This document shows, in pieces, positions 1 through 64,000 of a stretch of 64,000 nt of DNA. The notes beneath the pieces were generated by a model that was not told the DNA's origin, ran no database searches, and worked only from the letters and a program-made list of their open reading frames with translations. This DNA comes from an uncultured Anaerolineales bacterium (lineage in GTDB: Bacteria > Chloroflexota > Anaerolineae > B4-G1): NCBI GenBank assembly GCA_964575455.1, contig CAZNRX010000016.1:445-64444 (forward strand). Reading direction: 5' to 3'. Positions within the stretch are counted from its first letter, which is position 1. Every line of letters starts with the position of its first letter. The position numbers were made by a program, and so were the translations under genes.

Positions 1-8
1 TCGAGAAG

Positions 9-620
9 GTGCGGGAGGGTGGTTGGGAGACGTGGGAGCCGATGGGCCTGCTGGGCGCTCAGGTGTGGGGAGCGACGCTCGGCATCGTCGGACTGGGTCG
101 CATTGGGACCGCCGTGGCGCGCCGCGGGCGTGGCTTCCAGATGCGGGTCCTCTACAATGATCCACACCGGAAGACGGATCTGGAGAAGGAGCTGGGGCTG
201 GCGTACGCCTCGCTCGATGAGTTGCTGGGTACAGCGGACTTCGTCAGCGTCCACACGCCCCTGGTGCCGGAGACCCATCACCTGATCGATGCGGCGGCGC
301 TGCGGCGCATGAAGCCGGAGGCCATCTTGATCAACGCCGCGCGCGGTGAGATCGTCGACACGGAGGCGTTGGTGCAGGCGCTGAAGGAGGGCTGGATCGC
401 CAGAGCGGCTTTGGACGTGACGGATCCCGAACCCATGCCGGCCGATCATCCCCTGGTCGGCCTGCCGAACTGCATCATCGTGCCGCACATCGGCAGCGCC
501 ACAATCCATGCCCGCGAGCGCATGGCGGAGATGGCGGCGGAGAACCTGCTGGCCGGGCTGCGCGGTGAGCGTCTTCCCTATTGCGCCAATCCGGAGGTCT
601 ACGGGGAGATGGGCCGATGA
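9..620 (+). CDS. D-isomer-specific 2-hydroxyacid dehydrogenase (glyoxylate/hydroxypyruvate reductase-like), C-terminal part; 5' end lies outside the window
   Basis: ORF runs from the window edge. It has the NAD-binding Rossmann motif [12 protein letters not shown], the catalytic-region motif IVPHIG and a typical GhrA/2-HADH C-terminus. Its stop overlaps the next start (ATGA). Confidence 0.8.
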
Positions 621-1030
621 GTCGCGTCATCTACACGGAGACGCCCGGAAAGACGCGCCATCACTATCGGCGCTCGATTGCCGAGATGTTGCGTCGGCTG
701 AGTCAGAAGGATCGGGTTGACGGCGAGGCGAAGGATCAGGCTGCGCTCATCGTCCTCTGCCTGCAGGGCATGGCAGAGACTGTTGATCAGACCATCCGTG
801 CCTGGGAGAAGCGAGACTACTGGATGAAGGCGGAGCGCTTCCAGCGGGAGTGGACCTGGTTGGATCCTATGGCCGATCAGCTAGGTGCGTTGATCTACGA
901 GGAGCGGTGGCACGAGCTTCCGTTCCTGCTGGCGAAGCTGGCGCCACATTTCGCCGACGTGACGGTGAAGCGGATGACACGCAAGCCGAGTTTCTGGCAG
1001 GGGGCCTATCAGAAGCTTATGAAGGGGTGA
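617..1030 (+). CDS. hypothetical protein
   Basis: ORF 581..1030 with an internal ATG at 617 that overlaps the upstream stop (ATGA). No recognisable motifs. Confidence 0.45.
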
Positions 1031-1041
1031 GCATCTTGTGA

Positions 1042-1139
1042 GACTTCCGAAGTCTTCGTTGCAGCGCTTCAGTGTGTCGGGCGCTCCTATGGGCAGGCCC
1101 AACTGGGTCTCATAGGCCACATACTAGACTTCGGAAGTC
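1042..1139. terminator. convergent intergenic region with nested inverted repeats; probable bidirectional terminator
   Basis: GACTTCCGAAGTC (1042-1054) and its exact reverse complement GACTTCGGAAGTC (1127-1139) flank an inner CCTATGGG...CTCATAGG repeat. The region lies between convergent genes. Confidence 0.35.
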
Positions 1140-1167
1140 CTTGAATGCCGAAACTGACGTTGTATTA

Positions 1168-2490
1168 CTAGAGCCGTTCATCCATGCCGATGGGCATCAT
1201 GACCATGCCGCTGATGACTTTGGGATAGAAGTCGGTCGACTTCTGCGGCATCTTCTCCCCGGCGGCGGTGCAGGCACGAACCTGCTCCATGCGAGTCGGG
1301 TTCAGGACGAAGAGGAACTCCGCCTCACCCTCGTCGACGGCGGCGTACCCCATCTGCGGGTCGCGCAGGTACTCGATGTTCTCCTTGCGCTCCACGGCTT
1401 CCTTGCTGATGTCCATCACGCGCTCGATGAGGAGTTCGTGTAGTACGCTGACGTCGAGCATGCGCCAGGCGGGGTCGCGGCCCGGCAGCAGTCGATCCAT
1501 CACGCCCGGGTCCTTGAGCTCCAGAACGGTGTGTCCGCCGTTGTAGAACCCGAAACGAGGATGGGCCGGCGTGGCCTCGTCCAGGGCCGCCTCAAGGTCC
1601 TCCCGGCTGTCGACAGGGATCAGACTGAAGGTCTCCTTGGCCTCCTCCAGGATCTCGGCCGCGCTCATCTTGCCGTAGGAGTGGATCAGGCGGTGGGTGG
1701 GCAGGATCACCAGGCCGGGGTCCTGCATGCTGACCATCGTCACCATGCGGAAGTTGAACCCAGCGTTGTCCGGAGCGTCGGGATGCTGCTCCCGCATCTC
1801 GTCGCGGTAGTTGAGGGCTGTCTCGTAGCGGTGATGGCCGTCGGCGATGATCAGGTTTCGCCTGGGCGCCATTTCCTCCAGGACGGCCTCGACGATCTCC
1901 GCGTCGGTCACGGGCCAGAACTGCTGTAGAACGTCCTTCTCAAAGAGCTCGCGGGCCTCAAGGCCCTCCGTCCTCTCGACGACTTCGTTCAACAGCTCGT
2001 TGATGCGATCGCCGGGGTAGAGCATGAAGATGTGCCCGAAATTGACCTCCGTCGCCCGCATAAGATTGAGGCGGTCGACCTTCGGCCCGGAATGCGTGCG
2101 CTCGTGGGGAAGGACGATGCCCTCGTCGAACGTGCTCAGCTGGAACGCGGTGACCAGGCCCTGGCGGCTCTTCTCCGTGCCGTCTGGCAGGGTGAAGCTC
2201 TGGCGCAGCACGTAGAGCGCCGGCTGATCCTCGCGCATCAGCACGCCCTGGTTCAGCCAGGTGGCGTAGTAGTCTCGGGCGCGGGTGTAGACGTTGTCGT
2301 CGTCGCTGTCCTCCGGCGTCTCCTTGCCCTTGATGATGCGCACGACGTTGTGGGGGCTCTGGTCGTAGTACTTATCCTGGAGCCCGTGGCGCACGCGGTC
2401 GTAGGGCTGGCTGATGACGCGAGAGAGGTCCTCGACCCTGTCCGGGTCGTATCGAGTGCCTCGGAAAGGTTTGATGGTTGCCATACTCAC
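1168..2490 (-). CDS. DUF1015 family protein (conserved hypothetical, COG4198-like)
   Basis: About 440 aa with N-terminus MATIKPFRGTRYDP, characteristic of DUF1015. Its start overlaps the upstream dehydrogenase stop (ATGA), indicating co-transcription. Confidence 0.65.
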   Translation of the reverse strand: MSMATIKPFRGTRYDPDRVEDLSRVISQPYDRVRHGLQDKYYDQSPHNVVRIIKGKETPEDSDDDNVYTRARDYYATWLNQGVLMREDQPALYVLRQSFTLPDGTEKSRQGLVTAFQLSTFDEGIVLPHERTHSGPKVDRLNLMRATEVNFGHIFMLYPGDRINELLNEVVERTEGLEARELFEKDVLQQFWPVTDAEIVEAVLEEMAPRRNLIIADGHHRYETALNYRDEMREQHPDAPDNAGFNFRMVTMVSMQDPGLVILPTHRLIHSYGKMSAAEILEEAKETFSLIPVDSREDLEAALDEATPAHPRFGFYNGGHTVLELKDPGVMDRLLPGRDPAWRMLDVSVLHELLIERVMDISKEAVERKENIEYLRDPQMGYAAVDEGEAEFLFVLNPTRMEQVRACTAAGEKMPQKSTDFYPKVISGMVMMPIGMDERL

Positions 2491-3392
2491 CCCCTGTTGG
2501 CGATCTCGATGGCGATGCTGGCCGTCTCCTCGCCGACGCGCGCCTTGGCCTCGACGGTGCCGGCGCCGATGTGGGGCGAGCCGATCACCTCAGGCCGCTC
2601 CATCAGCTTCTGACCACGCTCCTCGGCCTCGTCCTCGTAGACGTCTAGCGCGGCGCCGGCGACCTTGCCGCTCTCGATGGCCGCCAGCAGGGCGTCCTCG
2701 TCCAATGTGCCGCCGCGCCCGCAGTTGACGATCTTGACGCCATCCTGCATCTTGGCGAACTCCTCCTCGCCGATGAGGTAGTGCGTGGCGGGCGTGTGTG
2801 GGACGTGGAGCGAGATGTAGTCTGAGCGCTCCAGGAGCTCATCCATCGGCACCTGGGTGGCGAAGTCGCACTCGACGTCCGTGCGGCGGTGGAAGAGCAC
2901 CTCCATGCCGAGGGCGTTCGCCTTCTCGCCCACCAGGCTGCCGATCCGGCCGAAGCCGACCAAGCCCAGGGTCTTGCCGGCCAGCTCGGTGCCCTTGAGC
3001 TTCTTCTTCTCCCACTTCCCCTCTTTCATGGATACCGTGGCCTGAACGATGGGGCGGGCGAGGGCGAAAAGATAGCCAAGGGTCAGCTCGGCGACGGCGT
3101 TTGACGAGGCCGCCGGGGTGTTGCGCACCTCGATGCCGTGCTCCTCGGCGTAGTCGACGTCGATGCTGTCGAGGCCGACGCCAGCACGAATGATGGCCTT
3201 CAGGTTGGTCGCCTTGTCGATGAGGGGCTCGCGGACCTTGGTTCGGCTGCGGACGACCATCGCCTCATATTCGGGAATGATCTCCCCCAGCTCGTCCAGG
3301 GTGACGTCGTCGTTCACGTCGACGTCAACGCCACCCTCGCGCATCGCAGCAACAGCTTCCGGGTCTACCGGGTCGCAGACGATTAGTTTCAT
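2487..3392 (-). CDS. D-isomer 2-hydroxyacid dehydrogenase (short SerA-like D-3-phosphoglycerate dehydrogenase / hydroxypyruvate reductase)
   Basis: Carries GFGRIGSLVGEKANALGMEV (NAD binding) and a catalytic His/Glu region. Start taken at the internal ATG (MKLIVCD), which has an AAGGAG RBS; the annotated ORF extends to 3431 through an AT-rich stretch. Confidence 0.8.
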   Translation of the reverse strand: MKLIVCDPVDPEAVAAMREGGVDVDVNDDVTLDELGEIIPEYEAMVVRSRTKVREPLIDKATNLKAIIRAGVGLDSIDVDYAEEHGIEVRNTPAASSNAVAELTLGYLFALARPIVQATVSMKEGKWEKKKLKGTELAGKTLGLVGFGRIGSLVGEKANALGMEVLFHRRTDVECDFATQVPMDELLERSDYISLHVPHTPATHYLIGEEEFAKMQDGVKIVNCGRGGTLDEDALLAAIESGKVAGAALDVYEDEAEERGQKLMERPEVIGSPHIGAGTVEAKARVGEETASIAIEIANRG

Positions 3393-3451
3393 GGTCTGTC
3401 TCCTTATGTTGAAGATCAAGTTGATATTCATCTTGTGCTCCTGGTACCCAT

Positions 3452-3491
3452 GATCCGCGATCTTGAGCGCGAAGCCGCCGGATCGCGGATC
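3452..3491. other. intercistronic perfect inverted repeat (11 bp arms)
   Basis: GATCCGCGATC ... 18 nt ... GATCGCGGATC lies between the aminotransferase stop and the dehydrogenase start. Confidence 0.4.
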
Positions 3492-3524
3492 CGGCTAGAG
3501 CTTGGGGAGCCACAAGGTGAGTGG

Positions 3525-4592
3525 TTACAGATCCAGGATGTCCTCGATCTGGTCGGTCAGCCACTGCAGGTCGGTGAGCGTCAGGTCGCCCATGTGCGCG
3601 ATGCGGAAGCAATTCTCCTTCAAGGGGCCGTAGCCGTTGGAGATCTGAGCGCCGCGCAGTGCCAGCTCGGCGTTGAGGTCGGCGACGCTGATGCCGCGGG
3701 TGTTCTTCACGTTGGTCACCGTGGGCGACAGGTAGCGCTCGTTGGAGAAGAGGTCGAAGTACTCGCGCGCCCAGTCCTGGACGTACGCTGCCATCTCCTG
3801 GTGGCGCTTCCAGCGGTTCTCCAGCCCCAGCACCATGATGTCGTCCAGCTGGGCATCAAGGGCCTCGATCAAGCTGATGCACGGCGTGGCGCGGGTCTGG
3901 TGTTTCGGGTACTTCTTGTCCATCTGCTCGTAGGAGAAGTAGTAGCCGCCATTGGCGACCTCCAGGGCGCGCTCCCGTGCCCGATCGCTGACGGCGCAGA
4001 CGGTCAGTCCGGGGGGCAGGGCGAAGCATTTCTGGGTGCCGGCCAGGCAGACGTCCAGGCCCCAGGCGTCGAACTCGATCTTGGCCCCGGCCATGCCGCT
4101 GACGGCGTCGACCAGGATCAGCACGTCCGGGTATTTCTCGTGGACAAGGTCAGCGATCTCGTCGACGGGGTTCAGCATACCGGTTGAGGTCTCGTTGAAG
4201 ACCACGGTCAGGGCGTCGTACTCGCCGCTGGAGAGCGCCTCGTCGACGATCTCGGGGGTGATGGGCTGACCCCACTCCGCCTCGACGGTGCCCGTGGGCA
4301 CGCCGTTCGCCTCGCAGACGGTGTGCCAGCGATCTGAGAAAGCGCCGTTGATGGTGTTGAGTATCTTGGTTTTCGTGGCTTGACGGATGGTCCCCTCCAT
4401 CACGCCGGTGGACGATGAGGTGAAGAGGTAGACGCGCTGCTCCGTGTAGAGGAGCTTCTGGAGCTTCTCCGTCACGCCTTTGTGCAGCGTGGAGTACTCC
4501 GGAGCGCGGTGGTGGATGATGGGCGCTGCCTGCGCTTCCAGGATCTCATCGCGAACGTGCGTTGGCCCTGGGGTGAAGAGCTTTCTGTACAT
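3525..4592 (-). CDS. class V (AGXT-family) aminotransferase, either serine-glyoxylate/serine-pyruvate aminotransferase or AGXT-type phosphoserine aminotransferase
   Basis: 355 aa with N-terminus FTPGPT, typical of AGXT/SerC class V enzymes. Strong RBS (CAGGAGG) sits 7 nt upstream of the ATG. Confidence 0.8.
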   Translation of the reverse strand: MYRKLFTPGPTHVRDEILEAQAAPIIHHRAPEYSTLHKGVTEKLQKLLYTEQRVYLFTSSSTGVMEGTIRQATKTKILNTINGAFSDRWHTVCEANGVPTGTVEAEWGQPITPEIVDEALSSGEYDALTVVFNETSTGMLNPVDEIADLVHEKYPDVLILVDAVSGMAGAKIEFDAWGLDVCLAGTQKCFALPPGLTVCAVSDRARERALEVANGGYYFSYEQMDKKYPKHQTRATPCISLIEALDAQLDDIMVLGLENRWKRHQEMAAYVQDWAREYFDLFSNERYLSPTVTNVKNTRGISVADLNAELALRGAQISNGYGPLKENCFRIAHMGDLTLTDLQWLTDQIEDILDL

Positions 4593-4739
4593 CGTGTACC
4601 TCCTGTTCAGTGAATCGAATGTGAAGCTATCGTACCAACTGATAGATCGGCATAGCCTGGCTTGAGGGTTGTGAACACCCTGTCCAGTTGGCCTGAATCG
4701 GTCGCTCTGATCCCTGCGTCACCAGGAGCCCACCTATCG

Positions 4740-4776
4740 AAAAAAGGACGCACAAGCCTATCTGGCTGTGCGTCCT
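4740..4776 (-). terminator. intrinsic terminator serving as the expression platform of the glycine riboswitch
   Basis: On the minus strand, GGACGCACAGCCAGAUAGGCUUGUGCGUCC is followed by a U6 run. Its 5' arm abuts the P1 3' strand (ACAGAG) of aptamer 2. Confidence 0.7.
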
Positions 4777-5000
4777 CTGTCTCCCACCTGAGAGATTCCT
4801 CCCGAGTGATATTTGGGATTGCCCCTTCGGTATCCTTAGCGCGGCCCCAGGTGCTCTTGGAGCTGCTCTCCGGATTTTCCAGAGTGCCGAGGTAAGGGGT
4901 CCGGTGACCTGAGAGTTTCGTCGCCGTAGTCAGCCGGCCACGGCGAGTTGCCCCTTCGGTGTCCGCTTGGAGGCGGCCTCTCCCCCATACCCCAGGGCGG
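4777..5000 (-). promoter_or_regulatory. tandem-aptamer glycine riboswitch
   Basis: Minus-strand RNA contains GGAGAG...CACCGAAGGGGCAA...AAACUCUCAGGUCACCGGAC (aptamer 1) and CUGGA..GGAGAG...UACCGAAGGGGCAA...AAUCUCUCAGGUGGGAGACAGAG (aptamer 2). These match the conserved GGAGAG / CGCCGAAGGAGCAA / CUCUCAGGCAAAAGGACAGAG blocks of the gcvT riboswitch. Confidence 0.7.
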
Positions 5001-5020
5001 TCAGACTATGGTTTGAGCTT

Positions 5021-5049
5021 ATTTTACAGTATCCCTTCTCAAAAGTCAA
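5021..5049 (-). promoter_or_regulatory. sigma70-type promoter for the riboswitch-controlled operon
   Basis: Minus strand reads TTGACT - 17 bp - TAAAAT, about 15 nt upstream of the first aptamer. Confidence 0.45.
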
Positions 5050-5162
5050 TCTCGGCGAACTCGCGCTCCAGGTGACCGGCACTTCAAACGACTTCCTCCG
5101 GGACGACAGAGGGCTCTTCTGACACACGACGCGCGGCTTACAGGCTTGGTTGCAAATGCCGG

Positions 5163-7913
5163 TCACCTCAACGACGAAAACGATAAGGCGCGGGCGGAGC
5201 CGATGGTGGGATGATTCCTGAAGATGATGGGCAGGAACAGGCGCACCGGGGGGTAGTGAACCAGTACGCCTTCGAGGTCGTATGTCTCCTCGTCCCAGCT
5301 GTCCGTCCGCACCCGGTCGGCCATCTCGGCCACCGAGGCCAACCAGACATCCGGCCGGACGCTGGGCAGGGGTGCGTGAGAGAACCCCCAGGACTCGATG
5401 TGCCACCAGTCATCCGGTTCGGCGTTGGCCGGGTTGTCCGGGAAGCCGCTCTGATAGGTGGCGTTGATGGCCTGGACGTAGGCCAGATCGGGGTTCATGC
5501 GCACCCACAGGCCCGCTGTGTGTCGGAAGCCGTCCCAGGCCTGATGGATGTGGGGCTTCGTGCGCGGCGCCTGGACGTGGTCGGAGCTGGCGAAGACGAG
5601 CATGACCTTCAGGTCGGGCGCCTGGGTGATGAACTTGGGGTAGTTGTGCACGGTGATGCGATAGGGCCACGCCTGCTTTGTCTCGGTGTAGGTCGCCACG
5701 TCCGCGGGCCAAGTCTGGGGCGTCAAAGCGCCGTTGTCCAACAGAGCCTTGGTGAGGGCGCGTGAGTAGTAGCGCTTGTTGTTCCATAACCTAGGTCCCT
5801 TCTGCCCGACGATATACTGAGGGTGCCCATGGCCCGCCGCGAAGTAGGGACGGTCCATGCCACTTGGATCTTCGTACCACCCGACGGTGGAGTAGTCGAC
5901 GGTGACCGTGACAGGGCTGTAGGCCTGTTCCTCGAAGAAGGGGTTGGGAACTGGGTGGTGTTGGTCGTCGAAGTGACCCAGCTCGCAGGCGTACATCTCG
6001 TCACGGGTAGGGTTCTCCCGCCCGATCAGGTACTTGACTCGGGGCAGTTCAGAGCCGTGCTGGGCCAGGACGTTGGTTGCCACTACGCCGGCGTGAGACG
6101 AAGCGAAAAGCCCCACGTTGTCGGTGAGAACGTTCGTCGTGGCGATCAAGTTCTGGATGGTGTTTCCGTCGATGTCGGTCGTCATGCCCGAGGCGAACTT
6201 GATCACGTCGCGCAGGGCTTCCAGGGAACGAGGTCCGCCGTAGTCGTAGACACCCTGGCTGCGCGCGCCCGATGCAAGATCAGTGCGCTCCGGCCAGAGG
6301 TAGGAGACGGTGACAGCGCCGATCTCGGTGGTGTTGTTGACGCGGTGGAAGTCGCTGCCCGGGACGAACCAGGTGGAGGCCTCCACGACGACAGGGGCGC
6401 CCTCGGGGTAGCGCGGTAGCTCGGGGGCCTCGACCCGCACGGCGATGTCGTCTCCTTCGGAGTCGACGTAGGTGATGCGCTCGGCGCCGGGTGGCGCTGG
6501 CACGTTGACGCCCTGGGCCCGATCCGCCATCTGATAGACCGCGGCCAGCTGATAGATCGCCTTGGGGACGTCCGGGGGCAAGCAGTAGAGCTCTGCTCCT
6601 GACCAATCATCGGGCGGTTGGTTGGGGACGCGATTGGGCAGGTCGTCACGGCCAGCTAAGTCGGGATCGCCCTCGATCAGATAGGCGGGGCTGGGGTTGA
6701 TCTGCACCCAGGCACCGTTCTCGCGCCAACCGTCGAAGGCTTGGTGGATGTGCGGTTTGTCGCGTGGCGCTTGGACGTGGTCCCGCACGCCGCAGAGGAC
6801 CATCGCCTCCAGACCTGGCAGATGGGTCAGCGCCTGGTCGTAGAGCCAGACGGATTCCCGGAGGTACCAGTAGACGTTGGCTTGTGCTGGGTTGGCGATG
6901 TCCGAAGGCCAGGTGTCTGTGAAGACGTGTCTGTCGGCCAGGGCCTGAGTGACAGCTCGGGAGTAGACCTCTAATGCGCCGCTGGGATGGGGGAAGGGAT
7001 CGAGGGGGAAGTCCTCATCGAGCTGCAGGACGCCATCTAGGTCGAGGTCAGGCGTTTGCAGGCCCGTGAACGGGTCTGCAACCGTCGTGTACTCGTCATC
7101 GCCGTTACCGTCGTGGAAGATGCGACGCGTGGTGGCGTCTGGATCGTAGGTCAGGTCGTCGTAGGTCACATCCAGGATGCGCCGTCCGTAGTCCACGTAG
7201 CGTGGGTTCATGAAATCGCCTTGGTGGGGATGGCCCGGTTCCAGCACGATGCGGCCCAGGTCGCGCGTGGCTGCCTGGCTGGAGACGGGGGTCTCCCACT
7301 GGATGACGTAACGCAGATGTCCGGCAAGGTCCTGCCCGTGCTGGGCGGCCACGGCGACGACGATGTTGCCGCCGTTGGAGACGCCCTCCAGGCCGATGTT
7401 GTCGTGCAGCACGGGTACGGGCACGATCTCATCAATGGAGCGTCCTTGGCTGTCGGACAGCTCGCCGGCGGCGTAGAGGATGACGTCTCGCATGGCAGCG
7501 ATGGAACGAACACCGCGGTAGTCGTAGGTCCCGTCGGAACTGAGTCCAGCCGCCGTATCTTCCCCACCGGGGAATAGGAAGCTGATGATGATCACGCCAT
7601 CCGTCTCGGGCGGCAGGCCGTGGCTAATGCCTTTGGCTTCGTAGCCCCCGGCTCCCCAGATGAGCACAGGCGCCCCCTGTGGATATCTGGCGTGGCCAGC
7701 CCTGGGGGTATGGACTCGGACAGCCAGCGTGCCAGTGGGGCTGCCCGTGCTTGGCGATGGGAGTCTCACGTCTAGGGGCGTGGCAGGAGCGGGGGAGGCG
7801 CGAGGGGGCGGTGCTGCGGCCAGGCTAAGGCTGAGCAGCAGAGCCGAGCCGAGCATGGCGACGCCAAATGAGAGCGCCCGTCTGCAGGAGACGGAACGGT
7901 GCATTGGGGACAT
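5163..7913 (-). CDS. secreted protein with two tandem alpha/beta-hydrolase-like domains (putative esterase/peptidase; function unknown)
   Basis: N-terminal signal peptide. Internal duplication of about 400 aa (RYPQGAPVLIWGAGG.../RYPEGAPVVV...; HVQAPRDKPHIHQAFDGW/HVQAPRTKPHIHQAWDGF). GVSNGG nucleophile elbow (GxSxG) in repeat 1, degenerate ASSHAG in repeat 2. Confidence 0.65.
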   Translation of the reverse strand: MSPMHRSVSCRRALSFGVAMLGSALLLSLSLAAAPPPRASPAPATPLDVRLPSPSTGSPTGTLAVRVHTPRAGHARYPQGAPVLIWGAGGYEAKGISHGLPPETDGVIIISFLFPGGEDTAAGLSSDGTYDYRGVRSIAAMRDVILYAAGELSDSQGRSIDEIVPVPVLHDNIGLEGVSNGGNIVVAVAAQHGQDLAGHLRYVIQWETPVSSQAATRDLGRIVLEPGHPHQGDFMNPRYVDYGRRILDVTYDDLTYDPDATTRRIFHDGNGDDEYTTVADPFTGLQTPDLDLDGVLQLDEDFPLDPFPHPSGALEVYSRAVTQALADRHVFTDTWPSDIANPAQANVYWYLRESVWLYDQALTHLPGLEAMVLCGVRDHVQAPRDKPHIHQAFDGWRENGAWVQINPSPAYLIEGDPDLAGRDDLPNRVPNQPPDDWSGAELYCLPPDVPKAIYQLAAVYQMADRAQGVNVPAPPGAERITYVDSEGDDIAVRVEAPELPRYPEGAPVVVEASTWFVPGSDFHRVNNTTEIGAVTVSYLWPERTDLASGARSQGVYDYGGPRSLEALRDVIKFASGMTTDIDGNTIQNLIATTNVLTDNVGLFASSHAGVVATNVLAQHGSELPRVKYLIGRENPTRDEMYACELGHFDDQHHPVPNPFFEEQAYSPVTVTVDYSTVGWYEDPSGMDRPYFAAGHGHPQYIVGQKGPRLWNNKRYYSRALTKALLDNGALTPQTWPADVATYTETKQAWPYRITVHNYPKFITQAPDLKVMLVFASSDHVQAPRTKPHIHQAWDGFRHTAGLWVRMNPDLAYVQAINATYQSGFPDNPANAEPDDWWHIESWGFSHAPLPSVRPDVWLASVAEMADRVRTDSWDEETYDLEGVLVHYPPVRLFLPIIFRNHPTIGSARALSFSSLR

Positions 7914-7951
7914 GGCGCGATGATCCTCCTGTCACTAGACTGGTTCAGGCT

Positions 7952-10087
7952 TTATTCCGAGGCGCGATAGGTCTCGATCAGCTCTGGCATGGTCTGCCAG
8001 ACGATGTCTCCTCGGTCGACGTACTCTTGCAGGCCTTCGAAGAAACCGTGCAGCAGTTGTTCGTCGATGGCCTGTCCGAAGCTCCACACGAAGAAGAAGG
8101 CGTTGATTTGGCCTGGTGCACGGGCTGCCAGGGCATCCTCAATGAGCTCGAGCGCGACATCCACATCCTCTTCGGTCATATCGTTGTGAGTGTGGGAACC
8201 GGACGCGAGCTTGGCCTCGTGGAGGCCGTGGATGGTGCCCACCGTGGGGACGATCAGCAGCCCGTTGTCGGCCGGCGTGGTCCAACTGCTGCCATCCGCG
8301 GCTCGCCAGGGATGGAGGGCCGCCGGGAAATCCCCTGGGTACGGGTCGTGACACATCCCATCACCGGGGCCCTCACAGGCCTGGATTTCCGGCGGCTGCT
8401 GCTCACCTGGGAGGGAGCGGAGGCAGTAGTTGACGATGCCAGACGTGGCCTGGATACCCACCTGACGGGCGGCGGTGACCCAGTCCAACTCGGAGCAGAT
8501 GCCGGACGCATGAACAACAGGGATGCCCATCGCTTCCATGTCGGCGCGCAGCTGGCGCAGCTGGGAGGTGAATGCCTCCTGGCCTCCGGATAGCCGGGGG
8601 TTGCCACCCAGATCGGCGTGGATGCCGACACCGTCCCCGCGCTTGTACAGCTCCTTCAGCACGTTCGGCTCGAAGGTGGCGCTGGGACCAATCAGGTTGG
8701 AGGTCTCCCAGGTGATGGGCATGTCGTACGCATTGGCCAGATTGGAGTAGGCCAAGATGCGCTCGCTGTATCGCTCGTATACCTCCTGGTTGTACCCGGT
8801 CAGGCTGTTCCCGAGCGGATAGCCCTCCAGGTGGACGGACAAGCCCACGTAGAGAGGGGGCATCTCGCTCGGCTTCGAAACCGGTGGTTGATCCTGCGCG
8901 GCGTAGGGCGGCTCGACGCCCTCGAGGAAGAAGATGTTGGGGCGAGCGTCGAAGTCCCGACGCCAGATGTCGACGGCCTCTGAGTAGGTGACGTAGGTTG
9001 CTCGGCCGGATTCAATCAAGGGCTTCAGCTGATCCAGCAGAGCCAGCAACTCCTGATGGCGCTGGAGGTCGAAGATGATGCTCTGCGGCACCGCGATCGA
9101 GGCGGTGTACATCTTGTCTCGGTCGATGGTCCCTTCCTCGAGTTGGTCCGCCGCCGTTTGCACGAACTCCGGGGTGGATCGCCAGCCTCTCTCGGCGCTC
9201 CAGTTGCCGTGCTCACCTGGGCCCACGTAGATCAAGGAGCCCTCGGCGTCGTGGCTCCAGAAGCTCTGGCCGGCTCCCTTGGGCCTCCAGATGCCGCTGG
9301 CGAGGTCATCCTTGCTGAAGTCCCCCAGGTGATGGTCGTGGCTGACGGCCAGGGTCAGGATCTTGGGATGCCAGGTGAAGTCGGGGTAGATCCATCCCGC
9401 CTCGCCCTGTGAGAGTCGGGCGAACTGGTCGGGCGCGTCCCAGACGAAGCCGCCGACGTTCTCACTGATGGACGGCGTGACCTGCTCGCCCAGGAAGCGG
9501 ATGTCGGCGTAGTTGTCCTGACCCTCCTCCCATCCTCCCTCCTGGTGAGGGTCGATTTCGAAGCCGTAGTGGGTGGATAGGTAGTCGATCACGTTCTGAC
9601 CGGCGGTGGCTGCCCGCATGGCGTCCGTCTCGCACGCCGATACCCCCTGGAAGAACTCGTACTCGACCTGCAGGTTGACGGCCGCTCCATGATTCGACAC
9701 GGCCTCTGCGAACTGGAGCAGCTTCTGCCGGAAACCAGGGTAGGCATCGCAGTTGGTGTAGACGGGCACGTCCTCGATGTGGCCGGCAACCGTCACGTAG
9801 ACGGGTGGGAGAGGCGCAGCCTCGCCCGCGGGTGTGGCAGCTTCGGCGGGCGCGCCGCAATCCTCGGGACAGGTCTCGGCATTCTCCGGCCCGTCGCACA
9901 CACCATCGCCGCAGCGCCTCTCGCTTTCCTCTTCTGTCTCCTTGGGCGGCGGCTGAGAGGGCGTGGATGTGGGCGCAATGACGGGCGTAGGGCTCGGCTC
10001 CGGGATAGGGAGCACGGACGCGACCTGGCACGCTGTGAGGGCGCACAAGGCCAGCAGGGCGACGGTCATCTTGGAAACACGGTACAT
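7952..10087 (-). CDS. secreted lipoprotein with Cys-rich CGDGVCDGPENAETCPEDCG module; function unknown
   Basis: Lipobox LTAC, then Pro/Thr/Ser linker, then a compact Cys-rich module followed by about 600 aa of unrecognised domains. Start may be the internal ATG (MTVALL). Confidence 0.6.
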   Translation of the reverse strand: MYRVSKMTVALLALCALTACQVASVLPIPEPSPTPVIAPTSTPSQPPPKETEEESERRCGDGVCDGPENAETCPEDCGAPAEAATPAGEAAPLPPVYVTVAGHIEDVPVYTNCDAYPGFRQKLLQFAEAVSNHGAAVNLQVEYEFFQGVSACETDAMRAATAGQNVIDYLSTHYGFEIDPHQEGGWEEGQDNYADIRFLGEQVTPSISENVGGFVWDAPDQFARLSQGEAGWIYPDFTWHPKILTLAVSHDHHLGDFSKDDLASGIWRPKGAGQSFWSHDAEGSLIYVGPGEHGNWSAERGWRSTPEFVQTAADQLEEGTIDRDKMYTASIAVPQSIIFDLQRHQELLALLDQLKPLIESGRATYVTYSEAVDIWRRDFDARPNIFFLEGVEPPYAAQDQPPVSKPSEMPPLYVGLSVHLEGYPLGNSLTGYNQEVYERYSERILAYSNLANAYDMPITWETSNLIGPSATFEPNVLKELYKRGDGVGIHADLGGNPRLSGGQEAFTSQLRQLRADMEAMGIPVVHASGICSELDWVTAARQVGIQATSGIVNYCLRSLPGEQQPPEIQACEGPGDGMCHDPYPGDFPAALHPWRAADGSSWTTPADNGLLIVPTVGTIHGLHEAKLASGSHTHNDMTEEDVDVALELIEDALAARAPGQINAFFFVWSFGQAIDEQLLHGFFEGLQEYVDRGDIVWQTMPELIETYRASE

Positions 10088-10096
10088 TGATCGACC

Positions 10097-10468
10097 TCAA
10101 CTTTGTCTTGATTCTCCGGGACGGCTGCTTTCAAGGCCGTCGAAGATGAGCCTGGTCAACAGCTCGGGCAGATCCTTCCATCCCGCCAGCGTCTCATCGT
10201 CCTCGAGAAAGCGGAGGATGATCAGGCCGATGAAGGTGCTGTGGAGCACCCGGCCAGTCAGGGATACGTCGACGGGCTCGATGGTCCCTCGTGCGATCTC
10301 GGCCTCGAGGTACTGCTCAAGAAGGGTGATCGTCGGCTGGAAGAACTCCTCATAGAAACGCTCCTGCAGCTCAGGGTTGACGAGCATCTCCGGGAGAGTG
10401 GCCTGGAAGATGCGGTGGTTTTGCTCAATCAAGTCGAGGTAGCGGGAAAAGGCTACTCGTGGCCGCAC
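10097..10468 (-). pseudogene. TetR-family regulator C-terminal (ligand-binding) domain fragment without HTH; likely truncated paralog
   Basis: The 123 aa product aligns with the C-terminal half of the full TetR at 55487..56230 (NHRIFQATLPEMLV.. versus NEPMLRAVISEILI..; LLTRLIFDGLE versus LSSFLLDGL). No HTH-encoding sequence is possible upstream because the kinase stop is at 10470. Confidence 0.5.
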
Positions 10469-10469
10469 C

Positions 10470-13061
10470 TTATGCCTGCCGCAGCGTGAAGAAGAACGTA
10501 CTTCCTTCGCCGACCTTGCTGTCTACGCCGACCTTTCCACCAAGCTTGTCCATGATGCGCTGGACGATGGAGAGTCCCAGCCCGTGCCCCTCAGCCTTGA
10601 CTTGGTGGAGACGCGTGAACGGCGTGAATAGGCGGGCCTGTTCCTTTGGGGTCAGCCCCTGACCATTGTCGCGCACCCAGAAGCGCACAGTGCCGTCGGG
10701 CTGGGGGGTGGCGCCCAGCTCCACGCGGGGAGGGCGGCCGCCGTACTTGATGGCGTTGCTCAAGTAGTTGGCCCATACCTCCTCGATCCAGGCGGCGTGG
10801 CCCATGGCTGTGGGCCATTTATCCGGCATGACGATCTCGGCGCGGTGCTGTTCAATCAGATACGCGAGGCGGTCCTGGGCGGCGGCCACGATCGGTGCCA
10901 TGTCCAAGGGTTTCGTGGCGACCTCTCCACGCCGCACTTCCGAGAGTAGGAGGAGCTCTCCGATGATGTTGTTCATCCGGTCGGCCGTGGCCACAATAGT
11001 TGCTAGCGCTTCCTGCCGGACGTCGCCCGGCAGGCTCTCATAGTCGTCGCCCAGGAGCTCGGCATAGCCGACGAGGTGCTGCAAGGGATTCTTCAGATCG
11101 TGGGCCACTGTGTGCGCGAAGGCGTCCAGTTCCTCATTGCGCGCCTCCAGTTGAGTGGTGTATTGGCGCAGAGCCTCTTGCGCCTCCTTGAGCTCGCTGA
11201 TGTCGGTGTAGACGGCGACCGCGCCGGCAAAGTCTCCCTCAATGAGGATGGGGGAGCCGGCCACGAGGACATCGACCGGTGAACTGTTCTTCCGGTAGCG
11301 GGTGGTCTCCACGGGCGCTAGCCTCTCGCCGCTCATGACGGCTTGGGTGAAGCCGGTTGCCTGCTCCAGTGCGGCTGGCGTGGTGATCAGGGGATCGAGA
11401 TGCTGACCGACGACCTCGTCGCTGGTGTAGCCAAACAGCCTCTCTGCGCCGGCGTTCCACTCCACGATACGATGGTGCGCGTCGAGGGTGACGATGGCGT
11501 CGGGGGCGGCCGACAGCAGGCCCTCCAGGTAGAGGCGGCGCTTCCTCGACTGGTTGAAGAGACGAGCGTTCTCGACAGCCACCCCAATTTGCTGGCCGAT
11601 GATGGTCAGCAGGGCGTGGTCGGCTTCCGACATAGAGCGGGGTTCACGGTCGAAAAGGCAGAAGGTGCCGAGGACCTGGTCCCTATGGACGATGGGGGCG
11701 CCGGCGTAGGCCTGGAGACCCAAGCGAAGCAGGCCCTCGACATCCGCAGGTCCTCCCTGGCGCAGGTCTTCGAGGTCCAGAGGCTCGCCTTTCCGGTAGA
11801 CGACGTCGCACAGGGTGCCCTCCAGCCCGCGGGTTTCGAGTGACTGGGTGAGCGACGTTGGAAGGCCAGCGTGGCTGAACAGCGCCAGCCTATCCGTCCC
11901 TTCATCGGCCAGGGTGATCAAGCCACCTGTGAAGCCGAGGGCGTCCATGGTGCTCGAGAGTGCCTCATCAAGGCGTTCGTGGAGATCCATCGAGCTGGCC
12001 AGCGCCCGAGCCACCGCGTTGCGAGCCATAAGATCGCGGTTCTGACGCTGCAGCGCTTGCTCTGCCTGCACACGTTCGGTGACGTCTCGGAAGATCCCGC
12101 GCGTGGCGACGGGGGTGCCGTCCTCGAAGCGGCAGTTGATGTTGCCCTCGACGATGATCTGCTCGCCATCCTTGGCGACAAACGTCGCCTCCACGCGTTG
12201 CGAGCACTCCTCCTCGGTGAGGCGCTGCAGGATGGCCCGGCAGTGAGCCTGGCTATCGGGGTGGATGACATTGAAGATGGAGAGCTCGTCGAGCTCCTCC
12301 TCGCTGTAGCCCAGCGTCTCGTGCCAGGCGCGGTTAGCGTAGAGGATCGATCCATCGGGGGCCACGCTCTGCACCAGATCGTTGGCGCTGTGCAGCAGGT
12401 CGCGATAGCGTCGCTCGCTCTCCTGCGCAGCCTCTAGTGTGGCTTCCAGCTCCTTCTTACGCTTCTCGTCGCGGCTGCGCAGGCGCTGCATCCGCCGGAG
12501 ATTGCGAAGCCGCGCGGCGTGGATCAGCGCGGAGAGCACCGTGGAGGAGAGCAGAGCGATGCCGAAGTGGAGCGAAGTGGGTGAGGGAGCAGCGGCGAGC
12601 GAAGGATGCGCCAGTACCGCCGCGCCCCAACCGGTAAGGGTGGTGGAGATGAGAGCGACAAGCCACGCGGTGGATAGGAAGAGGGATCCCGCTCCGACGA
12701 TCAGCAGCAGGAGGTTGGTCGTCTGCTCAAGATCAGCCGTCAGAATGAGGTGGAGCAGGCTGTTGACCAGCACCAGCCCGGCGATGCCGGCCCCGATGGC
12801 GTGGGCCCAGCGAGGAGCGATTGAGCCGCGCCTCAGCAGGACGGTCAGGCCAAACAGGATGAGGGACGTGCCAGCTGCCACAGGGCTCATCACGGCGGCC
12901 GTGGCCTGCGGCAGCACGAGCAGATGGCTGATGGTGAACGCCAGGTACAGACCACCCAGTCCGACCGAGACCGAGGGCAGGCTTCTTAGAACGACGTGCT
13001 TGGGTCTGAAAACGGTATCCGAGTCGGCGGTTCCAGGCTGTGGCGGCTGTCTCCGTGCCAT
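10470..13061 (-). CDS. multi-domain sensor histidine kinase (N-terminal multi-TM domain, PAS, GAF, PAS, HisKA, HATPase_c)
   Basis: Hydrophobic N-terminus, PAS/GAF-like central regions, H-box (VAHDLKNPL) and C-terminal ATPase with G-boxes (DNGQGL, GHGLGLSIV). Confidence 0.85.
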   Translation of the reverse strand: MARRQPPQPGTADSDTVFRPKHVVLRSLPSVSVGLGGLYLAFTISHLLVLPQATAAVMSPVAAGTSLILFGLTVLLRRGSIAPRWAHAIGAGIAGLVLVNSLLHLILTADLEQTTNLLLLIVGAGSLFLSTAWLVALISTTLTGWGAAVLAHPSLAAAPSPTSLHFGIALLSSTVLSALIHAARLRNLRRMQRLRSRDEKRKKELEATLEAAQESERRYRDLLHSANDLVQSVAPDGSILYANRAWHETLGYSEEELDELSIFNVIHPDSQAHCRAILQRLTEEECSQRVEATFVAKDGEQIIVEGNINCRFEDGTPVATRGIFRDVTERVQAEQALQRQNRDLMARNAVARALASSMDLHERLDEALSSTMDALGFTGGLITLADEGTDRLALFSHAGLPTSLTQSLETRGLEGTLCDVVYRKGEPLDLEDLRQGGPADVEGLLRLGLQAYAGAPIVHRDQVLGTFCLFDREPRSMSEADHALLTIIGQQIGVAVENARLFNQSRKRRLYLEGLLSAAPDAIVTLDAHHRIVEWNAGAERLFGYTSDEVVGQHLDPLITTPAALEQATGFTQAVMSGERLAPVETTRYRKNSSPVDVLVAGSPILIEGDFAGAVAVYTDISELKEAQEALRQYTTQLEARNEELDAFAHTVAHDLKNPLQHLVGYAELLGDDYESLPGDVRQEALATIVATADRMNNIIGELLLLSEVRRGEVATKPLDMAPIVAAAQDRLAYLIEQHRAEIVMPDKWPTAMGHAAWIEEVWANYLSNAIKYGGRPPRVELGATPQPDGTVRFWVRDNGQGLTPKEQARLFTPFTRLHQVKAEGHGLGLSIVQRIMDKLGGKVGVDSKVGEGSTFFFTLRQA

Positions 13062-13138
13062 CGTTCCTCCTAATCAAGGTAGAAGTCATATGCCGGTCTG
13101 CACTACACAGAGTATACCACAAAGAGGTGCCGCTGTCT

Positions 13139-13177
13139 GTAGGAGACATCCTACGTTTGTGTAGGACTCATCCTACA
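13139..13177. promoter_or_regulatory. two adjacent palindromes of the form GTAGGA-N4-TCCTAC, upstream of the histidine kinase
   Basis: GTAGGAGACATCCTAC and TGTAGGACTCATCCTACA lie 6 bp apart in the kinase 5' region. Confidence 0.3.
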
Positions 13178-13236
13178 AAGGAGCCGAGCGGGGTCGACCG
13201 CCGGCCGGTGACTACGTCGACCCGGAGGGCCTGGCG

Positions 13237-14073
13237 CTATCTCCGGTCGGGGGCCAGCCTCTTCAGCACATCTCTCAAGGCCTGAAGGGTCGGTCCACGC
13301 CCGGCCATGACGACGTCGTTGCCTGGTCCCCCTTTGACCATAGGAGCGTAGTCAATGGGGCTGCCGCTTAGGTGTCGCAGGTCCTGCCCCTGGGCTCGGT
13401 TGATGGCGTGAGCCGCTGCGATGTCCCAGATGTGGACGCCCGGGCCTTCTAGGGCGCCGATGACGGCGGGGTAGATCAGATGGAAGCAGAGATGGAGAGC
13501 GGCGCTGCCGATCCCTCTGATCTTCCCGATGTAGCCGCTCAGGTCGAGCTGCTTGTGGATCCGGGAGGTGACCATCAGGTTGGAGCGGGTGGAGATGGAC
13601 CGGGCTGGTCGCGGCGGCGGAAGCGCAGATCCGTTCAGCGTGGCTCCACGATTACCATTGGCGACGATGAGCAGGTCGAGTCGGGGGGCGAAGATGACAC
13701 CTGCGATGGGGGTCAGGTCACCGTCAAGCAGACCCACGGAGACACACCAGCCAGGCATACCTTGACTGAAGACGTCCGTGCCGTCGATGGGGTCGACGGC
13801 GAAGGTGAGCGCCTTCTCCGGATCGAAGGGATGCCGCGATTCCTCGGTGACGATGTTGGCCTGCGGGTGAAGGGGGCTGATGCGCTCGACCAGGAAGTCC
13901 TCAACCCTGCGGTCGGCCTCGGTGACGACAGAGTTGTCGGCCTTGTAGGTGCGGTCCGAGAAGGCCATGGCGCGCTGTTCCTGCAGGGCTATCTGGCCCG
14001 CCGCTTGGACGTGCGCTATGATATCTGCTACAATGCTGGTTACCTTGTGTCCCTTGGGCACGACTGCCTCCAA
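13237..14073 (-). CDS. inositol monophosphatase family protein (IMPase/CysQ/HisN-type phosphatase)
   Basis: Metal-binding motifs EESRHPFDP, VDPIDGT, WDIAAAH. Confidence 0.8.
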   Translation of the reverse strand: MEAVVPKGHKVTSIVADIIAHVQAAGQIALQEQRAMAFSDRTYKADNSVVTEADRRVEDFLVERISPLHPQANIVTEESRHPFDPEKALTFAVDPIDGTDVFSQGMPGWCVSVGLLDGDLTPIAGVIFAPRLDLLIVANGNRGATLNGSALPPPRPARSISTRSNLMVTSRIHKQLDLSGYIGKIRGIGSAALHLCFHLIYPAVIGALEGPGVHIWDIAAAHAINRAQGQDLRHLSGSPIDYAPMVKGGPGNDVVMAGRGPTLQALRDVLKRLAPDRR

Positions 14074-14164
14074 TCTACGCCTGACGATCGCCAGTGGATT
14101 GTATCACTGAAATCGGTTTCTCGCGAGGTAGCTGTTCACCGTGGGTGTCCATTCGGCGGGGCGC

Positions 14165-14192
14165 TTGACGTCGGCCTTTTATGTGATAGCAT
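14165..14192 (+). promoter_or_regulatory. candidate sigma70 promoter
   Basis: TTGACG - 16 bp - TAGCAT, followed by an AAGGAG RBS before the ATG at 14240. Confidence 0.3.
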
Positions 14193-14239
14193 AGACGTGA
14201 ATATGGTTAATCATCAGAGGGACGTGTAAGGAGTGGTCC

Positions 14240-14752
14240 ATGCCCAGAAGAATCTACCTGCTCATTGTTTTCGTGCTGGCGACAACTGTTCTGGCTCAAG
14301 GATGTGGGCCGGCTGCGACCGAGGTCAGCACTGCCGCACCTGTTGCCACGGAACGTCCGGAGCCAACGGCTACGGCGGAAGCGACGGAGGCCACCGAGGT
14401 TCCCGCGACGGAGGAGCCCACGGCCGAGCCGACGGAGCCGGAGCCCTCGCCGACGGAGCCGGAGCCTTCACCGATGGTCACGCCGGAGCCGGAGGCACCG
14501 ACGGCCACAGCGGAGCCGGAGGAGCCGGCCGCGACGCCCGAACCGACCGCTGAGCCCGCTGAGCCGGAGGGCCAGGTGCTGCTTGAGGCGCGCTGCACGG
14601 CGTGCCACGGTCTGGATCGGGTGGAGAGTGCGCAGAAGTCCCGCGAGGAGTGGGTGGCCACGGTGGATCGCATGGTGGACTACGGGGCGCAGCTTTCTGA
14701 GTCCGAACAAGGGGTCCTTCTAGACTATCTGGTGGATACGTACGGTCCGTAG
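14240..14752 (+). CDS. lipoprotein with Pro/Glu/Thr/Ala-rich low-complexity linker and C-terminal CxxCH (c-type heme-binding) module
   Basis: Signal peptide with lipobox LAQGC, then a long PEPT/ATAE-rich spacer, then a C-terminal 60 aa with CTACHG and a downstream Met (DRMVDYG). Confidence 0.65.
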   Translation: MPRRIYLLIVFVLATTVLAQGCGPAATEVSTAAPVATERPEPTATAEATEATEVPATEEPTAEPTEPEPSPTEPEPSPMVTPEPEAPTATAEPEEPAATPEPTAEPAEPEGQVLLEARCTACHGLDRVESAQKSREEWVATVDRMVDYGAQLSESEQGVLLDYLVDTYGP

Positions 14753-14837
14753 ATTCGGGTTGGCTTCAACTGTCCGGTAGGCGGGGATCTGGCGATCCCC
14801 TGGGAGCGGAGGGGCTGTGGCGCTGGGGGCACGTCGG

Positions 14838-15668
14838 CTAAGACGCTCTCCGGAGCACCAGCGCGACGTGGTCACCCCAGAGCCGCCAGGGCCAGCAGTG
14901 GCGCAGCTGACGCTCCAGACGGCCCAGGGTGCGGAAGAGACCCCTATACCTTCGGAAGATGGCGTCCAGATAGGGCGGCGGCAAGAGCAGGGGAAGCGAG
15001 AGCGTCCGCTCGATGGCGAAGGCGGGGAAGAAAGCCTGCCTCACGTCTCGAACAGAGATGTAGCGCGTGGCCACGGAGACCTCGACGTCCTCGGTGCCGG
15101 CGACGGGCGCGGCCCGCCAACCCGGGTGGAGGCGGCGGAAGGCCACGCGTGGGCGGCCGTGGAGGAGGAACCAGGCCATCTCGAAGGGGCAGCAGCGTCC
15201 CATCACCGAGCAGACGAAGGCACCGCCCGGCCTGATCAGGCGGGCCAGCACCGCGCCGAGTTGCTCAAGATGGGGTTCACAGTTCAGGGCCCCGAAGCTA
15301 GCGTAGGCGCCGTCGAAGGGGGTTGGTGGTTGCAGCGCACCCATGCCGGCGGCTGGCGCGGCCAGCGCTGCCACGCGGTCGTCCAGGTCGGCGGCCCGCG
15401 CTTTGGCCAGCGCCAATGATGCCATCTTCGGGGAGATGTCCGTGGCCAGCACGCGTCGCCCAGATCTCGCCAGTGCAAGGGCTTCTTCTCCAGTGCCGCA
15501 GCCGATCTCCAAGAGGTAGCTGACAGGGGGGAACGTCGCCTTCAGCAGCGTCAGGCTCTCCTGGCGCATCCACGTCATCACCGCGTTCCCCTGCGGGCCG
15601 TAGACTGCGTCGTAGTGCGACGCGACGGCATCGAAGGCGCGCGCTGTGTCCAGGTAGTCTGGCTTCAT
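14838..15668 (-). CDS. class I SAM-dependent methyltransferase
   Basis: Motif I LEIGCGTGE. True start is the internal ATG at 15668, which overlaps the flippase stop; the 5' extension of the tracked ORF is a high-GC artefact. Confidence 0.8.
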   Translation of the reverse strand: MKPDYLDTARAFDAVASHYDAVYGPQGNAVMTWMRQESLTLLKATFPPVSYLLEIGCGTGEEALALARSGRRVLATDISPKMASLALAKARAADLDDRVAALAAPAAGMGALQPPTPFDGAYASFGALNCEPHLEQLGAVLARLIRPGGAFVCSVMGRCCPFEMAWFLLHGRPRVAFRRLHPGWRAAPVAGTEDVEVSVATRYISVRDVRQAFFPAFAIERTLSLPLLLPPPYLDAIFRRYRGLFRTLGRLERQLRHCWPWRLWGDHVALVLRRAS

Positions 15669-16951
15669 CGACACTCCTCCTCCTTCCACAGTGCCCGTCG
15701 GGCGAGCACGGAGAGCAGCGTCCAGAGCAGCCAGGCTGAGAGTAGAGCGACCGCGCTGACGCCGAGCGTACTCCAGCGAGGGATGACGAGCAGGTTGAGC
15801 CCCACGTTCACGAGCCCCACGATTGCCATAGCCCCCGTCACCGAGCGCTGACGCCCCAGGGCATAGAGGGTGTGGCCGTTGAGGAGGTAGAGAAACATGG
15901 CGGGGATGGCCCAAACCTGGATGCGAAAGGCCGTCACGGCGCTCCCGTACGCCTGCGTGCGCCCGTAGACGAGGGGCACGAGCGTCCCGGCCAGGGCGGT
16001 GCCCACAGCGGAGAGCAGCAGGCCACCGGCCAGGAGGAACGGTCCGGTGCGACGGACCAACCGGCGCAGCCGTCTGTGGCCCACGCCTTCCTGCGCCAGG
16101 CGCGCCATCTCGGGGAACGTGGCATCCAGTAGGCTGGCGGGGATCAAGCCCACCGCCTCCCACAGCCTGTAGGCGGCACCGTATTGGCCCGCGGCCACGT
16201 CCCCCTGCCAGGCGCTGAGCAGCACGACGTCCAGGCGTCGATAGGCCATGGCGATGATGCCCGTCACGGCGAAGGGATAGGCATCCGACAGAGCGTCCCC
16301 CCATTGGGCAGCAGCAAGGCGTAGACGAGGCAGCAGATGCCAGGATCGGAGGACGGCGCCGTAGATGAGGACGCCCACGGCATCTGCAGCCGCCGTGCAG
16401 ACCAGCACGCCAGGGACGCCGAAACCACCCTTGAGAGCCGGCACCGCCCCCGCCAAGGTGAGCAAGCGGGCGGCGACGTCGATGGCGCTGGCGATGTCCA
16501 TCCGCTGGCGGCCGTTGAAGAAGCCGTTCAGGATCCCTGAGGCTGCTTTCGGCAGCAGGGACAACGCGCCCAAGTATAGGAGGGGCTGGGTCTCGGCGGG
16601 GAGCAGCGGGACCCAGGCTAGACCGACCAGTACGCCCGCACCCAGAGTGGCCAGCGCCATGCGAAGGGGAAGCAGATCCCCCAGCAGCCGCTGTCGGCGG
16701 GAGGACAAGCGCTGGCGGGCCACTTCGCGCGTCAGGAGCATGCTCAGGCCTAAGTCGGTGATAGCTACAGCGAGCCCCACGACAGTGGTGATGAGGACGT
16801 AACGTCCCAGCCCCGCTGATCCCTCATGGCGGGTGACCAGCGCCAACAGGATTAAGGAGAGCAGCTTGGCCACTACCTGAGCGGCGAGCCGCGCGGTGGC
16901 ATTCCTGCCGACTCGGACGATGGTCTGGCGGGTCTCGACAGCCTGATCCAT
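15665..16951 (-). CDS. polysaccharide biosynthesis protein / Wzx-like oligosaccharide flippase
   Basis: 428 aa with 12 or more predicted TM segments and a PF01943/PF13440-like profile. Overlaps the neighbouring genes at both ends. Confidence 0.75.
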   Translation of the reverse strand: MDQAVETRQTIVRVGRNATARLAAQVVAKLLSLILLALVTRHEGSAGLGRYVLITTVVGLAVAITDLGLSMLLTREVARQRLSSRRQRLLGDLLPLRMALATLGAGVLVGLAWVPLLPAETQPLLYLGALSLLPKAASGILNGFFNGRQRMDIASAIDVAARLLTLAGAVPALKGGFGVPGVLVCTAAADAVGVLIYGAVLRSWHLLPRLRLAAAQWGDALSDAYPFAVTGIIAMAYRRLDVVLLSAWQGDVAAGQYGAAYRLWEAVGLIPASLLDATFPEMARLAQEGVGHRRLRRLVRRTGPFLLAGGLLLSAVGTALAGTLVPLVYGRTQAYGSAVTAFRIQVWAIPAMFLYLLNGHTLYALGRQRSVTGAMAIVGLVNVGLNLLVIPRWSTLGVSAVALLSAWLLWTLLSVLARRALWKEEECR

Positions 16952-18450
16952 CAGCCTTCTTCCTCGAGCATCGTCAGGAAGTCGAAACGTCGCAGGAAGG
17001 TCTGCTGATCCCAGCGCAGATCACGGGCCTGCCAGATGTGGACCACCTTGGTGGCCCCTGACTCCGTGAAGGTGAGCCGGTCCGGTCCCTCGACGTGCTG
17101 GAACGCCTCCTGGAGACGCTGTGTCACCAACTCGGGATCCAGGTAGTCCAAGGCCACGACCGTCGCGTCCTGGAGAGGAGGGATGCCCCAGATGCGGTAC
17201 TGGCCCCAGGCGGTGAAGGCGGGCCGCCTGGCGTGGTAACGGATCTGAGCTGCGATGCTGTAGTCGAGGGCGAAGATGGGGGCTGATTCCCGCTCGAGGA
17301 TCGCTCCCAGCGCCGGCCAACCTGCAGCGTCGCGTCGAATGGCGGGGACGATGCTGCTTCCAGGGAGGGGCGATGGCCCGCCCAGGCTGACGACCGTGCC
17401 GACGCCGAAGAGGGCCACCCCAAGGAGGAGGGGGGCGAACGCAACGGCTGCGACTCGGTGGAGCCCGGTCGCTGTCGCACGCGGCTTAGCTTCGCACGCT
17501 AGGCGGGTGCCGGCCAGCAGGAGCAGCGGCACGAGGCCTGTGCTCAGGTTACGGGGGCTGTTGATTGGGCTTACGGCGATGGGGATCAGCAGGAACAGGG
17601 CCAGAAGCGTCAGCAGGCGCTCCGCAGCGGTGCGCACCCGCCACAGACCCGCGGCGCCCAGCAGGATCAGCGGCCCGGTCAGGTAGACCCAGGCGTGACG
17701 CACATTCCCGAGCAGGCTCGCATGGTGTACAGCGGCCCGGGTCAGGTGGGAGAGCTGCCAGCGGAAGGATACCCAGTCGTGCCCCACGTTCCAGGCGACG
17801 ACGGGTGCCAAGCCCAGCGCCCCGACGCCAGCCCCGACCCAGAGCCTCGGCGTGCGAAGGAGGTGCCGGTGGTCAAGGAGCAGCGCCGCCGCGAGGGCCG
17901 TGGCGTAGACGTAGGCGCTGTACTTGGTGTTGAACAACAGCGCCAGGGTGAACCCAAACGCGAGCCCGTCGGCCACGCCGGCGTCCTCCCTCGCCATTCG
18001 CCAGAAGGCGAGGACGTTCAGCAGCATGAGGAACAGGGTCAGGGTATTGGTGTAGACGAAGCGGGAGGTGACGAGAAACGGCGCGCCCACCGCGACGGCG
18101 GCTGCCGCGAAGAGCCCTGCTCGGCGCGACAGTAGGCACTCCCCCACCAGCCAGGTGAGCACCACGCACACCACACCCGTCAGGGCGTTGAGCCAGCGTA
18201 TGCCAAATGGCGTGGAGCCGCCCAGCGCGGTGCTGGCTCGTATCAGGAGGGCGACGCCAGCCGGGTGGTCGTAGTAGGCCCAGGCAGGATGGAGGGACCA
18301 CAGCCAGTAGTAGCTCTCGTCGCCGATCATGGACATGGTGCTGAGGCCCAGGAGGCGCAGGGCCGAAGCAGCAGCCACGATCAGCAAGAGAGCCGGGATG
18401 GCGGTGGGGATTCTGCCCTGCTGGTCCCGTCGATCGGTTGGCTGAGTCAC
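16951..18450 (-). CDS. GT-C fold membrane glycosyltransferase (ArnT/PMT GT39/GT83-like)
   Basis: N-terminal multi-TM domain with the DE motif (IGDESYYW) typical of PMT_2/ArnT, followed by a C-terminal soluble domain. Confidence 0.75.
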   Translation of the reverse strand: MTQPTDRRDQQGRIPTAIPALLLIVAAASALRLLGLSTMSMIGDESYYWLWSLHPAWAYYDHPAGVALLIRASTALGGSTPFGIRWLNALTGVVCVVLTWLVGECLLSRRAGLFAAAAVAVGAPFLVTSRFVYTNTLTLFLMLLNVLAFWRMAREDAGVADGLAFGFTLALLFNTKYSAYVYATALAAALLLDHRHLLRTPRLWVGAGVGALGLAPVVAWNVGHDWVSFRWQLSHLTRAAVHHASLLGNVRHAWVYLTGPLILLGAAGLWRVRTAAERLLTLLALFLLIPIAVSPINSPRNLSTGLVPLLLLAGTRLACEAKPRATATGLHRVAAVAFAPLLLGVALFGVGTVVSLGGPSPLPGSSIVPAIRRDAAGWPALGAILERESAPIFALDYSIAAQIRYHARRPAFTAWGQYRIWGIPPLQDATVVALDYLDPELVTQRLQEAFQHVEGPDRLTFTESGATKVVHIWQARDLRWDQQTFLRRFDFLTMLEEEG

Positions 18451-19298
18451 GGCTTGACGCCCTCCTGCACGCGGATGGTGTACGTATAGGTGTCCCGCGG
18501 TGCGTCGACCGCGATGTCGATGCCCGACCAGGAGAGCGTGTAGAAGCCGAGCCAGTTGTACTGTCGATAGCGCTCCCGCCCCACGAAGCCCTGCTGCCCG
18601 GGCGGTGCCTCAACACAGAAGCGGATCCCGTGCGCGGGCGCCTCCCAGCAGCCGAAGGGCGCTGCCGTCTCCTCCCAGATGCCGACCTCGGCGGCGTTTG
18701 ACGCTTCGCCATCGGGGTTCACGTACCGGGTGAAGGCGCGAGCCCCTTGCTCGTTCATCAGGTAGGCCCGCTCCCAGTTGGCCTCAAGCCCGCTGAAGTC
18801 GACGGTGACGTCGATCGCGTCGGGCGGGCGGATCGTGTAGCTGAAGACCACCGTGCCCAAGGGGGCGACATCGGCATACTTCACGCGAAGCGGGCGCGTG
18901 GGACGGTCGACGACGTCAACGCGGTAGACCTTGACCATGGTGAGCCGTCCCCCGTGCCGGGCCACGGAGGTCGTGGCGTGCCGGGAGATGTGGGCAGCGC
19001 CATCAGCCTCGATGATGGGCAGGCCGAACCCGTAGCCTTCCTCGATCAGCTCCTGGCCCTCGTGGACGAGCACGAGGCCTTTCTGCAGCACGGCGATCTT
19101 GCCCACGTGGGGGCGGGTGGTGGTGTAGAGCCGGAGGTTCAGGGAGTCGGTCAGCCTTCCGTCAAGGGGGGCTGGCGACCGGACCACGAGGTCTTTGAGG
19201 TGGAGGGTGAGTCGCGGCGCGTATCGCTCCCGGACAGCGACCAGGAGCAGGAGAACGAGGACTAGAATGATCAGTGCGTAAGCCAGCCAGCGCCTCAT
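18447..19298 (-). CDS. membrane-anchored hypothetical protein
   Basis: Single N-terminal TM helix then a 250 aa extracytoplasmic domain. Its stop overlaps the downstream GT-C gene start in an ATGA junction. Confidence 0.55.
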   Translation of the reverse strand: MRRWLAYALIILVLVLLLLVAVRERYAPRLTLHLKDLVVRSPAPLDGRLTDSLNLRLYTTTRPHVGKIAVLQKGLVLVHEGQELIEEGYGFGLPIIEADGAAHISRHATTSVARHGGRLTMVKVYRVDVVDRPTRPLRVKYADVAPLGTVVFSYTIRPPDAIDVTVDFSGLEANWERAYLMNEQGARAFTRYVNPDGEASNAAEVGIWEETAAPFGCWEAPAHGIRFCVEAPPGQQGFVGRERYRQYNWLGFYTLSWSGIDIAVDAPRDTYTYTIRVQEGVKP

Positions 19299-19397
19299 AC
19301 CTCAGTCCCTCGTGTCAGCGATGTGCACGGGACGGCCACCTGTCTCGCTCCCAGGGCCGGTCGGATGACGGTGCCCTCACGCTGCGTGCATGAGGCA

Positions 19398-20738
19398 CTA
19401 TGGGACGGCTCCCGTGTGCCGAGGGTCGCGGTGGAACATCGGCCAAGCGCGACGGCCCAGCGGCCCAACGTTGCGCAGGAGATGGATGCCATTGTCCGCA
19501 CCCACCACGATGTCGGCACGTCCGTCTCCCTCCAGATCCCCAACCCAGGGTGAGGAGAAGACGTGCGCCCCCAGATTGTGCGGAAAGCCGGGAAGGAGCT
19601 CGGCCTGGGCTGTCCAACCATACAGGTTCCCATCCTTTGAGCCGACGACGATGTCGAGCGCGTCGTCTCCGTTCAGGTCGACGAGCGCGGCGGAGGAGAT
19701 GATCTGATCGTCGACCTGGATAGGCCATCCGGGAAGGGGGCGTCCGGCGTCGTCCCAGACGTAGATCCGCCCGTCCCAGCTGCCGACGACGATCTCGAAG
19801 GCGCCGTCCCCGTCGAGATCGGCCACGGCGGGCGAGGCCTCGATGGAGTGAACGTCGCCGCCCGGCGGATGCGGCGTCGGGGTCGGCCCTGAGATGACGC
19901 CTATGGTGCGCACCGGGAATCCCTCCCGGTCTCGCCCTCGTGCATCGACGACGTGGAGGTACCCGTCGTCGTCGCCGAGGATGATCCATCTCTCGCCGTT
20001 CTGGTCGAGGTCGGCCAGGGCAGGGGATGAATCGGAGTCTCGCGCCAGCATCATCGGGAACCCGGGAATCCGCTCCCCACGGGCACTCCCCCCGACCAGG
20101 GTCCAGGCTGTGAGCCAACCTTCTGACGGGTCGCCTCTCGTGAGGGAGGTGATGGCGAGCAGGTCCCCGTCGCTGGCGGCGGTGGCATCGGCCCATCCGT
20201 TCATCGGCTTGGGCCAGCCTGCGACGTTCTCTCCGCCGGCGTTGAGGAGAAACATGTGTTCGTCTCCACCGATGGCGAGCAGCGGGCCCTCCAGTACCGT
20301 GGGCGATGACCATATCTCTTCACCGCCCAGGTCGACAGGGAATCCAGTGACGGACGAGCCGTCGTGGTTCCAGCCGTATAGAAGGCCGCGGTCCGAACCG
20401 ACGATGATCTCCATCGCGCCGTCGAAATCCAGGTCCGCCAGAGCCGGGGAGGAGAAAAAGCCACGGCGGCTCCACTTGGGCCATCCCGGCAGATCGTGCA
20501 GGTCGGTGTCGAGGAGATAGAAGTGTCCATCCCAGGAGCCGACGGCAATCTCCATTCTCCCGTCTCCGTCGACGTCCCAGGCCACGGGCGAGGAGATGAC
20601 AGGGTCGCTGGTTGGCTTGAAGCGGTGGTCAGCTGCCAGGTTGCGCGGCGATCTGACCGGCGCGCGGCAGCTGACCAGGAGCATCGAGAGACCGATCAGC
20701 GCGGCTGCACGCAGAGGCCTAAGGCTCACGGTCTCCAT
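19398..20738 (-). CDS. FG-GAP/VCBS repeat beta-propeller lipoprotein
   Basis: Lipobox LVSC. Repeated A(D)LDGDG..E(I)(V)VGS motifs across at least 7 blades. Confidence 0.8.
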   Translation of the reverse strand: METVSLRPLRAAALIGLSMLLVSCRAPVRSPRNLAADHRFKPTSDPVISSPVAWDVDGDGRMEIAVGSWDGHFYLLDTDLHDLPGWPKWSRRGFFSSPALADLDFDGAMEIIVGSDRGLLYGWNHDGSSVTGFPVDLGGEEIWSSPTVLEGPLLAIGGDEHMFLLNAGGENVAGWPKPMNGWADATAASDGDLLAITSLTRGDPSEGWLTAWTLVGGSARGERIPGFPMMLARDSDSSPALADLDQNGERWIILGDDDGYLHVVDARGRDREGFPVRTIGVISGPTPTPHPPGGDVHSIEASPAVADLDGDGAFEIVVGSWDGRIYVWDDAGRPLPGWPIQVDDQIISSAALVDLNGDDALDIVVGSKDGNLYGWTAQAELLPGFPHNLGAHVFSSPWVGDLEGDGRADIVVGADNGIHLLRNVGPLGRRAWPMFHRDPRHTGAVP

Positions 20739-20773
20739 CGCTCCTGAACGATATGACGGTCATCATGGGTGGG

Positions 20774-22246
20774 TCATCCTTTCCCACCACCCGGTTCCGG
20801 CGCCGCGATGAATGGAAGAGAGGTATGAGCGGCGAGGAGACCGAAGACGGTGGCGGCATACCAGCTGTTGGTCGGGAAGAGGGCAACGTCGAAGAGGCCG
20901 GCGATCAGCATAGCGATCCACGGTGCCCAGGCCGGGGACTGCGGGCGGCTGAGGCCGCTCAGAACCAGCCAGATCCAGAGGGCGGCCCCTGGCAGGCCGA
21001 GCTCGGCCGCGGTCAGGAGGGGGACGTTGTGCACGGTGCGTGAATCGGTCTCGATGGCGCGCACAGCGACCAGGTAGTTGTTCACCCCCACGCCTCGCCA
21101 GGGATGCTGCCTGATCAGCCGCAGGGCCAGGTTCGCATCCACCTGTCGGTCTGAGACCGAGCGCGCCTCGATGGGCGTCTCCAGGTGCAGGAAGCGGCTG
21201 GCGACCAGGTCGTGGTAGAGCAATAGGAAGAGCAAGGCGAGCACGACGGGCACGACAAACTGGACGGGTTGTCTCAGCGTCTCGACGAGGCCGCGGAGGG
21301 ATCTCTTCCCCTCGGGGCCGCATGGGGTGCGACGGTGAAGGGACCTGTGCAGCAACCACGCCAACAGGCCAACGCCGAAGGCGAGCCAGGCGCTGCGCGA
21401 GAACGTGACCAGTAGGCCAAGGAGCCCAGCGCTGGCGACCAGTGCAAACCAGGCCTGTGCCCAACCGCGCGCTTTGGCGATGTCGCTTCGCTTACTCTTC
21501 TTATGGCGGATGTCGCTTTGCTTACCCTCTTTATGGCGGATGTCGCTTCGCTTCCCTTTCATCGTGGCGTCGTCGATTATGATAAGCAGCGAGATCGAAA
21601 GCACCGCGCCGAGGAGATTGGGGTGACCGCTGAGGCCATAGGCACGAAGCCAACGTTGGCCGCGGGCGAAGAGCACACAAACGCCAGAGCGCTCCGGGTC
21701 CAGCGTGGGCTCCCCCAGCGCGCTGAGCCCCAGGTCTCCCTGGAACGCAAACTGGCCCAGTGCGACGCTGCTCTGGATTGCGATCACAAGTGTAAGCGGA
21801 ATCGTCAGGCTTGGGGCCTCGTTGACGATGAACAGATAGACCCACCAGAGCAGGCCGAGCGAGAGGATGACGACCACGGTGCGCTGGTTGAGGGCAGGTT
21901 CGAGGCTGAGCAGCATCAGCAAGGTGAGCCCGGCCAGGGGAAGCGTGATGCCGGGCCTGCCCCAGCGCCAGGGTCGCGAGGGACGTTCGCAGACGCGAGC
22001 GACGAACCATGCGATGAGGGCCAGCCCGGGCACCAGGACAAGCGGCCCCAAGGCCACCGGTGCCTCATCGATGCCGGGGACCTGGACGATGGGCAGCCAG
22101 TTGAGTGGGCCCCTGGTGGGCGAGGGAAAGATGAGGGTCAGTGTGATGAAGGTGAGGAAGAGACCCTGCTTGGCTCTGTTGAAAAGCGCCGTGCGGCGGG
22201 CCTGGTTGGGCGGCCTGGGGGACGCGTCAGCCTGGATTGTTCTCAC
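20774..22246 (-). CDS. O-antigen ligase/polymerase family (Wzy_C) membrane protein
   Basis: Multi-TM protein with the Wzy_C signature region (RSAWLAFGVGLLAWLL). Contains an in-frame 30 bp x3 tandem repeat. Confidence 0.75.
   Translation of the reverse strand: MRTIQADASPRPPNQARRTALFNRAKQGLFLTFITLTLIFPSPTRGPLNWLPIVQVPGIDEAPVALGPLVLVPGLALIAWFVARVCERPSRPWRWGRPGITLPLAGLTLLMLLSLEPALNQRTVVVILSLGLLWWVYLFIVNEAPSLTIPLTLVIAIQSSVALGQFAFQGDLGLSALGEPTLDPERSGVCVLFARGQRWLRAYGLSGHPNLLGAVLSISLLIIIDDATMKGKRSDIRHKEGKQSDIRHKKSKRSDIAKARGWAQAWFALVASAGLLGLLVTFSRSAWLAFGVGLLAWLLHRSLHRRTPCGPEGKRSLRGLVETLRQPVQFVVPVVLALLFLLLYHDLVASRFLHLETPIEARSVSDRQVDANLALRLIRQHPWRGVGVNNYLVAVRAIETDSRTVHNVPLLTAAELGLPGAALWIWLVLSGLSRPQSPAWAPWIAMLIAGLFDVALFPTNSWYAATVFGLLAAHTSLPFIAAPEPGGGKG
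21478..21568. repeat. 30 bp imperfect tandem repeat x3 inside the ligase CDS
   Basis: GATGTCGCTTCGCTTACTCTTCTTATGGCG / GATGTCGCTTTGCTTACCCTCTTTATGGCG / GATGTCGCTTCGCTTCCCTTTCATCGTGGCG, encoding K/R-rich decapeptides (KRSDIRHKEG...). Confidence 0.8.
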
Positions 22247-22247
22247 C

Positions 22248-23735
22248 TCATCCTTTCACCGTGGGCTGAAAACGGGATGTGACGGCGCCAGGGAGTCGCG
22301 CGATGGCGTTCACCAGGAGGCGGTCGCGCCACAGTCCCAGCCTAGCCTTCATCCGGTCCAGGTGCGAGGCCTGTTCGCCATCCTTCAGGCGCGCGTCGCG
22401 CCACTCACTGTGGAGCCAGCGGATGACGCGGCGGTAGAACAGCGTGCTGAAGCGTCCACGCTCAAACAGCACACGATTTTCGGCGGTGTGCGTCCAATCT
22501 GGCGCGTGCTGGCCCTCGAACGTGAGACGGTCGCGCACCTCCTCATAGAACGGCGTGCCCGGCAGGGGGTAGGCGATGGTGGTGCTGAATTCGTCGGGGC
22601 GCGTGCGCCGCAGCAGGCTCACGGAGCGCTCCAGGTCTGACCACGTCTCGCCTGGATAGCCGACCATCATGTAGAAGTAGGTCTGGATGCCGAGCCGCCG
22701 GCAGAGCTCGGCGGCTTGATCGATCTGCTCGACCGTGATGCCCTTGTTCATGGCGTCGAGCACGGCCTGCGATCCGGACTCCGCGCCGAAGTGGATGCGA
22801 CGACAGCCGACGTCCTTCAGCAGGCGGGCCATCTCCTCGTCCATGAGGTCGACGCGGCTGAGGCATTCGAAAGGGATCACGGCTGTAGGGACAGCCGCAT
22901 CCCTCTCGAGCAGGGCGTCGTGCCAGGCGTACACCCAGTCGCGATCGATGCCCATGACGTCGTCGACGATGCGGATCTGGTCGGGCTGGTGGTCTCGCTT
23001 GATGAGCGCCATCTCGTCGGCCACAGACTGCGGCGAGCGCGGGCGGAAACTGCGCCCGAAGACGCTCTTCTGACACCAACTGCAGCTGTAGGGGCAGCCG
23101 CGGGTGGCGATGATCGAAAGGGAGAAGTAGCCGTGTGCACTCCGCCACGCCTGACGGTATCGCTCGATGTCAAGGAGATCCCGGGCGGGGAAAGGCAGGC
23201 GGTCGACGTCCTGGATCAGGAGGCGTCTCGGAGTTTGGACCATCTGCCCCGTCTGGTCGCGGTAGGCCACGCCCTGCACCTCGCCCAGCGCAGCGGGGAT
23301 ATCGTCCCCGTCAAGCAAGGGGGGCAGAAGCTCCAGGATGGTCTCCTCTCCCTCTCCCACGACGACGACATCGACCGAAAAACGACCTTGGGCCTGGTGC
23401 TGCAGGTAGAGATCGGGGCGAGCGGTGGGATCAGCCCCGCCCACAATCACGGTAGCTCCCCATCCCTTGGCCAGAGCTGCCAGACGAAGCGCCGCCTCTC
23501 GGACGGTGGCCAGGATCGCCAGACCCACGATCTGAGGGCGCTCTCGGTCCAGGGCCTTGAGGAAGGCGTCGTCGTCCTCGGCAAACATGGCGTCGAAGAT
23601 GGTCACGTCGTATCCGGCCTCGCGGGCGGTTCCCGCGAGATAGAGCAGCCCTAGCGGAAAATAGGGCGTCATGAGGCGTGACTCCACCGGGTCGCTGTGC
23701 AGAAAGAGCGGGTTCACCAGCATTAGGTCAGACAT
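22248..23735 (-). CDS. B12-binding domain radical SAM enzyme (class B)
   Basis: N-terminal cobalamin-binding Rossmann region (VGLAILATV..VIVGG) followed by a radical SAM core with CPYSCSWC. Start taken at the internal ATG (MSDLMLVNP). Confidence 0.8.
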   Translation of the reverse strand: MSDLMLVNPLFLHSDPVESRLMTPYFPLGLLYLAGTAREAGYDVTIFDAMFAEDDDAFLKALDRERPQIVGLAILATVREAALRLAALAKGWGATVIVGGADPTARPDLYLQHQAQGRFSVDVVVVGEGEETILELLPPLLDGDDIPAALGEVQGVAYRDQTGQMVQTPRRLLIQDVDRLPFPARDLLDIERYRQAWRSAHGYFSLSIIATRGCPYSCSWCQKSVFGRSFRPRSPQSVADEMALIKRDHQPDQIRIVDDVMGIDRDWVYAWHDALLERDAAVPTAVIPFECLSRVDLMDEEMARLLKDVGCRRIHFGAESGSQAVLDAMNKGITVEQIDQAAELCRRLGIQTYFYMMVGYPGETWSDLERSVSLLRRTRPDEFSTTIAYPLPGTPFYEEVRDRLTFEGQHAPDWTHTAENRVLFERGRFSTLFYRRVIRWLHSEWRDARLKDGEQASHLDRMKARLGLWRDRLLVNAIARLPGAVTSRFQPTVKG

Positions 23736-24708
23736 AGGCTCCCATTCCAGGCAGTGTCTTGTCGTCGTTGGTCGACGGATCCGCCAGGGCGCGCAGGCGC
23801 TCGTCGAAGGACGCCAGAATGACCTGCTCATTGCTCTCGAAATGGCCCTTGCAGCGGTCGACACTGAAGCAGGCCGTGTCCGTGCCCCCTCCCTGCTTGG
23901 CGAAGCGGCGGATCTTGCGTCTTCGCTCGAAGCGCTCCAGCTGACCGCCCACAAACGTGCCCAGCGCGATCTCGGCCAGCGAGCGTGCGGAGGAGCGCGA
24001 GGCCGCGAATGGCTCGAACGGTCGAGGCAGTCCGGTCGCGTTTGGGAGGAAACGCGTCGTCCAACGGTTGGCCGCTCGTATGCGGTGATAGATGTCCAGG
24101 CCTGCCAGCGGCACCATCTGTGCCAGCTCGTGAGCGACGTACAGGTTCTGCTCTGCGAAGTCGAACGCGTGCTCGGAGAGCAGGTAGTTGGGGCACACCT
24201 CGTGACCGCGTCGTGCGGCGGGCTTGACCACCAAGCCAATGACCATGGCCCGGGTGAGCCAGAGCCGACCGGGTGCTGTGACGATCAGGAAATCGACGTC
24301 ATCGCCAGGGAGCACGTTGCCCACGGCCAGGGCTCCGGTGAGCATGACGGCTCGCACGAACGGCAGGGCGGCGATCGCCTGTCCGTAGCGCAAAGCAAGG
24401 GGCCACATCTGAGCTGCGACCTCTGCCCGGCGTCGACGCAGGTTCACCACCTCCCTACGGTGGGGGAGCGTGACATAGGCGCCGTGCCGCTCCAATCTCC
24501 CGCTCGCCCAGGACTCATTGTCCAGCGCACGAAGAACACGGTCGCGATCCGTCTCCAGACCGAGGAGGTATCGGTGGATCTGAGAGGGCGTTAGAGGGTA
24601 GTCAAAGACGTCAGCGTAGGCCAGCGTGCACAGGATCGCCAGATCAAGCTGATCGAGCGTTGGGTCCGTCCAGATTGACTCGGCGTCAGGAATGCCTCGT
24701 GATTCCAT
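23728..24708 (-). CDS. hypothetical protein with nucleotidyltransferase (Pol-beta superfamily) fold signature
   Basis: hG[GS]-x9-DhD-like motif TGALAVGNVLPGDDVDFLIV. Overlaps the radical SAM start by 8 nt. Confidence 0.5.
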   Translation of the reverse strand: MESRGIPDAESIWTDPTLDQLDLAILCTLAYADVFDYPLTPSQIHRYLLGLETDRDRVLRALDNESWASGRLERHGAYVTLPHRREVVNLRRRRAEVAAQMWPLALRYGQAIAALPFVRAVMLTGALAVGNVLPGDDVDFLIVTAPGRLWLTRAMVIGLVVKPAARRGHEVCPNYLLSEHAFDFAEQNLYVAHELAQMVPLAGLDIYHRIRAANRWTTRFLPNATGLPRPFEPFAASRSSARSLAEIALGTFVGGQLERFERRRKIRRFAKQGGGTDTACFSVDRCKGHFESNEQVILASFDERLRALADPSTNDDKTLPGMGAYV

Positions 24709-24804
24709 GGATCCAATTCCTGGCTATGACTAGAAGCCCAGACTGACGGTGATGGGAGTATAGCACCGATCTATCGTTTGAAAAAGGGATGGCGCTTCTC
24801 CTAA

Positions 24805-25698
24805 CTACGCCAAGAACAAGCCCACGGCCATAAGGACCGGAGTCACAATGCAGATGAGGACGTTGAGCTTCAGGTAGGGCACCAGCTTATCCGTGTGCTC
24901 TGCCTGGCGGTATGCCCCGATGGCGGTGGGCACCGCCGCGAGCAGCATGACCAAGGCCACGAGAGTGGCGAGTGGCAGCAGTCCGAGTGAGACGCCCGCG
25001 ACGATAGCCAGGAAAGCGAGCAGCATGAAGGATCCATATATCAGGCTGCTGGGCCGGCGACCGATGACGATGGGATAGTGCCTTCTGGCGACGATCCTGT
25101 CCGCGTCCACGTCGGGGAACTGGTTCAACAACAGAAGGTTGTTCACGAGAAGGAAGGGGACGAGCGATGCTGTGAAGGCCGTCCAGGAATAGGACCCTGT
25201 CAGCACGAAGTCCGTACCCATCACCATCAGGAGCCCGAACCCGAGACCAGGGGCAATCAGGCAGAGGATAGGGAGCTTGGCCAGCCAGGGGGTGTAGGTC
25301 ACCACGATCAGCAGGCCAAGAAGACCCAGCGGCAGGAGCTCCCAGCCCCTGATCCAGACGAAGAGCAGGCCGATGCCAGCGGTCACCACCAAGGTTATCA
25401 GGCCCAGGGCCAGCACCTGGCGGGCCAGATCGGGTTGGGCGGGCAGCGTTCCGCTCCCGCCGCTGAAAGGCGTTCGGTTGGTGTGGAAATCCAATTCGCT
25501 CTTGAAGTCGAAGTACTCGTTGAGGGTGTCGACGCTGATGTGGGCGCATAGCGCGCCGACGAGCGCCAGGACCACGTAGAGCGCGTTTACGTGCCCAGAT
25601 GTCCAGACAGCGGTGCCGATCCCCAGAAGCGCGCAGGCCGGCGTCAGAATCAGGAACGGCGGCCGCGTTGTAGCTAGGAGATGCTTGAATCTGCTCAT
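24805..25698 (-). CDS. UbiA-family prenyltransferase
   Basis: Nine TM helices with Asp-rich motifs NEYFDFKSELD and DVDADR. Confidence 0.8.
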   Translation of the reverse strand: MSRFKHLLATTRPPFLILTPACALLGIGTAVWTSGHVNALYVVLALVGALCAHISVDTLNEYFDFKSELDFHTNRTPFSGGSGTLPAQPDLARQVLALGLITLVVTAGIGLLFVWIRGWELLPLGLLGLLIVVTYTPWLAKLPILCLIAPGLGFGLLMVMGTDFVLTGSYSWTAFTASLVPFLLVNNLLLLNQFPDVDADRIVARRHYPIVIGRRPSSLIYGSFMLLAFLAIVAGVSLGLLPLATLVALVMLLAAVPTAIGAYRQAEHTDKLVPYLKLNVLICIVTPVLMAVGLFLA

Positions 25699-25835
25699 AT
25701 CGAGTCCTATCCATAAGTGACGCAGCGAGCGTCAGATCGTGAGGCGGCTGGGCTAGATTGTATCACGTCTGAGAGATTATGCCCAAAGGTATAGGCCTAC
25801 CCGTGCACTTGCTCTGTCTCTTTGACGGGTCATGC

Positions 25836-25864
25836 TTGGCAGGAAGTGGACAGTGTTGTACAAT
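25836..25864 (+). promoter_or_regulatory. candidate sigma70 promoter of the response regulator gene
   Basis: TTGGCA - 17 bp - TACAAT, about 50 bp upstream of the ATG. Confidence 0.4.
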
Positions 25865-25916
25865 GGACTGACAAGCTAGGGGGCCGAACAGAGGTGATTG
25901 AGGGGAGCAAGCTTGC

Positions 25917-26669
25917 ATGGCTGAGACCTTAAAGACGTTGGTAGTGGATGACGAGCAAGGGATTCGTTTCTTTCTGGAGAAGACGCTGACGAAGGCGGGT
26001 CACACTGTGACCACCGCTGCCAGCGGCGAGCAGGCTCTCGGAGCGCTGCGCGACAGGAGATTCGACCTGATGCTGCTGGATCTCAGGCTGGGAGGGCGGG
26101 TCGATGGATTGCGGGTTTTGAAGGCTGTGCGATGGCGTTGGCCGTCGACCATCGTCATTATGCTGACCGCTCACGGGTCGCTTGAGTCAGCTCAGGCGGC
26201 GATTGAGGAGGGCGTGGATGGCTATCTGCTGAAGCCAGTCGAGCCCAGCCAGGTCCGCGAAGCGGTCGAGGAGGCGCTTGAGAGACGCGAGCGCGTGGTG
26301 GAGTCTCACGTCGAGACGAAGGCCCAAGAGAAGCACATGCAGGTGGGGCCTTTCTTTGTCGACCGCGAGAAGTACGTCGCCATGTTCAAGGGAGAATCCC
26401 TGGATCTGACGCGTCGTGAGTTCAGGCTTCTGGTCCATTTGATGGACAACACGCAGCGGGTCGTTCCCCCTCCGGAGCTGGTGCGCGTGACGCGTGACTA
26501 TGACCCCGAGGATATACAGGAGGCGCGCGACATCATCAAGTGGTACATCCACCGACTGCGCCAGAAGGTGGAGCCGGATCCGTCCAACCCGCGCTACATC
26601 GTGAACGTGCGGGGCGTCGGGTATCGGTTCGTGGATAGCGGTTCACCGGCGTCCTCGTCGACCTCGTAG
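25917..26669 (+). CDS. OmpR/PhoB-family response regulator
   Basis: Receiver domain (DDEQ...D54-like LDLRL...K) followed by a winged-helix trans_reg_C domain (RVGYRF-like GVGYRF). Confidence 0.9.
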   Translation: MAETLKTLVVDDEQGIRFFLEKTLTKAGHTVTTAASGEQALGALRDRRFDLMLLDLRLGGRVDGLRVLKAVRWRWPSTIVIMLTAHGSLESAQAAIEEGVDGYLLKPVEPSQVREAVEEALERRERVVESHVETKAQEKHMQVGPFFVDREKYVAMFKGESLDLTRREFRLLVHLMDNTQRVVPPPELVRVTRDYDPEDIQEARDIIKWYIHRLRQKVEPDPSNPRYIVNVRGVGYRFVDSGSPASSSTS

Positions 26670-26809
26670 GTCGCTCGCTCGTTGCGGGGTGACGTCCGGT
26701 TTCGACCTAGAGGCGGGGGTGACACACCCTCTTTGAGCTTGTTTGCGGGTGGCTCAGGCCGTTTGAGCCTAGATGCGGGGGTGGGTTGGGCACCGGGTCG
26801 ACACAGTCA

Positions 26810-26857
26810 CCAACGAAACTCCAACTGTTTCCAACCTGATCCAACCCGAGCCCCAAC
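26810..26857 (+). promoter_or_regulatory. helically phased CCAAC direct repeats
   Basis: CCAAC at about 26810, 26821, 26831, 26841 and 26853, spaced 10-11 bp, between the response regulator and the MgtC-like gene. Confidence 0.35.
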
Positions 26858-26890
26858 TGAGCCCATCAGTTGGGGGTCTCTTTCTGTGCT
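26851..26890 (+). terminator. intrinsic terminator or attenuator hairpin
   Basis: CCCCAACUGA-GCCCA-UCAGUUGGGG (10 bp perfect stem) followed by UCUCUUUCUGUG. Confidence 0.5.
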
Positions 26891-27018
26891 ACACTCATCT
26901 TGAGTGGCGAGTGGTTGACGGGTGCGACTGCTTGGTGGCTTGGGCGATATCGCCAAGGCGGTCTCCGCCCATCGACCCCTGGCCAGACGCATAGCGAGTA
27001 ACAGTCTGGAGGCTTGCG

Positions 27019-28296
27019 GTGGCGCAAACGACCCTTTTCTACCGTTTTGGTGCGGCGCTGGCCATCGGCGTGCTGATTGGGCTGCAGCGAGAGTATGCCT
27101 ACGGGGGCTCCGATGAGGAGCTGTTCGCGGGCGTACGCACGTTTCCCTTGATCAGCTTGCTGGGCTGTACGGGCGCGTTGATGGCGGATGAGCTGTCGAA
27201 TCCCTGGGGGCTGATTGGGCTCCTTCTGCCGATGGGGGCCTTGATCCTTGCCGCTCACTTCGTTGGGGCGTGGCGAGGTGGGGATATGGGTCTGACGACC
27301 GAGATGGCGACGCTACTGGCGTTCGCCGCTGGTGCGCTCTGCTACTGGAGCTACCTTCCATTGGCGGCGGCGGTTGGCGTGGCGGCGACGGTGCTTCTGT
27401 CGCTGAAGCCGGAGATGCACGCTTTCGCGCAACGGATCACGCGAGAGGACATCTACGCGACGCTGAAGTTCGCCGTGATCACGGTGATTGTCCTGCCATT
27501 GCTGCCGGACCGCGGTTTCGGGCCGCCGCCGCTGGATGTGGTCAACCCCCACGAGATCTGGCTGATGGTGGTTCTCATCTCCGGCATCAGCTTCCTGGGT
27601 TACGTGCTGATCAAGCTCGTCGGGCCGCGGCAGGGTATCAGCCTGACCGGGCTCCTGGGTGGTCTCGTATCGAGCACGCCAGTGACCCTGAGTTTCTCGG
27701 AGCGTAGTCAAAAGGAGAAGGAGCTGGGAAAGCCGTTTGCCCTGGCCATCGTTGTGGCCTGGTCCATGACCTATCTGCGCGTGCTCGTGGAGGTGGCGAC
27801 GCTGAACGGCCAGCTGCTCCGAAAGCTCTGGCCGCCCATGATCGCCGCGTCCCTGGTGGGTCTGGCGTACGGGGCCTATCTCTACCTCTCACAGCCTACG
27901 AGGGAGGAGGGAGAGGTTCCGTTCTCCAACCCATTTGAGCTCGGGACAGCGCTCAAGTTTGGACTGCTCTACGCGGTCGTCCTGGTGGTCTCTAAGGCCG
28001 CCGGCGTCTACACAGGGGACGCTGGGGTCTATCTTTCTAGCTTTATCGCCGGCCTTCCCGACGCAGACGCCGTCACGCTATCCATAGCGCAGTTGACGGG
28101 CCGAGCCGGTGGCCAGGCAGAAGCGGGACTAACGGTCACTACAGGCGCTCGTGCTATCGTGATTGGGGCGATGGCGAACACGTTGGCAAAGGGGGGGATC
28201 GTCCTTGGGACGGGCGCGGCCGAACTGAAGCGAGCGATACTGCCGGGTATGGTGCTCATGCTGATCACCGGCGCGGGCGTTGCCTTCCTTATGTAG
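27019..28296 (+). CDS. MgtC/SapB family membrane protein with DUF4010 domain
   Basis: N-terminal MgtC-like TM region (LIGLQREY) plus a C-terminal DUF4010-type multi-TM region. Confidence 0.75.
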   Translation: MAQTTLFYRFGAALAIGVLIGLQREYAYGGSDEELFAGVRTFPLISLLGCTGALMADELSNPWGLIGLLLPMGALILAAHFVGAWRGGDMGLTTEMATLLAFAAGALCYWSYLPLAAAVGVAATVLLSLKPEMHAFAQRITREDIYATLKFAVITVIVLPLLPDRGFGPPPLDVVNPHEIWLMVVLISGISFLGYVLIKLVGPRQGISLTGLLGGLVSSTPVTLSFSERSQKEKELGKPFALAIVVAWSMTYLRVLVEVATLNGQLLRKLWPPMIAASLVGLAYGAYLYLSQPTREEGEVPFSNPFELGTALKFGLLYAVVLVVSKAAGVYTGDAGVYLSSFIAGLPDADAVTLSIAQLTGRAGGQAEAGLTVTTGARAIVIGAMANTLAKGGIVLGTGAAELKRAILPGMVLMLITGAGVAFLM

Positions 28297-28321
28297 CTGA
28301 TTCGTCGAAAGGAGATGAGCC

Positions 28322-29578
28322 ATGGAGAACAGACGTTTTGTACTATTTGCCGGACTGGGCTGCGCGGCGGCGATTCTAATCGGAGCCGCGGTTGTCGTAG
28401 CCCTTCTATTCGTCCCCGTGCAGGTGGGCCGGTTGGTTGGAGGGGAGAGTGAAGAGGCCACTCTATCCGTGTCGGAGGTGACGCGGGAGGTGGCGGAAGC
28501 GGTCCCCACCCTGACGCCAGTGCCTGAGGCGTCGGAGAGCGATGAAGGCTCCGCGGGGGAGGCGGAGCCCCCGCTGGATGGACCCCCATCCATTGCCCCG
28601 CGCGCTCTGTCGTCCTTGTATGAGGAGACGATTCCGGGTGTGGTCAACATCCGCGTCTACGTCGAGCAGGGAGGCATGACGGGGCAGGGCGCTGGATCGG
28701 GATTCGTCATCGACGATGCAGGGCATATTGTGACCAACAACCACGTGGTGGCACGGGCCGCGGTGGTCACCGTGATCTTCTACGATGGGTACGAGGCGAA
28801 GGCGGAGATCGTCGGTACCGATGCAGACAGCGATCTGGCCGTCGTCAAAGCAGACGAGGTGCCGGAGGGGGTGCGCCCTCTGCGGCTGGCCGAGTCGGAT
28901 ACCGTGAGGCCGGGCGACTGGGTGGTTGCGATCGGCAACCCGTTCAGCCTGGGCGGCAGCATGTCTCTGGGCATCGTGAGCGCCGTGGGGCGGGCGATCC
29001 CCACCGCCGAGACGCCATTCAGCATCCCCCAGGCGATCCAGACCGACGCGGCCATCAACCCGGGGAACTCGGGAGGCCCCCTGCTCAACCTGGAAGGTCA
29101 GGTGGTTGGGGTCAACGCGCAGATTGCGTCGAGCTCGGGCACGAACAGCGGCGTAGGATTTGCGATTCCCTCTGACGTTGTGCGCCGGGTGACGCCGGCC
29201 TTGATCGAAGAGGGCGCCTACACCTGGCCGTGGGTCGGCGTGCAGGGAGGGCCGGTCAACCTGCTGGTGAAGGAGGCGAATGACCTTGGCACACAGGAGG
29301 GCGCCTACATCGCCGTGGTCGTGGAGAACAGCCCTGCTGCTGAAGCCGGTCTACAGGGCGCCACCGGCGAGCGATCCGTCCTGGGTCAAGACGTCCCCGT
29401 CGGTGGTGACGTCATTGTGGAAGCGGACGGGCAACGTATCCGGGACTTCACGGATCTGCTGGCCTACGTGGCGTTCAAGCGGCCTGGCGACGCTATCGAG
29501 TTGACGATCCTGCGGGATGGGGAGCGTCAGCAGCTGACCCTGGAGTTGGCCGCGCGGCCGGAGGAACTGAGCCCGTGA
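28322..29578 (+). CDS. HtrA/DegP-family trypsin-like serine protease with PDZ domain
   Basis: N-terminal TM anchor; catalytic triad context (TNNHVV, DSDLAV, GNSGGPL); C-terminal PDZ. Confidence 0.9.
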   Translation: MENRRFVLFAGLGCAAAILIGAAVVVALLFVPVQVGRLVGGESEEATLSVSEVTREVAEAVPTLTPVPEASESDEGSAGEAEPPLDGPPSIAPRALSSLYEETIPGVVNIRVYVEQGGMTGQGAGSGFVIDDAGHIVTNNHVVARAAVVTVIFYDGYEAKAEIVGTDADSDLAVVKADEVPEGVRPLRLAESDTVRPGDWVVAIGNPFSLGGSMSLGIVSAVGRAIPTAETPFSIPQAIQTDAAINPGNSGGPLLNLEGQVVGVNAQIASSSGTNSGVGFAIPSDVVRRVTPALIEEGAYTWPWVGVQGGPVNLLVKEANDLGTQEGAYIAVVVENSPAAEAGLQGATGERSVLGQDVPVGGDVIVEADGQRIRDFTDLLAYVAFKRPGDAIELTILRDGERQQLTLELAARPEELSP

Positions 29579-29603
29579 TGTAAGGGTGAGGGGAGAATGG
29601 GCG

Positions 29604-30590
29604 ATGATTGATCAAATACTCGTCCCGCTGGATGGATCGTCTCTGGCGGAGTGTGTCCTCCCGCACGTGGTGGCCGTCGGGCGAGCCATGGAGGCGCAGG
29701 TGACGCTGCTGCGGGCTGTGGTGCGGGAACCGAGCCCGCAGTCTAGCGCTGTCGATCCGCTGAGATGGCACATGCGGAAGTCAGAGGCGGATTCCTACCT
29801 GCGCGAGGTGGCGGCGCGGCTGCGAGACACAGGGCTGGAGACCAAGTCCGTGCTGGCGGAGGGAAGGGCGCCCGAGCGCATCCTGGGGTACGCACGGGAA
29901 GAGGACGTTGGGCTCATCATCGTCAGCAGCCACGGCGAGAGCGGCCTGAGTCAGTGGAACATCAACAGCGTGGTGCAGAAGGTGATCCTGCAGGCCTATG
30001 CGCCGATCATGATCGTGAGAGCCTATGAGTGGACTGTAAGCGCAGCGACGTCACCCCAGCCGTCCACCGAGGAGCTGACCGAAACACGTTATGAGAGGGT
30101 GCTTCTGCCACTCGACGGCTCTCAGCGGGCCGAATGCACGCTGCCGTGGGCGAGCAGCCTGGCTGACTTCCACGGGTGCAAGCTGCTGCTGGCTCACGCA
30201 GTAAGGAGGCCGGAGGTTCCGCGTCGTGCCCCGTTGACGGAGGAGGAGAGCGAACTGGCGGAGCGGCTCACAGCCCTCAACCGAGAGCAAGGGGAGGCGT
30301 ACCTTCAGGATCTGAAGGCGCGTCTCGGCTCGGCTGCGGCGGAGTCGCGTCTGCTGGTGAGCGATGACCCGGCCAGAGCGCTACACGACGTGGTCGACGA
30401 GGATGACGTCGATCTGGTGGTGATGGCGGCCCATGGCTACTCCGGTGAGACGAGATGGCCCTACGGAAGCATAGCGTTGAACTTCATCGCTTACGGCTCC
30501 AAGCCACTGTTGATGATCCAAGACATACCCCCCGAAGAGGCGGAGACAACGGCAGCTGAGAGGGCGGCCAGTGAATACGCGGGACACTGA
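29604..30590 (+). CDS. tandem universal stress protein (2x UspA domains)
   Basis: Two USP domains (ILVPLDGS... and VLLPLDGS...), each with a G-x2-G-x9-GS ATP-binding-like motif. Confidence 0.8.
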   Translation: MIDQILVPLDGSSLAECVLPHVVAVGRAMEAQVTLLRAVVREPSPQSSAVDPLRWHMRKSEADSYLREVAARLRDTGLETKSVLAEGRAPERILGYAREEDVGLIIVSSHGESGLSQWNINSVVQKVILQAYAPIMIVRAYEWTVSAATSPQPSTEELTETRYERVLLPLDGSQRAECTLPWASSLADFHGCKLLLAHAVRRPEVPRRAPLTEEESELAERLTALNREQGEAYLQDLKARLGSAAAESRLLVSDDPARALHDVVDEDDVDLVVMAAHGYSGETRWPYGSIALNFIAYGSKPLLMIQDIPPEEAETTAAERAASEYAGH

Positions 30591-33500
30591 TCCGCGCGTG
30601 GAGGATCGGGCACGTCAACTGGCCGAGAGGCATAAAGCCACGCGCGGTTCTGGCGTCTCGACCCGAGGGCCCGGGCTAGACCGCCTGTCGACCGATTTGC
30701 TGAAGCGTCTCCCCGTGATCGAGCGGGTGCTCCGCGAGGCCTACACGGGCTTTGCCAGCGATGCCTTTGGCAGCGCGGTGCCCGAGGAACGGGGTACCCT
30801 GTCGGGCGTGGCCGAATGGGTCCTGGACAACTACTATGTGATCCAGAAGGCGATCCGGCAGATTGGGGAGAACATGCCGCGGGGCTACTACCGCCGGCTC
30901 CCCAAGCTCGTCGGCACAGACGACCGCTCACCCTTGAGCGGTTACCCTCGGGTGTACGCTGTGGCCCGAGAGATCATCCGCATCGCAGAAGGCCAGGTCG
31001 ACGTCGACCGCGTGCGGCGCTTCATCCGCGCATATCAGGAGGTCCGGCCCCTGACCATGGGGGAAATCTGGGCCCTGCCGACGATGCTGCGCCTGAGCCT
31101 GGTGGAGCTTCTGGCGTGGACCGTTGGTGGCGCAGCAGGGCTTGAGATCCCCATCAATGAGGAGCCGTTTCCCGGGCCAGTGGAGCTCGAGAACAAAGGC
31201 GACGAGGCCATCGTGGCCGGCGTCATCAACAGCTTGCGCGCCATTGACGACCACGAATGGGATGACTTCTTCGAGGCCACGAGCCTGGTGGAGGAGACGC
31301 TTCGCCTGGACCCTGCAGACGTCTACCCAGAGATGGACTTCGACAGCCGCGATCGCTACCGCGGCGTGGTCGAGAAGCTGGCGCGGGAGACGGATCAGTC
31401 CGAGCAGGAGGTGGCGCGAGCGGCGCTCCGCCTAGCCCGGAGACGGGCCGCCCGTCCTCGGGCCGCCCGCCCTCGGGCCGAGCACGTCGGTTTCTATCTG
31501 GTGGGCCGCGGGCGGGCGCAGCTTGAGGAGGCTGTCGGCTTTCGACCGGGGCTGTTGGAGCAGGCGCGCCGCTGGGTGTTCGGGCACCCCACACCGGTCT
31601 ATCTCGGCAGCATCGCCGTCATAACCGGGCTCGTCTTGGCCGGGGTACTGCTGTACGCGCACGGTGCTGCCGGGGGTGGGCAGCCCGCGGTCGGGCTGGG
31701 GGCTCTGGCGGCCGTCGCGCTGCTGACCCTTCTGCCGGCGTCGATTGTGGGCGTCAACCTCACAAACATGGTCATCACGCGCGCGGTGCCGCCGCGGGTG
31801 TTGCCCAAGCTCGATTTCAGCGACGGGATACCTGCTGACTATCGTACGATGGTCGTGATCCCGGCCCTGTTGAGCAGCGACGACGAGGTGGACTTCCTGC
31901 TGCGGCAGCTGGAGCTGCACTACCAGGGGAACGCTGACCCTCAGCTGGGGTTTGCGCTTCTGAGTGACTTCGCTGACGCGCCACAGAAACAGATGCCAGA
32001 GGATGAGCACCTGCTGCAGCGGGCCAGGGAGGGCATTCGACGCCTCAATCGCACGTACGGCAAGGGGGGGCGTGCTGAGGGTGCTGAGGGGCCGTTTCCA
32101 CCGCGAGAGACTCTGGAATCCCAAGGAGTCGTGCTGGATGGGGTGGGAGCGGAAGCGCGGCAAGCTGGTCGAGTTCAACCGCCTGCTGCGAGGCGAGCAT
32201 GAGACGTCGTACGTGGTGAAGATGGGCAATCTCGATTTCCTCCCCGAGGTGACGTACGTGATCACCCTGGATGCGGACACGGTCTTCCCACTGGACAGCG
32301 GGCATCGGTTGGTTGGCACCATGGCCCATCCACTGAATCAGGCTGAGTTCGACGCAGATGGAGCGGGCGGCCCGACAACGGGCGGCCCGACAACGGGCGG
32401 CCCGTATTCGGGCTATACGGTCCTCCAGCCGCGGACGGAGGTCAAGCCCACGGCAGTCACCCGCACCTGGTTCAGCAGGATCTTCGCGGGCGATGCAGGT
32501 CTGGATCTCTACACGCGCGCTGTCTCCGACGTCTATCAGGACTTCTTCGGTGAGGGGATCTACATCGGTAAGGGCATCTACGATGTGGATGCCTTTGAGC
32601 GCAGCCTGCGTGGGCGGGTGCCTGAGAACGCCCTGCTGAGTCACGACCTCTTCGAGGGCATCCACGGTCGGGCTGCCCTGGTGACGGACGTGGTGCTCTT
32701 TGAGGACTACCCCCCGACCTATCTGAGCTATGCACACCGAAAGCACCGTTGGGTGCGGGGTGACTGGCAGATTCTGCCCTGGCTCTTCCCGAGGGTGCCT
32801 CACGCCGGTGAAGGGACGATTCCCAACCCGCTCTCGGTTCTCGATCGCTGGAAGAGCTTCGACAACCTGCGGCGCAGCTTGCGCGCGCCCGCGCTCTTCG
32901 CCTTGCTCGTGGCCGGCTGGGTCTGCCTGCCTGGGTCGCCGCTGGTCTGGACGCTGATCGCGGTGGTGGCGTCTGGGCTGCCACTGGTCACGGGTGCGGT
33001 CACGGAGATGGCACGCCGTCTGGGAGGCGGACAGTCAGCTCCGGCCTCGTCGACGTTCTGGGAGCGGATGGGAAAGGAGGCTGCGCGCTGGCTGCTGAGC
33101 ATCGTATTCTTGCCCTACGAGTCGATTCTGATGGGCGACGCCGTTGTGACCACGCTGGTGCGTCTAACGATCAGCCGCAAGCGACTGCTGCAGTGGACGA
33201 CGGCCGCTCACACTGTGCGTCTCTTTGGGCGTGAGTCGAAGATAAAGTTGCTCTGGCAGGAGATGAGCGGTGGGCCGGTCCTGGGGCTCATGGTCGCGGT
33301 CGCGCTGGCCTTGTTCCGGCCCATGGTACTGCCCCTCGCTGCGCCGTTCCTTCTGTGCTGGCTGGTCTCCCCTCTGGTGGCGGCCCGCATCAGCCAGCCG
33401 GTGGAGGAAGAGGAGGCGTCGCTTTCCGGCGCTGAGCGTCGACGGCTGCGGCTTCTGGCCCGCCGCACGTGGCTGTATTTTGAGCGCTTCGTCGGCCCGG

Positions 33501-36500
33501 ACGATCATTGGCTGCCCCCCGATCATTTCCAGGAGGAGCCGCAGGGGAGGGTGGCGCACCGCACGTCCCCAACCAACATCGGACTGATGCTCCTCTCCTC
33601 TCTCGCTGCCTATGATCTGGGCTACATCGGGCTGATGGAGCTGTCGCTCCGCACGAGCGATGCCTTTGACAGCATGGATGAGCTTGAGAGGTACCGGGGC
33701 CACCTGCTGAACTGGTACGACACCAGAACCCTGGATTCGCTGGCCCCGCGCTACGTCTCCACGGTGGACAGCGGGAACCTGGCGGCGTGTCTGATTGCGC
33801 TTGGGCAGGGGCTGGAGCAGCTGGAGCAGGAGCGCATCCTGCGCTGGCAGCGTTGGCGAGGGCTGTGCGATGCGTTGGATGTGTTGAAGCAGATCATCAG
33901 GGCCGCGGAGCAGGGGGTGGACGCTGCTGCTCAGGAGGAGATTGAGCGTGCAGCCGCGGATCTGAGTCAATGGATCGACCGGATGCGCGAGAGGGTGCTC
34001 GCTGTGAGGGAGGAGCAGGAGCGTTGGATCCCTCTGCTCGCGGAGCTTGAAGAGGAGGTCGCCGAAGGCCTCAACCGACGGCTCCAGGCGCTGCTCGATG
34101 CAGGCTCAGGGATCCTGGGCACTGCGACCCTGCGCGATCTCCGGCTCTGGTCGGAGAGGCTTCACCTGCATCTGCGTGACTTGCGCAAGGGTATAGAGAG
34201 AGCTCTGCCCTGGGTCTTCCTGCTGAACGATCCCCCGCAGGTTCTCGTCAGTGAGCGATCCGAGGAGCTGACCCCAGCTATCGCTGAGGCGTGGCGAGGG
34301 ATTGAGGAGGCGCTGCCGCTCGATCCGCGCCTGGGGGAGATAAGCGCCGTCTGTCGCAGGGCTCGAGAGGAGCTGGAGGAGCTCCGGCAGCTGCTGAAGG
34401 AGGAGCTTGCGTCGCTGGACAGGGAGCAAGAGCCCGATCTCGTCGGTCAGCTGAAGGACGCCCTTGATTGGTCCGAGGAGCTGGATCAAGCCCTGGCGTC
34501 GGCCCGGATGACGGCTGGCGGCATGATGATCGGCCTTGACGATCTGATACAGCGGGCTGAGGCCTACGTTGACGACATGGCTTTCGGCTTCCTGTACGAT
34601 GATCGCCGGGACGTGTTCCACATTGGCTACCAGGTGGACAGCGAACAGCTGGATCGCAATCACTACGACCTGCTTGCTTCGGAGGCGCGCATTGCGAGCA
34701 TCGTGGCCATCAGCAAGCGGGAGGTCCCACAGGGCCACTGGCTGCACCTGAACCGTCCTCTTTCTCGCGTCGACGGGCTGCGCACGCTGCTCTCGTGGGG
34801 CGGGTCGATGTTCGAGTACCTGATGCCGGACCTGATGATGCGCAGGTATGAGGAGACGCTGCTCAACCAGGCGAACCGGGCCGCCGTGCGTCGCCAGATC
34901 GCCTATGGAGATGAGAAGGGCGTCCCCTGGGGGGTCTCCGAGTCGGGTTACTATCGTTTTGATGCGCAGCTGAACTACCAGTACCGGGGATTTGGCGTGC
35001 CCGGCCTGGGGCGGAAGCGAGGGCTGGGCGACGATCTGGTGATCGCCCCGTACGCCTCGCTGCTGGCCGTGGACGTGGCGCCGGAGGAGGTGTTGGAGAA
35101 CATCGACCTGCTGATTGAGCAGGGAATGCAGGGCCACTATGGTTTGTACGAAGCGCTGGACTACACAGCGTCGCGCCTGCCGATGGGGCAGAGGCGGGCC
35201 ATTGTGCGCTCCTACATGGCCCACCATCAAGGAATGATCATGGTGGCTCTATCTAACTACCTCAACGACCACGACATTGTGAATCGATTCCATCACGATC
35301 CCCGCATTCAGAGCGTGGAGTTCTTGCTTCAGGAACAGGTCCCCGGCCAGGCTCCGCTTGAGGAGGTGCCGGAGGAAAGCGTGGGCATCGAGCGGCTGCA
35401 GCGCGAGCGGGTGGAGCTTGAGCCCTGGTCCGTGCCAACCGACGCTCCCATGCCTCAGGTTCACTTCCTGTCCAACGGTCGCTACGGCTCGCTGATCACA
35501 GAGGCTGGCGCTGGCTACAGCACCTACTCTCCCAGGCGATCGGGCGCGGGGGAGACGGTGGCCCTGACCCGTTGGCGGGCGGACACCACGCGCGACTGCT
35601 GGGGGACGTGGATCTACGTGCAGGACCTGCACATGCAGGATCTGCACATGCAGGATCTGCACATGCAGGATCTGCACATGCAGGATCTGGAGGGCGGTCG
35701 CCCCGGTGAATCAGGCCTGTGGTCCGTGACCGAGCAGCCGACCCATGCGCGTGCGGACGACCAGCTGGCCCGGTTCTATCCCCATCGGGCCGAGTTCCGG
35801 CGGCGGTATGGCGATATCACCCTGCACACGGAGATCGTCGTGGCGCCGGAGGAGGACGTCGAGATTCGGCGCGTCAGCCTGATGAATCACGGCGATGAGG
35901 CTCGGCGTCTGCGGGTCAGCAGCTACGCGGAGGTGGCGCTCGCGGCTCAAGACAGAGACCGGCGACATCCGGCGTTCAACAAGATGTTCATCGAGAGCGA
36001 GCGTCTGTCGGAGGTCAACGCGCTTCTGTTCAAGCGGCGTCCTCGCTCAGCGAGCGACTCGCGTGGATCCGCCATAAGAAGAGTAAGCGAAGCGGCAGCT
36101 GGAGAGCCGTTGTGCATGGCTCATATGCTCGTCACGGCGCCCGGCATGGAGGACACAGGCGCCCACGAGAGCGACCGGGCGCAGTTCATCGGGCGCGGGC
36201 GCACGGCGCGCGAGCCAGCGGCCTTTCGCCGGAGGTACGACGGGCCGCCTGAGGCCGAGTGGTTGTCCGGAACAACGGGAGCTACCCTGGATCCGGTCAT
36301 GGCCTTGGGCCAAGACGTCGAGGTAGAGCCTCACGCGACGGTCGAGCTCGCCTATCTGACGCTGGCTGCGGAGTCGCGGGAGGATGCGATTGCCTTGGCT
36401 CGCCGGTATCAGTCCTGGACGCGCATCGACCGGGCGTTCGATCAGGCCCACGCGCAGAGTGAGTTGGAGCTGCGTAACCTGGATCTCGAGGTCTCTGACG

Positions 36501-39500
36501 TACGGGACATCATGCGGTTGCTCTCGGTGCTGCTGTATCCCCATCGGTCGCTGCGAGCCGATCCACAGACGCTGGCAGCTAACCGGCTGGGCCAGCCTGG
36601 CCTGTGGCGCCATGGCATCTCGGGCGACTACCCGATTCTTCTGGTCCGTATCGCGGATGAGGAGAGGGTGCCCCTGGTGCGCAAGCTGCTGAAGGCTCAC
36701 GCCTATTGGCGCGACCGTCAGCTCAAGGTGGACCTGGTGATCCTCAACGAGAAGGACGTGGGCTACGCCCAGGAGCTGAATGAGCAACTCAACCGCGTCA
36801 TCACTCAGATGGACAGCGACGCCTGGCTCAACCGGCGGGGCGGCATCTTTCTGCTTCGCGGTCATCAGATGGAGGAGGCCGAGAGGGATCTGTTGCTGAC
36901 GGCTGCGCGGGCCGTTCTCGCCGCCGCCGAGGGTTCGCTGCACGATCAACTGCGAGGCCTGTTGCAGGGGCCCAGCCCCTTGCCCGCCTTCCAGCCTACG
37001 GGGATGGTGGGGGAGCGAGAGCCGACGCCGGCCCTGCAGCGGCCAGATGACCTGCAGTTCGACAACGGATTCGGGGGCTTCAGCGCCGACGGGCGCGAGT
37101 ACGTCATCTATCTCGAGTCCGGCTCCGAGGCCAAGGGGCCCGATGCGTGGACGCCGGCCCCGTGGATCAACGTGATAGCGAACCCGGGCTTTGGGTTCCT
37201 GGTCTCCGACACCGGCCTGGGCTACAGCTGGGCTGGCAACAGTGGCGAGAATCGGCTGACGCCCTGGCGGAACGATCCCGTGTCGGACACCCCGGCGGAG
37301 GCGCTGTACCTGCGGGATGAGGAGACGGCGGAGGTCTGGTCGCCGACGCCCCTGCCTGCGGGAGAGGATGCGCCGTACATCGCCCGCCACGGCGCCGGCA
37401 ACTCCGTCTTCGAGCACAACAGCCACGGGTTGGAGCAGCGGCTGCGTCTGTTCGCCGTTCAGGACGCGCCGGTCAAAGTGATTCAGTTGCGCCTGGAGAA
37501 CACGTGGAGTCGAGCGCGGCGGCTGACGGCGACCTTCTTCGCCGAGTGGGTGCTGGGGGTCAGCCGAGACAAGGCGCAGCACTACGTGGTGTCGGAGTAC
37601 GATCCGGAGGCGAGCGGGTTGCTGGCGCGGAACACGTACCATTCGGCGCTCAACGGGCGCGAGGGAAGCGAGGCCGCCGTGGCTTTCCTGGTGACCAGCG
37701 AAGACCTGCACGGCCTGACCGCTGACCGGACGGAGTTCCTGGGGCGGAACGGGGAGATGGGTCACCCAGCGGCGCTGGATCGGGTCGGGTTAGCGAGCCG
37801 TGTGGAGCCGGGGCTCGATCCGTGCGCAGCGGTGCAGATGCACGTGGAGCTGGAGCCCGGCGAGGCGAAGGAGGTCTTCTTCCTGCTGGGGCAGGGTGAG
37901 GATCGCGACCATGCACTCGAGCTCATCGAGCGGTATCGGGATTGTGACGAGGTGGCCGCGGCGTGGGAGGAGGTACGCAGTTGGTGGGACGATCTGCTGA
38001 GCACGGTGACCGTCGATACCCCCGACCCGGCGATGGATGTGCTGCTCAACCGTTGGCTGCTCTACCAGGCGCTGTCCTGCCGCCTGTGGGGACGCTCGGC
38101 CCTCTACCAATCGAGCGGCGCGTTTGGGTTCCGCGACCAGCTGCAGGACGTGATGTCGCTGCTGCACGCTGCCCCAGAGCTCGCTCGGGAGCACATCCTC
38201 CGCGCGGCGCGTCACCAGTTCGAGGAGGGGGACGTCCTTCACTGGTGGCATCCTCCCTCGGGCCGCGGTGTCCGCACGCGTATCAGCGACGACCTGCTCT
38301 GGCTGCCCTACGTCACCGCCGAGTACGTGGAGGCGACGGGCGACGAGGAGATCCTGGATGAGGCGGTGCCCTTCCGTAGGGGCGAGCCCTTGGACGCAGA
38401 GGAGGAGGAGCGGTACGGGCGCTACGAGGTCACGGAGGAGAAGGCCACTCTCTATGAGCACTGCCTGCGCGCTCTGGACAAGGGCTCAACGTCGGGACGT
38501 CACGGCCTGCCGCTCATAGGCGCCGGGGACTGGAACGATGGGCTGAACCGTGTGGGGCTCGAGGGCGAGGGAGAGAGCGTCTGGCTGGGGTGGTTCCTCT
38601 ATGCCACGCTGTCCCGCTTCGCCCAGCAGAGCCGGGATGCCAATCAGGCCGAGACGCTCCGCAAGCGGGCAAAGGGGCTGCAGGAGGCGCTGCGGGAGAG
38701 CGCCTGGGATGGAAACTGGTACATTCGGGCCTTCTACGACGACGGGACGCCCCTCGGCTCCTCACAGAGCGACGAGTGCCAGATCGCCTCGATGGCGCAG
38801 TCCTGGGCTGTCCTCTCCGGGGCGGGGGACGAGGAGCGCCCTGAGCAGGCGATGGCATCCGTCGCCGACCGGCTGGTGCGGAAGGACGACCGGCTTCCGG
38901 TTGGCTTGATGCTCCTCTTCACACCGCCGTTCGATGAGACCCCCCGTGACCCGGGGTACATCAAGGGCTATCCCCCGGGCATCCGAGAGAACGGCGGGCA
39001 GTACACGCACGCAGCGCTCTGGGCTGTGTGGGCCTACGCCGAGCTGGGGCAGGGCGACCGCGCGGGCGAGCTCTTCCAGATGCTCAATCCCATCCGTCAC
39101 AGCGACACGCGCGAGAAGGCGCGACGGTATCGCGTGGAGCCCTACGTCGTCGCAGCCGACGTCTACAGCGCCGACCAGCACCTCGGGCAGGGAGGGTGGA
39201 CCTGGTATACGGGCTCGTCGGGGTGGATGTACCGCCTGGGCCTTGAGGCGATTCTGGGGTTCAGGAGGGAGGGGGATGCGCTGCGCATCGAGCCGTGTAT
39301 TCCAAAGGACTGGTCGGGATATGGGATGACCTACCGACATGGTGAGACGTTGTACCGGATCGAGGTCGAGAATCCCAAGCACGTCAACGAGGGCGTCGAG
39401 AGGATCACTCTGGACGGCGAGGATATCTCGACCAGGCATGGACATGGTCGGGTTCCCCTGCTTGATGATGGGGACCAGCACCAGGTGCGCGTGACGATGG

Positions 39501-39505
39501 GCTAG
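30571..39505 (+). CDS. cyclic beta-1,2-glucan synthase (Cgs/NdvB-like: N-terminal domain, TM region, GT84 glycosyltransferase, GH94 phosphorylase-like domain), with frameshift at a G7 tract (32064-32070)
   Basis: ORF 30571..32202 and ORF 31964..39505 are consecutive parts of one Cgs homolog (GT84 signatures YVITLDADT, LSHDLFEG, RWVRGDWQ; GH94-like C-terminal two-thirds). The frames switch at the GGGGGGG homopolymer; one fewer G gives the continuous reading ..RLNRTYGKGGVLRVLRGRFHRERLWNPKESCWMGWERKRGKL. Confidence 0.75.
35621..35690 (+). repeat. 15 bp in-frame microsatellite (CAGGAYCTGCACATG)x4.6 encoding (QDLHM)n
   Basis: Perfect tandem copies inside the glucan synthase CDS. Confidence 0.85.
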
Positions 39506-39690
39506 CTTGGATCCTGGGGCTACACAGTATCCCGGGGCCTGAAGGTTGCCATCTCGACCGACGCCCACGGCACGGAGGAGTTGAGGTTTATGCAGTACGG
39601 CGTCTACCAGGCCCGTCGGGGCTGGCTGGAGCCCCAGGACGTGCTGAACACGAGAAGCTGGGACGAACTCAGGGAGCTTCTGGCGAGGTA
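39506..39690 (+). pseudogene. remnant of a PolX/PHP-domain protein C-terminus
   Basis: The same frame that ends the glucan synthase continues as ..VAISTDAHGTEELRFMQYGVYQARRGWLEPQDVLNTRSWDELRELLAR*. This matches the conserved C-terminal motifs of PHP-domain DNA polymerase X (TDAH...ARRGWL..VLNT). No N-terminal part is present. Confidence 0.5.
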
Positions 39691-39728
39691 ATGGCGCGAA
39701 ACGCGTAGGCGAAAAGGAGATTATCACG

Positions 39729-42240
<2,512 letters not shown>

Positions 42241-42281
42241 CGCGCAGCGGCGCGAGGGGAGGAGCTACAAAGCGCACACCG

Positions 42282-42578
42282 ATGACAGATTGGCAACGCA
42301 GGATCGCTCCTTTGGTGAGAGCGGTTGAAAAGCGGTATGACGCGCTTATGAGGATGATTCGCACTGTGCTGTTCAGCAACGCGCGGACGCGCCTGCCTTT
42401 GCCGGGCGTGGCGGCCTTCTACCGCGCGCTGGCCAATCAGGTCGTCCAGGCCGGCAGCGAGCTGGTCCTGGCTGACGACAGCCTGACGATGGCGCGGCAT
42501 GCGGCCAGGCGAGGCTGGATCTCGGAGGCGACGCTTCCGGAGATCAAGGCCGAGCAGGCGAGAGACGAGGCGAGGTGA
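42282..42578 (+). CDS. hypothetical small protein
   Basis: 98 aa ORF with no recognisable motif. Confidence 0.35.
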   Translation: MTDWQRRIAPLVRAVEKRYDALMRMIRTVLFSNARTRLPLPGVAAFYRALANQVVQAGSELVLADDSLTMARHAARRGWISEATLPEIKAEQARDEAR

Positions 42579-42780
42579 TCCTCTCTAACAGGGGAGGAGA
42601 GGCCTACGAAATTCTAACTTTCCACAACCCAATCCAAAGGGAATCCCAACCCACTCCGTACGCAGGATGAGGTTTTTTCTGTTAGACTAAGGGCAGTGAC
42701 GAGTGTTGTGGATGAGGACGCGAGGGATCCTCAGCAACGCTCGCAGAGCCGCTATACTGTTGTGGAGGGAGGCAGGGACT

Positions 42781-43131
42781 ATGCTGCAAAGAGCAGAGGA
42801 CGTCTATGGATTGACGGTTGAGGCGGTCGACGGTGATGCGGGGCGCGTGCATAACCTGTTCTTTGACGATCAGCAATGGGTGGTTCGCTACGTCGTCGTG
42901 GACACGGGGGGCTGGCTTGGTGGAAGACGCGTCTTGCTCTCCCCCGTTGCGATCAAAGGGGTGCTTCGGGACGACGGTGAGATGGAGGTTGCGCTCACCA
43001 AGTCGCAAGTGGAGCACAGTCCGGACATCGATCTGGATAAGCCGGTCTCCAGGCAACAGATCGTCGAGCTGCATGGGCCGAGACGCCCGAGTACTATGGT
43101 TGGCCCGCCTACTGGGGCGGCAGCGCGATGA
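42781..43131 (+). CDS. PRC-barrel domain protein, probably frameshifted relative to the next gene
   Basis: PRC-barrel signature (VHNLFFDDQQWVVRYVVVDTGGWL..RRVLLSP). The conserved C-terminal tail (ETPEYYGWPAYWGG) is encoded in the frame of the next ORF rather than this one. Confidence 0.6.
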   Translation: MLQRAEDVYGLTVEAVDGDAGRVHNLFFDDQQWVVRYVVVDTGGWLGGRRVLLSPVAIKGVLRDDGEMEVALTKSQVEHSPDIDLDKPVSRQQIVELHGPRRPSTMVGPPTGAAAR

Positions 43132-43565
43132 TGGGTACGGCGACCCCGGGCGTCTATCCGATGATTATGGCCGGCGTGGATCAGGTCGAGGCGGAGATGA
43201 AAGAGCAGGGTCCCAGCGAAAAGCATCGCGGTGACCCTCATCTGCGCAGCGCCAGGGCGGTGGATGGCTATGACATCCACGCCCTCGACGGCGAGATCGG
43301 GCACGTGGAGGACTACTTCGTTGACGACAAGGACTGGGTGATCCGCTATTTGCTGGTGGATACCCGGGACTGGCTGCCCGGCCGCGAGGTCCTGATCTCG
43401 CCGAGCTGGATCGAGCGCGTGGACTGGGCCGAGACGGCGGTGCACGTAGCGTTGACAAAAGCTCAGATTGAGGCCAGTCCGGCGTACGACCCCGAGGAGC
43501 CGCCTGGTCGTGACTACGAGGCGCTGCTTCATAGGTACTATGGCTATCCCGGCTACTGGTCGTAG
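43128..43565 (+). CDS. PRC-barrel domain protein
   Basis: VEDYFVDDKDWVIRYLLVDTRDWLPGREVLISP and the C-terminal RYYGYPGYWS motif. Confidence 0.7.
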   Translation: MMGTATPGVYPMIMAGVDQVEAEMKEQGPSEKHRGDPHLRSARAVDGYDIHALDGEIGHVEDYFVDDKDWVIRYLLVDTRDWLPGREVLISPSWIERVDWAETAVHVALTKAQIEASPAYDPEEPPGRDYEALLHRYYGYPGYWS

Positions 43566-43613
43566 GGTAGAGCGAGTGGCGAATCGTCTGCAGCGCAGCG
43601 AGGTGGATCGCTC

Positions 43614-44354
43614 ATGAATGATAGGGGATCGGTCCATATCGGGACCTCTGGCTGGCATTATGATCACTGGGAAGGCCCGTTCTACCCCCAGGGGATGTCG
43701 AACAGCGATTGGCTCGCGTTCTACGCTAGCCGACTGCAGACGGTGGAGGTCAACAACACCTTCTACCAGCTGCCGGAGGAGAGCACGCTGCGGACGTGGC
43801 GAGAGACGGTCCCAGAGGGGTTTGTCTTCGCGGTGAAGGCCAGCCAGTACATCACGCATATGAAGAAGCTCAAGGAGCCAGAGGGACCGGTCGATACGTT
43901 CTTGAGCCGCGTGGAGGCCCTGGGACCCCGCTTGGGCCCGATCCTCTTCCAACTTCCTCCGAATTGGCACTTCAACGGTCGGCGACTGCGCTCTTTCCTG
44001 GAGGTGCTGCCTCCTGATCAGCGGTACGCCTTCGAGCTGCGCGACCCTGACTGGCTCAACGAGGAGGCTTACGGGATTCTGGAGGAGCACGGCCGGGGCC
44101 ATGCTGCGTTCTGCATCTACGACTTCCATGGTCGGCAGTCCCCGAAGAGGATCACGGCTGATTTCGTCTACGTCCGGCTGCACGGCCCGTACGGGCCGTA
44201 TCGGGGCACGTACGACACCGAGACCCTGGCTGGATGGGCCGGCGCTTTCTCCACGTGGCGCGAGCAGGGAAGGGACGTGTACTGTTACTTCGATAACGAT
44301 GAGGCGGGCTACGCGGTTCAGAATGCGATGGAGCTTCGGGGGATGCTCAGGTAG
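43614..44354 (+). CDS. DUF72 (YecE-like, UPF0759) family protein
   Basis: IGTSGWHYDHWEGPFYP start and overall DUF72 architecture. Confidence 0.85.
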   Translation: MNDRGSVHIGTSGWHYDHWEGPFYPQGMSNSDWLAFYASRLQTVEVNNTFYQLPEESTLRTWRETVPEGFVFAVKASQYITHMKKLKEPEGPVDTFLSRVEALGPRLGPILFQLPPNWHFNGRRLRSFLEVLPPDQRYAFELRDPDWLNEEAYGILEEHGRGHAAFCIYDFHGRQSPKRITADFVYVRLHGPYGPYRGTYDTETLAGWAGAFSTWREQGRDVYCYFDNDEAGYAVQNAMELRGMLR

Positions 44355-44370
44355 GGGAACCCTGTGACAT

Positions 44371-44395
44371 CGCCCTGGGCTGAAGGCCCAGGGCG
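44371..44395 (+). terminator. GC-rich hairpin downstream of the DUF72 gene
   Basis: CGCCCTGGGC-TGAA-GGCCCAGGGCG (10 bp stem) with no U-tract; a second hairpin (AGCCCTTCGGGCT) follows. Confidence 0.3.
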
Positions 44396-44486
44396 CAGGG
44401 GCGAAGCCCTTCGGGCTGGGAATTGGGAGATAGAAGACGTAAGTGAGGTTGTCTAGCAGGACGGTTGTTTGAGGGAGGAGAGAGGT

Positions 44487-44840
44487 ATGCCAGACATCAA
44501 GACTGATCTCGACTTTGAGTTCTACAGCGAGGATCTGCCTAATCCGGATCTGGAGGACGACCTGTGGGCGGAGGCGTGGAACCGCGTTCAAGCGCTGGCC
44601 AAAGGCCACGACGATATGATCGGTGCCTCGGCCGCTGTCGAACGGGTCGAGCATCGCGAGACGCCGCACGTCTACAGGGCTCGCATCGTCGGCTACGTCC
44701 GCCCGGATAACGTTGTCACGGTGGAGAAGGCGGATAAGCCTATGGCCGCGCTGCAGCAGGCGCTCGATGCCCTGGAGCGGCAGGTGCGCAAGAAGAGGGG
44801 GAGAAGCGTGGCCCAACTGGGCGGCCCACTTGGGCCGTGA
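44487..44840 (+). CDS. ribosome hibernation factor (HPF/RaiA, S30AE)-like protein
   Basis: The C-terminal half (HVYRARIVGYVRPDNVVTVEKADKPMAALQQALDALERQVRKKRG) resembles the HPF beta-alpha-beta-beta-beta-alpha core. The N-terminus is divergent. Confidence 0.5.
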   Translation: MPDIKTDLDFEFYSEDLPNPDLEDDLWAEAWNRVQALAKGHDDMIGASAAVERVEHRETPHVYRARIVGYVRPDNVVTVEKADKPMAALQQALDALERQVRKKRGRSVAQLGGPLGP

Positions 44841-44849
44841 GCCCTGGGA

Positions 44850-45175
44850 GAAACCCTAGTGCTCTTTCACACAACAGACCTTGGCTTTTCCCTGCTCCCA
44901 GCCCTCGTCCTCGAGGGCGGTCTGGCCCAGGACAAGGCTCGATAGCACGCGTAAGCCGCCCCGAGACGGGGCTCAGAGCGACTGAAAAGTCCAAGTTAGA
45001 CGTGTGAAATTCCACTAGTGCTCTTTCACACAACAGACCTTGGCTTTTCCCTGCTCCCAGCCCTCGTCCTCGAGGGCGGTCTGGCCCAAGACAAGGCTCG
45101 ATAGCACGCGTAAACCGCCCCGAGACGGGGCTCAGAGCAACTGAAAAGTCCAAGTTAGACGTGTGAAATGGCACT
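44850..45175. repeat. tandem duplication (2 copies, 159 bp unit, about 97% identical) of a highly structured element
   Basis: Unit CTAGTGCTCTTTCACACAACAGACC...GCCCTCGTCCTCGAGGGCG...CCCCGAGACGGGG...GTTAGACGTGTGAAAT. It has 8 bp terminal inverted repeats TTTCACAC/GTGTGAAA and two internal perfect hairpins. A third copy begins at 45174 and diverges. Confidence 0.85.
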
Positions 45176-45281
45176 AGCAAGGTGATCGCCACGGTGCGGC
45201 GAATTTCCCACGGGCGCTGTGTGGTGCGTGGCACCTCACGATGGTAAGTAGGTTAGCATGCAGAGAGAGTGGAGGGCTAAG

Positions 45282-45839
45282 ATGACGAAGACCTATACGT
45301 ATACGGCAAGAAGCGCCGAGAATCCGGAGCGGGTCGTGACGTTCACGCTGCGCGATTCTCGTATGTCCGTTGGGGTGGGGGCGCCGCTGGAGCAGATGGA
45401 GCGTGCGATCCAGCTGGGCCGCGGCGAGGAAGCGCCCGAAGAGAAAGAGATCGAGGAAGCAGCCGAGGTTGAGGTGCGGGAGACGGAGAAACCGAAGCTC
45501 TGGCTGCGGCCGGTGGCTGTCTCGCTGGCTGAGCGGGGCACGCGCCCGGTTCACGTGGATGACGTGGTCGCCAACGTGAGGGACGACTGGCTGCAGGTCA
45601 GGGCGTGGATCCGCACCGGTGGGCTGCGCCTGATCCCGATTACGCTGATCGACGGCCGGGTCGACAATCCGGTAGCGGCTCAGGACTTCGTGGAGGAGGT
45701 TCAGGAGCGCAAGACGGTCAGTGGGTGGGACGTGTTCGACCTGTTCGATTACTGGGCAACGTGGGTCGTGGCCGGGATCCTTGCCCTGGTCATGTTCCAG
45801 CAGTGGCGGCGCAAGGGCAGTGATAAGGGCGAGGCGTAG
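45282..45839 (+). CDS. hypothetical protein with C-terminal TM helix
   Basis: 186 aa with an acidic central region and a C-terminal hydrophobic segment (WATWVVAGILALVMF). Confidence 0.5.
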   Translation: MTKTYTYTARSAENPERVVTFTLRDSRMSVGVGAPLEQMERAIQLGRGEEAPEEKEIEEAAEVEVRETEKPKLWLRPVAVSLAERGTRPVHVDDVVANVRDDWLQVRAWIRTGGLRLIPITLIDGRVDNPVAAQDFVEEVQERKTVSGWDVFDLFDYWATWVVAGILALVMFQQWRRKGSDKGEA

Positions 45840-45877
45840 CGAGATGGGAGTAAGGCGTATGGGCGTGTGGGAGCAAG

Positions 45878-48763
45878 ATGAGATCTGAAGACGGCGATCG
45901 AACTCAGGCCGACGAAGGTCTGGACCTGGACAATCCAGCCGAAGGGGCGTCGTCAACGGGCGATAAGTCGCCTAGGGGCGATGTCGAAGACGAGGCCGGG
46001 AAGGGCGTGACGAAACCCTGGATCCGCCCCGTCGACGAGGTCGTCGAGGCGTTGAACGTCTCTCTCACTCAGGGGCTGGACCCGCAGGAGGTGCGGCGGA
46101 GGCGACGGCGTTATGGACGAAACCGGCTGCGGTCCGCGGAGACGAGAAGCGCGTGGGATATCCTGGTTGAGCAGTTCAAGAGCGTGATCGTTGCGCTGCT
46201 TGCCTCGGCGGCGATCGTCTCCTTCGCCTTCGGCGAGGTGGTGGAGGGCATCGCCATCGGTGTGGTGATTCTGATCAACGCGGCCATCGGCTTCGTCACC
46301 GAGCTCCGGGCCGTGCGCTCGATGGAGGCGCTGCAAGAACTGAGCCAGGTCAGCGCCAAGGTCCGCCGTGACGGCCAGGCGAAGGAGGTCCCCGCCGAGG
46401 AGATCGTCCCGGGCGACGTTGTGCTCGTGGACGGCGGGGACATGGTGACGGCTGACCTGCGCCTGTTTGAGGCCTCCAAGCTGCAGGCGAACGAATCGGC
46501 GCTGACGGGCGAGTCGGTGCCGGTCGGCAAACAGACCGAGCCCGTTGGCGAGGAGACGCCGCTGGCCGAGCGCTCCAGTATGCTCTTCAAGGGGACCGCT
46601 GTGACCCGAGGGTCGGGCGCGGGCGTCGTGGTGGCCACCGGCATGGACACGGAGCTGGGTCACATCTCGTCCCTCGTGGAGGAGGCGGAGGAGGAGATCA
46701 CGCCTCTGGAGAGGCGGCTGAGCCAGCTGGGGCACCGTCTGATCTGGATCACGCTGGGCATCGCGGCCTTGGTGACCGTCTCGGGGGCCCTCAGCGGGAG
46801 AGATGTCTTCCTGATGATTCGATCCGGCATCGCCCTGGCGGTGGCGAGCGTTCCTGAGGGCTTGCCCATCGTGGCCACCGTGGCTCTGGCGCGAGGTATG
46901 TGGCGCATGGCACGCCGAAACGCCGTCGTCAATCAGCTCTCGGCCGTGGAGACGCTGGGCTCTACCAACGTGATTCTGACCGACAAGACCGGGACGTTGA
47001 CCGAGAACCGCATGACGGTCACCCGGGTGGTGCTGCCCTCTGACGGGAAAGCGCCGTCAGGAGAGACACGCACTCGGATCGAGGTCAGCGGAGAGGGGCT
47101 CGATATTGAGGGCACATTCAGTCGGGATGGGCGTTCTGTGGAACCCCAGGAGCACGAGCTGCTGCGGCGCTTGCTGGAGGTCGGCGTGCTGTGCAACAAT
47201 GCCGTGCTGAACGAGGATGCCTCCGATGACGGGGTCTCATCCGTTGGGGAGCCTACGGAGGTCGCGCTCCTGGTGGCTGGGGCCAAGGCGGGCATCAGGT
47301 ACGATGAGCTCACGGGCGGATCGCCCGAGCGAATGCCCGAGGTGCGAGAGGTGGCCTTTGACCCCGAGATCAAGATGATGGCCACGTTCCACCAGCGGCA
47401 AGAGGATGATGGCGACTACCTCGTGGCCGTCAAGGGGGCTCTGGAGGCGGTCATCGACTCCTCGACGCACGTTCTGACGGAGGAGGGGAGGCGAGAGCTG
47501 ACGGATGAGGCGCGGCAGAGGTGGATCGAGGAGAACCGCCAGATGGCCGGGCAGGGGCTGCGCGTCATCGCCATGGCGAGCAGGACTGCTGAGGGGCCGC
47601 TCTCGCCCCCGTCGTCCGACGAGGATCCGTACCACCAGCTGACGTTTCTGGGTCTCCAGGCGCTGCTTGATCCGCCGCGCAGTGACGTGCGGGACTCGAT
47701 CAAAGGGGCGCAGCATGCCGGGGTGCGGGTGGTGATGGTCACAGGTGACCAGCCGGCCACAGCCCGCAACGTCGCGCACGCCGTCGGACTGGTGGACGAT
47801 AGCGACGCGCCGGTGATCCACGGCGGGGACGTTGATGACCTCCGCAGTCTGAGCGAAGAGGAGCGAGGGCGCGTCTTGCGAGCGCCGATCTTCGCGCGCG
47901 TGAGCCCGGAGCAGAAGCTGGACCTGATCGCGCTCCACCAGGAGAGCAACGCGATTGTGGCGATGACGGGTGACGGGGTGAACGATGCACCAGCGCTGAA
48001 GAAGGCGGACATCGGCGTGGCGATGGGGCAGCGGGGCACGCAGGTGGCGAAGGAGGCAGCCGACATGGTGCTGAAGGATGACCGCCTCTCGACCATCGTC
48101 GCCGCCATTCAGCAGGGGCGCACAATCTTCAACAACATCCGCAAGTTCGTCCTCTACCTGCTATCCTGTAACGTAGCCGAGATCATGATCGTCGGGCTGG
48201 CCTCTCTGGTGAATGCTCCCTTGCCGATTCTGCCGCTCCAGATTCTGTTCCTCAATCTGGTCACCGACGTCTTCCCGGCGCTCGCTCTGGGGGTGGGCCG
48301 GGGCGATCCGCACGTCATGGAGCGCCCGCCGCGCGATCCCGACGAGCGGGTGCTGATGCGCCAACACTGGATGGGCATCTTGGGCTACAGCTCGGTGATC
48401 AGCGTCGCGGTGCTGGGGGCGCTGGCGGTCTCGGTGCTCTGGCTGGGCGTGAGCGAGGCCCGCGCGGTCACGATCTCATTTCTCACGCTGGCCTTCGCGC
48501 AGCTGTGGCACGTGTTCAACATGCGCGACCACGACACTGGCGTGATTGACAATGACATCGTTCAGAATCGTTGGATCTGGGGGGCTCTGGCCCTTTGCAC
48601 GGCGCTGCTGCTTCTGGCGGTCTACGTGCCGGGTTTCGCGAATCTGCTTAGGGTGGAGAAGCCTGGCCTCGAGGGATGGACGCTGATTATTGGCGCGAGC
48701 CTGATTCCCTGGTTCGTTGGCTTGATCGTCAAAGCAGTCGATGGTATGCGAATCACGACGTGA
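45878..48763 (+). CDS. cation-transporting P-type ATPase (type II, Ca2+/Mg2+-like)
   Basis: DKTGTLT phosphorylation motif, TGES-like region (LTGES), MVTGD, GDGVNDAPAL and 10 TM helices. Confidence 0.9.
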   Translation: MRSEDGDRTQADEGLDLDNPAEGASSTGDKSPRGDVEDEAGKGVTKPWIRPVDEVVEALNVSLTQGLDPQEVRRRRRRYGRNRLRSAETRSAWDILVEQFKSVIVALLASAAIVSFAFGEVVEGIAIGVVILINAAIGFVTELRAVRSMEALQELSQVSAKVRRDGQAKEVPAEEIVPGDVVLVDGGDMVTADLRLFEASKLQANESALTGESVPVGKQTEPVGEETPLAERSSMLFKGTAVTRGSGAGVVVATGMDTELGHISSLVEEAEEEITPLERRLSQLGHRLIWITLGIAALVTVSGALSGRDVFLMIRSGIALAVASVPEGLPIVATVALARGMWRMARRNAVVNQLSAVETLGSTNVILTDKTGTLTENRMTVTRVVLPSDGKAPSGETRTRIEVSGEGLDIEGTFSRDGRSVEPQEHELLRRLLEVGVLCNNAVLNEDASDDGVSSVGEPTEVALLVAGAKAGIRYDELTGGSPERMPEVREVAFDPEIKMMATFHQRQEDDGDYLVAVKGALEAVIDSSTHVLTEEGRRELTDEARQRWIEENRQMAGQGLRVIAMASRTAEGPLSPPSSDEDPYHQLTFLGLQALLDPPRSDVRDSIKGAQHAGVRVVMVTGDQPATARNVAHAVGLVDDSDAPVIHGGDVDDLRSLSEEERGRVLRAPIFARVSPEQKLDLIALHQESNAIVAMTGDGVNDAPALKKADIGVAMGQRGTQVAKEAADMVLKDDRLSTIVAAIQQGRTIFNNIRKFVLYLLSCNVAEIMIVGLASLVNAPLPILPLQILFLNLVTDVFPALALGVGRGDPHVMERPPRDPDERVLMRQHWMGILGYSSVISVAVLGALAVSVLWLGVSEARAVTISFLTLAFAQLWHVFNMRDHDTGVIDNDIVQNRWIWGALALCTALLLLAVYVPGFANLLRVEKPGLEGWTLIIGASLIPWFVGLIVKAVDGMRITT

Positions 48764-48786
48764 CACAGTAAAGGAGGCGAGGCACG

Positions 48787-49986
48787 TTGCTACTCTCTCG
48801 ATCTGAGCTTGAGGATCTGACGCAGACGTACGACCAATGGCACGTCTCGATCTACATGCCCACCTATAGAGCGGGGGATGAGATTCGGCAGAACGCGATA
48901 CGCTTCAAGAACCTGCTCAATCAGGCGGAGGAGCAGCTGGTCGAGGGGGGCATGCGGCGGCCGGAGGCGCAGGAGCTGCTCTCTCCGGGGCGGGCGCTGG
49001 CCGAGGATGAGATATTCTGGCAGCGGCGGAGCGATGGGCTGGCTGTGTTCCTCGCGGAGGATATGACGCGCAAGTACCGGCTGCCCTTGGACTTCGAGGA
49101 CTTGTTGGTGGTCGGCGGCCGCTTCCACGTCAAGCCGCTGCTATCGGTGCTGAGCAACAACGGCCGGTTCTACGTCCTGGCCTTGAGCCAGCACGAGACC
49201 CGGCTGCTTCAAGGAACGCGTCACCGCATTGGCGAGATCGATCTGGACGACGAAGAGCGGGTGCCGGAATCGATCGTCGAGATCCTGAAGTGGGAGGATC
49301 CGGAGAAGCGGCTGCAGGCTCACACAGGTACCGAGGCGGTTATCGACGGGGGCGTGGTGGTCATTTTCCACGGCCACGGGGTGGCAAGCCAGGACGACCC
49401 TGACGATAAGATTCTGCGCTACTTCCAACGTTTGGACCTGGGGGTCGCTGACCTGCTGGCGGACGACGATGCCCCCCTGGTCCTGGCGGGGGATGGTTTC
49501 CTGCTGCCGCTCTACCGTGAGGCGAACAGCTATCCGCACCTGGCGCAGGAGGGCATCGCCAAACAGCCGGACGAATTGAGCGCCGAAGAGCTGCACCGGG
49601 AGGCCTGGTCCATCGTCCGTTCGACCTTCTCCCAGGCCCAGGAGCGGGCCGAGGAGACGTACCACCATCTTTCTGGCACGGAGAGCGAGCGGGTGGCGCG
49701 CGACGTTGAGGAGGTTGTGCGAGCGGCCGCCTTCGGGCGCGTAGAGGGGCTCTTCGTCGCCAGGGACGAGCAGCGGTGGGGGGCTTTCGACGAGGAGACG
49801 AGCGCGGTCGAGCTGCACGAGGAGCAGCAGCCGGGCGATCAGGACCTTCTCGACGTCGCGGCTGTTCAGACGATGCTTCATGAGGGTTGGCTCTTCGTGG
49901 TCGACGGCCAGGATGTGCCGCGGGACGACGAGCAAAGCGGCCTGGGCGCCCGCGAGCATTCACTGGCCGCTGTGCTTCGGTGGTGA
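48787..49986 (+). CDS. hypothetical protein
   Basis: 399 aa soluble acidic protein with no motif I can name. Confidence 0.55.
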   Translation: MLLSRSELEDLTQTYDQWHVSIYMPTYRAGDEIRQNAIRFKNLLNQAEEQLVEGGMRRPEAQELLSPGRALAEDEIFWQRRSDGLAVFLAEDMTRKYRLPLDFEDLLVVGGRFHVKPLLSVLSNNGRFYVLALSQHETRLLQGTRHRIGEIDLDDEERVPESIVEILKWEDPEKRLQAHTGTEAVIDGGVVVIFHGHGVASQDDPDDKILRYFQRLDLGVADLLADDDAPLVLAGDGFLLPLYREANSYPHLAQEGIAKQPDELSAEELHREAWSIVRSTFSQAQERAEETYHHLSGTESERVARDVEEVVRAAAFGRVEGLFVARDEQRWGAFDEETSAVELHEEQQPGDQDLLDVAAVQTMLHEGWLFVVDGQDVPRDDEQSGLGAREHSLAAVLRW

Positions 49987-50029
49987 ACACGCCCGGGGTT
50001 GATTCCTGATGCCCAGCGGTTCGCGCTCG

Positions 50030-51055
50030 ATGGGACACGCGTTCATCGTCCTCAATCCGGTGGCGGGACAGAGCAGTGACGAGATGCGGCGTCATCTGGA
50101 GCGGCACTTCGCCGCCACGGGCTGGACGTGCGAGCTATACGCTACCACTGGCGAGGAACGCGTCGCGGATGTGGTGCGGGCCGCTTTGCCTCGGGCGCCG
50201 GAGCGGGTCGACGACCAAGTGGATCTTGTCGTCGCGGCCGGGGGCGACGGGACCGTATCCGGTGTAGCGGGGGGGATCGCACAGACCGAGATCCCATTGG
50301 GCGTCATCCCTCTTGGCACGGGGAACACGTTTGCGCGTGAGCTAGGTATTCCCCTGGCTCTTGAGCCGGCGCTGAACCTGTTGACGGGCGATCACACCCT
50401 GCTGAACGTCGACGGCATGGCAGTTGGCGAGCGGTTCTTCGTGCTGAGCGTAAGCATCGGGATCAGCGGTTTGATTATGCGCGACACCGAGCGGGCGGAC
50501 AAGCGTCGTTTTGGACGCGTGGCCTACGTTTGGACCGGGCTGAGGAAGCTATTTGGCTACCAGCCTCACCGGTTCGGCGTGACGATCGACCACGAGCAGA
50601 CCCGATTGATCCGAGCGTCGGAGATCGCCATCGCCAACAGCGGAGCCCTGGGTGATCCATCGCTGCGCTGGAGTCCGCACGTCGAGCTGGACGATGGCCG
50701 CATCGATGTCTGTATCCTGCGTGCCAGATCCGTCCTGGACTACATCGGCTTGGCCGTAGCTGTGGTGCTCAGACGGCACGCCGAGGAGCCAGGGATACGT
50801 CACTACATCGCAGAGCGCCGGGTTGAGGTGGATACCCGCTCTGATCTACCCGTGCAGGGTGACGGGGAGTTCATCGGGAAGCCCCCCGTTGAGGTGACCG
50901 TGTTGCCTGGCGCTTTCCGGGTGGTCGTACCTCTCTCACTCTCCCATGATCTGAAGCACGAGCCGCCGGGAACGGGGACGGGTGTCGAAGTCGAGGAAGA
51001 CGATCTGCTGCCACGTGCCCAACGTGAGGTCACCGTCGACGAAGGGGACGGTTAG
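50030..51055 (+). CDS. diacylglycerol kinase catalytic domain (LCB5/YegS-like) lipid kinase
   Basis: DAGK_cat motifs (VVAAGGDGTVS..GVIPLGTGN). Confidence 0.8.
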   Translation: MGHAFIVLNPVAGQSSDEMRRHLERHFAATGWTCELYATTGEERVADVVRAALPRAPERVDDQVDLVVAAGGDGTVSGVAGGIAQTEIPLGVIPLGTGNTFARELGIPLALEPALNLLTGDHTLLNVDGMAVGERFFVLSVSIGISGLIMRDTERADKRRFGRVAYVWTGLRKLFGYQPHRFGVTIDHEQTRLIRASEIAIANSGALGDPSLRWSPHVELDDGRIDVCILRARSVLDYIGLAVAVVLRRHAEEPGIRHYIAERRVEVDTRSDLPVQGDGEFIGKPPVEVTVLPGAFRVVVPLSLSHDLKHEPPGTGTGVEVEEDDLLPRAQREVTVDEGDG

Positions 51056-51352
51056 AGAGGGTCCGATCATAGCGCCTCGGACGTGAGAACGGCCGTTATC
51101 ATCTCCCCAGCGGAGGTGGTGGCGGTAGTCTCGGTCGGGCGGCGCGATCTCATCCAGAACCTGCTCGAGGTCATGGAGAGCGCCGCTTTCATATTCGATG
51201 GTGGACAACCCGCCGGTCGAGCCGGGGCAGAAGACGGTCACGGTTCCATTCTCCACCTCACTCTCCTTCACGGCCTGACCGACGCGTGACGTGATGTCGA
51301 GGATGTCGCAGTTTCCTTCTGTTTGCAGGTTAAGCTCACGGGTGATGACCAT
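50936..51352 (-). CDS. YjbQ/UPF0047 family protein
   Basis: Typical YjbQ sequence (..DITSRV...HHLRWGDDNG..SHVRGAMIGPSLTVP..). Convergently overlaps the kinase gene by about 120 bp. Confidence 0.8.
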   Translation of the reverse strand: MVITRELNLQTEGNCDILDITSRVGQAVKESEVENGTVTVFCPGSTGGLSTIEYESGALHDLEQVLDEIAPPDRDYRHHLRWGDDNGRSHVRGAMIGPSLTVPFVDGDLTLGTWQQIVFLDFDTRPRSRRLVLQIMGE

Positions 51353-51384
51353 GGGACCTCTCTTTCAGTCTTGTCTCTGCTTTC

Positions 51385-51427
51385 AGGTGCCTGGCACTGA
51401 ACGGCGCCTTCGGCAAGTGCCAGGCAC
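51385..51427. terminator. long inverted repeat (13 bp arms) downstream of the GT2 gene
   Basis: GGTGCCTGGCACT - 17 nt - AGTGCCAGGCACC. Shares the GGTGC-N3-GCAC core with the repeats around the PPC gene. Confidence 0.4.
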
Positions 51428-51446
51428 CGGGTCGACGGGGGAGATG

Positions 51447-52349
51447 CTACTTGGTCGACTCGACGCGTTTCCACAGCGTGTCGAAAGGGCGCCGCAGCAA
51501 GCGTACCCTGATCAACACAAGCACCCAGAGGTGCAGTCGAGCGAGGAAAAGCAGCAGCGTCCAGAGAAACTCGCGGGTGCTTCTCGGATACGCCAGGGCC
51601 ATTCGCGCCCCGGTCTTGAGCTCCAGCCAGGCGGAGCGCATACGGACAGGGGATTCGCGCACGTATTCCTGCGCGTAGCCGCCCGCTGAGCGGACCTTCT
51701 GCCGCAGCCAGTCGCTGTAAGTGGTCGGATAGCGGACGTAGACGCGCGCGTCGGGGGCGTAGCGAATGCGGTAGCCCTGTTGTGCGATGTGGTGCGAGAT
51801 GACGGCGTCCTCGGCCAATGCGTCCTCCGGCACGCGGTCGACGAGCGAGTGTCGAACGGCGAGGAGGTAGCCGGAGCATAGGAGGAAGCGCCCCTGCCGG
51901 TCGCGCTTGAGACGCATGCGGTGGATGGTGTCCGTCAGCAGGTGCGACCAGTAGCCCATCTGGGTCTCTCTGGGGTTGACGCTGATGGGGTGACCGCTGA
52001 CGGCGCCAACCTGAGGGTCTGCGAAGGGGGCCAGGAGCGGCTCCAGGGCCCCGTTGTCGATCACCACGTCTCCATCGCTGAGCGCCACGATCTCGCCCTG
52101 CGCTGCCTCCAGGCCAGCGTTCACGGCGGTTGGCTTACCCCGTTGGGGATCGGCGACGTGGCGCACGGGCGCACGCGCTGCTTCGTGGCTTACGGCGTAG
52201 CTATCCACCACGGCTGTGGTCTCCGGATCGGGACAGACGACGATGAGCTCGGCCTGTTCGGGCATCTGGGCCAGGAAGGCCTCAATGGCCTGGCCGACGG
52301 TCTCAGCCTCGCGGAAGGCCGTGATGATCACGCTGAGTCTGGGCGTCAT
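51447..52349 (-). CDS. family 2 glycosyltransferase
   Basis: LSVIITAFRE, a DGD-type DxD (ALSDGDVV) and C-terminal TM helices. Confidence 0.85.
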   Translation of the reverse strand: MTPRLSVIITAFREAETVGQAIEAFLAQMPEQAELIVVCPDPETTAVVDSYAVSHEAARAPVRHVADPQRGKPTAVNAGLEAAQGEIVALSDGDVVIDNGALEPLLAPFADPQVGAVSGHPISVNPRETQMGYWSHLLTDTIHRMRLKRDRQGRFLLCSGYLLAVRHSLVDRVPEDALAEDAVISHHIAQQGYRIRYAPDARVYVRYPTTYSDWLRQKVRSAGGYAQEYVRESPVRMRSAWLELKTGARMALAYPRSTREFLWTLLLFLARLHLWVLVLIRVRLLRRPFDTLWKRVESTK

Positions 52350-52371
52350 AGGTGGCGTCTCATGGGGGTCA

Positions 52372-52402
52372 GGTGCAACGCACCGGGGAGGTGCGTCGCA
52401 CC
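52372..52402. promoter_or_regulatory. paired 13 bp palindromes GGTGCAACGCACC / GGTGCGTCGCACC (copy 1 of 3)
   Basis: Same 31 bp module as at 52895-52925 and 52938-52968. Confidence 0.45.
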
Positions 52403-52416
52403 GGAGCCGGTGTGGC

Positions 52417-52860
52417 TCACGCAGACAGGGTCTCGGTGGCGCCCAGGTTCCAGAGGTCGAGGCCGGTGTCTGGATCGTGCTGGCGGCGGATCACGGTCGG
52501 CGCCGTCTCAACGACGACCTCCACGGTGGGCCCGACCGTGGCTTCCACGACGTGGCCGCCCCAGGCGCTGTAGTCGGAGCGGCCCACGGTGACGTGAGCG
52601 TGGATCATCCGCTCACCATCCTCGCCCTGGGTGATGTTGCCGCTCATGTTCAGCACCTCGACCTTCTCCAGCTCCTGATGCTGGTACGTCCTCGTATCCA
52701 CGTCGTAGTAGCCGAGGGTGACGCGCCGGAAGGTGCCAATGGCGAGGATGGTGCCGAAGCCAATCCGGTAGGCGTCGGCGAACTGCTTGAGGCTGTTGAT
52801 GACCTCCTCGCCTGTCTCCAGGCGAACGAGATAGGTGTCTTCCACACGCTTAACCTGCAC
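52417..52860 (-). CDS. PPC (DUF296) domain DNA-binding protein
   Basis: PPC/PCC-domain-like profile (about 140 aa with HAHVTVG and GGHVVEATV). Confidence 0.7.
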   Translation of the reverse strand: MQVKRVEDTYLVRLETGEEVINSLKQFADAYRIGFGTILAIGTFRRVTLGYYDVDTRTYQHQELEKVEVLNMSGNITQGEDGERMIHAHVTVGRSDYSAWGGHVVEATVGPTVEVVVETAPTVIRRQHDPDTGLDLWNLGATETLSA

Positions 52861-52894
52861 CGCTGTCCTCCTTCTTTATGGATCGACTACTGCA

Positions 52895-52968
52895 GGTGCA
52901 ACGCACCGTGGAGGTGCATCGCACCAGGTCTGTCGAAGGTGCAACGCACGGTGGAGGTGCATCGCACC
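52895..52968. promoter_or_regulatory. two further copies of the GGTGCAACGCACC-N5-GGTGCATCGCACC module, upstream of the PPC gene
   Basis: Direct duplication of a 31 bp module, each module made of two 13 bp palindromes. Confidence 0.5.
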
Positions 52969-53058
52969 ATTTGGATCTATGACATCTTAGCATGATCTGG
53001 ATGTTCTGGCAATTGTATTTGTGCCGCGAAACTTGCAGAGGTTGCACAGCCCGGATGT

Positions 53059-54282
53059 CTATTCCAGCCTTTTCCTCAGTCTTCGGGTGGCGGCGGCGTA
53101 GAGGAGCGTGCCAAGCCCTGCCAGGGCCAGCAATTGCGGGCCTAAATCTGCGATCCTGTTCCCCTTGAGCATGATACCGCGCACGATGGCGGTGAAGTGG
53201 GTGAGGGGAGCCAGCTGGGCCGCTACCTGGGCGGCCCGCGGCATGTTCTCCACCGGCAGTATCTGTCCCGAGAGGATTCTCTCCAGGAGCGACCAGAAGA
53301 AGGCGGCCAGAAGCGCTTGGCCTTGTGTGTGGGCGATGACGGAGATGATCAACCCCAAGCCCATCTCGACGAAGATGTAGAAGGCCGTCACTCCCATCAG
53401 GAGCGTCACTGAACCGCGCAGCGGCACGTCATAGTGGAAGACGCATAGTGCCAGCATCTCCAGAAAGGTGATGTAGGTAATGACCATCGCCAGGGATCCC
53501 TTGCTCAGGATCACCTCAAACGGCTGTATGGGGGTCACGAAAAGCTGCTCCAGGGTGCCGGTCTCCCGCTCCTTGACGATCACGGCGGCGGTGAGGAAGA
53601 TAGCCAGCATCGCCACGCTGCTGGCCATTGCGCCTGGAAGCCGAAAGGCCTCCTCTCTCATGTCCTCGTTGAACCAGATCCGGGAGCGCGGCTCGACCCG
53701 CGTGATCAGAATGGCCAGAGCCGCGTCGCTTCTGGAAGCTGCGTCGCCTCCTCCGCCTGGGGGATGAACGCGAGCGCCATGGCCACCGGACAGCCGCTGA
53801 GCGTATCGGGGCGCCACGCTTGCCAGGTAGGCGGCTGCTTTGGAGGCCGCCGCCGGCTCGGATGCGTCCAGGAGCATCTGCACGGCGGCCTCCTGGCCGC
53901 GTGTCAGACTGCTCTCGAAATCCGCTGGTATGGTCAGCCCCGCCTTGGCGCTACCCTGCTCCAGCAGACGCTCCATGTCCGACAGGCTGTGGACGTGATA
54001 CGCTGTGGTGAAGAGGTCCGAAGCCGCCAGCATCTCGACCAGCTGGCGGCTGCTCGAGCTGCGATCCTGATCATAGACGGCCATGGGGAGCTCCATGGTC
54101 CGGGTCGAGCTTGATCGAGCGACGCCCTGGAGCTGGATGACCGGAAGCAGGATTGCGAATATGAGCAACGTCTTGTAGCGCCAGAACTGGAGGACCTCCT
54201 TCCACACCATGTTCCACAGTCGAAGAAGCATTGTCACCATCCTCGGGCACAGGCGCCGGGCGTGTTCGCCTGGGCGATCCAT
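53059..54282 (-). CDS. ABC-2 type transporter permease
   Basis: N-terminal TM anchor, large extracytoplasmic domain and a C-terminal 5-6 TM ABC2_membrane_3-like region. Confidence 0.8.
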   Translation of the reverse strand: MDRPGEHARRLCPRMVTMLLRLWNMVWKEVLQFWRYKTLLIFAILLPVIQLQGVARSSSTRTMELPMAVYDQDRSSSSRQLVEMLAASDLFTTAYHVHSLSDMERLLEQGSAKAGLTIPADFESSLTRGQEAAVQMLLDASEPAAASKAAAYLASVAPRYAQRLSGGHGARVHPPGGGGDAASRSDAALAILITRVEPRSRIWFNEDMREEAFRLPGAMASSVAMLAIFLTAAVIVKERETGTLEQLFVTPIQPFEVILSKGSLAMVITYITFLEMLALCVFHYDVPLRGSVTLLMGVTAFYIFVEMGLGLIISVIAHTQGQALLAAFFWSLLERILSGQILPVENMPRAAQVAAQLAPLTHFTAIVRGIMLKGNRIADLGPQLLALAGLGTLLYAAATRRLRKRLE

Positions 54283-54289
54283 CGCCTTG

Positions 54290-55441
54290 TCACGCCAGTT
54301 TCTTCTTGAGGCGCCAGAGCGTCAGGCCGTTCAGCATCGTGCCGGCGATGAGCAGATAGAGGCCATGGGTCGTAAGATCGTGCAGGTGCAGTCCTTTCAG
54401 GAAGATCCCGCGCGTGATGATGATGTAGTGGGTGGCAGGCCACACGAGCGCCCGGATCTGGGCGTCGTGCGGCATGGCGAAGAGCGGCCTGGTGAGACCG
54501 GACTGCGTGATGGGGAAGATGAAGAGCAGACTGCCGACAATCAAAGCCGCCATCTGATTGCGCAGCACGCTGGAGAGCAACATACTTATCCCGAGGTTGG
54601 CGATGAGGAAGAGGGTGGACAGCAGCATGAGATCCACCAGCCGGCCTCTGAACGGCACGCCGAAGAGGACAACGCCGATCAGGGTGAGGAAGAGAACGTC
54701 CAACAGGCCGATCAGCAAGTAGGGCGCGGTCTTTCCGATCAGGAGTTGATGACGCCGAATGGGGGTGGTCATCAACTGCTCCATGCTGCCCTGCTCCTTC
54801 TCCCGCACCAGCGAGAGGATGGCGAAAAGGGGAGGGAAGATCAGGACAAAGGCCATCAGCCCGGGGAGGATGGTGTTCAGCTCCTTCAGATCCGCGTTGT
54901 AGAGCGGTCGGATGCGGAACGCGAAGGATGATGTCTCACCCGATCGCCGGCCCGACGCGATGACCTGTTCCCGCTGTAGACGCACCGAGACGTCAGTCGA
55001 CAGCGCCTCGGCGTTGCTCTGGATCTTCCGCGCGATGGTGGGGTCGGTGCCATCGACGATGATCTGGACGGGCACGCTTCTGCCCTCCAGCATGGTTCTG
55101 GCGAAGCCGGACGGCACGATGACCGCGCCGCGCGTCTGACCCGATGCAACGGATTGTCGAGCCTCGTCGGCGCTCGACACGCGGCGCTCGATGTGGAAGA
55201 AGTCGCTGACATCGAAGCGCTGTAGATAGGCTCGTGATGCGGGACTGTGGTCGCCGTCCATGACCGCGATAGGGATGTGCTCAATGTCGGCGGAGATGGC
55301 GTAGGAGAGCAGCGCCATCAGCAGGACCGTGCCCAGCGTGGCCCCGACCAGAGCGTATGGGTCGCGCAGGACGTGCCAAAACTCCTTGCGCATCACGGCG
55401 AGTAGCTTACGCATGGGAGTGTGCACGTGTGCAAGTGGCAA
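54290..55441 (-). CDS. ABC-2 type transporter permease (paralog of the previous gene)
   Basis: Same architecture as the adjacent permease. Confidence 0.8.
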   Translation of the reverse strand: MPLAHVHTPMRKLLAVMRKEFWHVLRDPYALVGATLGTVLLMALLSYAISADIEHIPIAVMDGDHSPASRAYLQRFDVSDFFHIERRVSSADEARQSVASGQTRGAVIVPSGFARTMLEGRSVPVQIIVDGTDPTIARKIQSNAEALSTDVSVRLQREQVIASGRRSGETSSFAFRIRPLYNADLKELNTILPGLMAFVLIFPPLFAILSLVREKEQGSMEQLMTTPIRRHQLLIGKTAPYLLIGLLDVLFLTLIGVVLFGVPFRGRLVDLMLLSTLFLIANLGISMLLSSVLRNQMAALIVGSLLFIFPITQSGLTRPLFAMPHDAQIRALVWPATHYIIITRGIFLKGLHLHDLTTHGLYLLIAGTMLNGLTLWRLKKKLA

Positions 55442-55486
55442 GTATGCAAGTGGTGAGTTTGTGCATTGGTATGTTGGTCTGGCGGC

Positions 55487-56230
55487 TTACGCTGGTTTGG
55501 AATTGGGCTGCGCCGGCTGACTGCACGGCCTGAGGCCGTCGAGCAGGAAGCTGCTGAGCTCCTCTATCAGCTCATCGCTACCCCAGGTCGATTTCAGTAT
55601 CGGGTCATCCAGGAGGAGGAGTTCGAGCAGCCCGAAGTTGGCGGCGAGGAAGTAGCGTGCGAAAAGCGGCACGTTGACGGGTCGTATCTCTCCTTGCTCG
55701 ATCCGCGCCTGTAGGTGTCGCTCCAGAAGCTCCAGCGTAGGTGCCAGAAGTTGTTGGTGGTAGCGATCTGCGAAGGCCCGATCGATGAGGATCTCGGAGA
55801 TGACGGCGCGAAGCATCGGCTCGTTCTGGGCGACGAAGGCCTGGCGGGCGTGAAGCACGTCCTCCAGGAACTCGCGGATGTCGATTGAGAGCGTCTGCTC
55901 GACTGCTTTGGGGGCTGCTGTGGGCGCAGCGCCGGTGGCTGCATCGACACCGGTGACCGGGCGACCACGCCCGGGCTCCCCTGTGGTCAGCCGAGCCATG
56001 ATGTGGATCAGCAGGTCATCTTTGCTGTCGAAGTAGTTGTAGATCGTGCCTTCGGAGACGCCGGCGGCCTCGGCGATCTCCCTCGTTGTGGCGGCGTGGA
56101 AGCCTTTGCGGGCGAAGACGTGGGCGGCGCCATTGAGGATCTGAGCCTTGCGGCTGGCGGCTGATGCCTGGTGCTTGGTGGCCGGTGCTGATCGGCCTTC
56201 GCGGCGCGCGGGTCTCCCTTCGTCAGACAT
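55487..56230 (-). CDS. TetR-family transcriptional regulator
   Basis: N-terminal HTH (AATTREIAEAAGVSEGTIYNYF) plus a C-terminal ligand-binding domain. Confidence 0.9.
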   Translation of the reverse strand: MSDEGRPARREGRSAPATKHQASAASRKAQILNGAAHVFARKGFHAATTREIAEAAGVSEGTIYNYFDSKDDLLIHIMARLTTGEPGRGRPVTGVDAATGAAPTAAPKAVEQTLSIDIREFLEDVLHARQAFVAQNEPMLRAVISEILIDRAFADRYHQQLLAPTLELLERHLQARIEQGEIRPVNVPLFARYFLAANFGLLELLLLDDPILKSTWGSDELIEELSSFLLDGLRPCSQPAQPNSKPA

Positions 56231-56262
56231 GGTGTCTCTCCCCTGGCAATCAGGATTGTGGT

Positions 56263-56284
56263 GTTGAGTGAGCGCTCACTCAAC
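56263..56284. promoter_or_regulatory. perfect 22 bp palindrome; candidate TetR operator
   Basis: GTTGAGTGAGCGCTCACTCAAC lies 33 bp upstream of the TetR start. Confidence 0.6.
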
Positions 56285-56332
56285 AGGTCGTTGCGGGTAT
56301 ATTAGCTCAATCTCCCGTTGTTGTCAAGACGC

Positions 56333-59300
56333 TCAGTCGATCTGCAAAGCGATCACCTTTCGCGCCAACACGCTGATCGCCTCATTGCGTCTCTGTAGCT
56401 GGCCCTTGATCACCACAAAGGGCGAACGGAGGGCCTTCCGGCTCTCCTCATAGACTTTGGGACGGATGACGACGTTGATGAGCCCTCCCTCATCCTCCAG
56501 CGTCAGGAAGGCTACGCCCTTGGCCGTTGGAGGACGCTGGCGCGAGACGACGATGCCGCCCACCCGTACCTGGCATCCATCCTCCAATTCCGACAGCGCC
56601 TCGCTCGGCGTCGCGTGCACTGCCTTTAGCTTGTCGCTGATCAGAGCTGTGGGATGTTCCCGGGCGCTCATCCCGGTGTGTGCCATCTCGGTCCATAACC
56701 TCCCTCGCGGCGAGAGAAAGGCGAAGCGGGGCCGGCCTTCCGGCGGTGGGATGGCCAGCTCCTGGGTGACCGCCCTTGACCCGGAGCCTGCGGCTGCTTC
56801 CAGGGCCGTCTTCAACTCCCAGATCAGTTGTCGTCGTGGGACGCCCCATTCGTCGAAGGCGCCGGCCCAGATCATGCCCTCTACAGCTCTTCTTCCCAGC
56901 TTCGTGCGCCGGCAGAAGTCGGCCAGGGAGCGGAAGGGGCCGAAGCGCCGCGCCTCCACCACGCTCTGGCCGCCGACCTCCCCCAGCTCTTTGATCACCG
57001 CTAGCCCCAGCCGCAGCGCCTGGCCCTCCACAGTGGCCTGCAGCTCGGAGGCCTCCACATCTGCCGGACGGACCTCCAAGCCGCGGCGACGAGCCTCGGA
57101 GACGACCACGTGCGCTGGATAGAACCCCATGGGCTGATGGCGCAGCAGGGCGGCGAAGAAGGCCAAGGGGTGGTAGCGCCGCAGCCAAGCGGACTGGTAC
57201 GTCAGCACGGCGAAGGCCGCTGCGTGGCTCTTGGGGAACGAGTAGCTGCCGAAGGCCTGGAGCTGCTCGAAGATCCGCTCCGCTGCTCTCGCCTCGACGC
57301 CTCGCTCTGCCGCGCCGTCGAGGAAGCGTCTCCTGAAGCGCGCGATCCTCCGTCCGGCGCGCTTGTGCGAAAGGGCGCGCCGCAGGAGCTCTGCCTCACC
57401 CGGGGTGAACCCGGCCAGATCTCGCGCCACCTTCAAAACCTGCTCCTGGAAGATGATCACGCCCAGCGTCTCCCTGAGCGCGTCCTCCAGGAGGGGGTGT
57501 GGATAGCTGATCGGCTCGCGGCCCTCGCGGCGGCGCAGGTAGGGGCGGACCATCTGGGCCTGAAGCGGCCCGGGACGGATGAGGGAGATTTGGATGACCA
57601 GGTCGTCGAACGAACGCGGCTGAAAGCGCGGGATCAGGTTGGCCTGGGCTCTCGATTCCACCTGGAAGACGCCGATCGTCTTGCCTTGGCAGAGCATGTC
57701 GTAGACCTCGGGGTCATCTTGTGAGAGCGACGTCAGGTCCGGGCGCTGCTCGGTCTGGCCTTCGACGATGGTCACGGCGTCCTCGATGAGAGAGAGCATC
57801 CTCAGCCCCAACAGGTCGATCTTGACCAATCCCGCGCCCTCCAGGCCATCCTTGTCCCATTGGGTGACCACGGGGGTAGAGGACACCCCTAGGCCCTCCA
57901 TGGTCGCCGGCTCCAGCGGCACCAGCTCGCACAGCGGTGGGCCGGAGAGCACCACACCCCCGTTGTGGATCCCCAGATGGCGTGGGATGCCCTCCAGTTG
58001 GGGCACCAGCCGCAGGAGGTGTTGGAACAGCCTGGGTGACTGTGTCGACCCGGGTGACTGTGTCGACCCGGGTGAGTTGGCGCCCTTGCACGCCGCCCCG
58101 CCTGTCAGTTGCTCGGCATCGAACGCCTGCAGCATCCCGCGTGACTCTCTCACGCTTTTCGCGTCTCGGACGTCGAGCGACTTAGCCAGTCGCTCCACCA
58201 GCGCCGGCGGGAACCCGAGCACGCGCGCCACGTCCCGCACCGCCGATCGGGCGCGGAAGGTGACGAAGGTGCAGGCCATAGCTGCGTGCTCCCGGCCGTA
58301 GCACTGGTAGACGTATTGGATCACCTCCTCGCGCCGGTCGGCGGCGATGTCGATGTCGATGTCGGGCGGTGAGCCGCGCTCCTGTGAGAGGAAGCGCTCA
58401 AAGACCAGATCGCACGCCACCGGATCGATAGGGCTGATATCCAGAAGGTAGGCCACTAGCGAGTTGGCCGCGCTTCCCCGGCCCTGGTAGCGAATGCCCG
58501 CCTGTTGGGCGAAGCGCACGATATCCCAGACGACGAGGAAGTAGTTGGACAGCCCCATCTGTTGGATCACCGAGAGCTCCTGCTCCAGCAGCGCGGTCGG
58601 CGGATTGACAGGGTAGCGGCGATGAAGCGCCCGCTGGCACAGTTGCCGCAGTCTGTGGTGAGCGTCGCTGGGTGCCCCCCCTCTTATCCCCCCCAGAGGG
58701 GGGGAAGCGGGCTTTGGGGTTCCCCTCCCAGAGGGGGAGCGGGCCTTGGGGACCTCCCCCAGAGAGGGGGAAGCGGGCTTTGGGGTTCCCCCCCAGAGGG
58801 GGAGCGGGCTTTGGGGTTCCCCCCCAGAGGGGGGGAAGCTAGGGCCTTGGGGACCTCCCCCAGAGTGGGGGAGGCTAGGGCCTCGGGGCCCCTCCCAGAG
58901 GAGAGAGGTTGGGGCCTTGAAGAGTCCCCCCGGAGGGGAGGAGGTTGGGGTCTCGGGGAGTGTCTGCATCCCGGCGGGCAGGTAGTCGCACGCTGGTGCA
59001 CAGCGTTGGGCGATGCGCAGGGCGTTCTCCAGGGCGATAGGCACGTCGCTGAAGAGCCTCGCCATCTCCCCCGGCGAGCGCAGGATATACTCGTCGTTGG
59101 AGCGCAGCAGATCGTCGGCGTCCTCCAGGACGGTCTGATGGTGGATGCAGCGCAGGACGTCGTGAACCTCCCGCTGGTGTGGATGGAGGTAGTGGACGTT
59201 TCCGGTCGCCACCACGTCGAGGCCGGCCCGATCGGCCAGCGTCGTCAGCTGCGCCAGAAGCCGGTTATCGTCCCTCACGTAGTGGCGCTGCAGCTCGATG

Positions 59301-59788
59301 AAGAAGCGATGAGGGCCGAAGACGCGGGCGTAGCCCTGAGCCGCGCTCAACGCTTGCTCACGTTTCTTGGCCATCAACAAGCGCGGTATCTCGCCCCGGC
59401 GACAGCCCGAGAGCGCAATCAAGCCCTCGGCGTGGGCGGCGAGGTCACGCTTGTCAAGCCGAGCTACTCCCTTGTCCTGATGCTGACGCGCCAGCGTGAT
59501 CAGGCGGCACAGGTTGGCGTATCCCTCCGCGGTCTCTATCAGAAGGATGAGGTGGGAACCTTCTTCGTGTGCCGGGTCGCGGAGCGTCATCTCGCTGCCC
59601 AGGATGGGCTTGACCCCTGCCTCCCGCGCAGCCTTCACGAAGCGCACCGCGCCGTAGAGCGCGTCGTGGTCGGTCAGGGCCAACGCAGGGATCCCTAGAT
59701 CGGCCGCTCGGACCGCCAGCGCCTCCGGCGAGGGGACGCCGTCGAGCAAGCTATGGCTAGAGTGGGTGTGAAGCTCGGCGTATTTCAT
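56333..59788 (-). CDS. dnaE2: error-prone DNA polymerase III alpha-like subunit (DnaE2/ImuC) carrying an in-frame Pro/Gly-rich repeat insertion
   Basis: PHP N-terminus (YAELHTHSSHSLLDG), polymerase core and a C-terminal OB fold. Preceded by imuB and a LexA box. Start taken at MKYAELH; the tracked ORF extends to 59860 across direct repeats. Confidence 0.8.
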   Translation of the reverse strand: MKYAELHTHSSHSLLDGVPSPEALAVRAADLGIPALALTDHDALYGAVRFVKAAREAGVKPILGSEMTLRDPAHEEGSHLILLIETAEGYANLCRLITLARQHQDKGVARLDKRDLAAHAEGLIALSGCRRGEIPRLLMAKKREQALSAAQGYARVFGPHRFFIELQRHYVRDDNRLLAQLTTLADRAGLDVVATGNVHYLHPHQREVHDVLRCIHHQTVLEDADDLLRSNDEYILRSPGEMARLFSDVPIALENALRIAQRCAPACDYLPAGMQTLPETPTSSPPGGLFKAPTSLLWEGPRGPSLPHSGGGPQGPSFPPSGGEPQSPLPLWGGTPKPASPSLGEVPKARSPSGRGTPKPASPPLGGIRGGAPSDAHHRLRQLCQRALHRRYPVNPPTALLEQELSVIQQMGLSNYFLVVWDIVRFAQQAGIRYQGRGSAANSLVAYLLDISPIDPVACDLVFERFLSQERGSPPDIDIDIAADRREEVIQYVYQCYGREHAAMACTFVTFRARSAVRDVARVLGFPPALVERLAKSLDVRDAKSVRESRGMLQAFDAEQLTGGAACKGANSPGSTQSPGSTQSPRLFQHLLRLVPQLEGIPRHLGIHNGGVVLSGPPLCELVPLEPATMEGLGVSSTPVVTQWDKDGLEGAGLVKIDLLGLRMLSLIEDAVTIVEGQTEQRPDLTSLSQDDPEVYDMLCQGKTIGVFQVESRAQANLIPRFQPRSFDDLVIQISLIRPGPLQAQMVRPYLRRREGREPISYPHPLLEDALRETLGVIIFQEQVLKVARDLAGFTPGEAELLRRALSHKRAGRRIARFRRRFLDGAAERGVEARAAERIFEQLQAFGSYSFPKSHAAAFAVLTYQSAWLRRYHPLAFFAALLRHQPMGFYPAHVVVSEARRRGLEVRPADVEASELQATVEGQALRLGLAVIKELGEVGGQSVVEARRFGPFRSLADFCRRTKLGRRAVEGMIWAGAFDEWGVPRRQLIWELKTALEAAAGSGSRAVTQELAIPPPEGRPRFAFLSPRGRLWTEMAHTGMSAREHPTALISDKLKAVHATPSEALSELEDGCQVRVGGIVVSRQRPPTAKGVAFLTLEDEGGLINVVIRPKVYEESRKALRSPFVVIKGQLQRRNEAISVLARKVIALQID
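58681..58975. repeat. about 8 tandem copies of a 33-36 bp GC-palindromic unit (CCCCCCCAGAGGGGGGG-AAGCGGGCTTTGGGGTT) inside the dnaE2 coding frame
   Basis: Seen directly in the sequence. It encodes the peptide ..GGLFKAPTSLLWEGPRGPSLPHSGGGPQGPSFPPSGGEPQSPLPLWGGTPKPASPSLGEVPKARSPSGRGTPKPASPPLGG.. without stop codons. Confidence 0.85.
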
Positions 59789-59860
59789 GAACGCGAAAGG
59801 CACGAAAGATGAACACGAAAGGCACGGAATACGAACACGAAGGGCGCGAAAGGCGGGCAC
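59789..59860. repeat. three direct repeats of about 22 bp (ATGAACRCGAAAGGCACGRAAK) in the imuB-dnaE2 junction
   Basis: Seen in the sequence immediately upstream of the proposed dnaE2 start. Confidence 0.7.
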
Positions 59861-59887
59861 GAAGAGCTCGAAAGGGTCGTCATTGGC

Positions 59888-61369
59888 TTAGATGTGGCGA
59901 CGTTCTATGTACCATCGGTCGGCCTGCACGTCGCGAAAGATGACCTTCATCCGCCCAGGTGACTGCGTCGACGGGCGGGATCCCCGCCACGCCTCAATTT
60001 CCAGCCGGAAGTAGTCGCGTTCGATGGGGCGGGGTCCCCACCAGCGCCGCCGTTCACGCCAGTGTTCGTAGATGGACTGCACCTCCCAGATGCGCTCGCG
60101 CCACAGGATGCCTCTGGGCAGGCCCTCGTGGTCAGTCGTGACTTGTGTGGGGGATGGTGAGGGGGCGACGACTAGGGAGGCGACGAGAATCACAAGCTCT
60201 CCAAAGCGGTCCCGCAAGCGCCGCAGCGTCTCGCGCAGCTTGTGACCAACACGAAGAGCACCACGAAAGGTGGCGGGGGAGGCAAGGGGTGAGGCCGCCG
60301 CCGCTGGGTCGGCGGAGCCAAAGAAGGCAAGTTGGGTGGCGCCTCGGTGGAAGGGCCGCAGGGGGAAGAGGGTCAAGGTGAGTCCGGTCACTGGCCCGCC
60401 GATGGTCAAACCACCGAGCATGCGAGCCCCCAGGCGAGAGATTTGGTCGGCGCTGGAGGAGGGGGGCTTGACCGGCTTACCGGCTGTGTGCTTGTCACTA
60501 TGTAGATCCTCGATCTCCAACAGCAGACCTTCAGCCTGATAGCCACGACGGTCGATTTCCTTGGCCAACTCGTCCGCCATGTGTTCCATATGGGCCAGCA
60601 GGGGCCATCGATCGCTCACCGGGTCGAGGAAGGTATGCGACTGTGTGAGCCGGAGGGGAGGGGCGTCGGCATGCACAGGTCGAGCGTCCATTCCACAGGC
60701 CAGATCATAGGCGGTGCCGGCGGAGCTGCCGAACTGGCGGAGCACGGCCGGGCGGGGCAGCTTGGCAAGGGCGCCTAGGGTGCGCACCCCCAACAGGCGC
60801 AGACGGCATTCCATCTCCGGATCAAGGGGGAGGACTGAGATATCCAATGGCGAGAGAAAGGCCCGTTCCTCACCGGATGACACGACGCTCATCTCCCCGG
60901 GCCTGGCAGCTCGCGCGGCTTGCCGGGCCACGAACTTGCCGCTGGCCGCGCCGATCTGAACGTCCAATGCCGCAGTGTTGAAGGTCTCTTTGATGAGTCG
61001 CCGCGTCGCCTCACTGGCGTCGTCGAACCGTCGCTTGAGGCCCGAGATGTCGGCGTACACGAGCCCGAGCTCGGCGGCCTCCACGGTCGGGGTGAAGCGC
61101 CTGGCACTGTCGATCAGGGCGTGGTGAACGGCGCTATACGCCTCCTCATCAGCGGGCAGGAAGCGGGCCTCGGGACACAGCGTCTCCGCCTGGGTAAGGC
61201 GCATGCCCGGCTCCACCCCGGCGCTCGTGGCCTGGGGACAGCAGTCGAGCACCGCCCCCTCATCCCAGCGCCGCCCGCCGACGATCAAAGGCGCATTGGC
61301 CAGGGTCGGGTCACGTCGCCACTCCACGCGCACCGGAAGTTGCGGGATCAATAGACAAGCTACCCACAT
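59888..61369 (-). CDS. imuB: ImuB-like Y-family polymerase homolog of the mutagenesis cassette
   Basis: N-terminus MWVACLLIPQLPV.. typical of ImuB. About 490 aa. Sits immediately upstream of dnaE2 on the same strand, behind an SOS box. Confidence 0.65.
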   Translation of the reverse strand: MWVACLLIPQLPVRVEWRRDPTLANAPLIVGGRRWDEGAVLDCCPQATSAGVEPGMRLTQAETLCPEARFLPADEEAYSAVHHALIDSARRFTPTVEAAELGLVYADISGLKRRFDDASEATRRLIKETFNTAALDVQIGAASGKFVARQAARAARPGEMSVVSSGEERAFLSPLDISVLPLDPEMECRLRLLGVRTLGALAKLPRPAVLRQFGSSAGTAYDLACGMDARPVHADAPPLRLTQSHTFLDPVSDRWPLLAHMEHMADELAKEIDRRGYQAEGLLLEIEDLHSDKHTAGKPVKPPSSSADQISRLGARMLGGLTIGGPVTGLTLTLFPLRPFHRGATQLAFFGSADPAAAASPLASPATFRGALRVGHKLRETLRRLRDRFGELVILVASLVVAPSPSPTQVTTDHEGLPRGILWRERIWEVQSIYEHWRERRRWWGPRPIERDYFRLEIEAWRGSRPSTQSPGRMKVIFRDVQADRWYIERRHI

Positions 61370-61390
61370 CGTGCCCCCTTGCCGTCTTGT

Positions 61391-61406
61391 TAGAACATAT
61401 GTTCTA
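61391..61406. promoter_or_regulatory. LexA (SOS) box of Cheo type
   Basis: TAGAACATATGTTCTA is a perfect GAAC-N4-GTTC palindrome, 22 bp upstream of the imuB start. Confidence 0.6.
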
Positions 61407-61645
61407 TTTTAGGGGCAAACGACGCGATTGTCAATCGGAGAGCGTGATGTGAATTGGGAGTATGGGGGCATGAGACCGGCAGATGGATCGTATCAGGTCC
61501 TTATGCCTGTCTTGCGTTGAATTCCTGGGAGGTTATGGTAAAGTAGGGGGCGTGGGACTGTCTTTCCGTCGTGATGAACCTATCGCTCTCCTTCCAACCA
61601 GGGTGGGGACGCCATCCAGATCGACTACCGGGCCAGGAGGCACCT

Positions 61646-62137
61646 ATGAGCGTTCGAAGCATCAGCCGCTGGGCAGCCTTGTTTCTACTACTCGTCGCCG
61701 TGGGATGCTCCCCTCCAGCCGGGGAAGGACCAGAGGCCGACTCCGGGCTGGAGCCCCTGACGTTCTTCAGCCCGATTGCGCACGCCGTGGCCAAGGGCAT
61801 CGAGATCGTAGGGATCTGCATCATCGTGGTGGGGGCCGCCCTGGCGAGCGCTGCCTTCCTCTGGGAGTGGAGCCGGGGGCAAGCTTTCCCCGAGGCGTAC
61901 CGACGCTACCGCGAGCGGTTGGGACAGGCGATCCTTCTGGGCCTGGAGTTTCTAGTGGCCGCCGATATCATCGGCACCGTGGCGGTCGACCCAACGTTTC
62001 GCAACGTTAGCATTCTAGGTGCCATCGTGGCCATACGGACGTTCCTGAGCTTTGCGCTGGAGGTCGAGATTCAGGGCCGCTGGCCCTGGCAGTCCGACGG
62101 CAAAGCCGCACTTGATCGTGAGAGGCGCGCAGCTTGA
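61646..62137 (+). CDS. DUF1622 family membrane protein
   Basis: Internal ATG preceded by a CCAGGAGG RBS. Two to three TM helices. Confidence 0.6.
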   Translation: MSVRSISRWAALFLLLVAVGCSPPAGEGPEADSGLEPLTFFSPIAHAVAKGIEIVGICIIVVGAALASAAFLWEWSRGQAFPEAYRRYRERLGQAILLGLEFLVAADIIGTVAVDPTFRNVSILGAIVAIRTFLSFALEVEIQGRWPWQSDGKAALDRERRAA

Positions 62138-62209
62138 CAGGAATGGGGAATTGGCCCAAGCGGGTCGTGGCTCTGCTCAGGTCCCCCAGCCTGTCTCTGT
62201 CGGAGCTGC

Positions 62210-63022
62210 CTATTCGCGTCTATCGGCCCGCGGAGCGCGCCGCTGCCAGAGCCCGACGCCCCAGCGCACGATGGCCAGCTGGGAGAGGCCGATCCAGATC
62301 AGGAGCAGGGTAGCTCCCCAGGCGACTGTCTGAATCGGGCGGCCCACGTTTTGGCGGGCGGTTCCCACGCGCGTCTGGAGCTGCTCCAGATTGCTGCGGT
62401 GACTGCTGAGCGCCGCGTCGGCGTCGACCACGTTCTGGCGGATGCCCAACATATGGTCTCCCATGAGCGCGATGCCGCTTTGGACGTCGTCGAGGCTGGC
62501 GCTGGTCTCAAGCAGTCCGGCTCCCATAGCGCGCAAGCTCTCGGGCACCGGCGCCAGGCCCGCCCCGGCCTCCGCCACGGCTTGATCGAGCGGGATATTC
62601 GGATCGTAGCCTCCAACGCCGAGCTGCTGAAGGCTGCGGAGCAGCTGATCGATCACCGCAGCTGTCTCCTCCAGCGCATCCAGGGCCAGCAGCGAGGCCT
62701 CAATGCTCTGTGGCAGATCATCTTCGGCCAGTCCAGCTATCTCGTCGACCGTCACCCGGGTGCTGCTCAACGTTTGACTCACGTCGAGCGTTGTGGTGTA
62801 GAGGCCATTGATGGCGATGGCGGCGCCGTCCAGCGTGGTAGACGCTACGTCCAGCGAGCGGTCGACATCCTTCAGTGTGTCTGAGAGCAGGAGCAGGCTA
62901 TCGTCGGCCGCGACTGCGACATCCTCGGCCGCGCGCCAGACGTAGATCACGCCCAGGGCGCTGAGCGCGATCCCCAGGGCGCCAAGTAGGATGAGCAACG
63001 TGCCTAGGATACGTCGAGTCAT
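62210..63022 (-). CDS. membrane-anchored hypothetical protein (N- and C-terminal TM helices, coiled-coil ectodomain)
   Basis: 270 aa with TM segments at both ends and a central Ala/Leu-rich helical region. Confidence 0.55.
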   Translation of the reverse strand: MTRRILGTLLILLGALGIALSALGVIYVWRAAEDVAVAADDSLLLLSDTLKDVDRSLDVASTTLDGAAIAINGLYTTTLDVSQTLSSTRVTVDEIAGLAEDDLPQSIEASLLALDALEETAAVIDQLLRSLQQLGVGGYDPNIPLDQAVAEAGAGLAPVPESLRAMGAGLLETSASLDDVQSGIALMGDHMLGIRQNVVDADAALSSHRSNLEQLQTRVGTARQNVGRPIQTVAWGATLLLIWIGLSQLAIVRWGVGLWQRRAPRADRRE

Positions 63023-63990
63023 GAGGGCACCTCCTCTTGTTCGGTCACGCGCTTGCGTGCTTCCTGGTAGAGCGCGGTCAGGTCGTTCTGGACCCGCTGC
63101 ACGGTCATAGCTCGACGGGCGTCGCCGTCGAACGAGATCTTCCCCGACATGGCCGCCCGAGCGGGGTTGATTCGGCCGGTGAACATCGCATCCATCACAT
63201 CGGCGTCCATCTCCAGCCGGACCTCCGCCGGAGCTGGTGGCTGGCCCAGACCGCCAATGACCGTGCCGTCCTGGAAGCCCAGGTAGACCTCCAGGCTTGG
63301 ATCTTGCAGCACGTAGTGCGTGGTCAACTGGCGTCCCTTGGCAAACTCTTTTAAGGCCGGGTCGTCTGCGGCGAGCTCGACGAAGGCGTCTAAGACGCGC
63401 TTCATCTCTCCCTCGCTCAGTGGCTGGAGTGGGGTTGAGACGTCTTGTTGCCGCTCTTCACGCCCAGTCGAGCTGCGACCGCTTCCCAGACCACGCAGTG
63501 CGGCCAAGACCCGCCTGACAAGCCCCTGACGCGTCGCGTCCCCCGCTCTTGTCCCCACCGGGGTGGGGGAGGCCCCCCCTCTCGTCCCCCCCAGAGGGGG
63601 GGAGGCCCCCGCTCTTGTCCCCACCGGGGTGGGGGAGGCCCCCCCTCTCGTCCCCCCCAGAGGGGGGGAGGTTGGATGCGGTCCCCCGACATCGTGGAGG
63701 GCCTCACGAAGCTCCGTCTCCAACTCGTAGAGCGGAATGGAGCGAGCTGACTCCTTGAGCATCTCCAAGGTGGGGTACCCCTCCTCCTGCTCGGCCGTCC
63801 ACTCCTCTGCGAACTGTCCGCTCCGGATCTCATCCAGGCCATCCCGCATTCTATCGCGCAGTCCAGGGAGCTGGAAGCGCATGCCGCGCGACATGGAGCC
63901 ATACTGGCTGGTGCGGCTGTGAAGCTGGCTCTGTTCCACCATGCCCAACTCGGCAATCTTCCCCAGCGTGTAGGAAAACTCACCGGACAT
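63019..63990 (-). CDS. partial CDS (N-terminus beyond the window): ketol-acid reductoisomerase-like C-terminal domain fused through a Pro/Gly-rich repeat insertion to an SCP2 sterol-carrier domain
   Basis: ..YMSGEFSYTLGKIAELGMVEQSQLHSRTSQYGSMSRGMR..DEIRSGQFAEEW.. resembles the KARI C-terminal knotted domain. The C-terminal 110 aa (..MSGKISFDGDARRAM..) resembles SCP2. Confidence 0.55.
   Translation of the reverse strand: MSGEFSYTLGKIAELGMVEQSQLHSRTSQYGSMSRGMRFQLPGLRDRMRDGLDEIRSGQFAEEWTAEQEEGYPTLEMLKESARSIPLYELETELREALHDVGGPHPTSPPLGGTRGGASPTPVGTRAGASPPLGGTRGGASPTPVGTRAGDATRQGLVRRVLAALRGLGSGRSSTGREERQQDVSTPLQPLSEGEMKRVLDAFVELAADDPALKEFAKGRQLTTHYVLQDPSLEVYLGFQDGTVIGGLGQPPAPAEVRLEMDADVMDAMFTGRINPARAAMSGKISFDGDARRAMTVQRVQNDLTALYQEARKRVTEQEEVPS
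63540..63670. repeat. two tandem 67 bp GC-palindromic units (..CCCCACCGGGGTGGGGG..CCCCCCCAGAGGGGGGG..) in frame within the KARI-SCP2 gene
   Basis: Seen directly. Shares the C7-AGA-G7 core with the dnaE2 insertion. Encodes ..PPLGGTRGGASPTPVGTRAGASPPLGGTRGGASPTPVGTRAG... Confidence 0.85.
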
Positions 63991-64000
63991 GTACAGCTCC

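Follow-up and report, generated by a model that had tools for sequence, protein, structure and literature searches.

The 64,000-nt window analyzed here, by which the whole stretch of DNA is meant, carries on its minus strand three consecutive open reading frames in the order aminotransferase, dehydrogenase, and DUF1015. An operon of three genes had been proposed in the initial annotation, and this is right: the three genes form one unit. Judged by sequence relationships, the unit probably encodes the phosphorylated serine pathway, with an aminotransferase, a 3-phosphoglycerate dehydrogenase (PGDH), and a DUF1015 "SerBK" serine-kinase-like enzyme. The gene trio itself is already known, and the sole new feature is a glycine riboswitch that looks built for switching the trio on. 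The best explanation as a whole, and in our judgment a probable one, is a serC-serA-SerBK unit governed by a glycine riboswitch of ON sign, with catabolic flux if the sign is right. A single transcription unit would extend from a sigma-70-like promoter through the tandem riboswitch into the three genes, and the three encoded steps would connect 3-phosphoglycerate with serine by way of phosphorylated intermediates. The features are listed in Table 1.

Table 1. Features of the predicted serC-serA-SerBK unit and its leader (window coordinates)
Feature	Position	Strand	Basis
Sigma-70-like promoter, TTGACT-17-TAAAAT, located some 25 nt 5' of aptamer 1	5021..5049	-	10/12 matches
Glycine riboswitch aptamer 1, including P3b stem-loop with loop GGCUG at 4935..4931	4887..4995	-	RF00504
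Glycine riboswitch aptamer 2, P1 CUCUG/CAGAG, 34-nt insertion in P2	4776..4883	-	RF00504
Intrinsic terminator with U6 tract after the stem AGAGGACGCACAGCC / GGCUUGUGCGUCCUUU	4740..4778	-	folding and covariation
Leader from terminator to start codon, 147 nt, Shine-Dalgarno GGAGG at 4601..4597	4593..4739	-	conservation, folding
Class-V (AGXT-like) aminotransferase, 355 aa	3525..4592	-	PF00266, Pfam Aminotran_5
Perfect 11-bp hairpin without U-tract, in the 132-nt spacer	3452..3491	-	inverted-repeat search and folding
Predicted short-form D-3-phosphoglycerate dehydrogenase, SerA-like, 301 aa, without ACT/ASB domains	2487..3392	-	Pfam, NCBIfam, PDB
DUF1015 (putative SerBK), 438 aa, SerK/SbnI-like ParB-fold core, DGHHR (215-219) and K415-x-T417	1168..2484	-	PF06245, AlphaFold
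Large stem with perfect 14-nt arms (1042-1055/1126-1139)	1036..1145	.	-49 kcal/mol, z = -5.8

The gene-neighborhood test suggested by the initial annotation is positive. The aminotransferase-dehydrogenase-DUF1015 order was found in 8 of the 80 best GTDB DUF1015 loci, from five phyla of bacteria and archaea (Chloroflexota, Thermotogota, Bipolaricaulota, Aenigmatarchaeota, and Thermoplasmatota), and in almost all related metagenome contigs of sufficient length. Neither serA nor serC lies within 6 kb in about 70 of these 80 loci, and the DUF1015 family is therefore not always operon-linked. In the window, DUF1015 is encoded beside serA-like and serC-like genes.

The junction between the dehydrogenase and DUF1015 genes had been described as an ATGA start/stop overlap at 2487-2490. 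The minus strand reads GTGA at 2490..2487; the dehydrogenase stop codon TGA occupies 2489..2487, and the ATG of DUF1015 at 2484 begins after a 2-nt gap, with an AGGGGG Shine-Dalgarno sequence located within the end of the dehydrogenase gene. Homologs of DUF1015 are 438 aa in length, and independent JGI gene calls for a contig with a 99%-identical DUF1015 protein give 301-aa and 438-aa products separated by 2 nt; the true start is therefore ATG 2484. The overlap is lost with the corrected start, but the two genes remain tightly coupled. The large stem at the other end of the unit is located between convergent gene ends and may represent the 3' boundary of the operon. The second 2-hydroxyacid dehydrogenase gene (9-620) noted initially does have glyoxylate reductase as its best NCBIfam match, but it is not upstream: it is encoded on the opposite strand, runs convergently toward the operon's 3' end, and is neither part of the unit nor co-transcribed with it.

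Co-regulation by glycine was correctly anticipated, and an RF00504 riboswitch is found upstream of the genes. Aptamer 1 (4995..4887) scores 52 bits (E = 8e-8), above the gathering score of 32. Aptamer 2 scores 25 bits, under the gathering score, with an E-value of 0.014 in an 801-nt search; the homologous aptamer 2 of L005 reaches 33.4 bits, and aptamer 2 is conserved among 26 related leaders. The promoter arrangement TTGAC(A/T)...TGTA(G/A)AAT appears at the equivalent place in related leaders. The 147-nt segment between terminator and start codon is conserved in the closest relatives only and may contain a long-range helix; an Rfam search of this segment gave no match.

The terminator folds with a free energy of -25 kcal/mol (z = -6.5). 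The base of its 5' arm holds the 3' strand of aptamer-2 P1, and the top holds the sequence CAGCC (4768..4764), the pseudoknot partner of the P3b loop. Pairing within the terminator stem, including that of the P1 3' strand, is maintained in 90.8% of cells, and compensatory changes occur (AU in 10 sequences and GC in 7 for pair 92-129). For the GGCUG/CAGCC pseudoknot, 95.2% of cells are paired versus 14-51% in slid controls (one pair is GC in 20, AU in 2, and UA in 1). In constrained folds, the terminator is lost when the P1-strand and pseudoknot segments are both blocked. The terminator cannot coexist with aptamer-2 P1 or with the P5 pseudoknot, in keeping with the arrangement in PMC7161355.

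Since both the P1 strand and the P3b-loop pseudoknot sequester the terminator 5' arm, the leader looks like a glycine-ON switch. The strong terminator would form when glycine is absent. With glycine bound, the aptamer-2 P1 helix would tie up one end of the terminator 5' arm and the pseudoknot would tie up the other, so that transcription would read through. Among tandem glycine switches, the P5 pseudoknot was reported in 87-99% of those of ON type and in none of OFF type, and P1 of aptamer 2 was described as the antiterminator (Torgerson 2020; PMC7161355). The P1 of the window (CUCUG/CAGAG) overlaps the terminator by only about four pairs, mostly weak, and the ON call thus leans on the pseudoknot, for which the covariation is thin (3 compensatory cells). 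An ON sign points to glycine/serine catabolism via phosphoserine. Should this sign be correct, flux through the operon would be mainly catabolic in the Anaerolineae lineage studied here, with glycine converted to serine, serine to phosphoserine by the kinase, and phosphoserine via 3-phosphohydroxypyruvate to 3-phosphoglycerate.

It is possible, if rather unlikely, that the identical three enzymes work in the biosynthetic direction from 3-phosphoglycerate to serine, with SerBK replacing SerB and with glycine acting as a repressor (OFF), since SHMT and the glycine cleavage system can convert glycine to serine. Such feedback logic is plausible, and repression by glycine would be physiologically sensible for an operon of serine biosynthesis. 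The family is placed in serine synthesis by GapMind, and the C. botulinum DUF1015 protein CBO1128 complements an E. coli serB mutant (bioRxiv 10.1101/2024.10.14.618325). In three of the related leaders (L090, L111, and L152) the U-tract is replaced by an anti-Shine-Dalgarno sequence, GCGCCUCCU, opposite the Shine-Dalgarno sequence AGGAGGCGU, and the same helix competition predicts a glycine-OFF switch: when the P1 3' strand is sequestered, GCGCCUCCU is free for pairing with the Shine-Dalgarno sequence, whose unpaired probability in folds of L111 drops from 0.23 to 0.00. In contrast, the window shares with about 23 related leaders a terminator whose 5' arm is what ligand-stabilized P1 and the pseudoknot sequester, an ON topology, and P3b together with the P5 pseudoknot are the reported hallmarks of ON switches, absent in OFF switches (PMC7161355). 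The reverse kinase reaction is also thermodynamically unfavorable, with K about 4e-4 (bioRxiv 10.1101/2024.10.14.618325).

A 133 bp junction with an 11-bp-arm hairpin, between the aminotransferase and dehydrogenase genes, had been read as an indicator of the operon. The dehydrogenase starts at ATG 3392 (MKLIVCDP, Shine-Dalgarno AAGGAGA), which makes the spacer 132 nt, and the inverted repeat 3452-3462/3481-3491 is exact as described (11/11 complementary, 18-nt loop), with a free energy as RNA of -28.2 kcal/mol (z = -3.35). Only the closest relatives (L081-L083) retain the hairpin, with a compensatory change in L083 (GCG>GUG / CGC>CAC). The spacer varies from 0 to 304 nt across relatives and often contains unrelated hairpins or tandem repeats. 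The hairpin carries little information on co-transcription. The spacing between the PGDH and DUF1015 genes ranges from -1 to 2749 nt among relatives, and gene order is conserved while tightness is not. Were the hairpin an internal terminator or processing site, the genes would be adjacent but separately transcribed and only the first would be under glycine control. The stability of this hairpin within the 132-nt spacer is compatible with that arrangement, which we nevertheless consider improbable: no U-tract follows the hairpin, a scan of the spacer gave no promoter-like site, the spacer is only 0-30 nt in many relatives with unchanged gene order, and just 2 nt separate the PGDH stop from the DUF1015 start.

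The dehydrogenase is by sequence nearest to 3-phosphoglycerate dehydrogenases rather than to the hydroxypyruvate/glyoxylate reductases among which it was initially placed. The Pfam domains 2-Hacid_dh (E = 4e-31) and 2-Hacid_dh_C (E = 4e-56) were identified, and a gene call of 301 aa was obtained in L161. Every one of the 20 best PDB relatives is a D-3-phosphoglycerate dehydrogenase (E = 8e-71 to 1e-49), among them human PHGDH (6plf, 8e-71) and the P. horikoshii enzyme (1wwk, 9e-69); no glyoxylate/hydroxypyruvate reductase does better than 1e-47, and D-glycerate dehydrogenase (1gdh) has an E-value of 4e-35. The best NCBIfam model is PGDH TIGR01327, with 325 bits over model positions 1-298 of 525. 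This score is below the cut-off of 454 because the ASB/ACT regulatory domains are absent, and the match fits a short-form PGDH. The GhrB model gives 155 bits against a cut-off of 492.

The aminotransferase matches Pfam Aminotran_5 (E = 1.6e-24) and carries the PLP-lysine motif GTQK of the class-V fold in its translation (...LAGTQKCF...). Its best PDB match is P. horikoshii 2dr1 (1.6e-66); serine-glyoxylate aminotransferase, the function first suggested for it, is far weaker (6pk1, 6e-34). All NCBIfam equivalog cut-offs exceed its scores, the best model being BhcA (188 versus 650), and serC_3 gives 51 bits against a cut-off of 401. The AGXT-like PF00266 proteins SerC2 and SerC3, encoded beside serA, are phosphoserine aminotransferases by complementation and auxotrophy (PMC9026213; bioRxiv 10.1101/2024.10.14.618325). 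From gene context and this literature we infer that the aminotransferase is a phosphoserine aminotransferase of the SerC2/SerC3 kind.

The DUF1015 protein matches PF06245 over its full length (E = 4.7e-88, profile positions 1-325 of 325) and belongs to a family with 9917 related clusters at 50% identity. Like both partner proteins, it scores under the NCBIfam equivalog cut-offs. No variation is seen at residues D215-G-H-H-R219, H127, E128, K415, T417, and K422 across 42 diverse family members, the window protein among them. The structure prediction proposed initially was conducted with AlphaFold (pLDDT 96, pTM 0.92), and the nine significant Foldseek matches in the PDB are all SerK (5x0b/e/g/j/k, 1vk1) or SbnI (5uje, 5ujd, 6nr6), with E-values of 1.5e-7 to 1.9e-4 and a probability of 1.00; the next match has an E-value of 3e-3 and a probability of 0.11. 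A profile of the 42 proteins searched against PDB sequences also ranked SerK first, with IADGHHRYE aligned to SerK IVDGHHRWA and PQKSTdF to SPKTTR.

The statement that DUF1015 has no assigned function is outdated. The family was put forward in 2018 as the missing SerB of C. difficile (Hofmann 2018) and has received the name SerBK in the GapMind 2026 preprint, where its fold is said to resemble that of free serine kinases (bioRxiv 10.1101/2024.10.14.618325). According to the same preprint, BT1151 of B. thetaiotaomicron is required for L-serine as a nitrogen source, and SerB is missing from most genomes with serA-linked DUF1015. SerK of T. kodakarensis supports serine assimilation via phosphoserine (PMC5120207). 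SerBK has a predicted ParB/SerK-fold nucleotide-binding core and would take the place of the SerB phosphatase, most likely by phosphotransfer between serine and nucleotide (serine <-> O-phosphoserine). A scan of 20 large ORFs elsewhere in the window gave no HAD-type SerB; one of them is an inositol monophosphatase family protein. Action on a serine-pathway intermediate, as first suggested, is supported.

The initial annotation thus had the right pathway neighborhood and the wrong enzymes. Its own version was a nonphosphorylated serine-cycle module of a serine-glyoxylate or serine-pyruvate aminotransferase and a hydroxypyruvate reductase, in which the substrate of DUF1015 would be glycerate or hydroxypyruvate, for instance if it were a novel glycerate kinase. 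This is very unlikely, even though the aminotransferase is AGXT-like, the dehydrogenase is in the 2-hydroxyacid dehydrogenase family, a glycine-ON switch would suit the nonphosphorylated route equally, and the adjoining glyoxylate-reductase-like gene is kept in synteny among relatives. That reductase gene is convergent and outside the transcript, the dehydrogenase is nearer to PGDHs by about 20 orders of magnitude in E-value, and aminotransferases of this kind beside serA are confirmed phosphoserine aminotransferases. The sole structural relatives of DUF1015 phosphorylate free serine, and complementation of serB by a family member is unexpected for a glycerate kinase.

Equally doubtful is a DUF1015 whose main role is to supply O-phosphoserine to cysteine synthesis or to a different pathway that consumes phosphoserine, the serA/serC link being secondary: precedents exist in SerK of Thermococcus and SbnI in staphyloferrin B synthesis, and DUF1015 of Terriglobia lies 3-4 genes from cysK (11 loci) or a cystathionine gamma-lyase/synthase gene (7 loci), but these cys genes are on the opposite strand in a single lineage, so the association may be plain synteny, no cysteine-synthesis gene was found in the operon or the scanned parts of the window, and the window context is strictly serC-serA.

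The predicted SerBK resembles those associated with serA and serC (CDIF630erm_01132 of Clostridioides difficile, CBO1128, and BT1151) in its full-length Pfam family, its serC-serA-DUF1015 context, and its remote structural similarity to SerK and SbnI, recovered here independently; this likeness is one of family, gene context, and fold. Unlike the tested SerBKs, the window protein originates from an uncultured Anaerolineae-like member of the Chloroflexota, and it is only about 36-41% identical to sampled Clostridia-class homologs. The window operon also has a tandem glycine riboswitch, whereas the preprint (bioRxiv 10.1101/2024.10.14.618325) mentions none for this family. With SerK (T. kodakarensis TK0378, 5x0b) and SbnI (S. 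aureus, 5uje), DUF1015 shares a ParB/sulfiredoxin-type core, the DGHHR motif, a C-terminal K-(S/T)-T motif, and a proposed role in converting serine to phosphoserine. It differs in length (438 aa versus about 240 aa), the additional sequence amounting to roughly 145 residues on the N-terminal side of DGHHR and about 50 on the C-terminal side, and the TM-score is just 0.46-0.60 on target length at 9-12% identity. The aminotransferase is like SerC2/SerC3 (S. aureus SAUSA300_1669, C. botulinum A5I0W7, and Synechocystis P74281) in being a PF00266 AGXT-like protein adjoining serA; the likeness is by context, and its nearest solved structure is the uncharacterized P. horikoshii protein 2dr1. The riboswitch resembles the transcriptional ON tandem switch of B. 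subtilis gcvT in having two aptamers, in the opposition of aptamer-2 P1 and terminator, and in a P5 pseudoknot that joins the P3b loop of aptamer 1 to sequence lying 3' of aptamer 2. Unlike gcvT, it controls a serC-serA-serBK operon instead of glycine cleavage genes, its P1 overlaps the terminator at the base only, and its pseudoknot is GGCUG/CAGCC instead of polyC/polyG, with the partner 5 nt past P1, near the loop at the top of the terminator arm.

Three consecutive ORFs on the minus strand, spanning positions 1168-4592, encode a class-V aminotransferase, a short dehydrogenase, and a DUF1015 protein. The listed starts of the last two were shortened to ATG 3392 (N-terminus MKLIVCDP, AAGGAGA upstream) and ATG 2484 because homolog lengths and independent gene calls agree. 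Nearly all of the closest 120 DUF1015 homologs among the database matches listed are 438 aa long, and the JGI calls for a contig with a 99%-identical DUF1015 protein give 355, 301, and 438 aa with the last two genes 2 nt apart. The DUF1015 protein matches PF06245 end to end with an E value of 4.7e-88. An ATGA overlap had been read at its junction with the dehydrogenase gene in the initial annotation, but the sequence is GTGA and the functional layout is TGA-GT-ATG. The Shine-Dalgarno (SD) sequence AGGGGG for DUF1015 lies within the last codons of the dehydrogenase gene, and the junction is still a termination-reinitiation layout.

Coordinates of the operon, its leader, the flanking features, and the variant leaders of three related contigs
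Feature	Position	Strand	Remarks
Promoter-like TTGACT-17-TAAAAT	5049..5021	-	
Glycine riboswitch aptamer 1	4995..4887	-	RF00504, 52 bits vs gathering score 32
Aptamer 2	4883..4776	-	25 bits, sub-threshold
Terminator hairpin + U6	4778..4740	-	-25 kcal/mol, z = -6.5
Leader after terminator	4593-4739	-	147 nt before start codon; kept only in closest relatives
Aminotransferase ORF	4592..3525	-	355 aa, Pfam Aminotran_5
Dehydrogenase ORF	3431..2487 as listed; real start ATG 3392	-	301 aa, 2-Hacid_dh + 2-Hacid_dh_C
DUF1015 ORF	2490..1168 as listed, from GTG; real start ATG 2484	-	438 aa
Large stem structure	1036-1145		downstream of DUF1015, between convergent gene ends; -49 kcal/mol, z = -5.8
137-aa ORF	ATG 617, within 9-1030	+	no Pfam or NCBIfam match
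Glyoxylate-reductase-like 2-hydroxyacid dehydrogenase	9-620	+	cut by window edge
Variant platform, L090	~3890-4003		
Variant platform, L111	~3890-4003		
Variant platform, L152	~3885-4003		

The best NCBIfam model for the dehydrogenase is the D-3-phosphoglycerate dehydrogenase (PGDH) model TIGR01327 (E 9e-97, model positions 1-298 of 525), and the match falls below the cut-off solely because the regulatory domains are absent. Against solved structures, the best 20 relatives are all PGDHs, with human PHGDH at 8e-71 and P. horikoshii 1wwk at 9e-69, whereas glyoxylate/hydroxypyruvate reductases appear from 1e-47 and D-glycerate dehydrogenase 1gdh at 4e-35. The aminotransferase is AGXT-like and scores below every NCBIfam equivalog cut-off. 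The closest solved structure is that of the uncharacterized P. horikoshii protein 2dr1 (1.6e-66), far ahead of serine-glyoxylate aminotransferase (6e-34) and canonical SerC (1e-27). The serine-cycle enzyme pair claimed initially is therefore not borne out. The functional link of the aminotransferase to phosphoserine comes from the literature on serA-adjacent PF00266 enzymes, named SerC2 or SerC3, which are similar to the characterized Synechocystis phosphoserine aminotransferase P74281 (PMC9026213). In S. aureus, mutation of SerC2 causes serine auxotrophy, and SerC3 of C. botulinum complements E. coli serC (bioRxiv 10.1101/2024.10.14.618325).

The DUF1015 family comprises 9917 clusters at 50% identity, and the closest homologs of the window protein are from Anaerolineae/Chloroflexota metagenome-assembled genomes. 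Invariant residues include D215-G-H-H-R219, H127-E128, and K415/T417/K422. An AlphaFold2 model, obtained with 42 diverse sequences in the alignment, has a mean pLDDT of 96 and a pTM of 0.92. Nine significant Foldseek matches appear in the PDB (E 1.5e-7 to 1.9e-4, probability 1.00, TM 0.46-0.60 on target length), and every one of them is a free serine kinase: five ligand states of T. kodakarensis SerK, its P. furiosus homolog 1vk1, and three SbnI entries. The tenth match has a probability of only 0.11. SerK also ranks first when the PDB is searched with the family sequence profile, which aligns IADGHHRYE with IVDGHHRWA of SerK (residues 65-75) and PQKSTdF with SPKTTR (218-224); a single-sequence search of the PDB returned noise only, and the signal came from the profile and fold searches. 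Since the Foldseek and profile results agree, the modelled protein is described as a SerK-like, ParB-fold nucleotide-binding core with approximately 200 extra residues.

The gene neighbourhood of DUF1015 was surveyed in the best 80 GTDB species-representative loci for a diverse DUF1015 alignment. The association seen in the window recurs in eight of these loci, where DUF1015 is directly preceded, on its own strand and in the order of the window, by homologs of the aminotransferase and PGDH: L001, L004, L005, and L006 (Chloroflexota), L012 (Thermotogae), L027 (Aenigmatarchaeota), L061 (Thermoplasmatota), and L074 (Bipolaricaulota). A PGDH gene is just downstream of DUF1015 in L003, and an aminotransferase gene is just downstream in L032 (Brocadiia). 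Among approximately 800 flanking genes, every PGDH-like match is at position -1 or +1, except for one weak match (31% identity) in L051, and the placement of PGDH beside DUF1015 is far from random. Neither gene is found within 6 kb in about 70 of the 80 loci, many of them from Terriglobia and Oscillospirales-type Clostridia. The linkage is thus strong where present and not universal. The window aminotransferase was also used to retrieve 80 metagenome contigs, and the three-gene order is kept wherever the contig is long enough.

In the Terriglobia loci L008, L010, L014-L016, L018, L023, L029, L042, L045, and L046, DUF1015 is away from serA/serC, and a cysteine synthase A gene (TIGR01139, 354.9 bits vs a cut-off of 350.95) lies three to four genes from it. 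In seven of these loci, a gene for a cystathionine gamma-lyase/synthase, encoded on the opposite strand, is likewise three to four genes away. By analogy, this proximity may recall the link from SerK through phosphoserine to cysteine, and simple synteny could also account for it.

The hairpin between the aminotransferase and PGDH genes (3452-3462/3481-3491) has exact 11-bp arms as described in the initial annotation, with a folding energy of -28.2 kcal/mol and z = -3.35, and no U-tract follows it. Its proposed role as an operon marker does not hold, as among the relatives only contigs L081-L083 share it, L083 having a single compensatory change. The hairpin is a spacer structure specific to its lineage; an operon-defining element is ruled out by the hypervariability of the spacer among relatives. 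This spacer ranges from 0 to 304 nt and often contains unrelated hairpins or tandem repeats. In L004, L098, L103, L112, L123, L129, and L131 it holds short tandem or palindromic repeats, e.g., GUUACAAGUUGCAA... and ACGUAAUACGUAAUGCGUGA..., which form long predicted hairpins and look like lineage-specific intergenic repeat elements. The spacing between PGDH and DUF1015 ranges from -1 to 2749 nt, with insertions of 860-965 nt in L096, L099, and L146 and of 2749 nt in L108.

The second 2-hydroxyacid dehydrogenase, which had been placed upstream of the operon, is on the plus strand beyond the 3' side of DUF1015. It is convergent and is ruled out as an operon member. This gene is also present in L082, L084, L096, and L161, and in the window it is translationally coupled to the 137-aa ORF by a true ATGA at 617-620. 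At least 12 related contigs carry the 137-aa gene (57-88% identity) directly after DUF1015 in convergent orientation. The stem between the convergent gene ends has 14-nt perfect palindromic arms, GACTTCCGAAGTCT and AGACTTCGGAAGTC, 70 nt apart, with a U-tract after it on neither strand. Just upstream of the riboswitch promoter, two large ORFs of 916 and 711 aa without a Pfam match occupy 5163-10087 (-), the 916-aa ORF ending at 5163 on the strand of the operon. No glycine or serine metabolism genes were found among 20 other large ORFs scanned in the window, where a listed 2513-aa ORF at 31964-39505 (+) and a baeRF protein (bacterial archaeo-eukaryotic release factor, families 7/3/6) at 48787-49986 (+) are also located.

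Co-regulation of the operon by glycine, as suggested in the initial annotation, is supported by the predicted RF00504 riboswitch and terminator directly upstream. The second aptamer is sub-threshold because of a 34-nt insertion in P2. The terminator was missed by a consensus terminator scan owing to a bulged U and was found by RNA folding. The aptamers are present in approximately 27 contigs, whose aminotransferases are at least 72% identical to that of the window, and a pattern scan of both strands of 161 loci and the window located them only before this operon and in L005. The riboswitch of L104 (~3740-3880) has a single aptamer, apparently a deletion product that takes its 5' half from aptamer 1 and its 3' half from aptamer 2; complementarity persists between the P3b loop (ACUGG) and the terminator arm (CCAGU). 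The leader after the terminator, in L081-L087 as well, contains a possible long-range helix (GGUAGAU..GC / GC..AUCUAUC) along with a short one that reaches the SD; this leader has no Rfam match, and covariation across the seven sequences is weak.

In most leaders, including that of the window, the 3' strand of aptamer-2 helix P1 (CAGAGG or CAGGGG) is followed by ACGCA-CAGCC, a loop, a complementary 3' arm, and a U-tract. Across 26 leaders, 90.8% of cells are paired in the terminator stem, the P1 3' strand included, compared with 36-73% in slid controls, and the A/G variation in the P1 strand is matched by covariation of the pairing partner (AU n = 10, GC n = 7). P1 and the terminator base therefore cannot form together. 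At the top of the terminator 5' arm, CAGCC is complementary to GGCUG of the conserved aptamer-1 P3b loop; the five pairs are found in 95.2% of cells, compared with 14-51% when slid, and L096 has the differing yet complementary GACCGG/CCGGUC. The alignment pair count with slid controls replaced a comparison of loop-to-tail complementarity with shuffled loops, which was uninformative (5-bp matches in 755 of 1000 shuffles at one locus).

The GGCUG/CAGCC pairing matches the published P5 pseudoknot, in which the aptamer-1 P3b loop pairs with the region just after aptamer-2 P1 and which is found in 87-99% of ON tandem glycine switches (glycine raises expression) and in none of the OFF (alsT) switches (Torgerson 2020, PMC7161355). 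P5 is usually exclusive with an alternative helix, and in the ON switch of B. subtilis the antiterminator role falls to aptamer-2 P1 (PMC7161355). In constrained folds with the P1 and P5 segments blocked, the terminator is lost in the window, L081, L086, L092, and L099. Because P1 and P5 compete with the terminator, P5 matches the ON class, and the constrained folds agree, the window riboswitch is probably glycine-ON, with the caveats that P1 in this lineage overlaps the terminator by only about four mostly weak pairs and that the pseudoknot covariation is thin (one pair is GC n = 20, AU n = 2, UA n = 1).

In the contigs L090, L111, and L152, the aptamers, pseudoknot, and hairpin are kept and the U-tract is absent. 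The hairpin 3' arm ends in GCGCCUCCU, a 9-10-bp complement of the extended SD AGGAGGCGU. If the same helix competition applies, binding of glycine would release the anti-SD and so block the ribosome-binding site, an OFF response. The SD unpaired probability obtained by folding decreases from 0.23 to 0.00 in L111 and is 0.00 in both states for L090 and L152. These leaders run counter to the ON reading and may truly invert the sign or use another mechanism.

The gene set, its conserved order, the fold relationships, and the riboswitch with its competing helices are shown by the analysis, and the flux described next is a proposal. A trio that contains a kinase would run most naturally from serine to 3-phosphoglycerate. 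High glycine would be converted to serine via SHMT and the glycine cleavage system and would open the riboswitch. Serine would be phosphorylated by DUF1015 (SerBK), the aminotransferase would then make 3-phosphohydroxypyruvate, and the dehydrogenase would reduce this to 3-phosphoglycerate. The operon is tentatively read as a glycine-induced "reverse phosphoserine pathway" that would return glycine/serine carbon to 3-phosphoglycerate at the cost of one phosphoryl transfer, the sister lineage of L090, L111, and L152 having apparently rewired the same aptamers to an anti-SD platform of opposite sign; as a whole this proposal is somewhat more doubtful than the ON assignment. The main rival has the same enzymes running biosynthetically under glycine repression. 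Rescue of an E. coli serB mutant by C. botulinum CBO1128 has been reported for the family, as has a requirement for B. thetaiotaomicron BT1151 during growth with L-serine as the nitrogen source (bioRxiv 10.1101/2024.10.14.618325). A glycine-ON response, if shown, would support a catabolic, kinase-direction role and would extend the known regulon of glycine riboswitches, until now genes for glycine cleavage and transport. The non-phosphorylated serine cycle of the initial annotation is the least supported reading, given the nearest relatives of its two enzymes. Should the reverse pathway be correct, it would provide the first natural regulatory evidence for SerBK as a serine kinase in vivo, and opposite signs in the sister lineage would fit the proposed two-way use of SerBK.

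Many bacteria and archaea lack a recognizable phosphoserine phosphatase. DUF1015/SerBK is the current candidate for the missing enzyme, as a phosphatase or a reversible kinase. A ligand-sensing RNA of known specificity before the operon offers a clean natural test of SerBK direction, with a sign measurable by a simple transcription assay, and the riboswitch is the one piece that could matter because this direction becomes testable. No glycine riboswitch before this operon was found in the literature searched, a search that lay outside the gene-association supplement of Torgerson 2020. The gene trio and the proposed function of DUF1015 are already in the literature, and the window adds little to the identity of the family. 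The missing SerB of C. difficile was suggested in 2018 to be DUF1015, and a high-confidence SerB candidate is absent from 47 of 50 sampled genomes with serA-linked homologs (bioRxiv 10.1101/2024.10.14.618325). For SerK itself, a role in assimilating serine and making cysteine by way of phosphoserine has been described (PMC5120207). The name SerBK and the suggestion of a reversible serine kinase are from the GapMind 2026 preprint (bioRxiv 10.1101/2024.10.14.618325), and the serine-kinase fold relationship reported there for the family is repeated here for the window protein.

Follow-up and report, generated by a model that had tools for sequence, protein, structure and literature searches.

A conserved tandem glycine riboswitch upstream of an aminotransferase, phosphoglycerate dehydrogenase-like and DUF1015 operon in an uncultured Anaerolineales bacterium

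Introduction

A tandem gcvT-type glycine riboswitch was reportedly described by Mandal and colleagues in 2004 in front of the gcvT-gcvPA-gcvPB operon of Bacillus subtilis. gcvT is the classic glycine-induced target and, to our knowledge, every gcvT gene characterised so far is induced by glycine.

Metagenomic glycine riboswitches have also been described ahead of serC (COG1932) and of the uncharacterised COG4198 (Kazanov et al., 2007; PMC2211319). In Clostridium cellulolyticum, one precedes serCA (Sun et al., 2013; PMC3766115). The passages of these two reports that deal with the serC, COG4198 and serCA riboswitches discuss neither polarity nor pathway direction. For the Chloroflexi, the passages concerned list gcvTHP operons alone as regulated by glycine riboswitches. 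Another RNA, the serC RNA motif of alpha-proteobacteria, lies upstream of a serC-serA operon and its ligand is not known (Corbino et al., 2005; PMC7266159).

Before the 2026 SerBK preprint, DUF1015 was a large family without known function. That work proposes DUF1015 proteins as SerBK, a serine kinase required for serine utilisation by B. thetaiotaomicron, with C. difficile CDIF630erm_01132, C. botulinum CBO1128 and B. thetaiotaomicron BT1151 as examples (bioRxiv 10.1101/2024.10.14.618325). In the same work, CBO1128 restores growth of E. coli lacking serB by complementation, serB is missing from 47 of 50 genomes in which DUF1015 clusters with serA, and the authors leave undecided whether the cellular role of the protein is that of a serine kinase (utilisation) or of a substitute for phosphoserine phosphatase (synthesis); riboswitch control of DUF1015 is not mentioned (10.1101/2024.10.14.618325). 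[quoted passage not shown] A route from glycine to 3-PGA via SerK was proposed later (Michimori et al., 2024; PMC11032457).

Here we analyse a window of 64,000 nt (the whole stretch of DNA studied) from an uncultured Anaerolineales bacterium (Chloroflexota; Anaerolineae; B4-G1), corresponding to positions 445 to 64,444 of contig CAZNRX010000016.1 in assembly GCA_964575455.1. Coordinates of the riboswitch, its promoter, its terminator and the three-gene operon refer to the minus strand, in window numbering.

Results

The leader is arranged, along the minus strand, as promoter, aptamer 1, aptamer 2, intrinsic terminator, structured UTR segment, Shine-Dalgarno sequence (SD) and operon. The sigma-70-type promoter (5021..5049), which a preliminary description of this DNA had placed ahead of the switch as TTGACT-17-TAAAAT, is borne out: TTGACT (5049-5044) and TAAAAT (5026-5021), separated by a 17-nt spacer, agree with the consensus at 10 of 12 positions and are the sole match within 1 kb, against 0.2 expected. 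A TTGACW-17-TAGAAT/TAAAAT box is kept at equal distance in all related leaders, riboswitch-less relatives included. Transcription would start about 7 nt past the -10 box (5026-5021).

Aptamer 1 (4887..4995) is matched by RF00504 over model positions 1-94 of 94 with 52 bits, well above the gathering score of 32, and reaches 113.8 bits with the covariance model R1 built in this study. Its P1 (4993-4983 with 4899-4889), GGAGAG junction, P2, P3/P3a and P3b are each present. It is preceded by a leader strand, GCC (4996..4998), that forms with GGC at 4888-4886 a 3-bp leader-linker helix, P0. In an alignment of 18 sequences, the P0 columns (14-16/126-128) hold GC in 17 of 18, CG in 17 with one compensated UA, and CG in 14 with UG in 4, respectively; compensatory changes affect 9 of the 14 pairs of P1 and P0 taken together and 6 of the 7 pairs of P3b. 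The G.A/A.G signature of a kink-turn was sought in the leader-linker and none was recognised, the helix there being of 3 bp only.

Aptamer 2 (4775..4884) is matched at 4883-4776 with 25 bits (E 0.011 in a 651-nt search), so that the RF00504 search of the minus strand recovers the first aptamer clearly and the second one at a sub-gathering score. We attribute this low score to an insert of 36 nt within P2: the second aptamers of relatives without it have identical core sequences and score 34.4-41.7 bits. In the window, P1 is formed by CUCUG (4884-4880) and CAGAG (4779-4775), thus 5 bp, J1/2 is GGAAAA (4880-4875), P2 pairs AUCC (4875-4872) with GGAU (4835-4832), and the P3 core is intact. All four P2 pairs show compensatory changes, and the P3/P3a core is near-invariant, with 6 of 8 pairs free of any variation. 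The insert itself (4836..4871) is variable and lineage-specific. In compact relatives the P2 element is 11-13 nt long, in the remaining ones 44-91 nt; its sequence is unconserved, yet every such element, from 11 to 91 nt, folds into a hairpin or branched stem closed by AUCC/GGAU. These features amend the preliminary description, which had recognised two aptamers by their GGAGAG, ACCGAAGGGGCAA and CUCUCAGG blocks. The tandem gcvT-type organisation stands, and the ACCGAAGGGGCAA and CUCUCAGG...GACAGAG blocks are genuine in both aptamers, but the GGAGAG of aptamer 2 (4871-4866) was rejected as its junction: lying inside the variable insert, and missing from relatives, it is coincidental.

The score below the gathering threshold, the GGAAAA junction and the 36-nt insert could also be taken as signs that aptamer 2 has decayed, leaving either one working aptamer beside a 'ghost' partner or a relic that no longer functions and whose terminator is constitutive. 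Decay does exist among relatives, L022 and L045 being single hybrid aptamers with mismatched P1 strands and L032 being without the 5' half of aptamer 2. For the window, however, we regard this as very improbable. The ACCGAAGGGGCAA and CUCUCAGG cores, P1 and the P2 closing pairs are all intact and conserved, P2 closure is preserved by the insert in every case, the same core is retained in ten other loci with comparable inserts, and GGAAAA, GGAGAA, GGAAAG and GGAGAG junctions are found alike in relatives whose second aptamer lies above the Rfam threshold.

In 25 other Anaerolineae loci the tandem switch is found immediately ahead of the same three genes, for aminotransferase, dehydrogenase and DUF1015. 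That the conserved stems might be unable to form, a doubt attached to the preliminary description, is not so: over the 54 pairs of the tandem aptamers, 96.3% of cells are paired and 21 of the 54 pairs are compensated. None of 500 shuffles was as good, and slid controls were at most 47% paired. This arrangement is far beyond chance, and the two-aptamer glycine riboswitch is confirmed as genuine. Judging from their sequence, both aptamers presumably bind glycine.

A wider survey, aimed at riboswitch-DUF1015 pairs beyond the Anaerolineae, covered 80 metagenome loci (DUF1015 identity 37-88%; Firmicutes members are not among them), with model R1 run on all and Rfam on subsets. Glycine aptamers are confined to Anaerolineae-like loci of at least 57% identity. 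Relatives with as little as 38-44% DUF1015 identity still have the three genes in this order, and in the group at about 40% identity there were neither glycine aptamers, even where the order persists, nor other Rfam regulators upstream. Four relatives (L011, L019, L023 and L025) have the same operon and the same promoter and no riboswitch. In many relatives, fusion genes of serine hydroxymethyltransferase (SHMT) and GcvT flank the operon. The two upstream ORFs of the window, of 916 and 711 aa, match nothing in Pfam or NCBIfam, are without counterparts in loci L001-L035, and are outside the riboswitch-operon system.

The intrinsic terminator (4740..4777) has a stem of 14 bp, interrupted by a single bulged U, and an AGAUA loop, its sequence being GAGGACGCACAGCC-AGAUA-GGCUUGUGCGUCCUU; U6 follows at 4745-4740. 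The hairpin folds with -28.6 kcal/mol (z = -5.7). A simple terminator scan did not pick up the 4777-4740 hairpin, presumably because of the bulged U. Across 18 loci, 91.6% of cells are paired and 6 of the 14 pairs are compensated. Its 5' arm begins within the P1 3' strand of aptamer 2, G4777, A4776 and G4775 being common to both. The shared A/G of column 213 is matched by U in P1 (UA in 14, UG in 4), and its terminator partner changes in step with it (AU in 13, GC in 3). Every one of the 19 leaders examined has 3-6 P1 nucleotides within the terminator stem, the window having 3. The overlap of the terminator with the P1 3' strand of aptamer 2, put forward in the preliminary description as the layout of an ON switch, is a shared and covarying property of these leaders. 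As this strand is shared in every locus, a stabilised P1 can only weaken the terminator.

Alternatives to an ON design were also looked at. No obvious antiterminator that could compete for the terminator arms was found by eye or in the minimum free energy fold, and a match of 5 nt (GGCUG/CAGCC) with the aptamer 1 P3b loop, considered as an OFF-switch antiterminator, was rejected as unconserved in relatives. In L026 an SHMT-GcvT gene is preceded by an almost identical switch, in which P1 and the terminator have the same design. Among the relatives without riboswitch, L025 retains the terminator 3' half only, and no terminator hairpin is apparent in the leaders of L011, L019 and L023. Judging from the layout of these leaders, the glycine switch is probably of ON polarity. 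In the absence of glycine, the 4777-4740 hairpin and U6 would stop the transcript ahead of the genes. With glycine in both aptamers, P1 of aptamer 2 (4884-4880 with 4779-4775) would stay closed; this would remove the bottom pairs of the terminator, which adjoin the U-tract, and let RNA polymerase read through into the three co-transcribed genes.

Blocking the shared P1 nucleotides weakens the hairpin of compact relatives to between -7 and -11 kcal/mol and leaves a gap of 2-3 nt before the U-tract. In the window, the same operation changes the hairpin from -25.3 to -18.6 kcal/mol, and an 11-bp hairpin of -18.6 kcal/mol persists with P1 closed, one C from U6. With a P1 of 5 bp only and this residual hairpin, the switch of the window sub-clade may be inefficient, or may need the extra leader downstream. 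This extra segment (4596..4739), of about 145 nt, extends from the terminator to the SD AGGAGG (4604-4599). It is structured, conserved and confined to the sub-clade of the window, and it has no Rfam match. RNAalifold on alignment A1 predicts a long-range helix, CGAUAGGU/AUCUAUCG, with an inner helix, for a total of 19 pairs, 5 of them compensated. An 8-codon AUG ORF past the terminator was considered as a leader peptide and rejected because its AUG is missing in L003 and L004.

The switch heads an aminotransferase / 2-hydroxyacid dehydrogenase / DUF1015 operon, as initially described, with no internal promoter or intergenic terminator seen. The only two terminator-like matches, which are at chance level, are both inside the dehydrogenase coding region.

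The dehydrogenase (2487..3431; Pfam 2-Hacid_dh and 2-Hacid_dh_C) is a short enzyme of SerA type, without ACT/ASB domain. It scores 325 bits on the D-3-phosphoglycerate dehydrogenase (PGDH) model TIGR01327, as opposed to 196 on the glyoxylate reductase model PRK13243 and 155 on GhrB. It stays below the TIGR01327 equivalog cut-off of 454, which we attribute to the fact that only model positions 1-298 of 525 are covered. Its top solved relatives are all PGDHs (237-246 bits), glyoxylate and glycerate reductases reaching at most 166 bits. By these comparisons the enzyme is 3-phosphoglycerate-dehydrogenase-like and not hydroxypyruvate-reductase-like. A separate glyoxylate/hydroxypyruvate-reductase-like (GhrB-like) gene is found on the plus strand at 9-620, convergent with the operon and outside it; its L026 orthologue is 74% identical and scores 412 bits on PRK13243. 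Such a reductase-like gene is a conserved neighbour of the operon in relatives.

The first gene (3525..4592) encodes a class-V, AGXT-like aminotransferase of 355 aa (Pfam Aminotran_5). Its best solved relative is Pyrococcus horikoshii PH1308 (2dr1), with 228 bits, the runner-up reaching 122. In a Thermococcales enzyme table, PH1308 and TK1548 appear as uncharacterised class-V enzymes (called 'Class IV' there), annotated as serine or serine-glyoxylate aminotransferases. TK1548, the putative T. kodakarensis counterpart of PH1308, is presumed to be the phosphoserine aminotransferase of the SerK route (PMC5120207). No NCBIfam equivalog is reached, and the curated SerC model TIGR01366 (serC_3) gives 51 bits, with a cut-off of 401. 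It is possible, from these similarities, that the protein is a phosphoserine aminotransferase of archaeal type.

The third gene (1168..2484) encodes a DUF1015 / 'SerBK' family protein of 438 aa (PF06245, 295.7 bits), whose residues 6-348 cover the full length of the family model (positions 1-325 of 325). All its homologues are from Chloroflexota/Anaerolineae. The AF2 model has a pLDDT of 71, with low confidence across the most conserved motifs. When it was compared with the PDB by Foldseek, the sole clearly separated matches were 1vk1 and the free serine kinase of T. kodakarensis (5x0j, 5x0e, 5x0b and 5x0k), with E from 2e-4 to 4e-3, probability 0.97-1.0 and low TM-scores (0.26 and 0.44). The sequence profile A3 has no match among PDB sequences, even at E = 10. 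The predicted fold suggests a serine-kinase-like protein, consistent with the SerBK proposal. Its gene adjoins a PGDH-like gene and an aminotransferase, the latter of class V rather than a standard SerC.

These assignments bear on the pathway. The preliminary description had proposed a serine/glyoxylate-hydroxypyruvate-glycerate route, and two results speak against it: the scores of the dehydrogenase on PGDH and reductase models and the free-serine-kinase fold of the DUF1015 protein. In its general form, a non-phosphorylated route would lead from serine through a serine:glyoxylate or serine:pyruvate aminotransferase to hydroxypyruvate and, by the dehydrogenase, to D-glycerate, with DUF1015 at a later step, e.g. 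as glycerate kinase. The aminotransferase fits such a route, its solved or annotated relatives being mostly serine-glyoxylate, serine-pyruvate or alanine-glyoxylate aminotransferases, plus BhcA-like enzymes; DUF1015 is kinase-like by fold, with a substrate specificity that is only predicted in Anaerolineae, and the conserved reductase-like neighbour would have a place in it. We nevertheless consider it unlikely, since the operon dehydrogenase scores 130 bits higher on PGDH than on reductase models and its solved relatives are all PGDHs, since the GhrB-like paralogue is convergent and outside the riboswitch-controlled unit, and since the genetics of other DUF1015 members (serB complementation, serine-utilisation phenotype) indicate serine or phosphoserine. 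The substrates of the three enzymes would rather be those of the phosphorylated serine pathway, taken in reverse.

Discussion

Our results point to a glycine-ON switch that probably drives the conversion of serine to phosphoserine and 3-phosphoglycerate through the three-gene operon. In this scheme, glycine would first become serine through the glycine-cleavage system and SHMT, present in relatives as the SHMT-GcvT fusions on the flanks of the operon. DUF1015 would then phosphorylate serine, phosphoserine would give 3-phosphohydroxypyruvate by transamination, and the latter would be reduced to 3-phosphoglycerate by the PGDH-like enzyme. The link of DUF1015 with glycine catabolism, already suggested in the preliminary description, survives with an altered route, from glycine to serine, phosphoserine and 3-phosphoglycerate.

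The same enzymes could work in the opposite sense. As a DUF1015 protein complements serB, and as genomes with the cluster are usually devoid of serB, the operon may be the organism's route of serine biosynthesis, from 3-PG to phosphoserine and serine, with DUF1015 replacing SerB and a riboswitch that is OFF or merely modulates a housekeeping function. The rescue of the E. coli serB mutant by CBO1128 and the 47 serB-less genomes out of 50 with a DUF1015-serA cluster are in line with this, the use of the same promoter by L011, L019, L023 and L025 suits a housekeeping role, and glycine acting as a feedback repressor of serine/glycine synthesis would be metabolically sensible. The architecture of the leader goes against it, with the terminator and P1 sharing a strand in every locus, where P1 stabilisation only weakens the terminator, and with no obvious antiterminator for the ligand to disrupt. 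The same platform precedes the SHMT-GcvT gene of L026, gcvT genes being glycine-induced where characterised, and de novo serine synthesis induced by glycine would be metabolically pointless. We therefore hold biosynthesis to be quite unlikely. That the operon works in the catabolic direction is, in our view, somewhat better than an even proposition: DUF1015 is predicted to be glycine-induced throughout a clade of Anaerolineae, which favours utilisation, with serine passing by way of phosphoserine to 3-phosphoglycerate, and the flanking SHMT-GcvT fusions likewise favour it.

The riboswitch class is textbook and the target genes are the unusual part. Links of glycine riboswitches with serC/serA have been reported already and, if COG4198 is, as we presume, the DUF1015 family, so probably have links with DUF1015. 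Compared with the gcvT switch of B. subtilis, the window has the same two three-way-junction aptamers with a short linker, GGAGAG, ACCGAAGGGGCAA and CUCUCAGG...GGAC cores, and an intrinsic terminator competing with the second-aptamer P1, which is an ON design. It differs in controlling aminotransferase / PGDH / DUF1015 genes and not glycine cleavage genes, in the 36-nt P2 insert (up to 91 nt in the P2 elements of relatives) and GGAAAA junction of aptamer 2, in a P1/terminator overlap of just 3 nt, and in the structured leader of about 145 nt downstream.

Glycine-riboswitch control of phosphorylated serine pathway genes is common to the window and to the cases of 2007 and 2013, as far as the relevant passages of these reports go (PMC2211319, PMC3766115). 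These passages place them in Proteobacteria or Firmicutes, with single aptamers for COG4198 and serC of the standard COG1932 type, whereas the window has a tandem switch, in a member of the Chloroflexota, and an AGXT-like aminotransferase. The serC RNA motif is likewise a cis-regulatory RNA ahead of a serC-serA-type operon, but it is an unrelated small hairpin, to which nothing in the window matches (PMC7266159). With the SerBK systems, the window shares the co-transcription of a DUF1015 gene with genes for an aminotransferase and a serA-type dehydrogenase, as well as the predicted structural similarity to free serine kinases; its DUF1015 protein is a distant, Chloroflexota member and its aminotransferase is of another class (10.1101/2024.10.14.618325).

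The likeness to the archaeal SerK route extends to the same three activities, predicted in the window, leading from serine, or from glycine by the glycine-cleavage system and SHMT, to 3-phosphoglycerate (PMC5120207, PMC11032457). The best relatives of the window proteins include Thermococcales PH1308, the P. horikoshii PGDH 1wwk and SerK 5x0b/1vk1. However, the kinase candidate of the window is a 438-aa DUF1015 protein and not a ParB-like SerK of about 240 aa, and the system is bacterial, in a single operon and under a riboswitch.

This locus extends the glycine-riboswitch regulon of Chloroflexota past gcvTHP, and the predicted glycine-ON regulation is additional evidence for the kinase (utilisation) direction of DUF1015. 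More tentatively, and with a little less than even confidence, we propose an apparently undescribed bacterial glycine-assimilation module in which SHMT-GcvT makes serine from two glycines and a glycine-induced DUF1015, the AGXT-like aminotransferase and the short PGDH convert it to 3-phosphoglycerate. If so, this module would be an alternative to serine deaminase, e.g. as an outlet of the glycine/reductive-glycine pathway in Anaerolineae, and the riboswitch would be direct physiological evidence for DUF1015/SerBK acting as a kinase in vivo.

The leader carries a regular tandem glycine riboswitch

The minus strand carries a sigma-70-type promoter (TTGACT, 5049-5044; 17-nt spacer; TAAAAT, 5026-5021), the sole such site within 1 kb versus 0.2 expected, followed by two glycine aptamers and, directly 3' of the second, by a terminator hairpin (4777-4740; GAGGACGCACAGCC-AGAUA-GGCUUGUGCGUCCUU then U6) with a folding energy of -28.6 kcal/mol (z = -5.7). 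In a search of this strand with the Rfam glycine riboswitch model RF00504 (gathering score 32 bits), aptamer 1 (4995-4887) gives a full-length match of 52 bits, and aptamer 2 (4883-4776) one of 25 bits in a permissive search of a 651-nt region. The tandem riboswitch, promoter and attenuator proposed in the preliminary description are thus right in substance and in position.

The low score of aptamer 2 is due to a 36-nt insert within its P2 stem, which is formed by AUCC (4875-4872) and GGAU (4835-4832). Across related loci this P2 element is 11-91 nt long and unconserved in sequence, but in all of them it folds into a structure with the same closing base pairs; in short-P2 relatives, aptamer 2 reaches 34-42 bits, above the Rfam threshold. 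It is therefore very improbable that the 25 bits reflect a decayed second aptamer, and the RNA is a regular RF00504 member with a lineage-specific P2 expansion. The GGAGAG at 4871-4866, previously thought characteristic of aptamer 2, belongs to the insert and is absent in relatives; the real junction is GGAAAA in the window and GGAGAA, GGAAAG or GGAGAG in relatives.

The coding region, which starts at 4592, is preceded by AGGAGG. Between the terminator and this Shine-Dalgarno sequence lies a conserved and structured leader of about 145 nt (4596-4739, minus strand), present in the window sub-clade only (also L001-L004 and L007-L010). It comprises a long-range helix, CGAUAGGU/AUCUAUCG, and an inner helix, with 5 of 19 predicted pairs compensated; neither an Rfam match nor a conserved mini-ORF was found in it, and it may represent a second regulatory layer. 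Directly upstream of the promoter, two large minus-strand ORFs (5163-7913, 916 aa; 7952-10087, 711 aa) match no Pfam or NCBIfam family and lack a counterpart in L001-L035. A 20-nt inverted repeat (5070-5089 and 5149-5168; 85% complementary, arms 59 nt apart), located between the upstream ORF end and the riboswitch promoter, may serve the upstream gene as a terminator or an insulator. A very long plus-strand ORF (2513 aa) occupies 31964-39505.

The switch is conserved, and repeatedly lost, in Anaerolineae

Loci anchored on DUF1015 were collected from genomes (35) and metagenomes (80). The 120 best DUF1015 matches listed (72-99% identity) are, where annotated, Chloroflexota/Anaerolineae MAG proteins, and the aminotransferase-dehydrogenase-DUF1015 order is still present at 38-44% DUF1015 identity. 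A tandem glycine riboswitch lies directly before the aminotransferase gene in 25 loci (L001-5, L007-10, L012-15, L017, L020, L021, L026, L032, L034, L036-38, L041, L044 and L049), counting L032, whose second aptamer is decayed. Each of the 25 is Anaerolineae-like and at least 57% identical in DUF1015. A distantly related metagenome locus, L108, carries an unrelated c-di-GMP-I-GGC riboswitch (RF03167, 63 bits; 9999-10075, minus strand).

Far from the conserved stems being unable to form, an alignment of 18 leaders, trimmed of the P2 insert, has 96.3% of cells paired over 54 pairs, with compensatory changes in 21 of them. None of 500 shuffles reaches the real values, and slid controls are at most 47% paired. 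In the terminator, 6 of 14 pairs are compensated.

In four loci (L011, L019, L023 and L025) the aptamers are lost and the same promoter box is kept upstream of the aminotransferase gene. No terminator hairpin is apparent in the first three leaders, and in L025 only the terminator 3' half remains, directly 3' of the -10 box; these loci thus point to repeated loss of the switch within the clade. In L022 (about 3640-3790) and L045 (3660-3815) just one aptamer is left, a hybrid in which the 5' half of aptamer 1 runs into the 3' half of aptamer 2, as if the stretch between two repeated CACCGAAGGGGCAA boxes had been deleted. Their P1 strands are mismatched and the terminator is still present, and they are probably decayed switches.

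P1 and the terminator compete for shared nucleotides

The terminator stem begins with G4777, A4776 and G4775, which also form the 3' end of CAGAG, the P1 3' strand of aptamer 2, and 3-6 nt of this strand fall within the predicted terminator stem of every locus. In leaders with CAGGG in place of CAGAG, U is kept as the P1 partner (U-A to U-G), and the terminator has C instead of U opposite the altered position (AU in 13 loci, GC in 3). As the terminator partner covaries while the P1 partner stays a pairable U, this one shared nucleotide is selected to pair in both helices, which are therefore mutually exclusive. A closed P1 takes away the pairs adjoining the U-tract, as in an ON switch, and no conserved alternative pairing by which the ligand could favour the terminator was seen in the window fold or in related leaders. 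Furthermore, in L026 the switch and its platform occur again before an SHMT-GcvT gene, gcvT being a classic glycine-induced target. The four loci without aptamers, in which no complete terminator hairpin is apparent, point the same way. As a caveat, P1 in the window sub-clade spans only 5 bp, and its closure leaves an 11-bp hairpin of -18.6 kcal/mol, one C from U6; compact relatives are left with a weaker one (-7 to -11 kcal/mol), separated from the U-tract by 2-3 nt. From the sequences, ON polarity is quite probable.

The operon genes suggest a phosphorylated serine route

The anticipated genes are present downstream on the minus strand: 3525-4592 encodes a class-V aminotransferase, 2487-3431 a D-2-hydroxyacid dehydrogenase and 1168-2484 a DUF1015 protein. 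Neither an internal promoter nor an intergenic terminator splitting the three was found.

The dehydrogenase matches the D-3-phosphoglycerate dehydrogenase (PGDH) model TIGR01327 with 325 bits over its catalytic part, while the glyoxylate reductase model gives 196 and the GhrB model 155. The solved structures closest to it are PGDHs without exception (human, 246 bits; P. horikoshii 1wwk, 237 bits), reductases reaching at most 166. A convergent plus-strand paralogue (9-620), truncated at the window edge, shares 74% identity with L026 7830-8810, itself matching the glyoxylate reductase model PRK13243 with 412 bits. This similarity indicates that a putative hydroxypyruvate-reductase-like enzyme exists, yet outside the riboswitch operon, beside which it is kept in many loci. 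The non-phosphorylated route through hydroxypyruvate and glycerate, suggested in the preliminary description, could draw on this neighbour, but is unlikely given the PGDH-like enzyme within the operon.

The closest solved relative of the aminotransferase is P. horikoshii PH1308 (228 bits), and no curated SerC model matches it. PH1308 and TK1548 appear in a Thermococcales enzyme table as uncharacterised class-V (there "Class IV") aminotransferases, annotated as serine or serine-glyoxylate aminotransferases, and Makino et al. (PMC5120207) place TK1548 between SerK and SerA. For the AlphaFold2 model of the DUF1015 protein (pLDDT 71), just five PDB matches stand clearly apart from the rest: 1vk1 of P. 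furiosus and four entries for the free serine kinase of T. kodakarensis (E from 2e-4 to 4e-3, probabilities of about 1, low TM-scores). At the level of this predicted structure, the remote free-serine-kinase similarity of the GapMind 2026 preprint (10.1101/2024.10.14.618325) is reproduced. In that preprint, DUF1015 is named SerBK, one member complements E. coli serB, and BT1151 is required for L-serine use.

The serB complementation, together with the relatives devoid of riboswitch, could alternatively speak for a biosynthetic operon under feedback control; the platform architecture argues against this, and we consider it improbable, slightly more so than the non-phosphorylated route. The most likely mechanism is a glycine-induced serine-to-3-phosphoglycerate route: glycine binding would open the attenuator and induce the operon, whose products would convert serine to phosphoserine, 3-phosphohydroxypyruvate and 3-phosphoglycerate.

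The operon lies in a glycine/serine island

In many Anaerolineae loci, the operon stands between two diverged copies of a single-protein (~1090 aa) SHMT-GcvT fusion, of which we know of no description. The L026 fusion gene (9715-12981, minus strand) encodes 1088 aa with SHMT and GcvT domains and passes both NCBIfam cut-offs. A tblastn search with the L026 protein shows its orthologue in at least 13 loci (L001, L003, L005, L007-9, L012, L024, L027, L036, L037, L041 and L045), where it lies downstream of DUF1015 in convergent orientation. In about 11 loci (L004, L007, L009, L010, L012, L023, L026, L039, L041, L045 and L049), a paralogue with 47-57% identity lies upstream of the riboswitch in divergent orientation. 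The window's own copy is out of view because the window ends just past the reductase-like neighbour. The second L026 riboswitch (13055-13254, minus strand) lies directly before the fusion gene and has a near-identical architecture, including the P1/terminator overlap; it is seen in this locus only, the fusion gene being without riboswitch in L041 and others. The flanking fusion genes thus make this neighbourhood a glycine/serine island. The chain suggested here has also been proposed for archaea (PMC11032457, PMC5120207): GCS and SHMT would turn glycine into serine, which SerK, an aminotransferase and SerA would convert to 3-PGA.

COG4198 is presumably the same family as DUF1015. Glycine riboswitches are reported before serC and uncharacterised COG4198 genes in 2007 (PMC2211319), and before serCA of C. 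cellulolyticum in 2013 (PMC3766115). The latter survey gives gcvTHP alone as glycine-riboswitch-regulated in Chloroflexi, whereas the switch described here heads an aminotransferase-dehydrogenase-DUF1015 operon. The SerBK preprint (10.1101/2024.10.14.618325) makes no mention of riboswitch control for DUF1015. The switch thus adds regulatory evidence on the direction in which DUF1015 works in vivo, a question that is now easy to test.

What the first reader, a model, noticed from the sequence alone, without database searches (positions are those of the whole stretch)
14838..25698. Nine-gene, same-strand envelope modification cluster combining a UbiA prenyltransferase, a B12-radical SAM enzyme, a nucleotidyltransferase-fold protein, a GT-C glycosyltransferase, a Wzy_C protein, a flippase and a methyltransferase
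Genes are tightly packed with overlapping start/stop junctions at 15665-15668, 16951, 18447-18450, 22246-22248 and 23728-23735. That makes a single operon likely. UbiA-family enzymes make polyprenyl-phosphate-linked donors (for example decaprenyl-P-ribose for GT-C arabinosyltransferases). Here such an enzyme is linked to a GT-C/PMT-like transferase, a Wzx flippase and a cobalamin radical SAM enzyme (possible methylase or epimerase). The content is consistent with a lipid-linked sugar donor pathway for protein or glycan modification that does not match a characterised system.
Basis: inference. Interest (0 to 1): 0.7.

Follow-up and report, generated by a model that had tools for sequence, protein, structure and literature searches.

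The report
Chloroflexota surface-glycan operon with radical-SAM tailoring pair
The nine same-strand genes are real, but the conserved unit is eight of them: an uncharacterised surface-sugar assembly operon of Chloroflexota built around a nucleotidyltransferase-like protein paired with a vitamin-B12 radical enzyme, and the UbiA prenyltransferase is only a recent neighbour.

Summary
In detail: nine minus-strand genes at 14838-25698 have the stated domains and tight junctions.

Across 86 related loci, almost all from Chloroflexota, the 326-aa protein ("NTL") is the anchor. It has a winged helix, a pol-beta nucleotidyltransferase fold and no Pfam or NCBIfam family. In 71 of 75 loci with room, one coherent B12-radical-SAM family follows it directly. 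SAM methyltransferases, Wzy_C proteins and Wzx-like flippases usually accompany the pair.

The full NTL-to-methyltransferase set recurs without UbiA down to 47% NTL identity. UbiA lies nearby only in three close relatives, and a beta-lactamase-family gene separates it from NTL in two of them. UbiA orthologues at 65% identity sit in unrelated neighbourhoods. UbiA is nearest to MenA but scores below every cut-off.

NTL occurs fused to GT2, GT4 and Wzy_C proteins, which ties it to glycan assembly. The 283-aa unknown is a membrane-anchored galactose-mutarotase-like beta-supersandwich.

Best reading: a Wzx/Wzy-type pathway for a tailored, probably methylated, Chloroflexota surface glycan. The chemistry is unknown. 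I rate it a new variant of a known kind, of moderate interest.

The parts
23728..24708 (-). NTL: winged-helix plus pol-beta nucleotidyltransferase-fold protein. It is the anchor gene of the conserved system. The ORF is 326 aa; relatives are typically about 311 aa.
22248..23735 (-). Cobalamin-type (class B) radical SAM enzyme, the obligate partner of NTL.
   Evidence: PF02310 69.5 bits and PF04055 100.3 bits. CPYSCSWC starts at residue 214. All NCBIfam equivalogs are below cut-off; the best is BchE, 166 against 481. The closest solved structure is MgmA 9ccb, E 2e-21. It lies directly downstream of NTL in 71 of 75 loci. The NTL-adjacent copies form one linked sequence group.
20774..22246 (-). 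Wzy_C-domain polytopic membrane protein: a glycan polymerase, ligase or oligosaccharyltransferase type.
   Evidence: PF04932 58.3 bits. About 8 hydrophobic segments. A Wzy_C gene was found in 16 of 31 loci that have at least 8 kb on each side. A Wzy_C::NTL fusion exists, P0410.
19398..20738 (-). FG-GAP/VCBS beta-propeller protein, a predicted lipoprotein and therefore extracytoplasmic.
   Evidence: PF01839 and PF13517. Lipobox L-V-S-C24 in the N-terminus. Conserved in window-type clusters L005, L006, L010-L013, L055.
18447..19298 (-). unk283: an N-terminal transmembrane anchor plus a galactose-mutarotase-like beta-supersandwich. A carbohydrate-binding or carbohydrate-processing fold.
16951..18450 (-). 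GT-C glycosyltransferase of the PMT_2/ArnT type.
   Evidence: PF13231 74.8 bits, PF02366 35 bits. A D44-E45 pair follows the first hydrophobic segment. It co-occurs with FG-GAP and unk283 in window-type loci.
15665..16951 (-). Wzx/MOP-family flippase.
   Evidence: PF01943 88.6 bits, with MurJ and MatE overlapping hits. In L059 the corresponding gene is a methyltransferase::flippase fusion.
14838..15668 (-). Class I SAM-dependent methyltransferase, the last gene of the unit.
   Evidence: Methyltransf_25/11/12. A homologous MT is present in 25 of 31 well-flanked loci.
24805..25698 (-). UbiA-family prenyltransferase (MenA-like, sub-threshold). It is an adjacent gene and most likely not part of the system.
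   Evidence: PF01040 89 bits. Best NCBIfam MenA model 93 bits against a cut-off of 264. Motifs N60-x3-D-x5-D70 and D196-x3-D200. Linked to NTL in 3 of 86 loci only. Orthologues lie in unrelated contexts.
24757..24784 (-). Sigma-70-like promoter match (TTTTCA-16-TATACT with upstream TG) in the 96-nt UbiA-NTL gap.
   Evidence: 6 promoter-like sites found against 1.4 expected in shuffles. This is a consensus match only. It is compatible with NTL-to-MT being transcribed independently of UbiA.
21475..21557 (.). 30-bp tandem repeat (2.8 copies) inside the Wzy_C gene. It encodes a K/R/S/D-rich loop (KGKRSDIRHKEGKQSDIRHKKSKRSDI).
   Evidence: The L001 and L005 orthologues are 10 and 18 aa shorter.

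Best explanation
The functional unit is the eight-gene operon from NTL to the methyltransferase (14838-24708, minus strand). It is a lineage-specific version of a gene system widespread in Chloroflexota that helps assemble and tailor a cell-surface glycan on a lipid carrier.

Cytoplasmic steps (inferred): the NTL protein and its obligate B12-radical-SAM partner modify a sugar-containing intermediate. NTL probably uses an NTP to tag or activate the substrate, or transfers a phospho-linked group. The radical SAM enzyme most probably performs a C-methylation or a related radical alteration. The SAM methyltransferase adds a further methyl group.

Export and assembly (inferred from family membership): the Wzx-like flippase moves the lipid-linked product across the membrane, and the Wzy_C protein polymerises or ligates it.

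Outside the membrane (inferred): the GT-C enzyme adds a residue from a polyprenyl-phosphate sugar. The FG-GAP lipoprotein and the membrane-anchored mutarotase-like protein bind or process the glycan.

Shown here: gene content, folds, conservation, the NTL-rSAM pairing and the fusions to glycan enzymes. Also shown: the neighbouring UbiA gene is not a conserved component and probably serves an unrelated prenylation.
For: Cluster and domains:
- All nine genes and their domains are confirmed, and the junctions are tight.
- The same eight genes recur in order in L005, L010, L011 and L012. All eight recur in L006 (47% NTL identity) with Wzy_C moved to the end. L013 has seven of them and L055 (cut by the contig end) five.

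NTL-rSAM pairing:
- 71 of 75 loci have a B12-rSAM directly after NTL.
- Those copies form a single sequence group.

Link to glycan assembly:
- Wzy_C, flippase and MT co-occur with the pair.
- GT4 genes lie in L002, L003, L059 and L094.
- L059 has an MT::flippase fusion.
- NTL occurs fused to GT2, GT4 (both domain orders) and Wzy_C. Three full-length GT4::NTL members lie on at least three separate contigs, and the NTL::GT4 fusion lies on a 2.7-Mb contig.

Folds:
- NTL has the NTase fold with invariant G...DxD.
- The FG-GAP protein has a lipobox.

UbiA exclusion: plus a promoter-like site in the UbiA-NTL gap.

Background: Chloroflexi lack an LPS outer membrane, and a peptidoglycan-polysaccharide complex is reported for Herpetosiphon (PMC3368417).
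Against: - No priming phosphoglycosyltransferase, cytoplasmic glycosyltransferase or chain-length regulator lies in the window's cluster. The only other GT among the large ORFs I scanned in the window (most of those of 200 aa or more) is a GT2 about 26 kb away. The pathway is therefore incomplete locally.
- Some relatives (L016, L018) show only NTL, 3-4 B12-rSAMs, MTs and a SPASM radical SAM enzyme, with no detected glycan gene nearby. That pattern would also fit a small-molecule, lipid or peptide product.
- No enzyme activity, substrate or product is known for NTL or its rSAM partner.
- The rSAM is equally distant from methylases (MgmA) and non-methylases (AprD4, BchE).
- The promoter evidence is only a consensus match.
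Confidence: 0.6

Rival explanations
1. First reader's model. UbiA makes a polyprenyl-phosphate-linked sugar donor, by analogy with decaprenyl-phosphoribose. The GT-C enzyme uses that donor, and all nine genes form one pathway.
For: UbiA is on the same strand and 96 nt upstream of NTL, both in the window and in L001. GT-C enzymes do use polyprenyl-phosphate sugars (established family knowledge).
Against: UbiA is linked in 3 of 86 loci only. A beta-lactamase-family gene separates it from NTL in L005 and L010. It is absent from L006, L011-L013 and L055, which have GT-C and the rest of the cluster. Orthologues at 65% identity lie in unrelated contexts. The best family matches are MenA-type, and none is a DPPR-synthase model. 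No DprE-like genes are present. A promoter-like site lies in the UbiA-NTL gap.
Confidence: 0.06
2. Protein O-glycosylation system. The Wzy_C protein acts as a PglL/WsaB-like oligosaccharyltransferase and the PMT_2 GT-C enzyme as a protein O-glycosyltransferase. They decorate S-layer, sheath or pilus proteins with a tailored glycan, rather than building a wall-linked polysaccharide.
For: Wzy_C and PMT/PMT_2 domains are both found in protein O-glycosylation enzymes (family knowledge). The organism is a monoderm-type Chloroflexota without LPS (PMC3368417). No chain-length regulator is present in the cluster.
Against: No acceptor protein gene is conserved next to the cluster. The Wzy_C domain cannot distinguish a polymerase from a ligase or an oligosaccharyltransferase. 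The score against the NCBIfam protein O-mannosyltransferase model is negligible, 21.5 against 800.
Confidence: 0.15
3. The NTL, B12-rSAM and MT core builds or methylates a membrane glycolipid or another small glycoconjugate. The GT4 enzymes add sugars to a lipid, the rSAMs methylate the aglycone, and the flippase moves the glycolipid. The product is not a polymeric glycan.
For: Expanded clusters carry 3-5 radical SAM enzymes, 2-3 MTs and two GT4s (L094, L016, L018). That pattern resembles natural-product or lipid tailoring. Known B12-rSAMs methylate hopanoids and other lipids; NCBIfam hits to HpnR, HpnJ and the ladderane-type model are all sub-threshold.
Against: Wzy_C is frequently adjacent and is once fused to NTL. 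The window's version adds an extracytoplasmic GT-C, a propeller and a glycan-enzyme-like supersandwich protein. No lipid-synthesis genes lie in the cluster.
Confidence: 0.12
4. Peptide (RiPP-like) modification. The winged helix of NTL acts as a leader-peptide recognition element, and the B12 and SPASM radical SAM enzymes methylate or crosslink a peptide.
For: NTL has an N-terminal winged helix. SPASM rSAMs and multiple B12-rSAMs occur in some relatives. The closest solved rSAM, MgmA, methylates a protein.
Against: There is no room for a precursor ORF in the 96-nt gap upstream of NTL. In L002 the upstream gap holds a 417-aa ORF, not a short peptide gene. The fusions are to glycosyltransferases and Wzy_C, not to peptidases or transporters. 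The window's cluster has no SPASM enzyme.
Confidence: 0.04

Closest known systems
Wzx/Wzy-dependent glycan assembly (O-antigen, capsule, S-layer glycan and secondary cell-wall polymer pathways)
   Same: A MOP/Wzx-type flippase and a Wzy_C polytopic membrane protein lie in one operon with tailoring enzymes. Relatives add GT4 glycosyltransferases.
   Different: No priming phosphoglycosyltransferase, repeat-unit GTs or Wzz-type regulator is present locally. The host phylum has no LPS. The signature tailoring pair (winged-helix NTase-like protein plus B12-radical SAM enzyme) is not part of any described Wzx/Wzy system I could find.
Cobalamin-dependent radical SAM enzymes acting on sugars or nucleotide-tagged substrates (GenK/GenD1, MoeK5, Fom3 acting on cytidylylated hydroxyethylphosphonate). 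This comparison comes from my own knowledge, not from a tool result.
   Same: The domain architecture is B12-binding plus a radical SAM core with CxxxCxxC. Pairing with a nucleotidyltransferase-type protein recalls Fom1/Fom3, where a nucleotide handle is installed before radical methylation.
   Different: Sequence relatedness is only at superfamily level, with all NCBIfam equivalogs far below cut-off. The partner here has a pol-beta fold, not a GT-A-type cytidylyltransferase fold. The context is a primary envelope-glycan operon rather than an antibiotic cluster. No activity is known.
Pol-beta superfamily nucleotidyltransferases (MNT antitoxins, kanamycin/ANT(4') and AadA aminoglycoside nucleotidyltransferases)
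   Same: The core fold and the G...DxD metal-binding motif match. ANT enzymes nucleotidylate sugar hydroxyls.
   Different: NTL has an extra, strongly conserved N-terminal winged helix (AYADVFDYPLT motif) and its own C-terminal helical region with a DxCKGHF motif. It scores below the Pfam NTP_transf_2 threshold. There is no toxin partner and no resistance context.
   Same: A UbiA-family gene and a GT-C gene lie on one strand within 8 kb.
   Different: The UbiA here is MenA-like and is not conserved with the GT-C. No DprE1/DprE2 genes are present.
ArnT/PMT-type GT-C glycosyltransferases
   Same: The PMT_2 domain scores above threshold, and an acidic pair follows the first membrane segment.
   Different: No ArnC/GtrB/Dpm1-like polyprenyl-phosphate glycosyltransferase lies in the cluster. 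The acceptor is unknown. Weak similarity to Agl23 only, 34 against 126 bits.

Membership tests
Wzx/Wzy-dependent glycan pathway | Wzx (MOP-family) flippase | tested here: met
   PF01943 88.6 bits against a cut-off of 28.2.
Wzx/Wzy-dependent glycan pathway | Wzy/WaaL-type Wzy_C membrane protein | tested here: met
   PF04932 58.3 bits against a cut-off of 31.7.
Wzx/Wzy-dependent glycan pathway | Initiating phosphoglycosyltransferase and cytoplasmic repeat-unit glycosyltransferases in the locus | tested here: not met
   None among the nine genes or among the flanking large ORFs I scanned. A lone GT2 lies at 51447-52349. GT4 genes and fusions exist in relatives.
Wzx/Wzy-dependent glycan pathway | Chain-length regulator (Wzz/PCP) | tested here: not met
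   No such domain in the cluster.
DPPR-synthase (UbiA) / GT-C donor pathway | UbiA belongs to the decaprenyl-phosphate phosphoribosyltransferase subfamily | tested here: not met
   All 13 NCBIfam hits are MenA, chlorophyll-synthase or archaeal-lipid prenyltransferase models. The best is MenA at 93 bits; none is a DPPR model.
DPPR-synthase (UbiA) / GT-C donor pathway | Conserved genomic linkage of UbiA with the GT-C and the rest of the cluster | tested here: not met
   UbiA appears in 3 of 86 loci. Clusters that contain GT-C (L006, L011-L013, L055) lack it. Orthologues are in unrelated contexts.
MenA (1,4-dihydroxy-2-naphthoate prenyltransferase) | Score above the equivalog cut-off | tested here: not met
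   NF004751 93.1 bits against 264; TIGR00751 33.7 against 102. JGI auto-annotation calls the orthologues MenA, while NCBI calls them only 'prenyltransferase'.
MenA (1,4-dihydroxy-2-naphthoate prenyltransferase) | Two Asp-rich motifs of UbiA-superfamily enzymes | tested here: met
   N60EYFDFKSELD70 and D196VDAD200. These are generic to the superfamily.
Class B (cobalamin-dependent) radical SAM enzymes | N-terminal B12-binding domain plus radical SAM core with CxxxCxxC | tested here: met
   PF02310 69.5 bits, PF04055 100.3 bits, C214PYSCSWC.
Class B (cobalamin-dependent) radical SAM enzymes | Membership of a functionally defined subfamily (BchE, HpnJ/R, MgmA, PhpK and others) | tested here: not met
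   All 32 NCBIfam matches are far below their cut-offs. The best PDB relative is MgmA at E 2e-21.
Class B (cobalamin-dependent) radical SAM enzymes | Cobalamin binding and methyl transfer activity | not testable with these tools
   Needs reconstitution and assay.
Pol-beta superfamily nucleotidyltransferases | Alpha/beta core fold with G[GS]...DxD motif | tested here: met
   Foldseek probability 0.98-1.00 to the MNT structures 7bxo and 6m6u; KNTase 1kny and AadA 5lpa match more weakly. G125-A126 and D137-x-D139 are invariant in 40 sequences.
Pol-beta superfamily nucleotidyltransferases | Pfam NTP_transf_2 above gathering score | tested here: not met
   13.8 bits against 21. Only 8 of 40 family members give even a weak hit.
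LicD/fukutin-type NTase-fold phosphotransferases of glycan decoration | Detectable sequence or fold similarity to LicD/FKRP | tested here: inconclusive
GT-C glycosyltransferases (PMT_2/ArnT-like) | PMT_2 domain above threshold and an acidic motif in the first extracytoplasmic loop | tested here: met
   PF13231 74.8 bits. D44-E45 follows the first hydrophobic segment.

The most novel reading that the evidence does not exclude
The winged-helix NTase-like protein and its dedicated B12-radical-SAM partner form a previously undescribed two-enzyme glycan-tailoring module. One possibility is nucleotidylation followed by radical C-methylation or rearrangement of a sugar on a lipid-linked or nucleotide-linked intermediate. 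The module would be a near phylum-wide signature of Chloroflexota envelopes and would define the chemistry of their still uncharacterised wall, sheath or S-layer glycans.
Probability: 0.35. Interest if true: 0.7.

Novelty: new variant of a known kind. Interest (0 to 1): 0.52.

Why it matters
Chloroflexota are abundant in soils, sediments, hot springs and wastewater sludge. The chemistry and genetics of their cell envelope remain poorly known.

A protein family with thousands of members has no Pfam or NCBIfam model. It is almost always paired with a cobalamin radical SAM enzyme and is repeatedly fused to glycosyltransferases and a Wzy_C protein. That gives a concrete genetic handle on a conserved surface glycan of this phylum.

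Cobalamin radical SAM chemistry is known mainly from antibiotics, cofactors, lipids and peptides. If the radical SAM enzyme acts on a sugar in a primary envelope pathway, its known scope would widen. It would also tie envelope synthesis in these organisms to cobalamin supply.

For the scan itself, the practical lesson is that the eye-catching UbiA gene is a bystander.

Tried and rejected
- **Sequence searches for the two unknowns.** Pfam, NCBIfam, PDB-sequence and PADLOC searches gave nothing meaningful. A defence-system reading was rejected.
- **afdb50 fold search for NTL.** The library was unavailable.
- **RiPP precursor search.** The UbiA-NTL gap of 96 nt is too short. The 1.3-kb uncalled gap upstream of NTL in L002 holds a 417-aa ORF, not a peptide gene.
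- **The 711-aa no-Pfam protein at 7952-10087.** I compared it with the 712-aa no-Pfam protein next to NTL in L006. They are not homologous.
- **Inositol monophosphatase at 13237-14073.** It is kept only in close relatives, as flank synteny, and an opposite-strand gene separates it from the cluster. I treat it as unrelated.
- **Literature.** Five full-text searches and a 2026 review of B12-radical SAM enzymes gave no description of this gene pair or of B12-rSAMs in envelope-glycan operons.
- **Exact-sequence look-up of the window's NTL.** Nothing was found. The source genome was recognised only through its UbiA, which matches P0121 at 100%.

Full report
**1. Observation**

The region 14838-25698 holds nine consecutive minus-strand ORFs.

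- Pfam and NCBIfam confirm seven of the stated domains: UbiA, B12-binding plus Radical_SAM, Wzy_C, PMT_2 (GT-C), Polysacc_synt/MurJ-type flippase and a class I methyltransferase.
- The radical SAM protein carries CPYSCSWC from residue 214.
- Measured junctions are: NTL/rSAM -8 nt, rSAM/Wzy_C +1 nt, Wzy_C/FG-GAP +35, FG-GAP/unk283 +99, unk283/GT-C -4, GT-C/flippase -1, flippase/MT -4, UbiA/NTL +96.
- The flanks are unrelated. On one side lie a divergent response regulator, then MgtC/DUF4010, HtrA and Usp. On the other lie an opposite-strand cytochrome-c-like gene and an inositol monophosphatase.

**2. The two unknown proteins**

The 326-aa protein, which I call NTL, has no Pfam, NCBIfam or PDB sequence match.

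- An AF2 model built on 40 homologues is confident (pLDDT 91.5).
- Foldseek matches its middle part to pol-beta nucleotidyltransferases (MNT antitoxins, kanamycin nucleotidyltransferase, AadA).
- G125, D137 and D139 are invariant, giving the G...DxD metal-site motif. Further invariant blocks (AYADVFDYPLT, RLWLxRA, CPNY, DxCKGHF) point to a specific active enzyme.

The 283-aa protein also models confidently (pLDDT 92.3).

- It is an N-terminal membrane helix followed by a beta-supersandwich.
- This is a carbohydrate-binding or carbohydrate-processing fold placed outside the membrane.

**3. Comparative genomics**

NTL has more than 1300 word-index homologues. A profile search finds 6366 clusters at 50% identity.

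A scan of species-representative genomes found 245 genomes with a relative. Of the 80 loci kept, nearly all titled records are Chloroflexota: Anaerolineales, Ardenticatenaceae, Caldilineales, Promineifilaceae, Herpetosiphonaceae, Roseiflexaceae, Thermomicrobiaceae, Sphaerobacter and Thermoflexus. Two are Acidobacteriota records. The closest representative is an Anaerolineales MAG at 87% identity.

I searched the nine window proteins against six-frame ORFs of 89 loci and counted the results.

- In 71 of 75 loci with enough downstream sequence, a B12-radical SAM gene lies directly after NTL on the same strand.
- All NTL-adjacent copies, including the window's, fall in one linked sequence group.
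- Among 31 loci with at least 8 kb on both sides: rSAM 30, MT 25, Wzy_C 16, flippase 13, FG-GAP 5, GT-C 3, unk283 3, UbiA 1.
- The window-type arrangement (NTL, rSAM, Wzy_C, FG-GAP, unk283, GT-C, flippase, MT) recurs in full and in order in L005, L010, L011 and L012, and in part in L013 and L055. In L006, at 47% NTL identity, all eight genes are present but Wzy_C is moved to the end.
- Other lineages carry NTL-rSAM-MT with Wzy_C and GT4 genes and a methyltransferase::flippase fusion (L059; L002/L003).
- Others carry expanded sets with 3-5 radical SAM genes and 2-3 MTs (L016, L018, L094).

**4. Fusions**

Among the top profile hits, NTL occurs fused to:

- a GT2 (P0365, two members);
- GT4 at its N-terminus (P0367, with three full-length members on separate contigs; P0450);
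- GT4 at its C-terminus (P0434, an NCBI Anaerolineae protein on a 2.7-Mb contig);
- a Wzy_C protein (P0410).

P0434 heads a cluster of four B12-rSAMs, a SPASM rSAM, three MTs and another GT4. That cluster lies next to Agd3-like, GH114 and Spherulin4-like exopolysaccharide-processing genes. These independent fusions tie NTL to glycan assembly.

**5. UbiA**

- UbiA lies near NTL only in L001, L005 and L010 (at least 78% NTL identity).
- In L005 and L010 a beta-lactamase-family gene lies between UbiA and NTL.
- L012 and L014 keep the orthologous response-regulator flank directly next to NTL, without UbiA.
- The UbiA family is very large and better conserved than NTL: 63-68% identity over more than 100 listed clusters, one of them labelled Thermodesulfobacteriota.
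- Orthologues at 65% identity sit beside peptide deformylase/ParB/sigma-54, or beside Mg-chelatase-like/VWA/ABC genes.
- The best NCBIfam matches are MenA models at 93 bits against a cut-off of 264. No DPPR-synthase model is hit.
- A sigma-70-like match lies in the UbiA-NTL gap at 24784-24757. This is weak evidence.

UbiA is therefore a MenA-like prenyltransferase of uncertain substrate, and a recent neighbour rather than a component of the system.

**6. Mechanism**

Shown:

- An eight-gene conserved unit exists.
- NTL and a B12-rSAM form an obligate pair.
- NTL is linked to, and sometimes fused with, glycosyltransferases, Wzy_C and flippase genes.
- Three proteins are extracytoplasmic: GT-C, the FG-GAP lipoprotein and the supersandwich protein.

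Inferred:

- NTL, the rSAM and the MT tailor a sugar-containing intermediate in the cytoplasm. From my own knowledge, the nearest functional precedents are nucleotide tagging before radical methylation (Fom1/Fom3) and B12-rSAM sugar C-methylases (GenK, MoeK5).
- The Wzx-like flippase exports the lipid-linked product, and Wzy_C polymerises or ligates it.
- GT-C adds a residue from a polyprenyl-phosphate sugar outside the membrane. The propeller and supersandwich proteins bind or process the polymer.
- A plausible product is the wall-linked polysaccharide or a sheath or S-layer glycan of these LPS-free bacteria (PMC3368417).

Weak points:

- There is no priming transferase or repeat-unit GT in the window's cluster.
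- Some relatives have no nearby glycan gene.
- The rSAM reaction type is unknown.

**7. Comparison and novelty**

The system works like a Wzx/Wzy glycan pathway but lacks several defining parts locally. It adds a tailoring pair that I could not find in any curated family or paper. It is not a member of the DPPR/GT-C arabinan-type donor pathway.

I rate it a new variant of a known kind. Interest is moderate, because the pair is very widespread, unnamed and experimentally tractable, but its chemistry is still unknown.

Noticed in passing
window 30571-32202 and 31964-39505 (+): A giant GH94/glucoamylase-domain gene, of the cyclic beta-1,2-glucan synthase or phosphorylase type, is split here into two overlapping ORFs in different frames (543 aa and 2513 aa). 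The orthologue in L001 is a single 2953-aa gene. This suggests a frameshift: either a pseudogene or an assembly error.
   Followed up: partly
window 21475-21557: A 30-bp tandem repeat (2.8 copies, 87% matches) lies inside the Wzy_C gene and encodes a K/R/S/D-rich loop. The orthologues in L001 and L005 are 10 and 18 aa shorter, so copy number may vary between strains.
   Followed up: partly
window 56333-59860, 59888-61369, 62210-63022 (-): A DnaE-type polymerase III alpha gene follows an IMS/DUF6504 (ImuB-like) gene and a 270-aa protein with no Pfam hit. This looks like an imuA-imuB-dnaE2 mutagenesis cassette.
   Followed up: no
window 48787-49986 (+): A bacterial archaeo-eukaryotic release-factor-like (baeRF family 7/3) protein lies directly after a P-type cation ATPase and before a DAGK/YegS-like lipid kinase.
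   Followed up: no
window 5163-7913, 7952-10087 and 42888-44816 (-): Three large ORFs (916, 711 and 642 aa) have no Pfam hit. The 711-aa one is not homologous to the 712-aa no-Pfam protein that flanks NTL in L006.
   Followed up: partly
L059 13657-15825: A methyltransferase::Polysacc_synt flippase fusion (722 aa) occurs in a Candidatus Leptofilum NTL-rSAM cluster. It suggests methylation is coupled to export of the lipid-linked product.
   Followed up: partly
L094 1-9622 (opposite strand to the NTL::GT4 cluster): Agd3-like carbohydrate esterase, Spherulin4 and GH114 genes, typical of galactosaminogalactan- or Pel-like exopolysaccharide processing, lie next to an expanded NTL cluster with five radical SAM genes.
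   Followed up: no
L047 and L065: NTL-rSAM pairs also occur in records labelled Vicinamibacterales (on a 3.4-Mb contig) and Acidobacteriota. This suggests occasional transfer outside Chloroflexota.
   Followed up: no
L091 2033-2938 and 8001-8894: Two UbiA-family genes lie within 6 kb, flanking Mg-chelatase-like/VWA and NMT1-type ABC transporter genes, in a Chloroflexota MAG. This may hint at the real role of the MenA-like UbiA subfamily.
   Followed up: no

Follow-up and report, generated by a model that had tools for sequence, protein, structure and literature searches.

A gene of the Cgs/ChvB/NdvB family was found in a 64,000-nt stretch of DNA (the window) from an uncultured, Anaerolineales-like member of the Chloroflexota, whose nearest relatives are labelled as Anaerolineales or Anaerolineae MAGs. 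The family is already well characterized, and the copy in the window is now a pseudogene. We consider it highly probable (roughly 85%) that this copy is a recent loss-of-function allele caused by an 8-bp deletion (TCTTCCTC) in cgs, and that a run of seven G residues a short distance upstream is uninvolved.

The divided cgs gene and its intact relative

The cgs gene is divided between two ORFs of the ORF listing, both on the forward strand (+). ORF1 (30571 to 32202) encodes 543 aa of the 5' portion: an N-terminal domain, a pair of TM helices, and the initial third of the GT84 glycosyltransferase domain. ORF2 (31964 to 39505) is the 3' portion, is in the +1 frame relative to ORF1, and runs for 2513 codons from stop to stop; it contains the remaining GT84 sequence, four TM helices, the glycoamylase-like cyclase region, and the GH94 phosphorylase. 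The earlier note, which gave 540 aa for the first ORF, had described this pair and had taken both to be parts of one Cgs/NdvB-type gene, and our results agree. Pfam matches were obtained for the central glycoamylase-like (cyclase) region (PF10091, E=2e-22) and the C-terminal GH94 phosphorylase (PF06165, E=5e-136; PF17167, E=3e-122), the two processing modules expected of a Cgs. The GT84 region matched Agrobacterium tumefaciens Cgs (8rf9_A / 8rf0_A) in a phmmer search against PDB (E=5.1e-87, query residues 4-334), with a query that carried the motif of the intact orthologue described below. The start codon of cgs is uncertain, as the orthologue is called from a TTG equivalent to position 30697. 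For ORF2, the source record calls a protein of 2430 aa from a GTG at 32213. The exact 543-aa product of ORF1 is also recorded in the NCBI and Logan protein collection.

A syntenic relative, JGI contig Ga0374083_0024798, was found by exact-sequence look-ups of neighboring proteins. It shares with the window the gene order response regulator, MgtC/DUF4010, HtrA, Usp, cgs, LigA, DUF72, and P-type ATPase, and it carries one intact cgs of 2953 aa with 99.2% DNA identity across the gene. Since the window copy lies in two ORFs of different frames and the orthologue is a single gene, the window copy is a disrupted member, or pseudogene, of the Cgs family. Further contigs were also sought through exact matches to the P-type ATPase and Usp products, neither of which had been recorded. 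A first protein search, covering proteins up to about 1.75 times the query length, returned no full-length homologue and nothing near-identical, and a third, in which short junction-spanning fragments were sought as proxies for other runs or alleles, returned none above 65% identity. A degenerate-pattern scan of metagenome contigs for YVVKMGNLDF gave 0 matches, and a protein-guided metagenome scan gave only one useful relative (L084).

Pairwise alignment of cgs from the window and the JGI contig showed 75 mismatches in about 9.3 kb, plus three indels. Two of these are in frame and consist of 15-nt repeat units; only the third, an 8-nt gap after position 32095, breaks the frame. The same junction (32095..32096, +) was seen in the multi-species DNA alignment, and it can be placed in either of two ways, 1 nt apart (32095/32096 or 32096/32097). 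The JGI gene reads AAT CGC ACG TAC GGC AAG GGG GGG CGT GCT GAG GGT GCT GAG GGG CCG TTC TTC CTC TTC CAC CGC GAG around the site, encoding ...GKGGRAEGAEGPFFLFHRERLWNPKESCWMGWERKRGKL..., and the full intact junction sequence is TTCTTCCTCTTC at 32095. Where the intact relative has CCG TTC TTC CTC TTC CAC (P-F-F-L-F-H), the window has CCG TTT C CAC. Upstream of the junction the window reads ...A-E-G-P-F, and the downstream frame then reads (F)-H-R-E-R-L-W-N-P, which suggests that the native frame continues past the G run to about 32097. The native frame thus holds in ORF1 up to 32097 and in ORF2 from about 32096. The end of ORF1 (32098..32202, +) is an out-of-frame product of the deletion, a nonsense tail of 34 residues (PPRETLESQGVVLDGVGAEARQAGRVQPPAARRA) followed by a stop. 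A 9-nt tandem duplication, GTGCTGAGG x2, lies just before the junction (32072..32089, +); it is in the native frame (AEGAEG) and is likewise present in the intact orthologue.

More distant relatives all have PFYLFH at this site (L084, 81% aa identity; L001, 77%; L002, 74%), with a consensus of ...P-F-(Y/F)-L-F-H-R-E-R-x-W-N... before WMGWERKRGK, and DNA alignment with these three places the 8-nt gap at CCGT--------TTCCAC. As the full motif is present in these relatives, the state in the window is derived. Phe(-16) and Arg(-11), numbered from the Trp of WMGWERKRG, are present in every one of 233 homologues, and the length of this segment does not vary. The GT84 motif F-x-Phi-Phi-H-R, which stands at this fixed spacing before WMGWERKRG, is broken in the window by the absence of the 8 nt. 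The aligned counterpart of the motif in A. tumefaciens Cgs (GT84 domain, PDB 8rf9) is RFYLLH, at about residues 546-551.

The window gene resembles Cgs/ChvB/NdvB in its layout (N-terminal domain, TM helices, GT84, glycoamylase-like cyclase, and GH94 phosphorylase, the layout of A. tumefaciens Cgs being taken from PMC10901819) and in its size of about 2950-2980 aa. It differs in being frameshifted inside GT84, with part of the invariant F-x-L-F-H gone, so that the single uninterrupted GT84-to-processing polypeptide of about 2800-3000 aa is lacking. Its host is an uncultured member of the Chloroflexota rather than a proteobacterial symbiont or pathogen, and it contains in-frame 15-nt tandem repeats whose copy number varies between close strains. 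One repeat, in the AARPR region (31444..31480, +), has 4 units (60 nt) fewer than the JGI gene, with the gap at 31441; another, DLHMQ x4.7 (35619..35689, +), has one unit more (extra 35619-35633). These two differ (-4 and +1 units) from the 99%-identical JGI strain and therefore behave as coding VNTRs. A third, GGPTT x2.7 (32364..32404, +), is located in a variable GT84 loop. Database matches included many Cgs GT-region proteins of 300-850 aa encoded on long contigs (tens of kb to Mb); cgs calls that are split or incomplete seem to be common in public assemblies, whether through real lesions in so large a gene or through assembly errors.

The G7 run and the site of the frameshift

The earlier note had placed the frameshift at GGGGGGG, 32064-32070, and had offered a homopolymer sequencing error, a genuine inactivating mutation, or slipped-strand phase variation as explanations. 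The run is indeed present (+), as part of the codons AAG GGG GGG (K-G-G) in a variable linker, and the deletion lies 25 nt downstream of it. Removal of one G does open a frame of 2977 codons, as the note had said, but it does not restore the native protein. The resulting reading, ...GKGGVLRVLRGRFHRE..., has ten residues out of frame and three missing, and it puts Arg at the invariant Phe(-16), three residues short of the spacing found in all 233 homologues. No single-base correction gives back the native protein. Taken by itself, the window sequence permits a shift point anywhere from 31964 (the last stop in the downstream frame) to 32202 (the stop of ORF1). A codon-usage likelihood scan was flat (within 1.6 log units) over 32062-32098, allowing no choice among the G7, a G4 at 32086-89, and the TTT/CC site. 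Deletion of a G from the G4 also opens the frame, a candidate made moot by the orthologue.

The open frame and the flat scan are what could be said for a gain of one G (G6 to G7) as the frameshift, whether by sequencing error or by phase variation of an envelope-glucan synthase, and we regard this as extremely unlikely. The identical G7 is in frame in the 99.2%-identical intact orthologue, the 8-nt deletion is the sole frame-breaking difference, and the length of the run is constant among the window, the Logan assembly, and the JGI orthologue. G7/C7 runs are also under-represented in the window, which is 64.5% GC (15 observed versus 26.4 +/- 6.4 expected from dinucleotide-preserving shuffles, of which 96 of 100 reached 15), and two other coding G7 runs (28191 and 50269) are in frame, inside domains that match Pfam profiles end to end. 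Since the lesion is outside the homopolymer, neither a sequencing error there nor slipped-strand phase variation accounts for the frameshift. The inactivating mutation is the best supported of the three explanations.

Poly-G/poly-C contingency loci of Neisseria, Haemophilus, and Campylobacter, which are phase-variable surface and glycosyltransferase genes, resemble the window gene in having a G run near a frameshift in an envelope-polysaccharide gene. In the window, however, the frame changes outside the run, the run is short (7), not enriched, and no different in length from that of the intact orthologue, and an 8-nt deletion is irreversible by slippage. With regard to programmed frameshifting or recoding, all orthologues examined were single-frame, and the two-frame organization and slippery site were conserved in none of them. 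In every feature that could be tested, the window gene departs from contingency loci and from programmed frameshifting.

The deletion in two assemblies and other variation in the window

Logan contig SRR7048227_247677 (3666 nt) matches window positions 30084-33749 at 100% identity, deletion included, and encodes the exact 543-aa product with the nonsense tail, indicating that reads support the deletion. The NCBI and Logan contigs are independent assemblies, though perhaps not of independent samples; reads may be common to both, so that a slight chance of an artefact, or of a minority allele, remains. A literature search for SRR7048227 returned no papers. The source, an NCBI contig of 68,994 nt, is metagenome-derived and the deletion sits in a low-complexity pyrimidine stretch, so a sequencing or assembly artefact, or a minority variant taken into the consensus while the real gene is intact, has to be weighed; we judge it improbable. 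Besides the agreement of the second assembler, the internal repeats (TTC, CTC; 3 nt) are far below assembler k-mers and would not be expected to collapse without supporting reads. Multi-base deletions outside homopolymers, such as this one, are not typical short-read errors. In addition, a frameshifted allele of a PRC-barrel gene in the window recurs in a different run (Logan contig SRR7048220_390240), which argues that small non-3n indels are real in this population. End-to-end Pfam matches were obtained for other large genes of the window, such as dnaE2, ligA, the P-type ATPase, and a histidine kinase, and the assembly is thus not error-ridden. The genome could carry another cgs copy, or the population an intact allele alongside this one.

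The PRC-barrel gene (42781-43565, +) contains a 14-nt insertion, TGGGCCGAGACGCC, at 43074-43087 compared to an intact 256-aa JGI gene. The initial 10 nt of this insertion are found again at 43425, within the gene's second PRC repeat, and it may therefore be templated. A diacylglycerol-kinase-like gene (50009-51055, +) differs from its JGI counterpart by a 2-nt indel near 50929, just past the last Pfam domain, and its C-terminal tail is different and longer (348 versus 308 aa).

DNA identity between window positions 19394-53027 and the JGI contig is a mosaic: 90-92% at 19.4-26.6 kb, 96.6% at 26.8-31.4 kb, 98.8-100% at 31.4-44.9 kb (cgs to DUF72), 96% at 45.2-49.0 kb, and 90-95% beyond, with synteny stopping near 53 kb. 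This pattern is consistent with recombination between populations. An intergenic direct repeat of 159 nt is present in 2 copies, 96% alike, at 44856-45177; at about 98% identity, each copy corresponds to the first 128-136 nt of the JGI contig, suggesting a dispersed repeat at which that contig, too, terminates.

Two arrays of palindromic units were found within ORFs of the reverse strand. One (58686-58870, in ORF 56333-59860, -) has a period of 32/65 nt, with CCCCCCC-AGA-GGGGGGG and the spacer AAGCGGGCTTTGGGGTT; it is in frame in a dnaE2-like DNA polymerase III alpha, where it adds about 60 aa rich in Gly, Pro, and Ser between the PHP domain and the polymerase core. The other (63540-63671, in ORF 63019-63990, -) has similar C7...G7 palindromic units of 33/66 nt and lies between KARI_C (IlvC C-terminal) and SCP2 matches in a single open frame, and two coding regions may have been fused or bridged by the element. 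The sole Rfam match in the window was a glycine riboswitch aptamer (RF00504, 52 bits; 4887-4995, -), and neither the Rfam nor the tRNA scan yielded anything relevant to the cgs locus.

Consequence and age of the lesion

The polypyrimidine stretch hit by the deletion is short, TTC TTC CTC TTC, and the deletion probably arose by replication misalignment in this pyrimidine microrepeat. It removed part of the invariant P-F-(Y/F)-L-F-H motif of GT84 and moved the frame by +1, so that translation from the native start would stop at 32202 after the nonsense tail. The other 7.3 kb of the gene would then be untranslated or, at best, be expressed as an internally initiated fragment, and the G7 is ordinary coding sequence (Lys-Gly-Gly) with no role. 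The deleted segment presumably corresponds to a core beta-strand that precedes the nucleotide-binding K-x-G-x-L/N motif of GT2-type folds. Because the GT84 domain is split and the invariant motif lost, the enzyme should be non-functional; judging from motif conservation, synthase activity has probably been lost.

The split gene could conceivably still function, through +1 ribosomal or transcriptional slippage, as two cooperating polypeptides, or by internal initiation, and we hold this to be very unlikely. ORF2 is open for its 2513 codons without further damage, and two routes can be drawn from the sequence. The first is at CCG-UUU-C, which precedes Pro-Pro codons; there tRNA-Phe could re-pair with UUU_C in the +1 frame. 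Further on, a Shine-Dalgarno-like AAGGAG, 9 nt, and an ATG (32123..32140, +; the ATG at 32138 being the Met of WMGWERKRGK in the ORF2 frame) form a possible, fortuitous restart site for a C-terminal fragment of 2455 aa, which would be a stand-alone cyclase/GH94 protein. Any rescued product, however, would be three residues short in a motif of invariant spacing, the closest relative is single-frame with no recoding site, and nothing of the arrangement is conserved. The undamaged ORF2 is equally explained by a recent lesion (dN/dS roughly 0.15), and a fragment without complete GT84 should be unable to make glucan, judging from PMC10901819. Programmed frameshifting and transcriptional slippage were rejected, given single-frame orthologues and a rescued product without the invariant motif. 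Very unlikely, too, is the specific outcome of low-level +1 slippage at CCG-UUU-C, before a Pro-Pro stall, giving a synthase 3 residues short, or of a cyclase plus GH94 fragment of 2430-2455 aa expressed from the AAGGAG-ATG at 32138; if true, an Anaerolineales bacterium would be keeping the C-terminal fragment as an enzyme that processes beta-1,2-glucan on its own.

Recent loss by the 8-bp deletion also fits the substitutions. Of the 75 in cgs, 24 change an amino acid (the dN/dS value above was obtained by simple counting), and replacements polarized with three outgroups were 4 window-derived versus 7 JGI-derived. The window-derived replacements are no more numerous than the JGI-derived ones, so there is no decay, or sign of relaxed selection, since the lesion. 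With differences mostly synonymous and ORF2 undamaged, the deletion is recent compared with the approximately 1% by which the two populations have diverged. The window copy has the features of ordinary recent pseudogenes: a single derived non-3n indel in a gene that is otherwise intact and was formerly under purifying selection, an intact allele in a close relative, and a second such lesion nearby (the PRC-barrel gene). There is no notable difference from such pseudogenes, and a gene of about 9 kb is a large mutational target.

These results are chiefly a correction. An open frame gained by editing a nearby homopolymer is no proof that the lesion is there, and in this case the near-identical intact orthologue located the true cause of the frameshift. 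No new mechanism is involved, and the bearing on the ecology of osmoprotective or envelope glucans is modest. What the comparison of the two alleles suggests is gene loss in progress, in which one uncultured Chloroflexota population would be without cyclic-glucan synthase while a sister population retains the gene.
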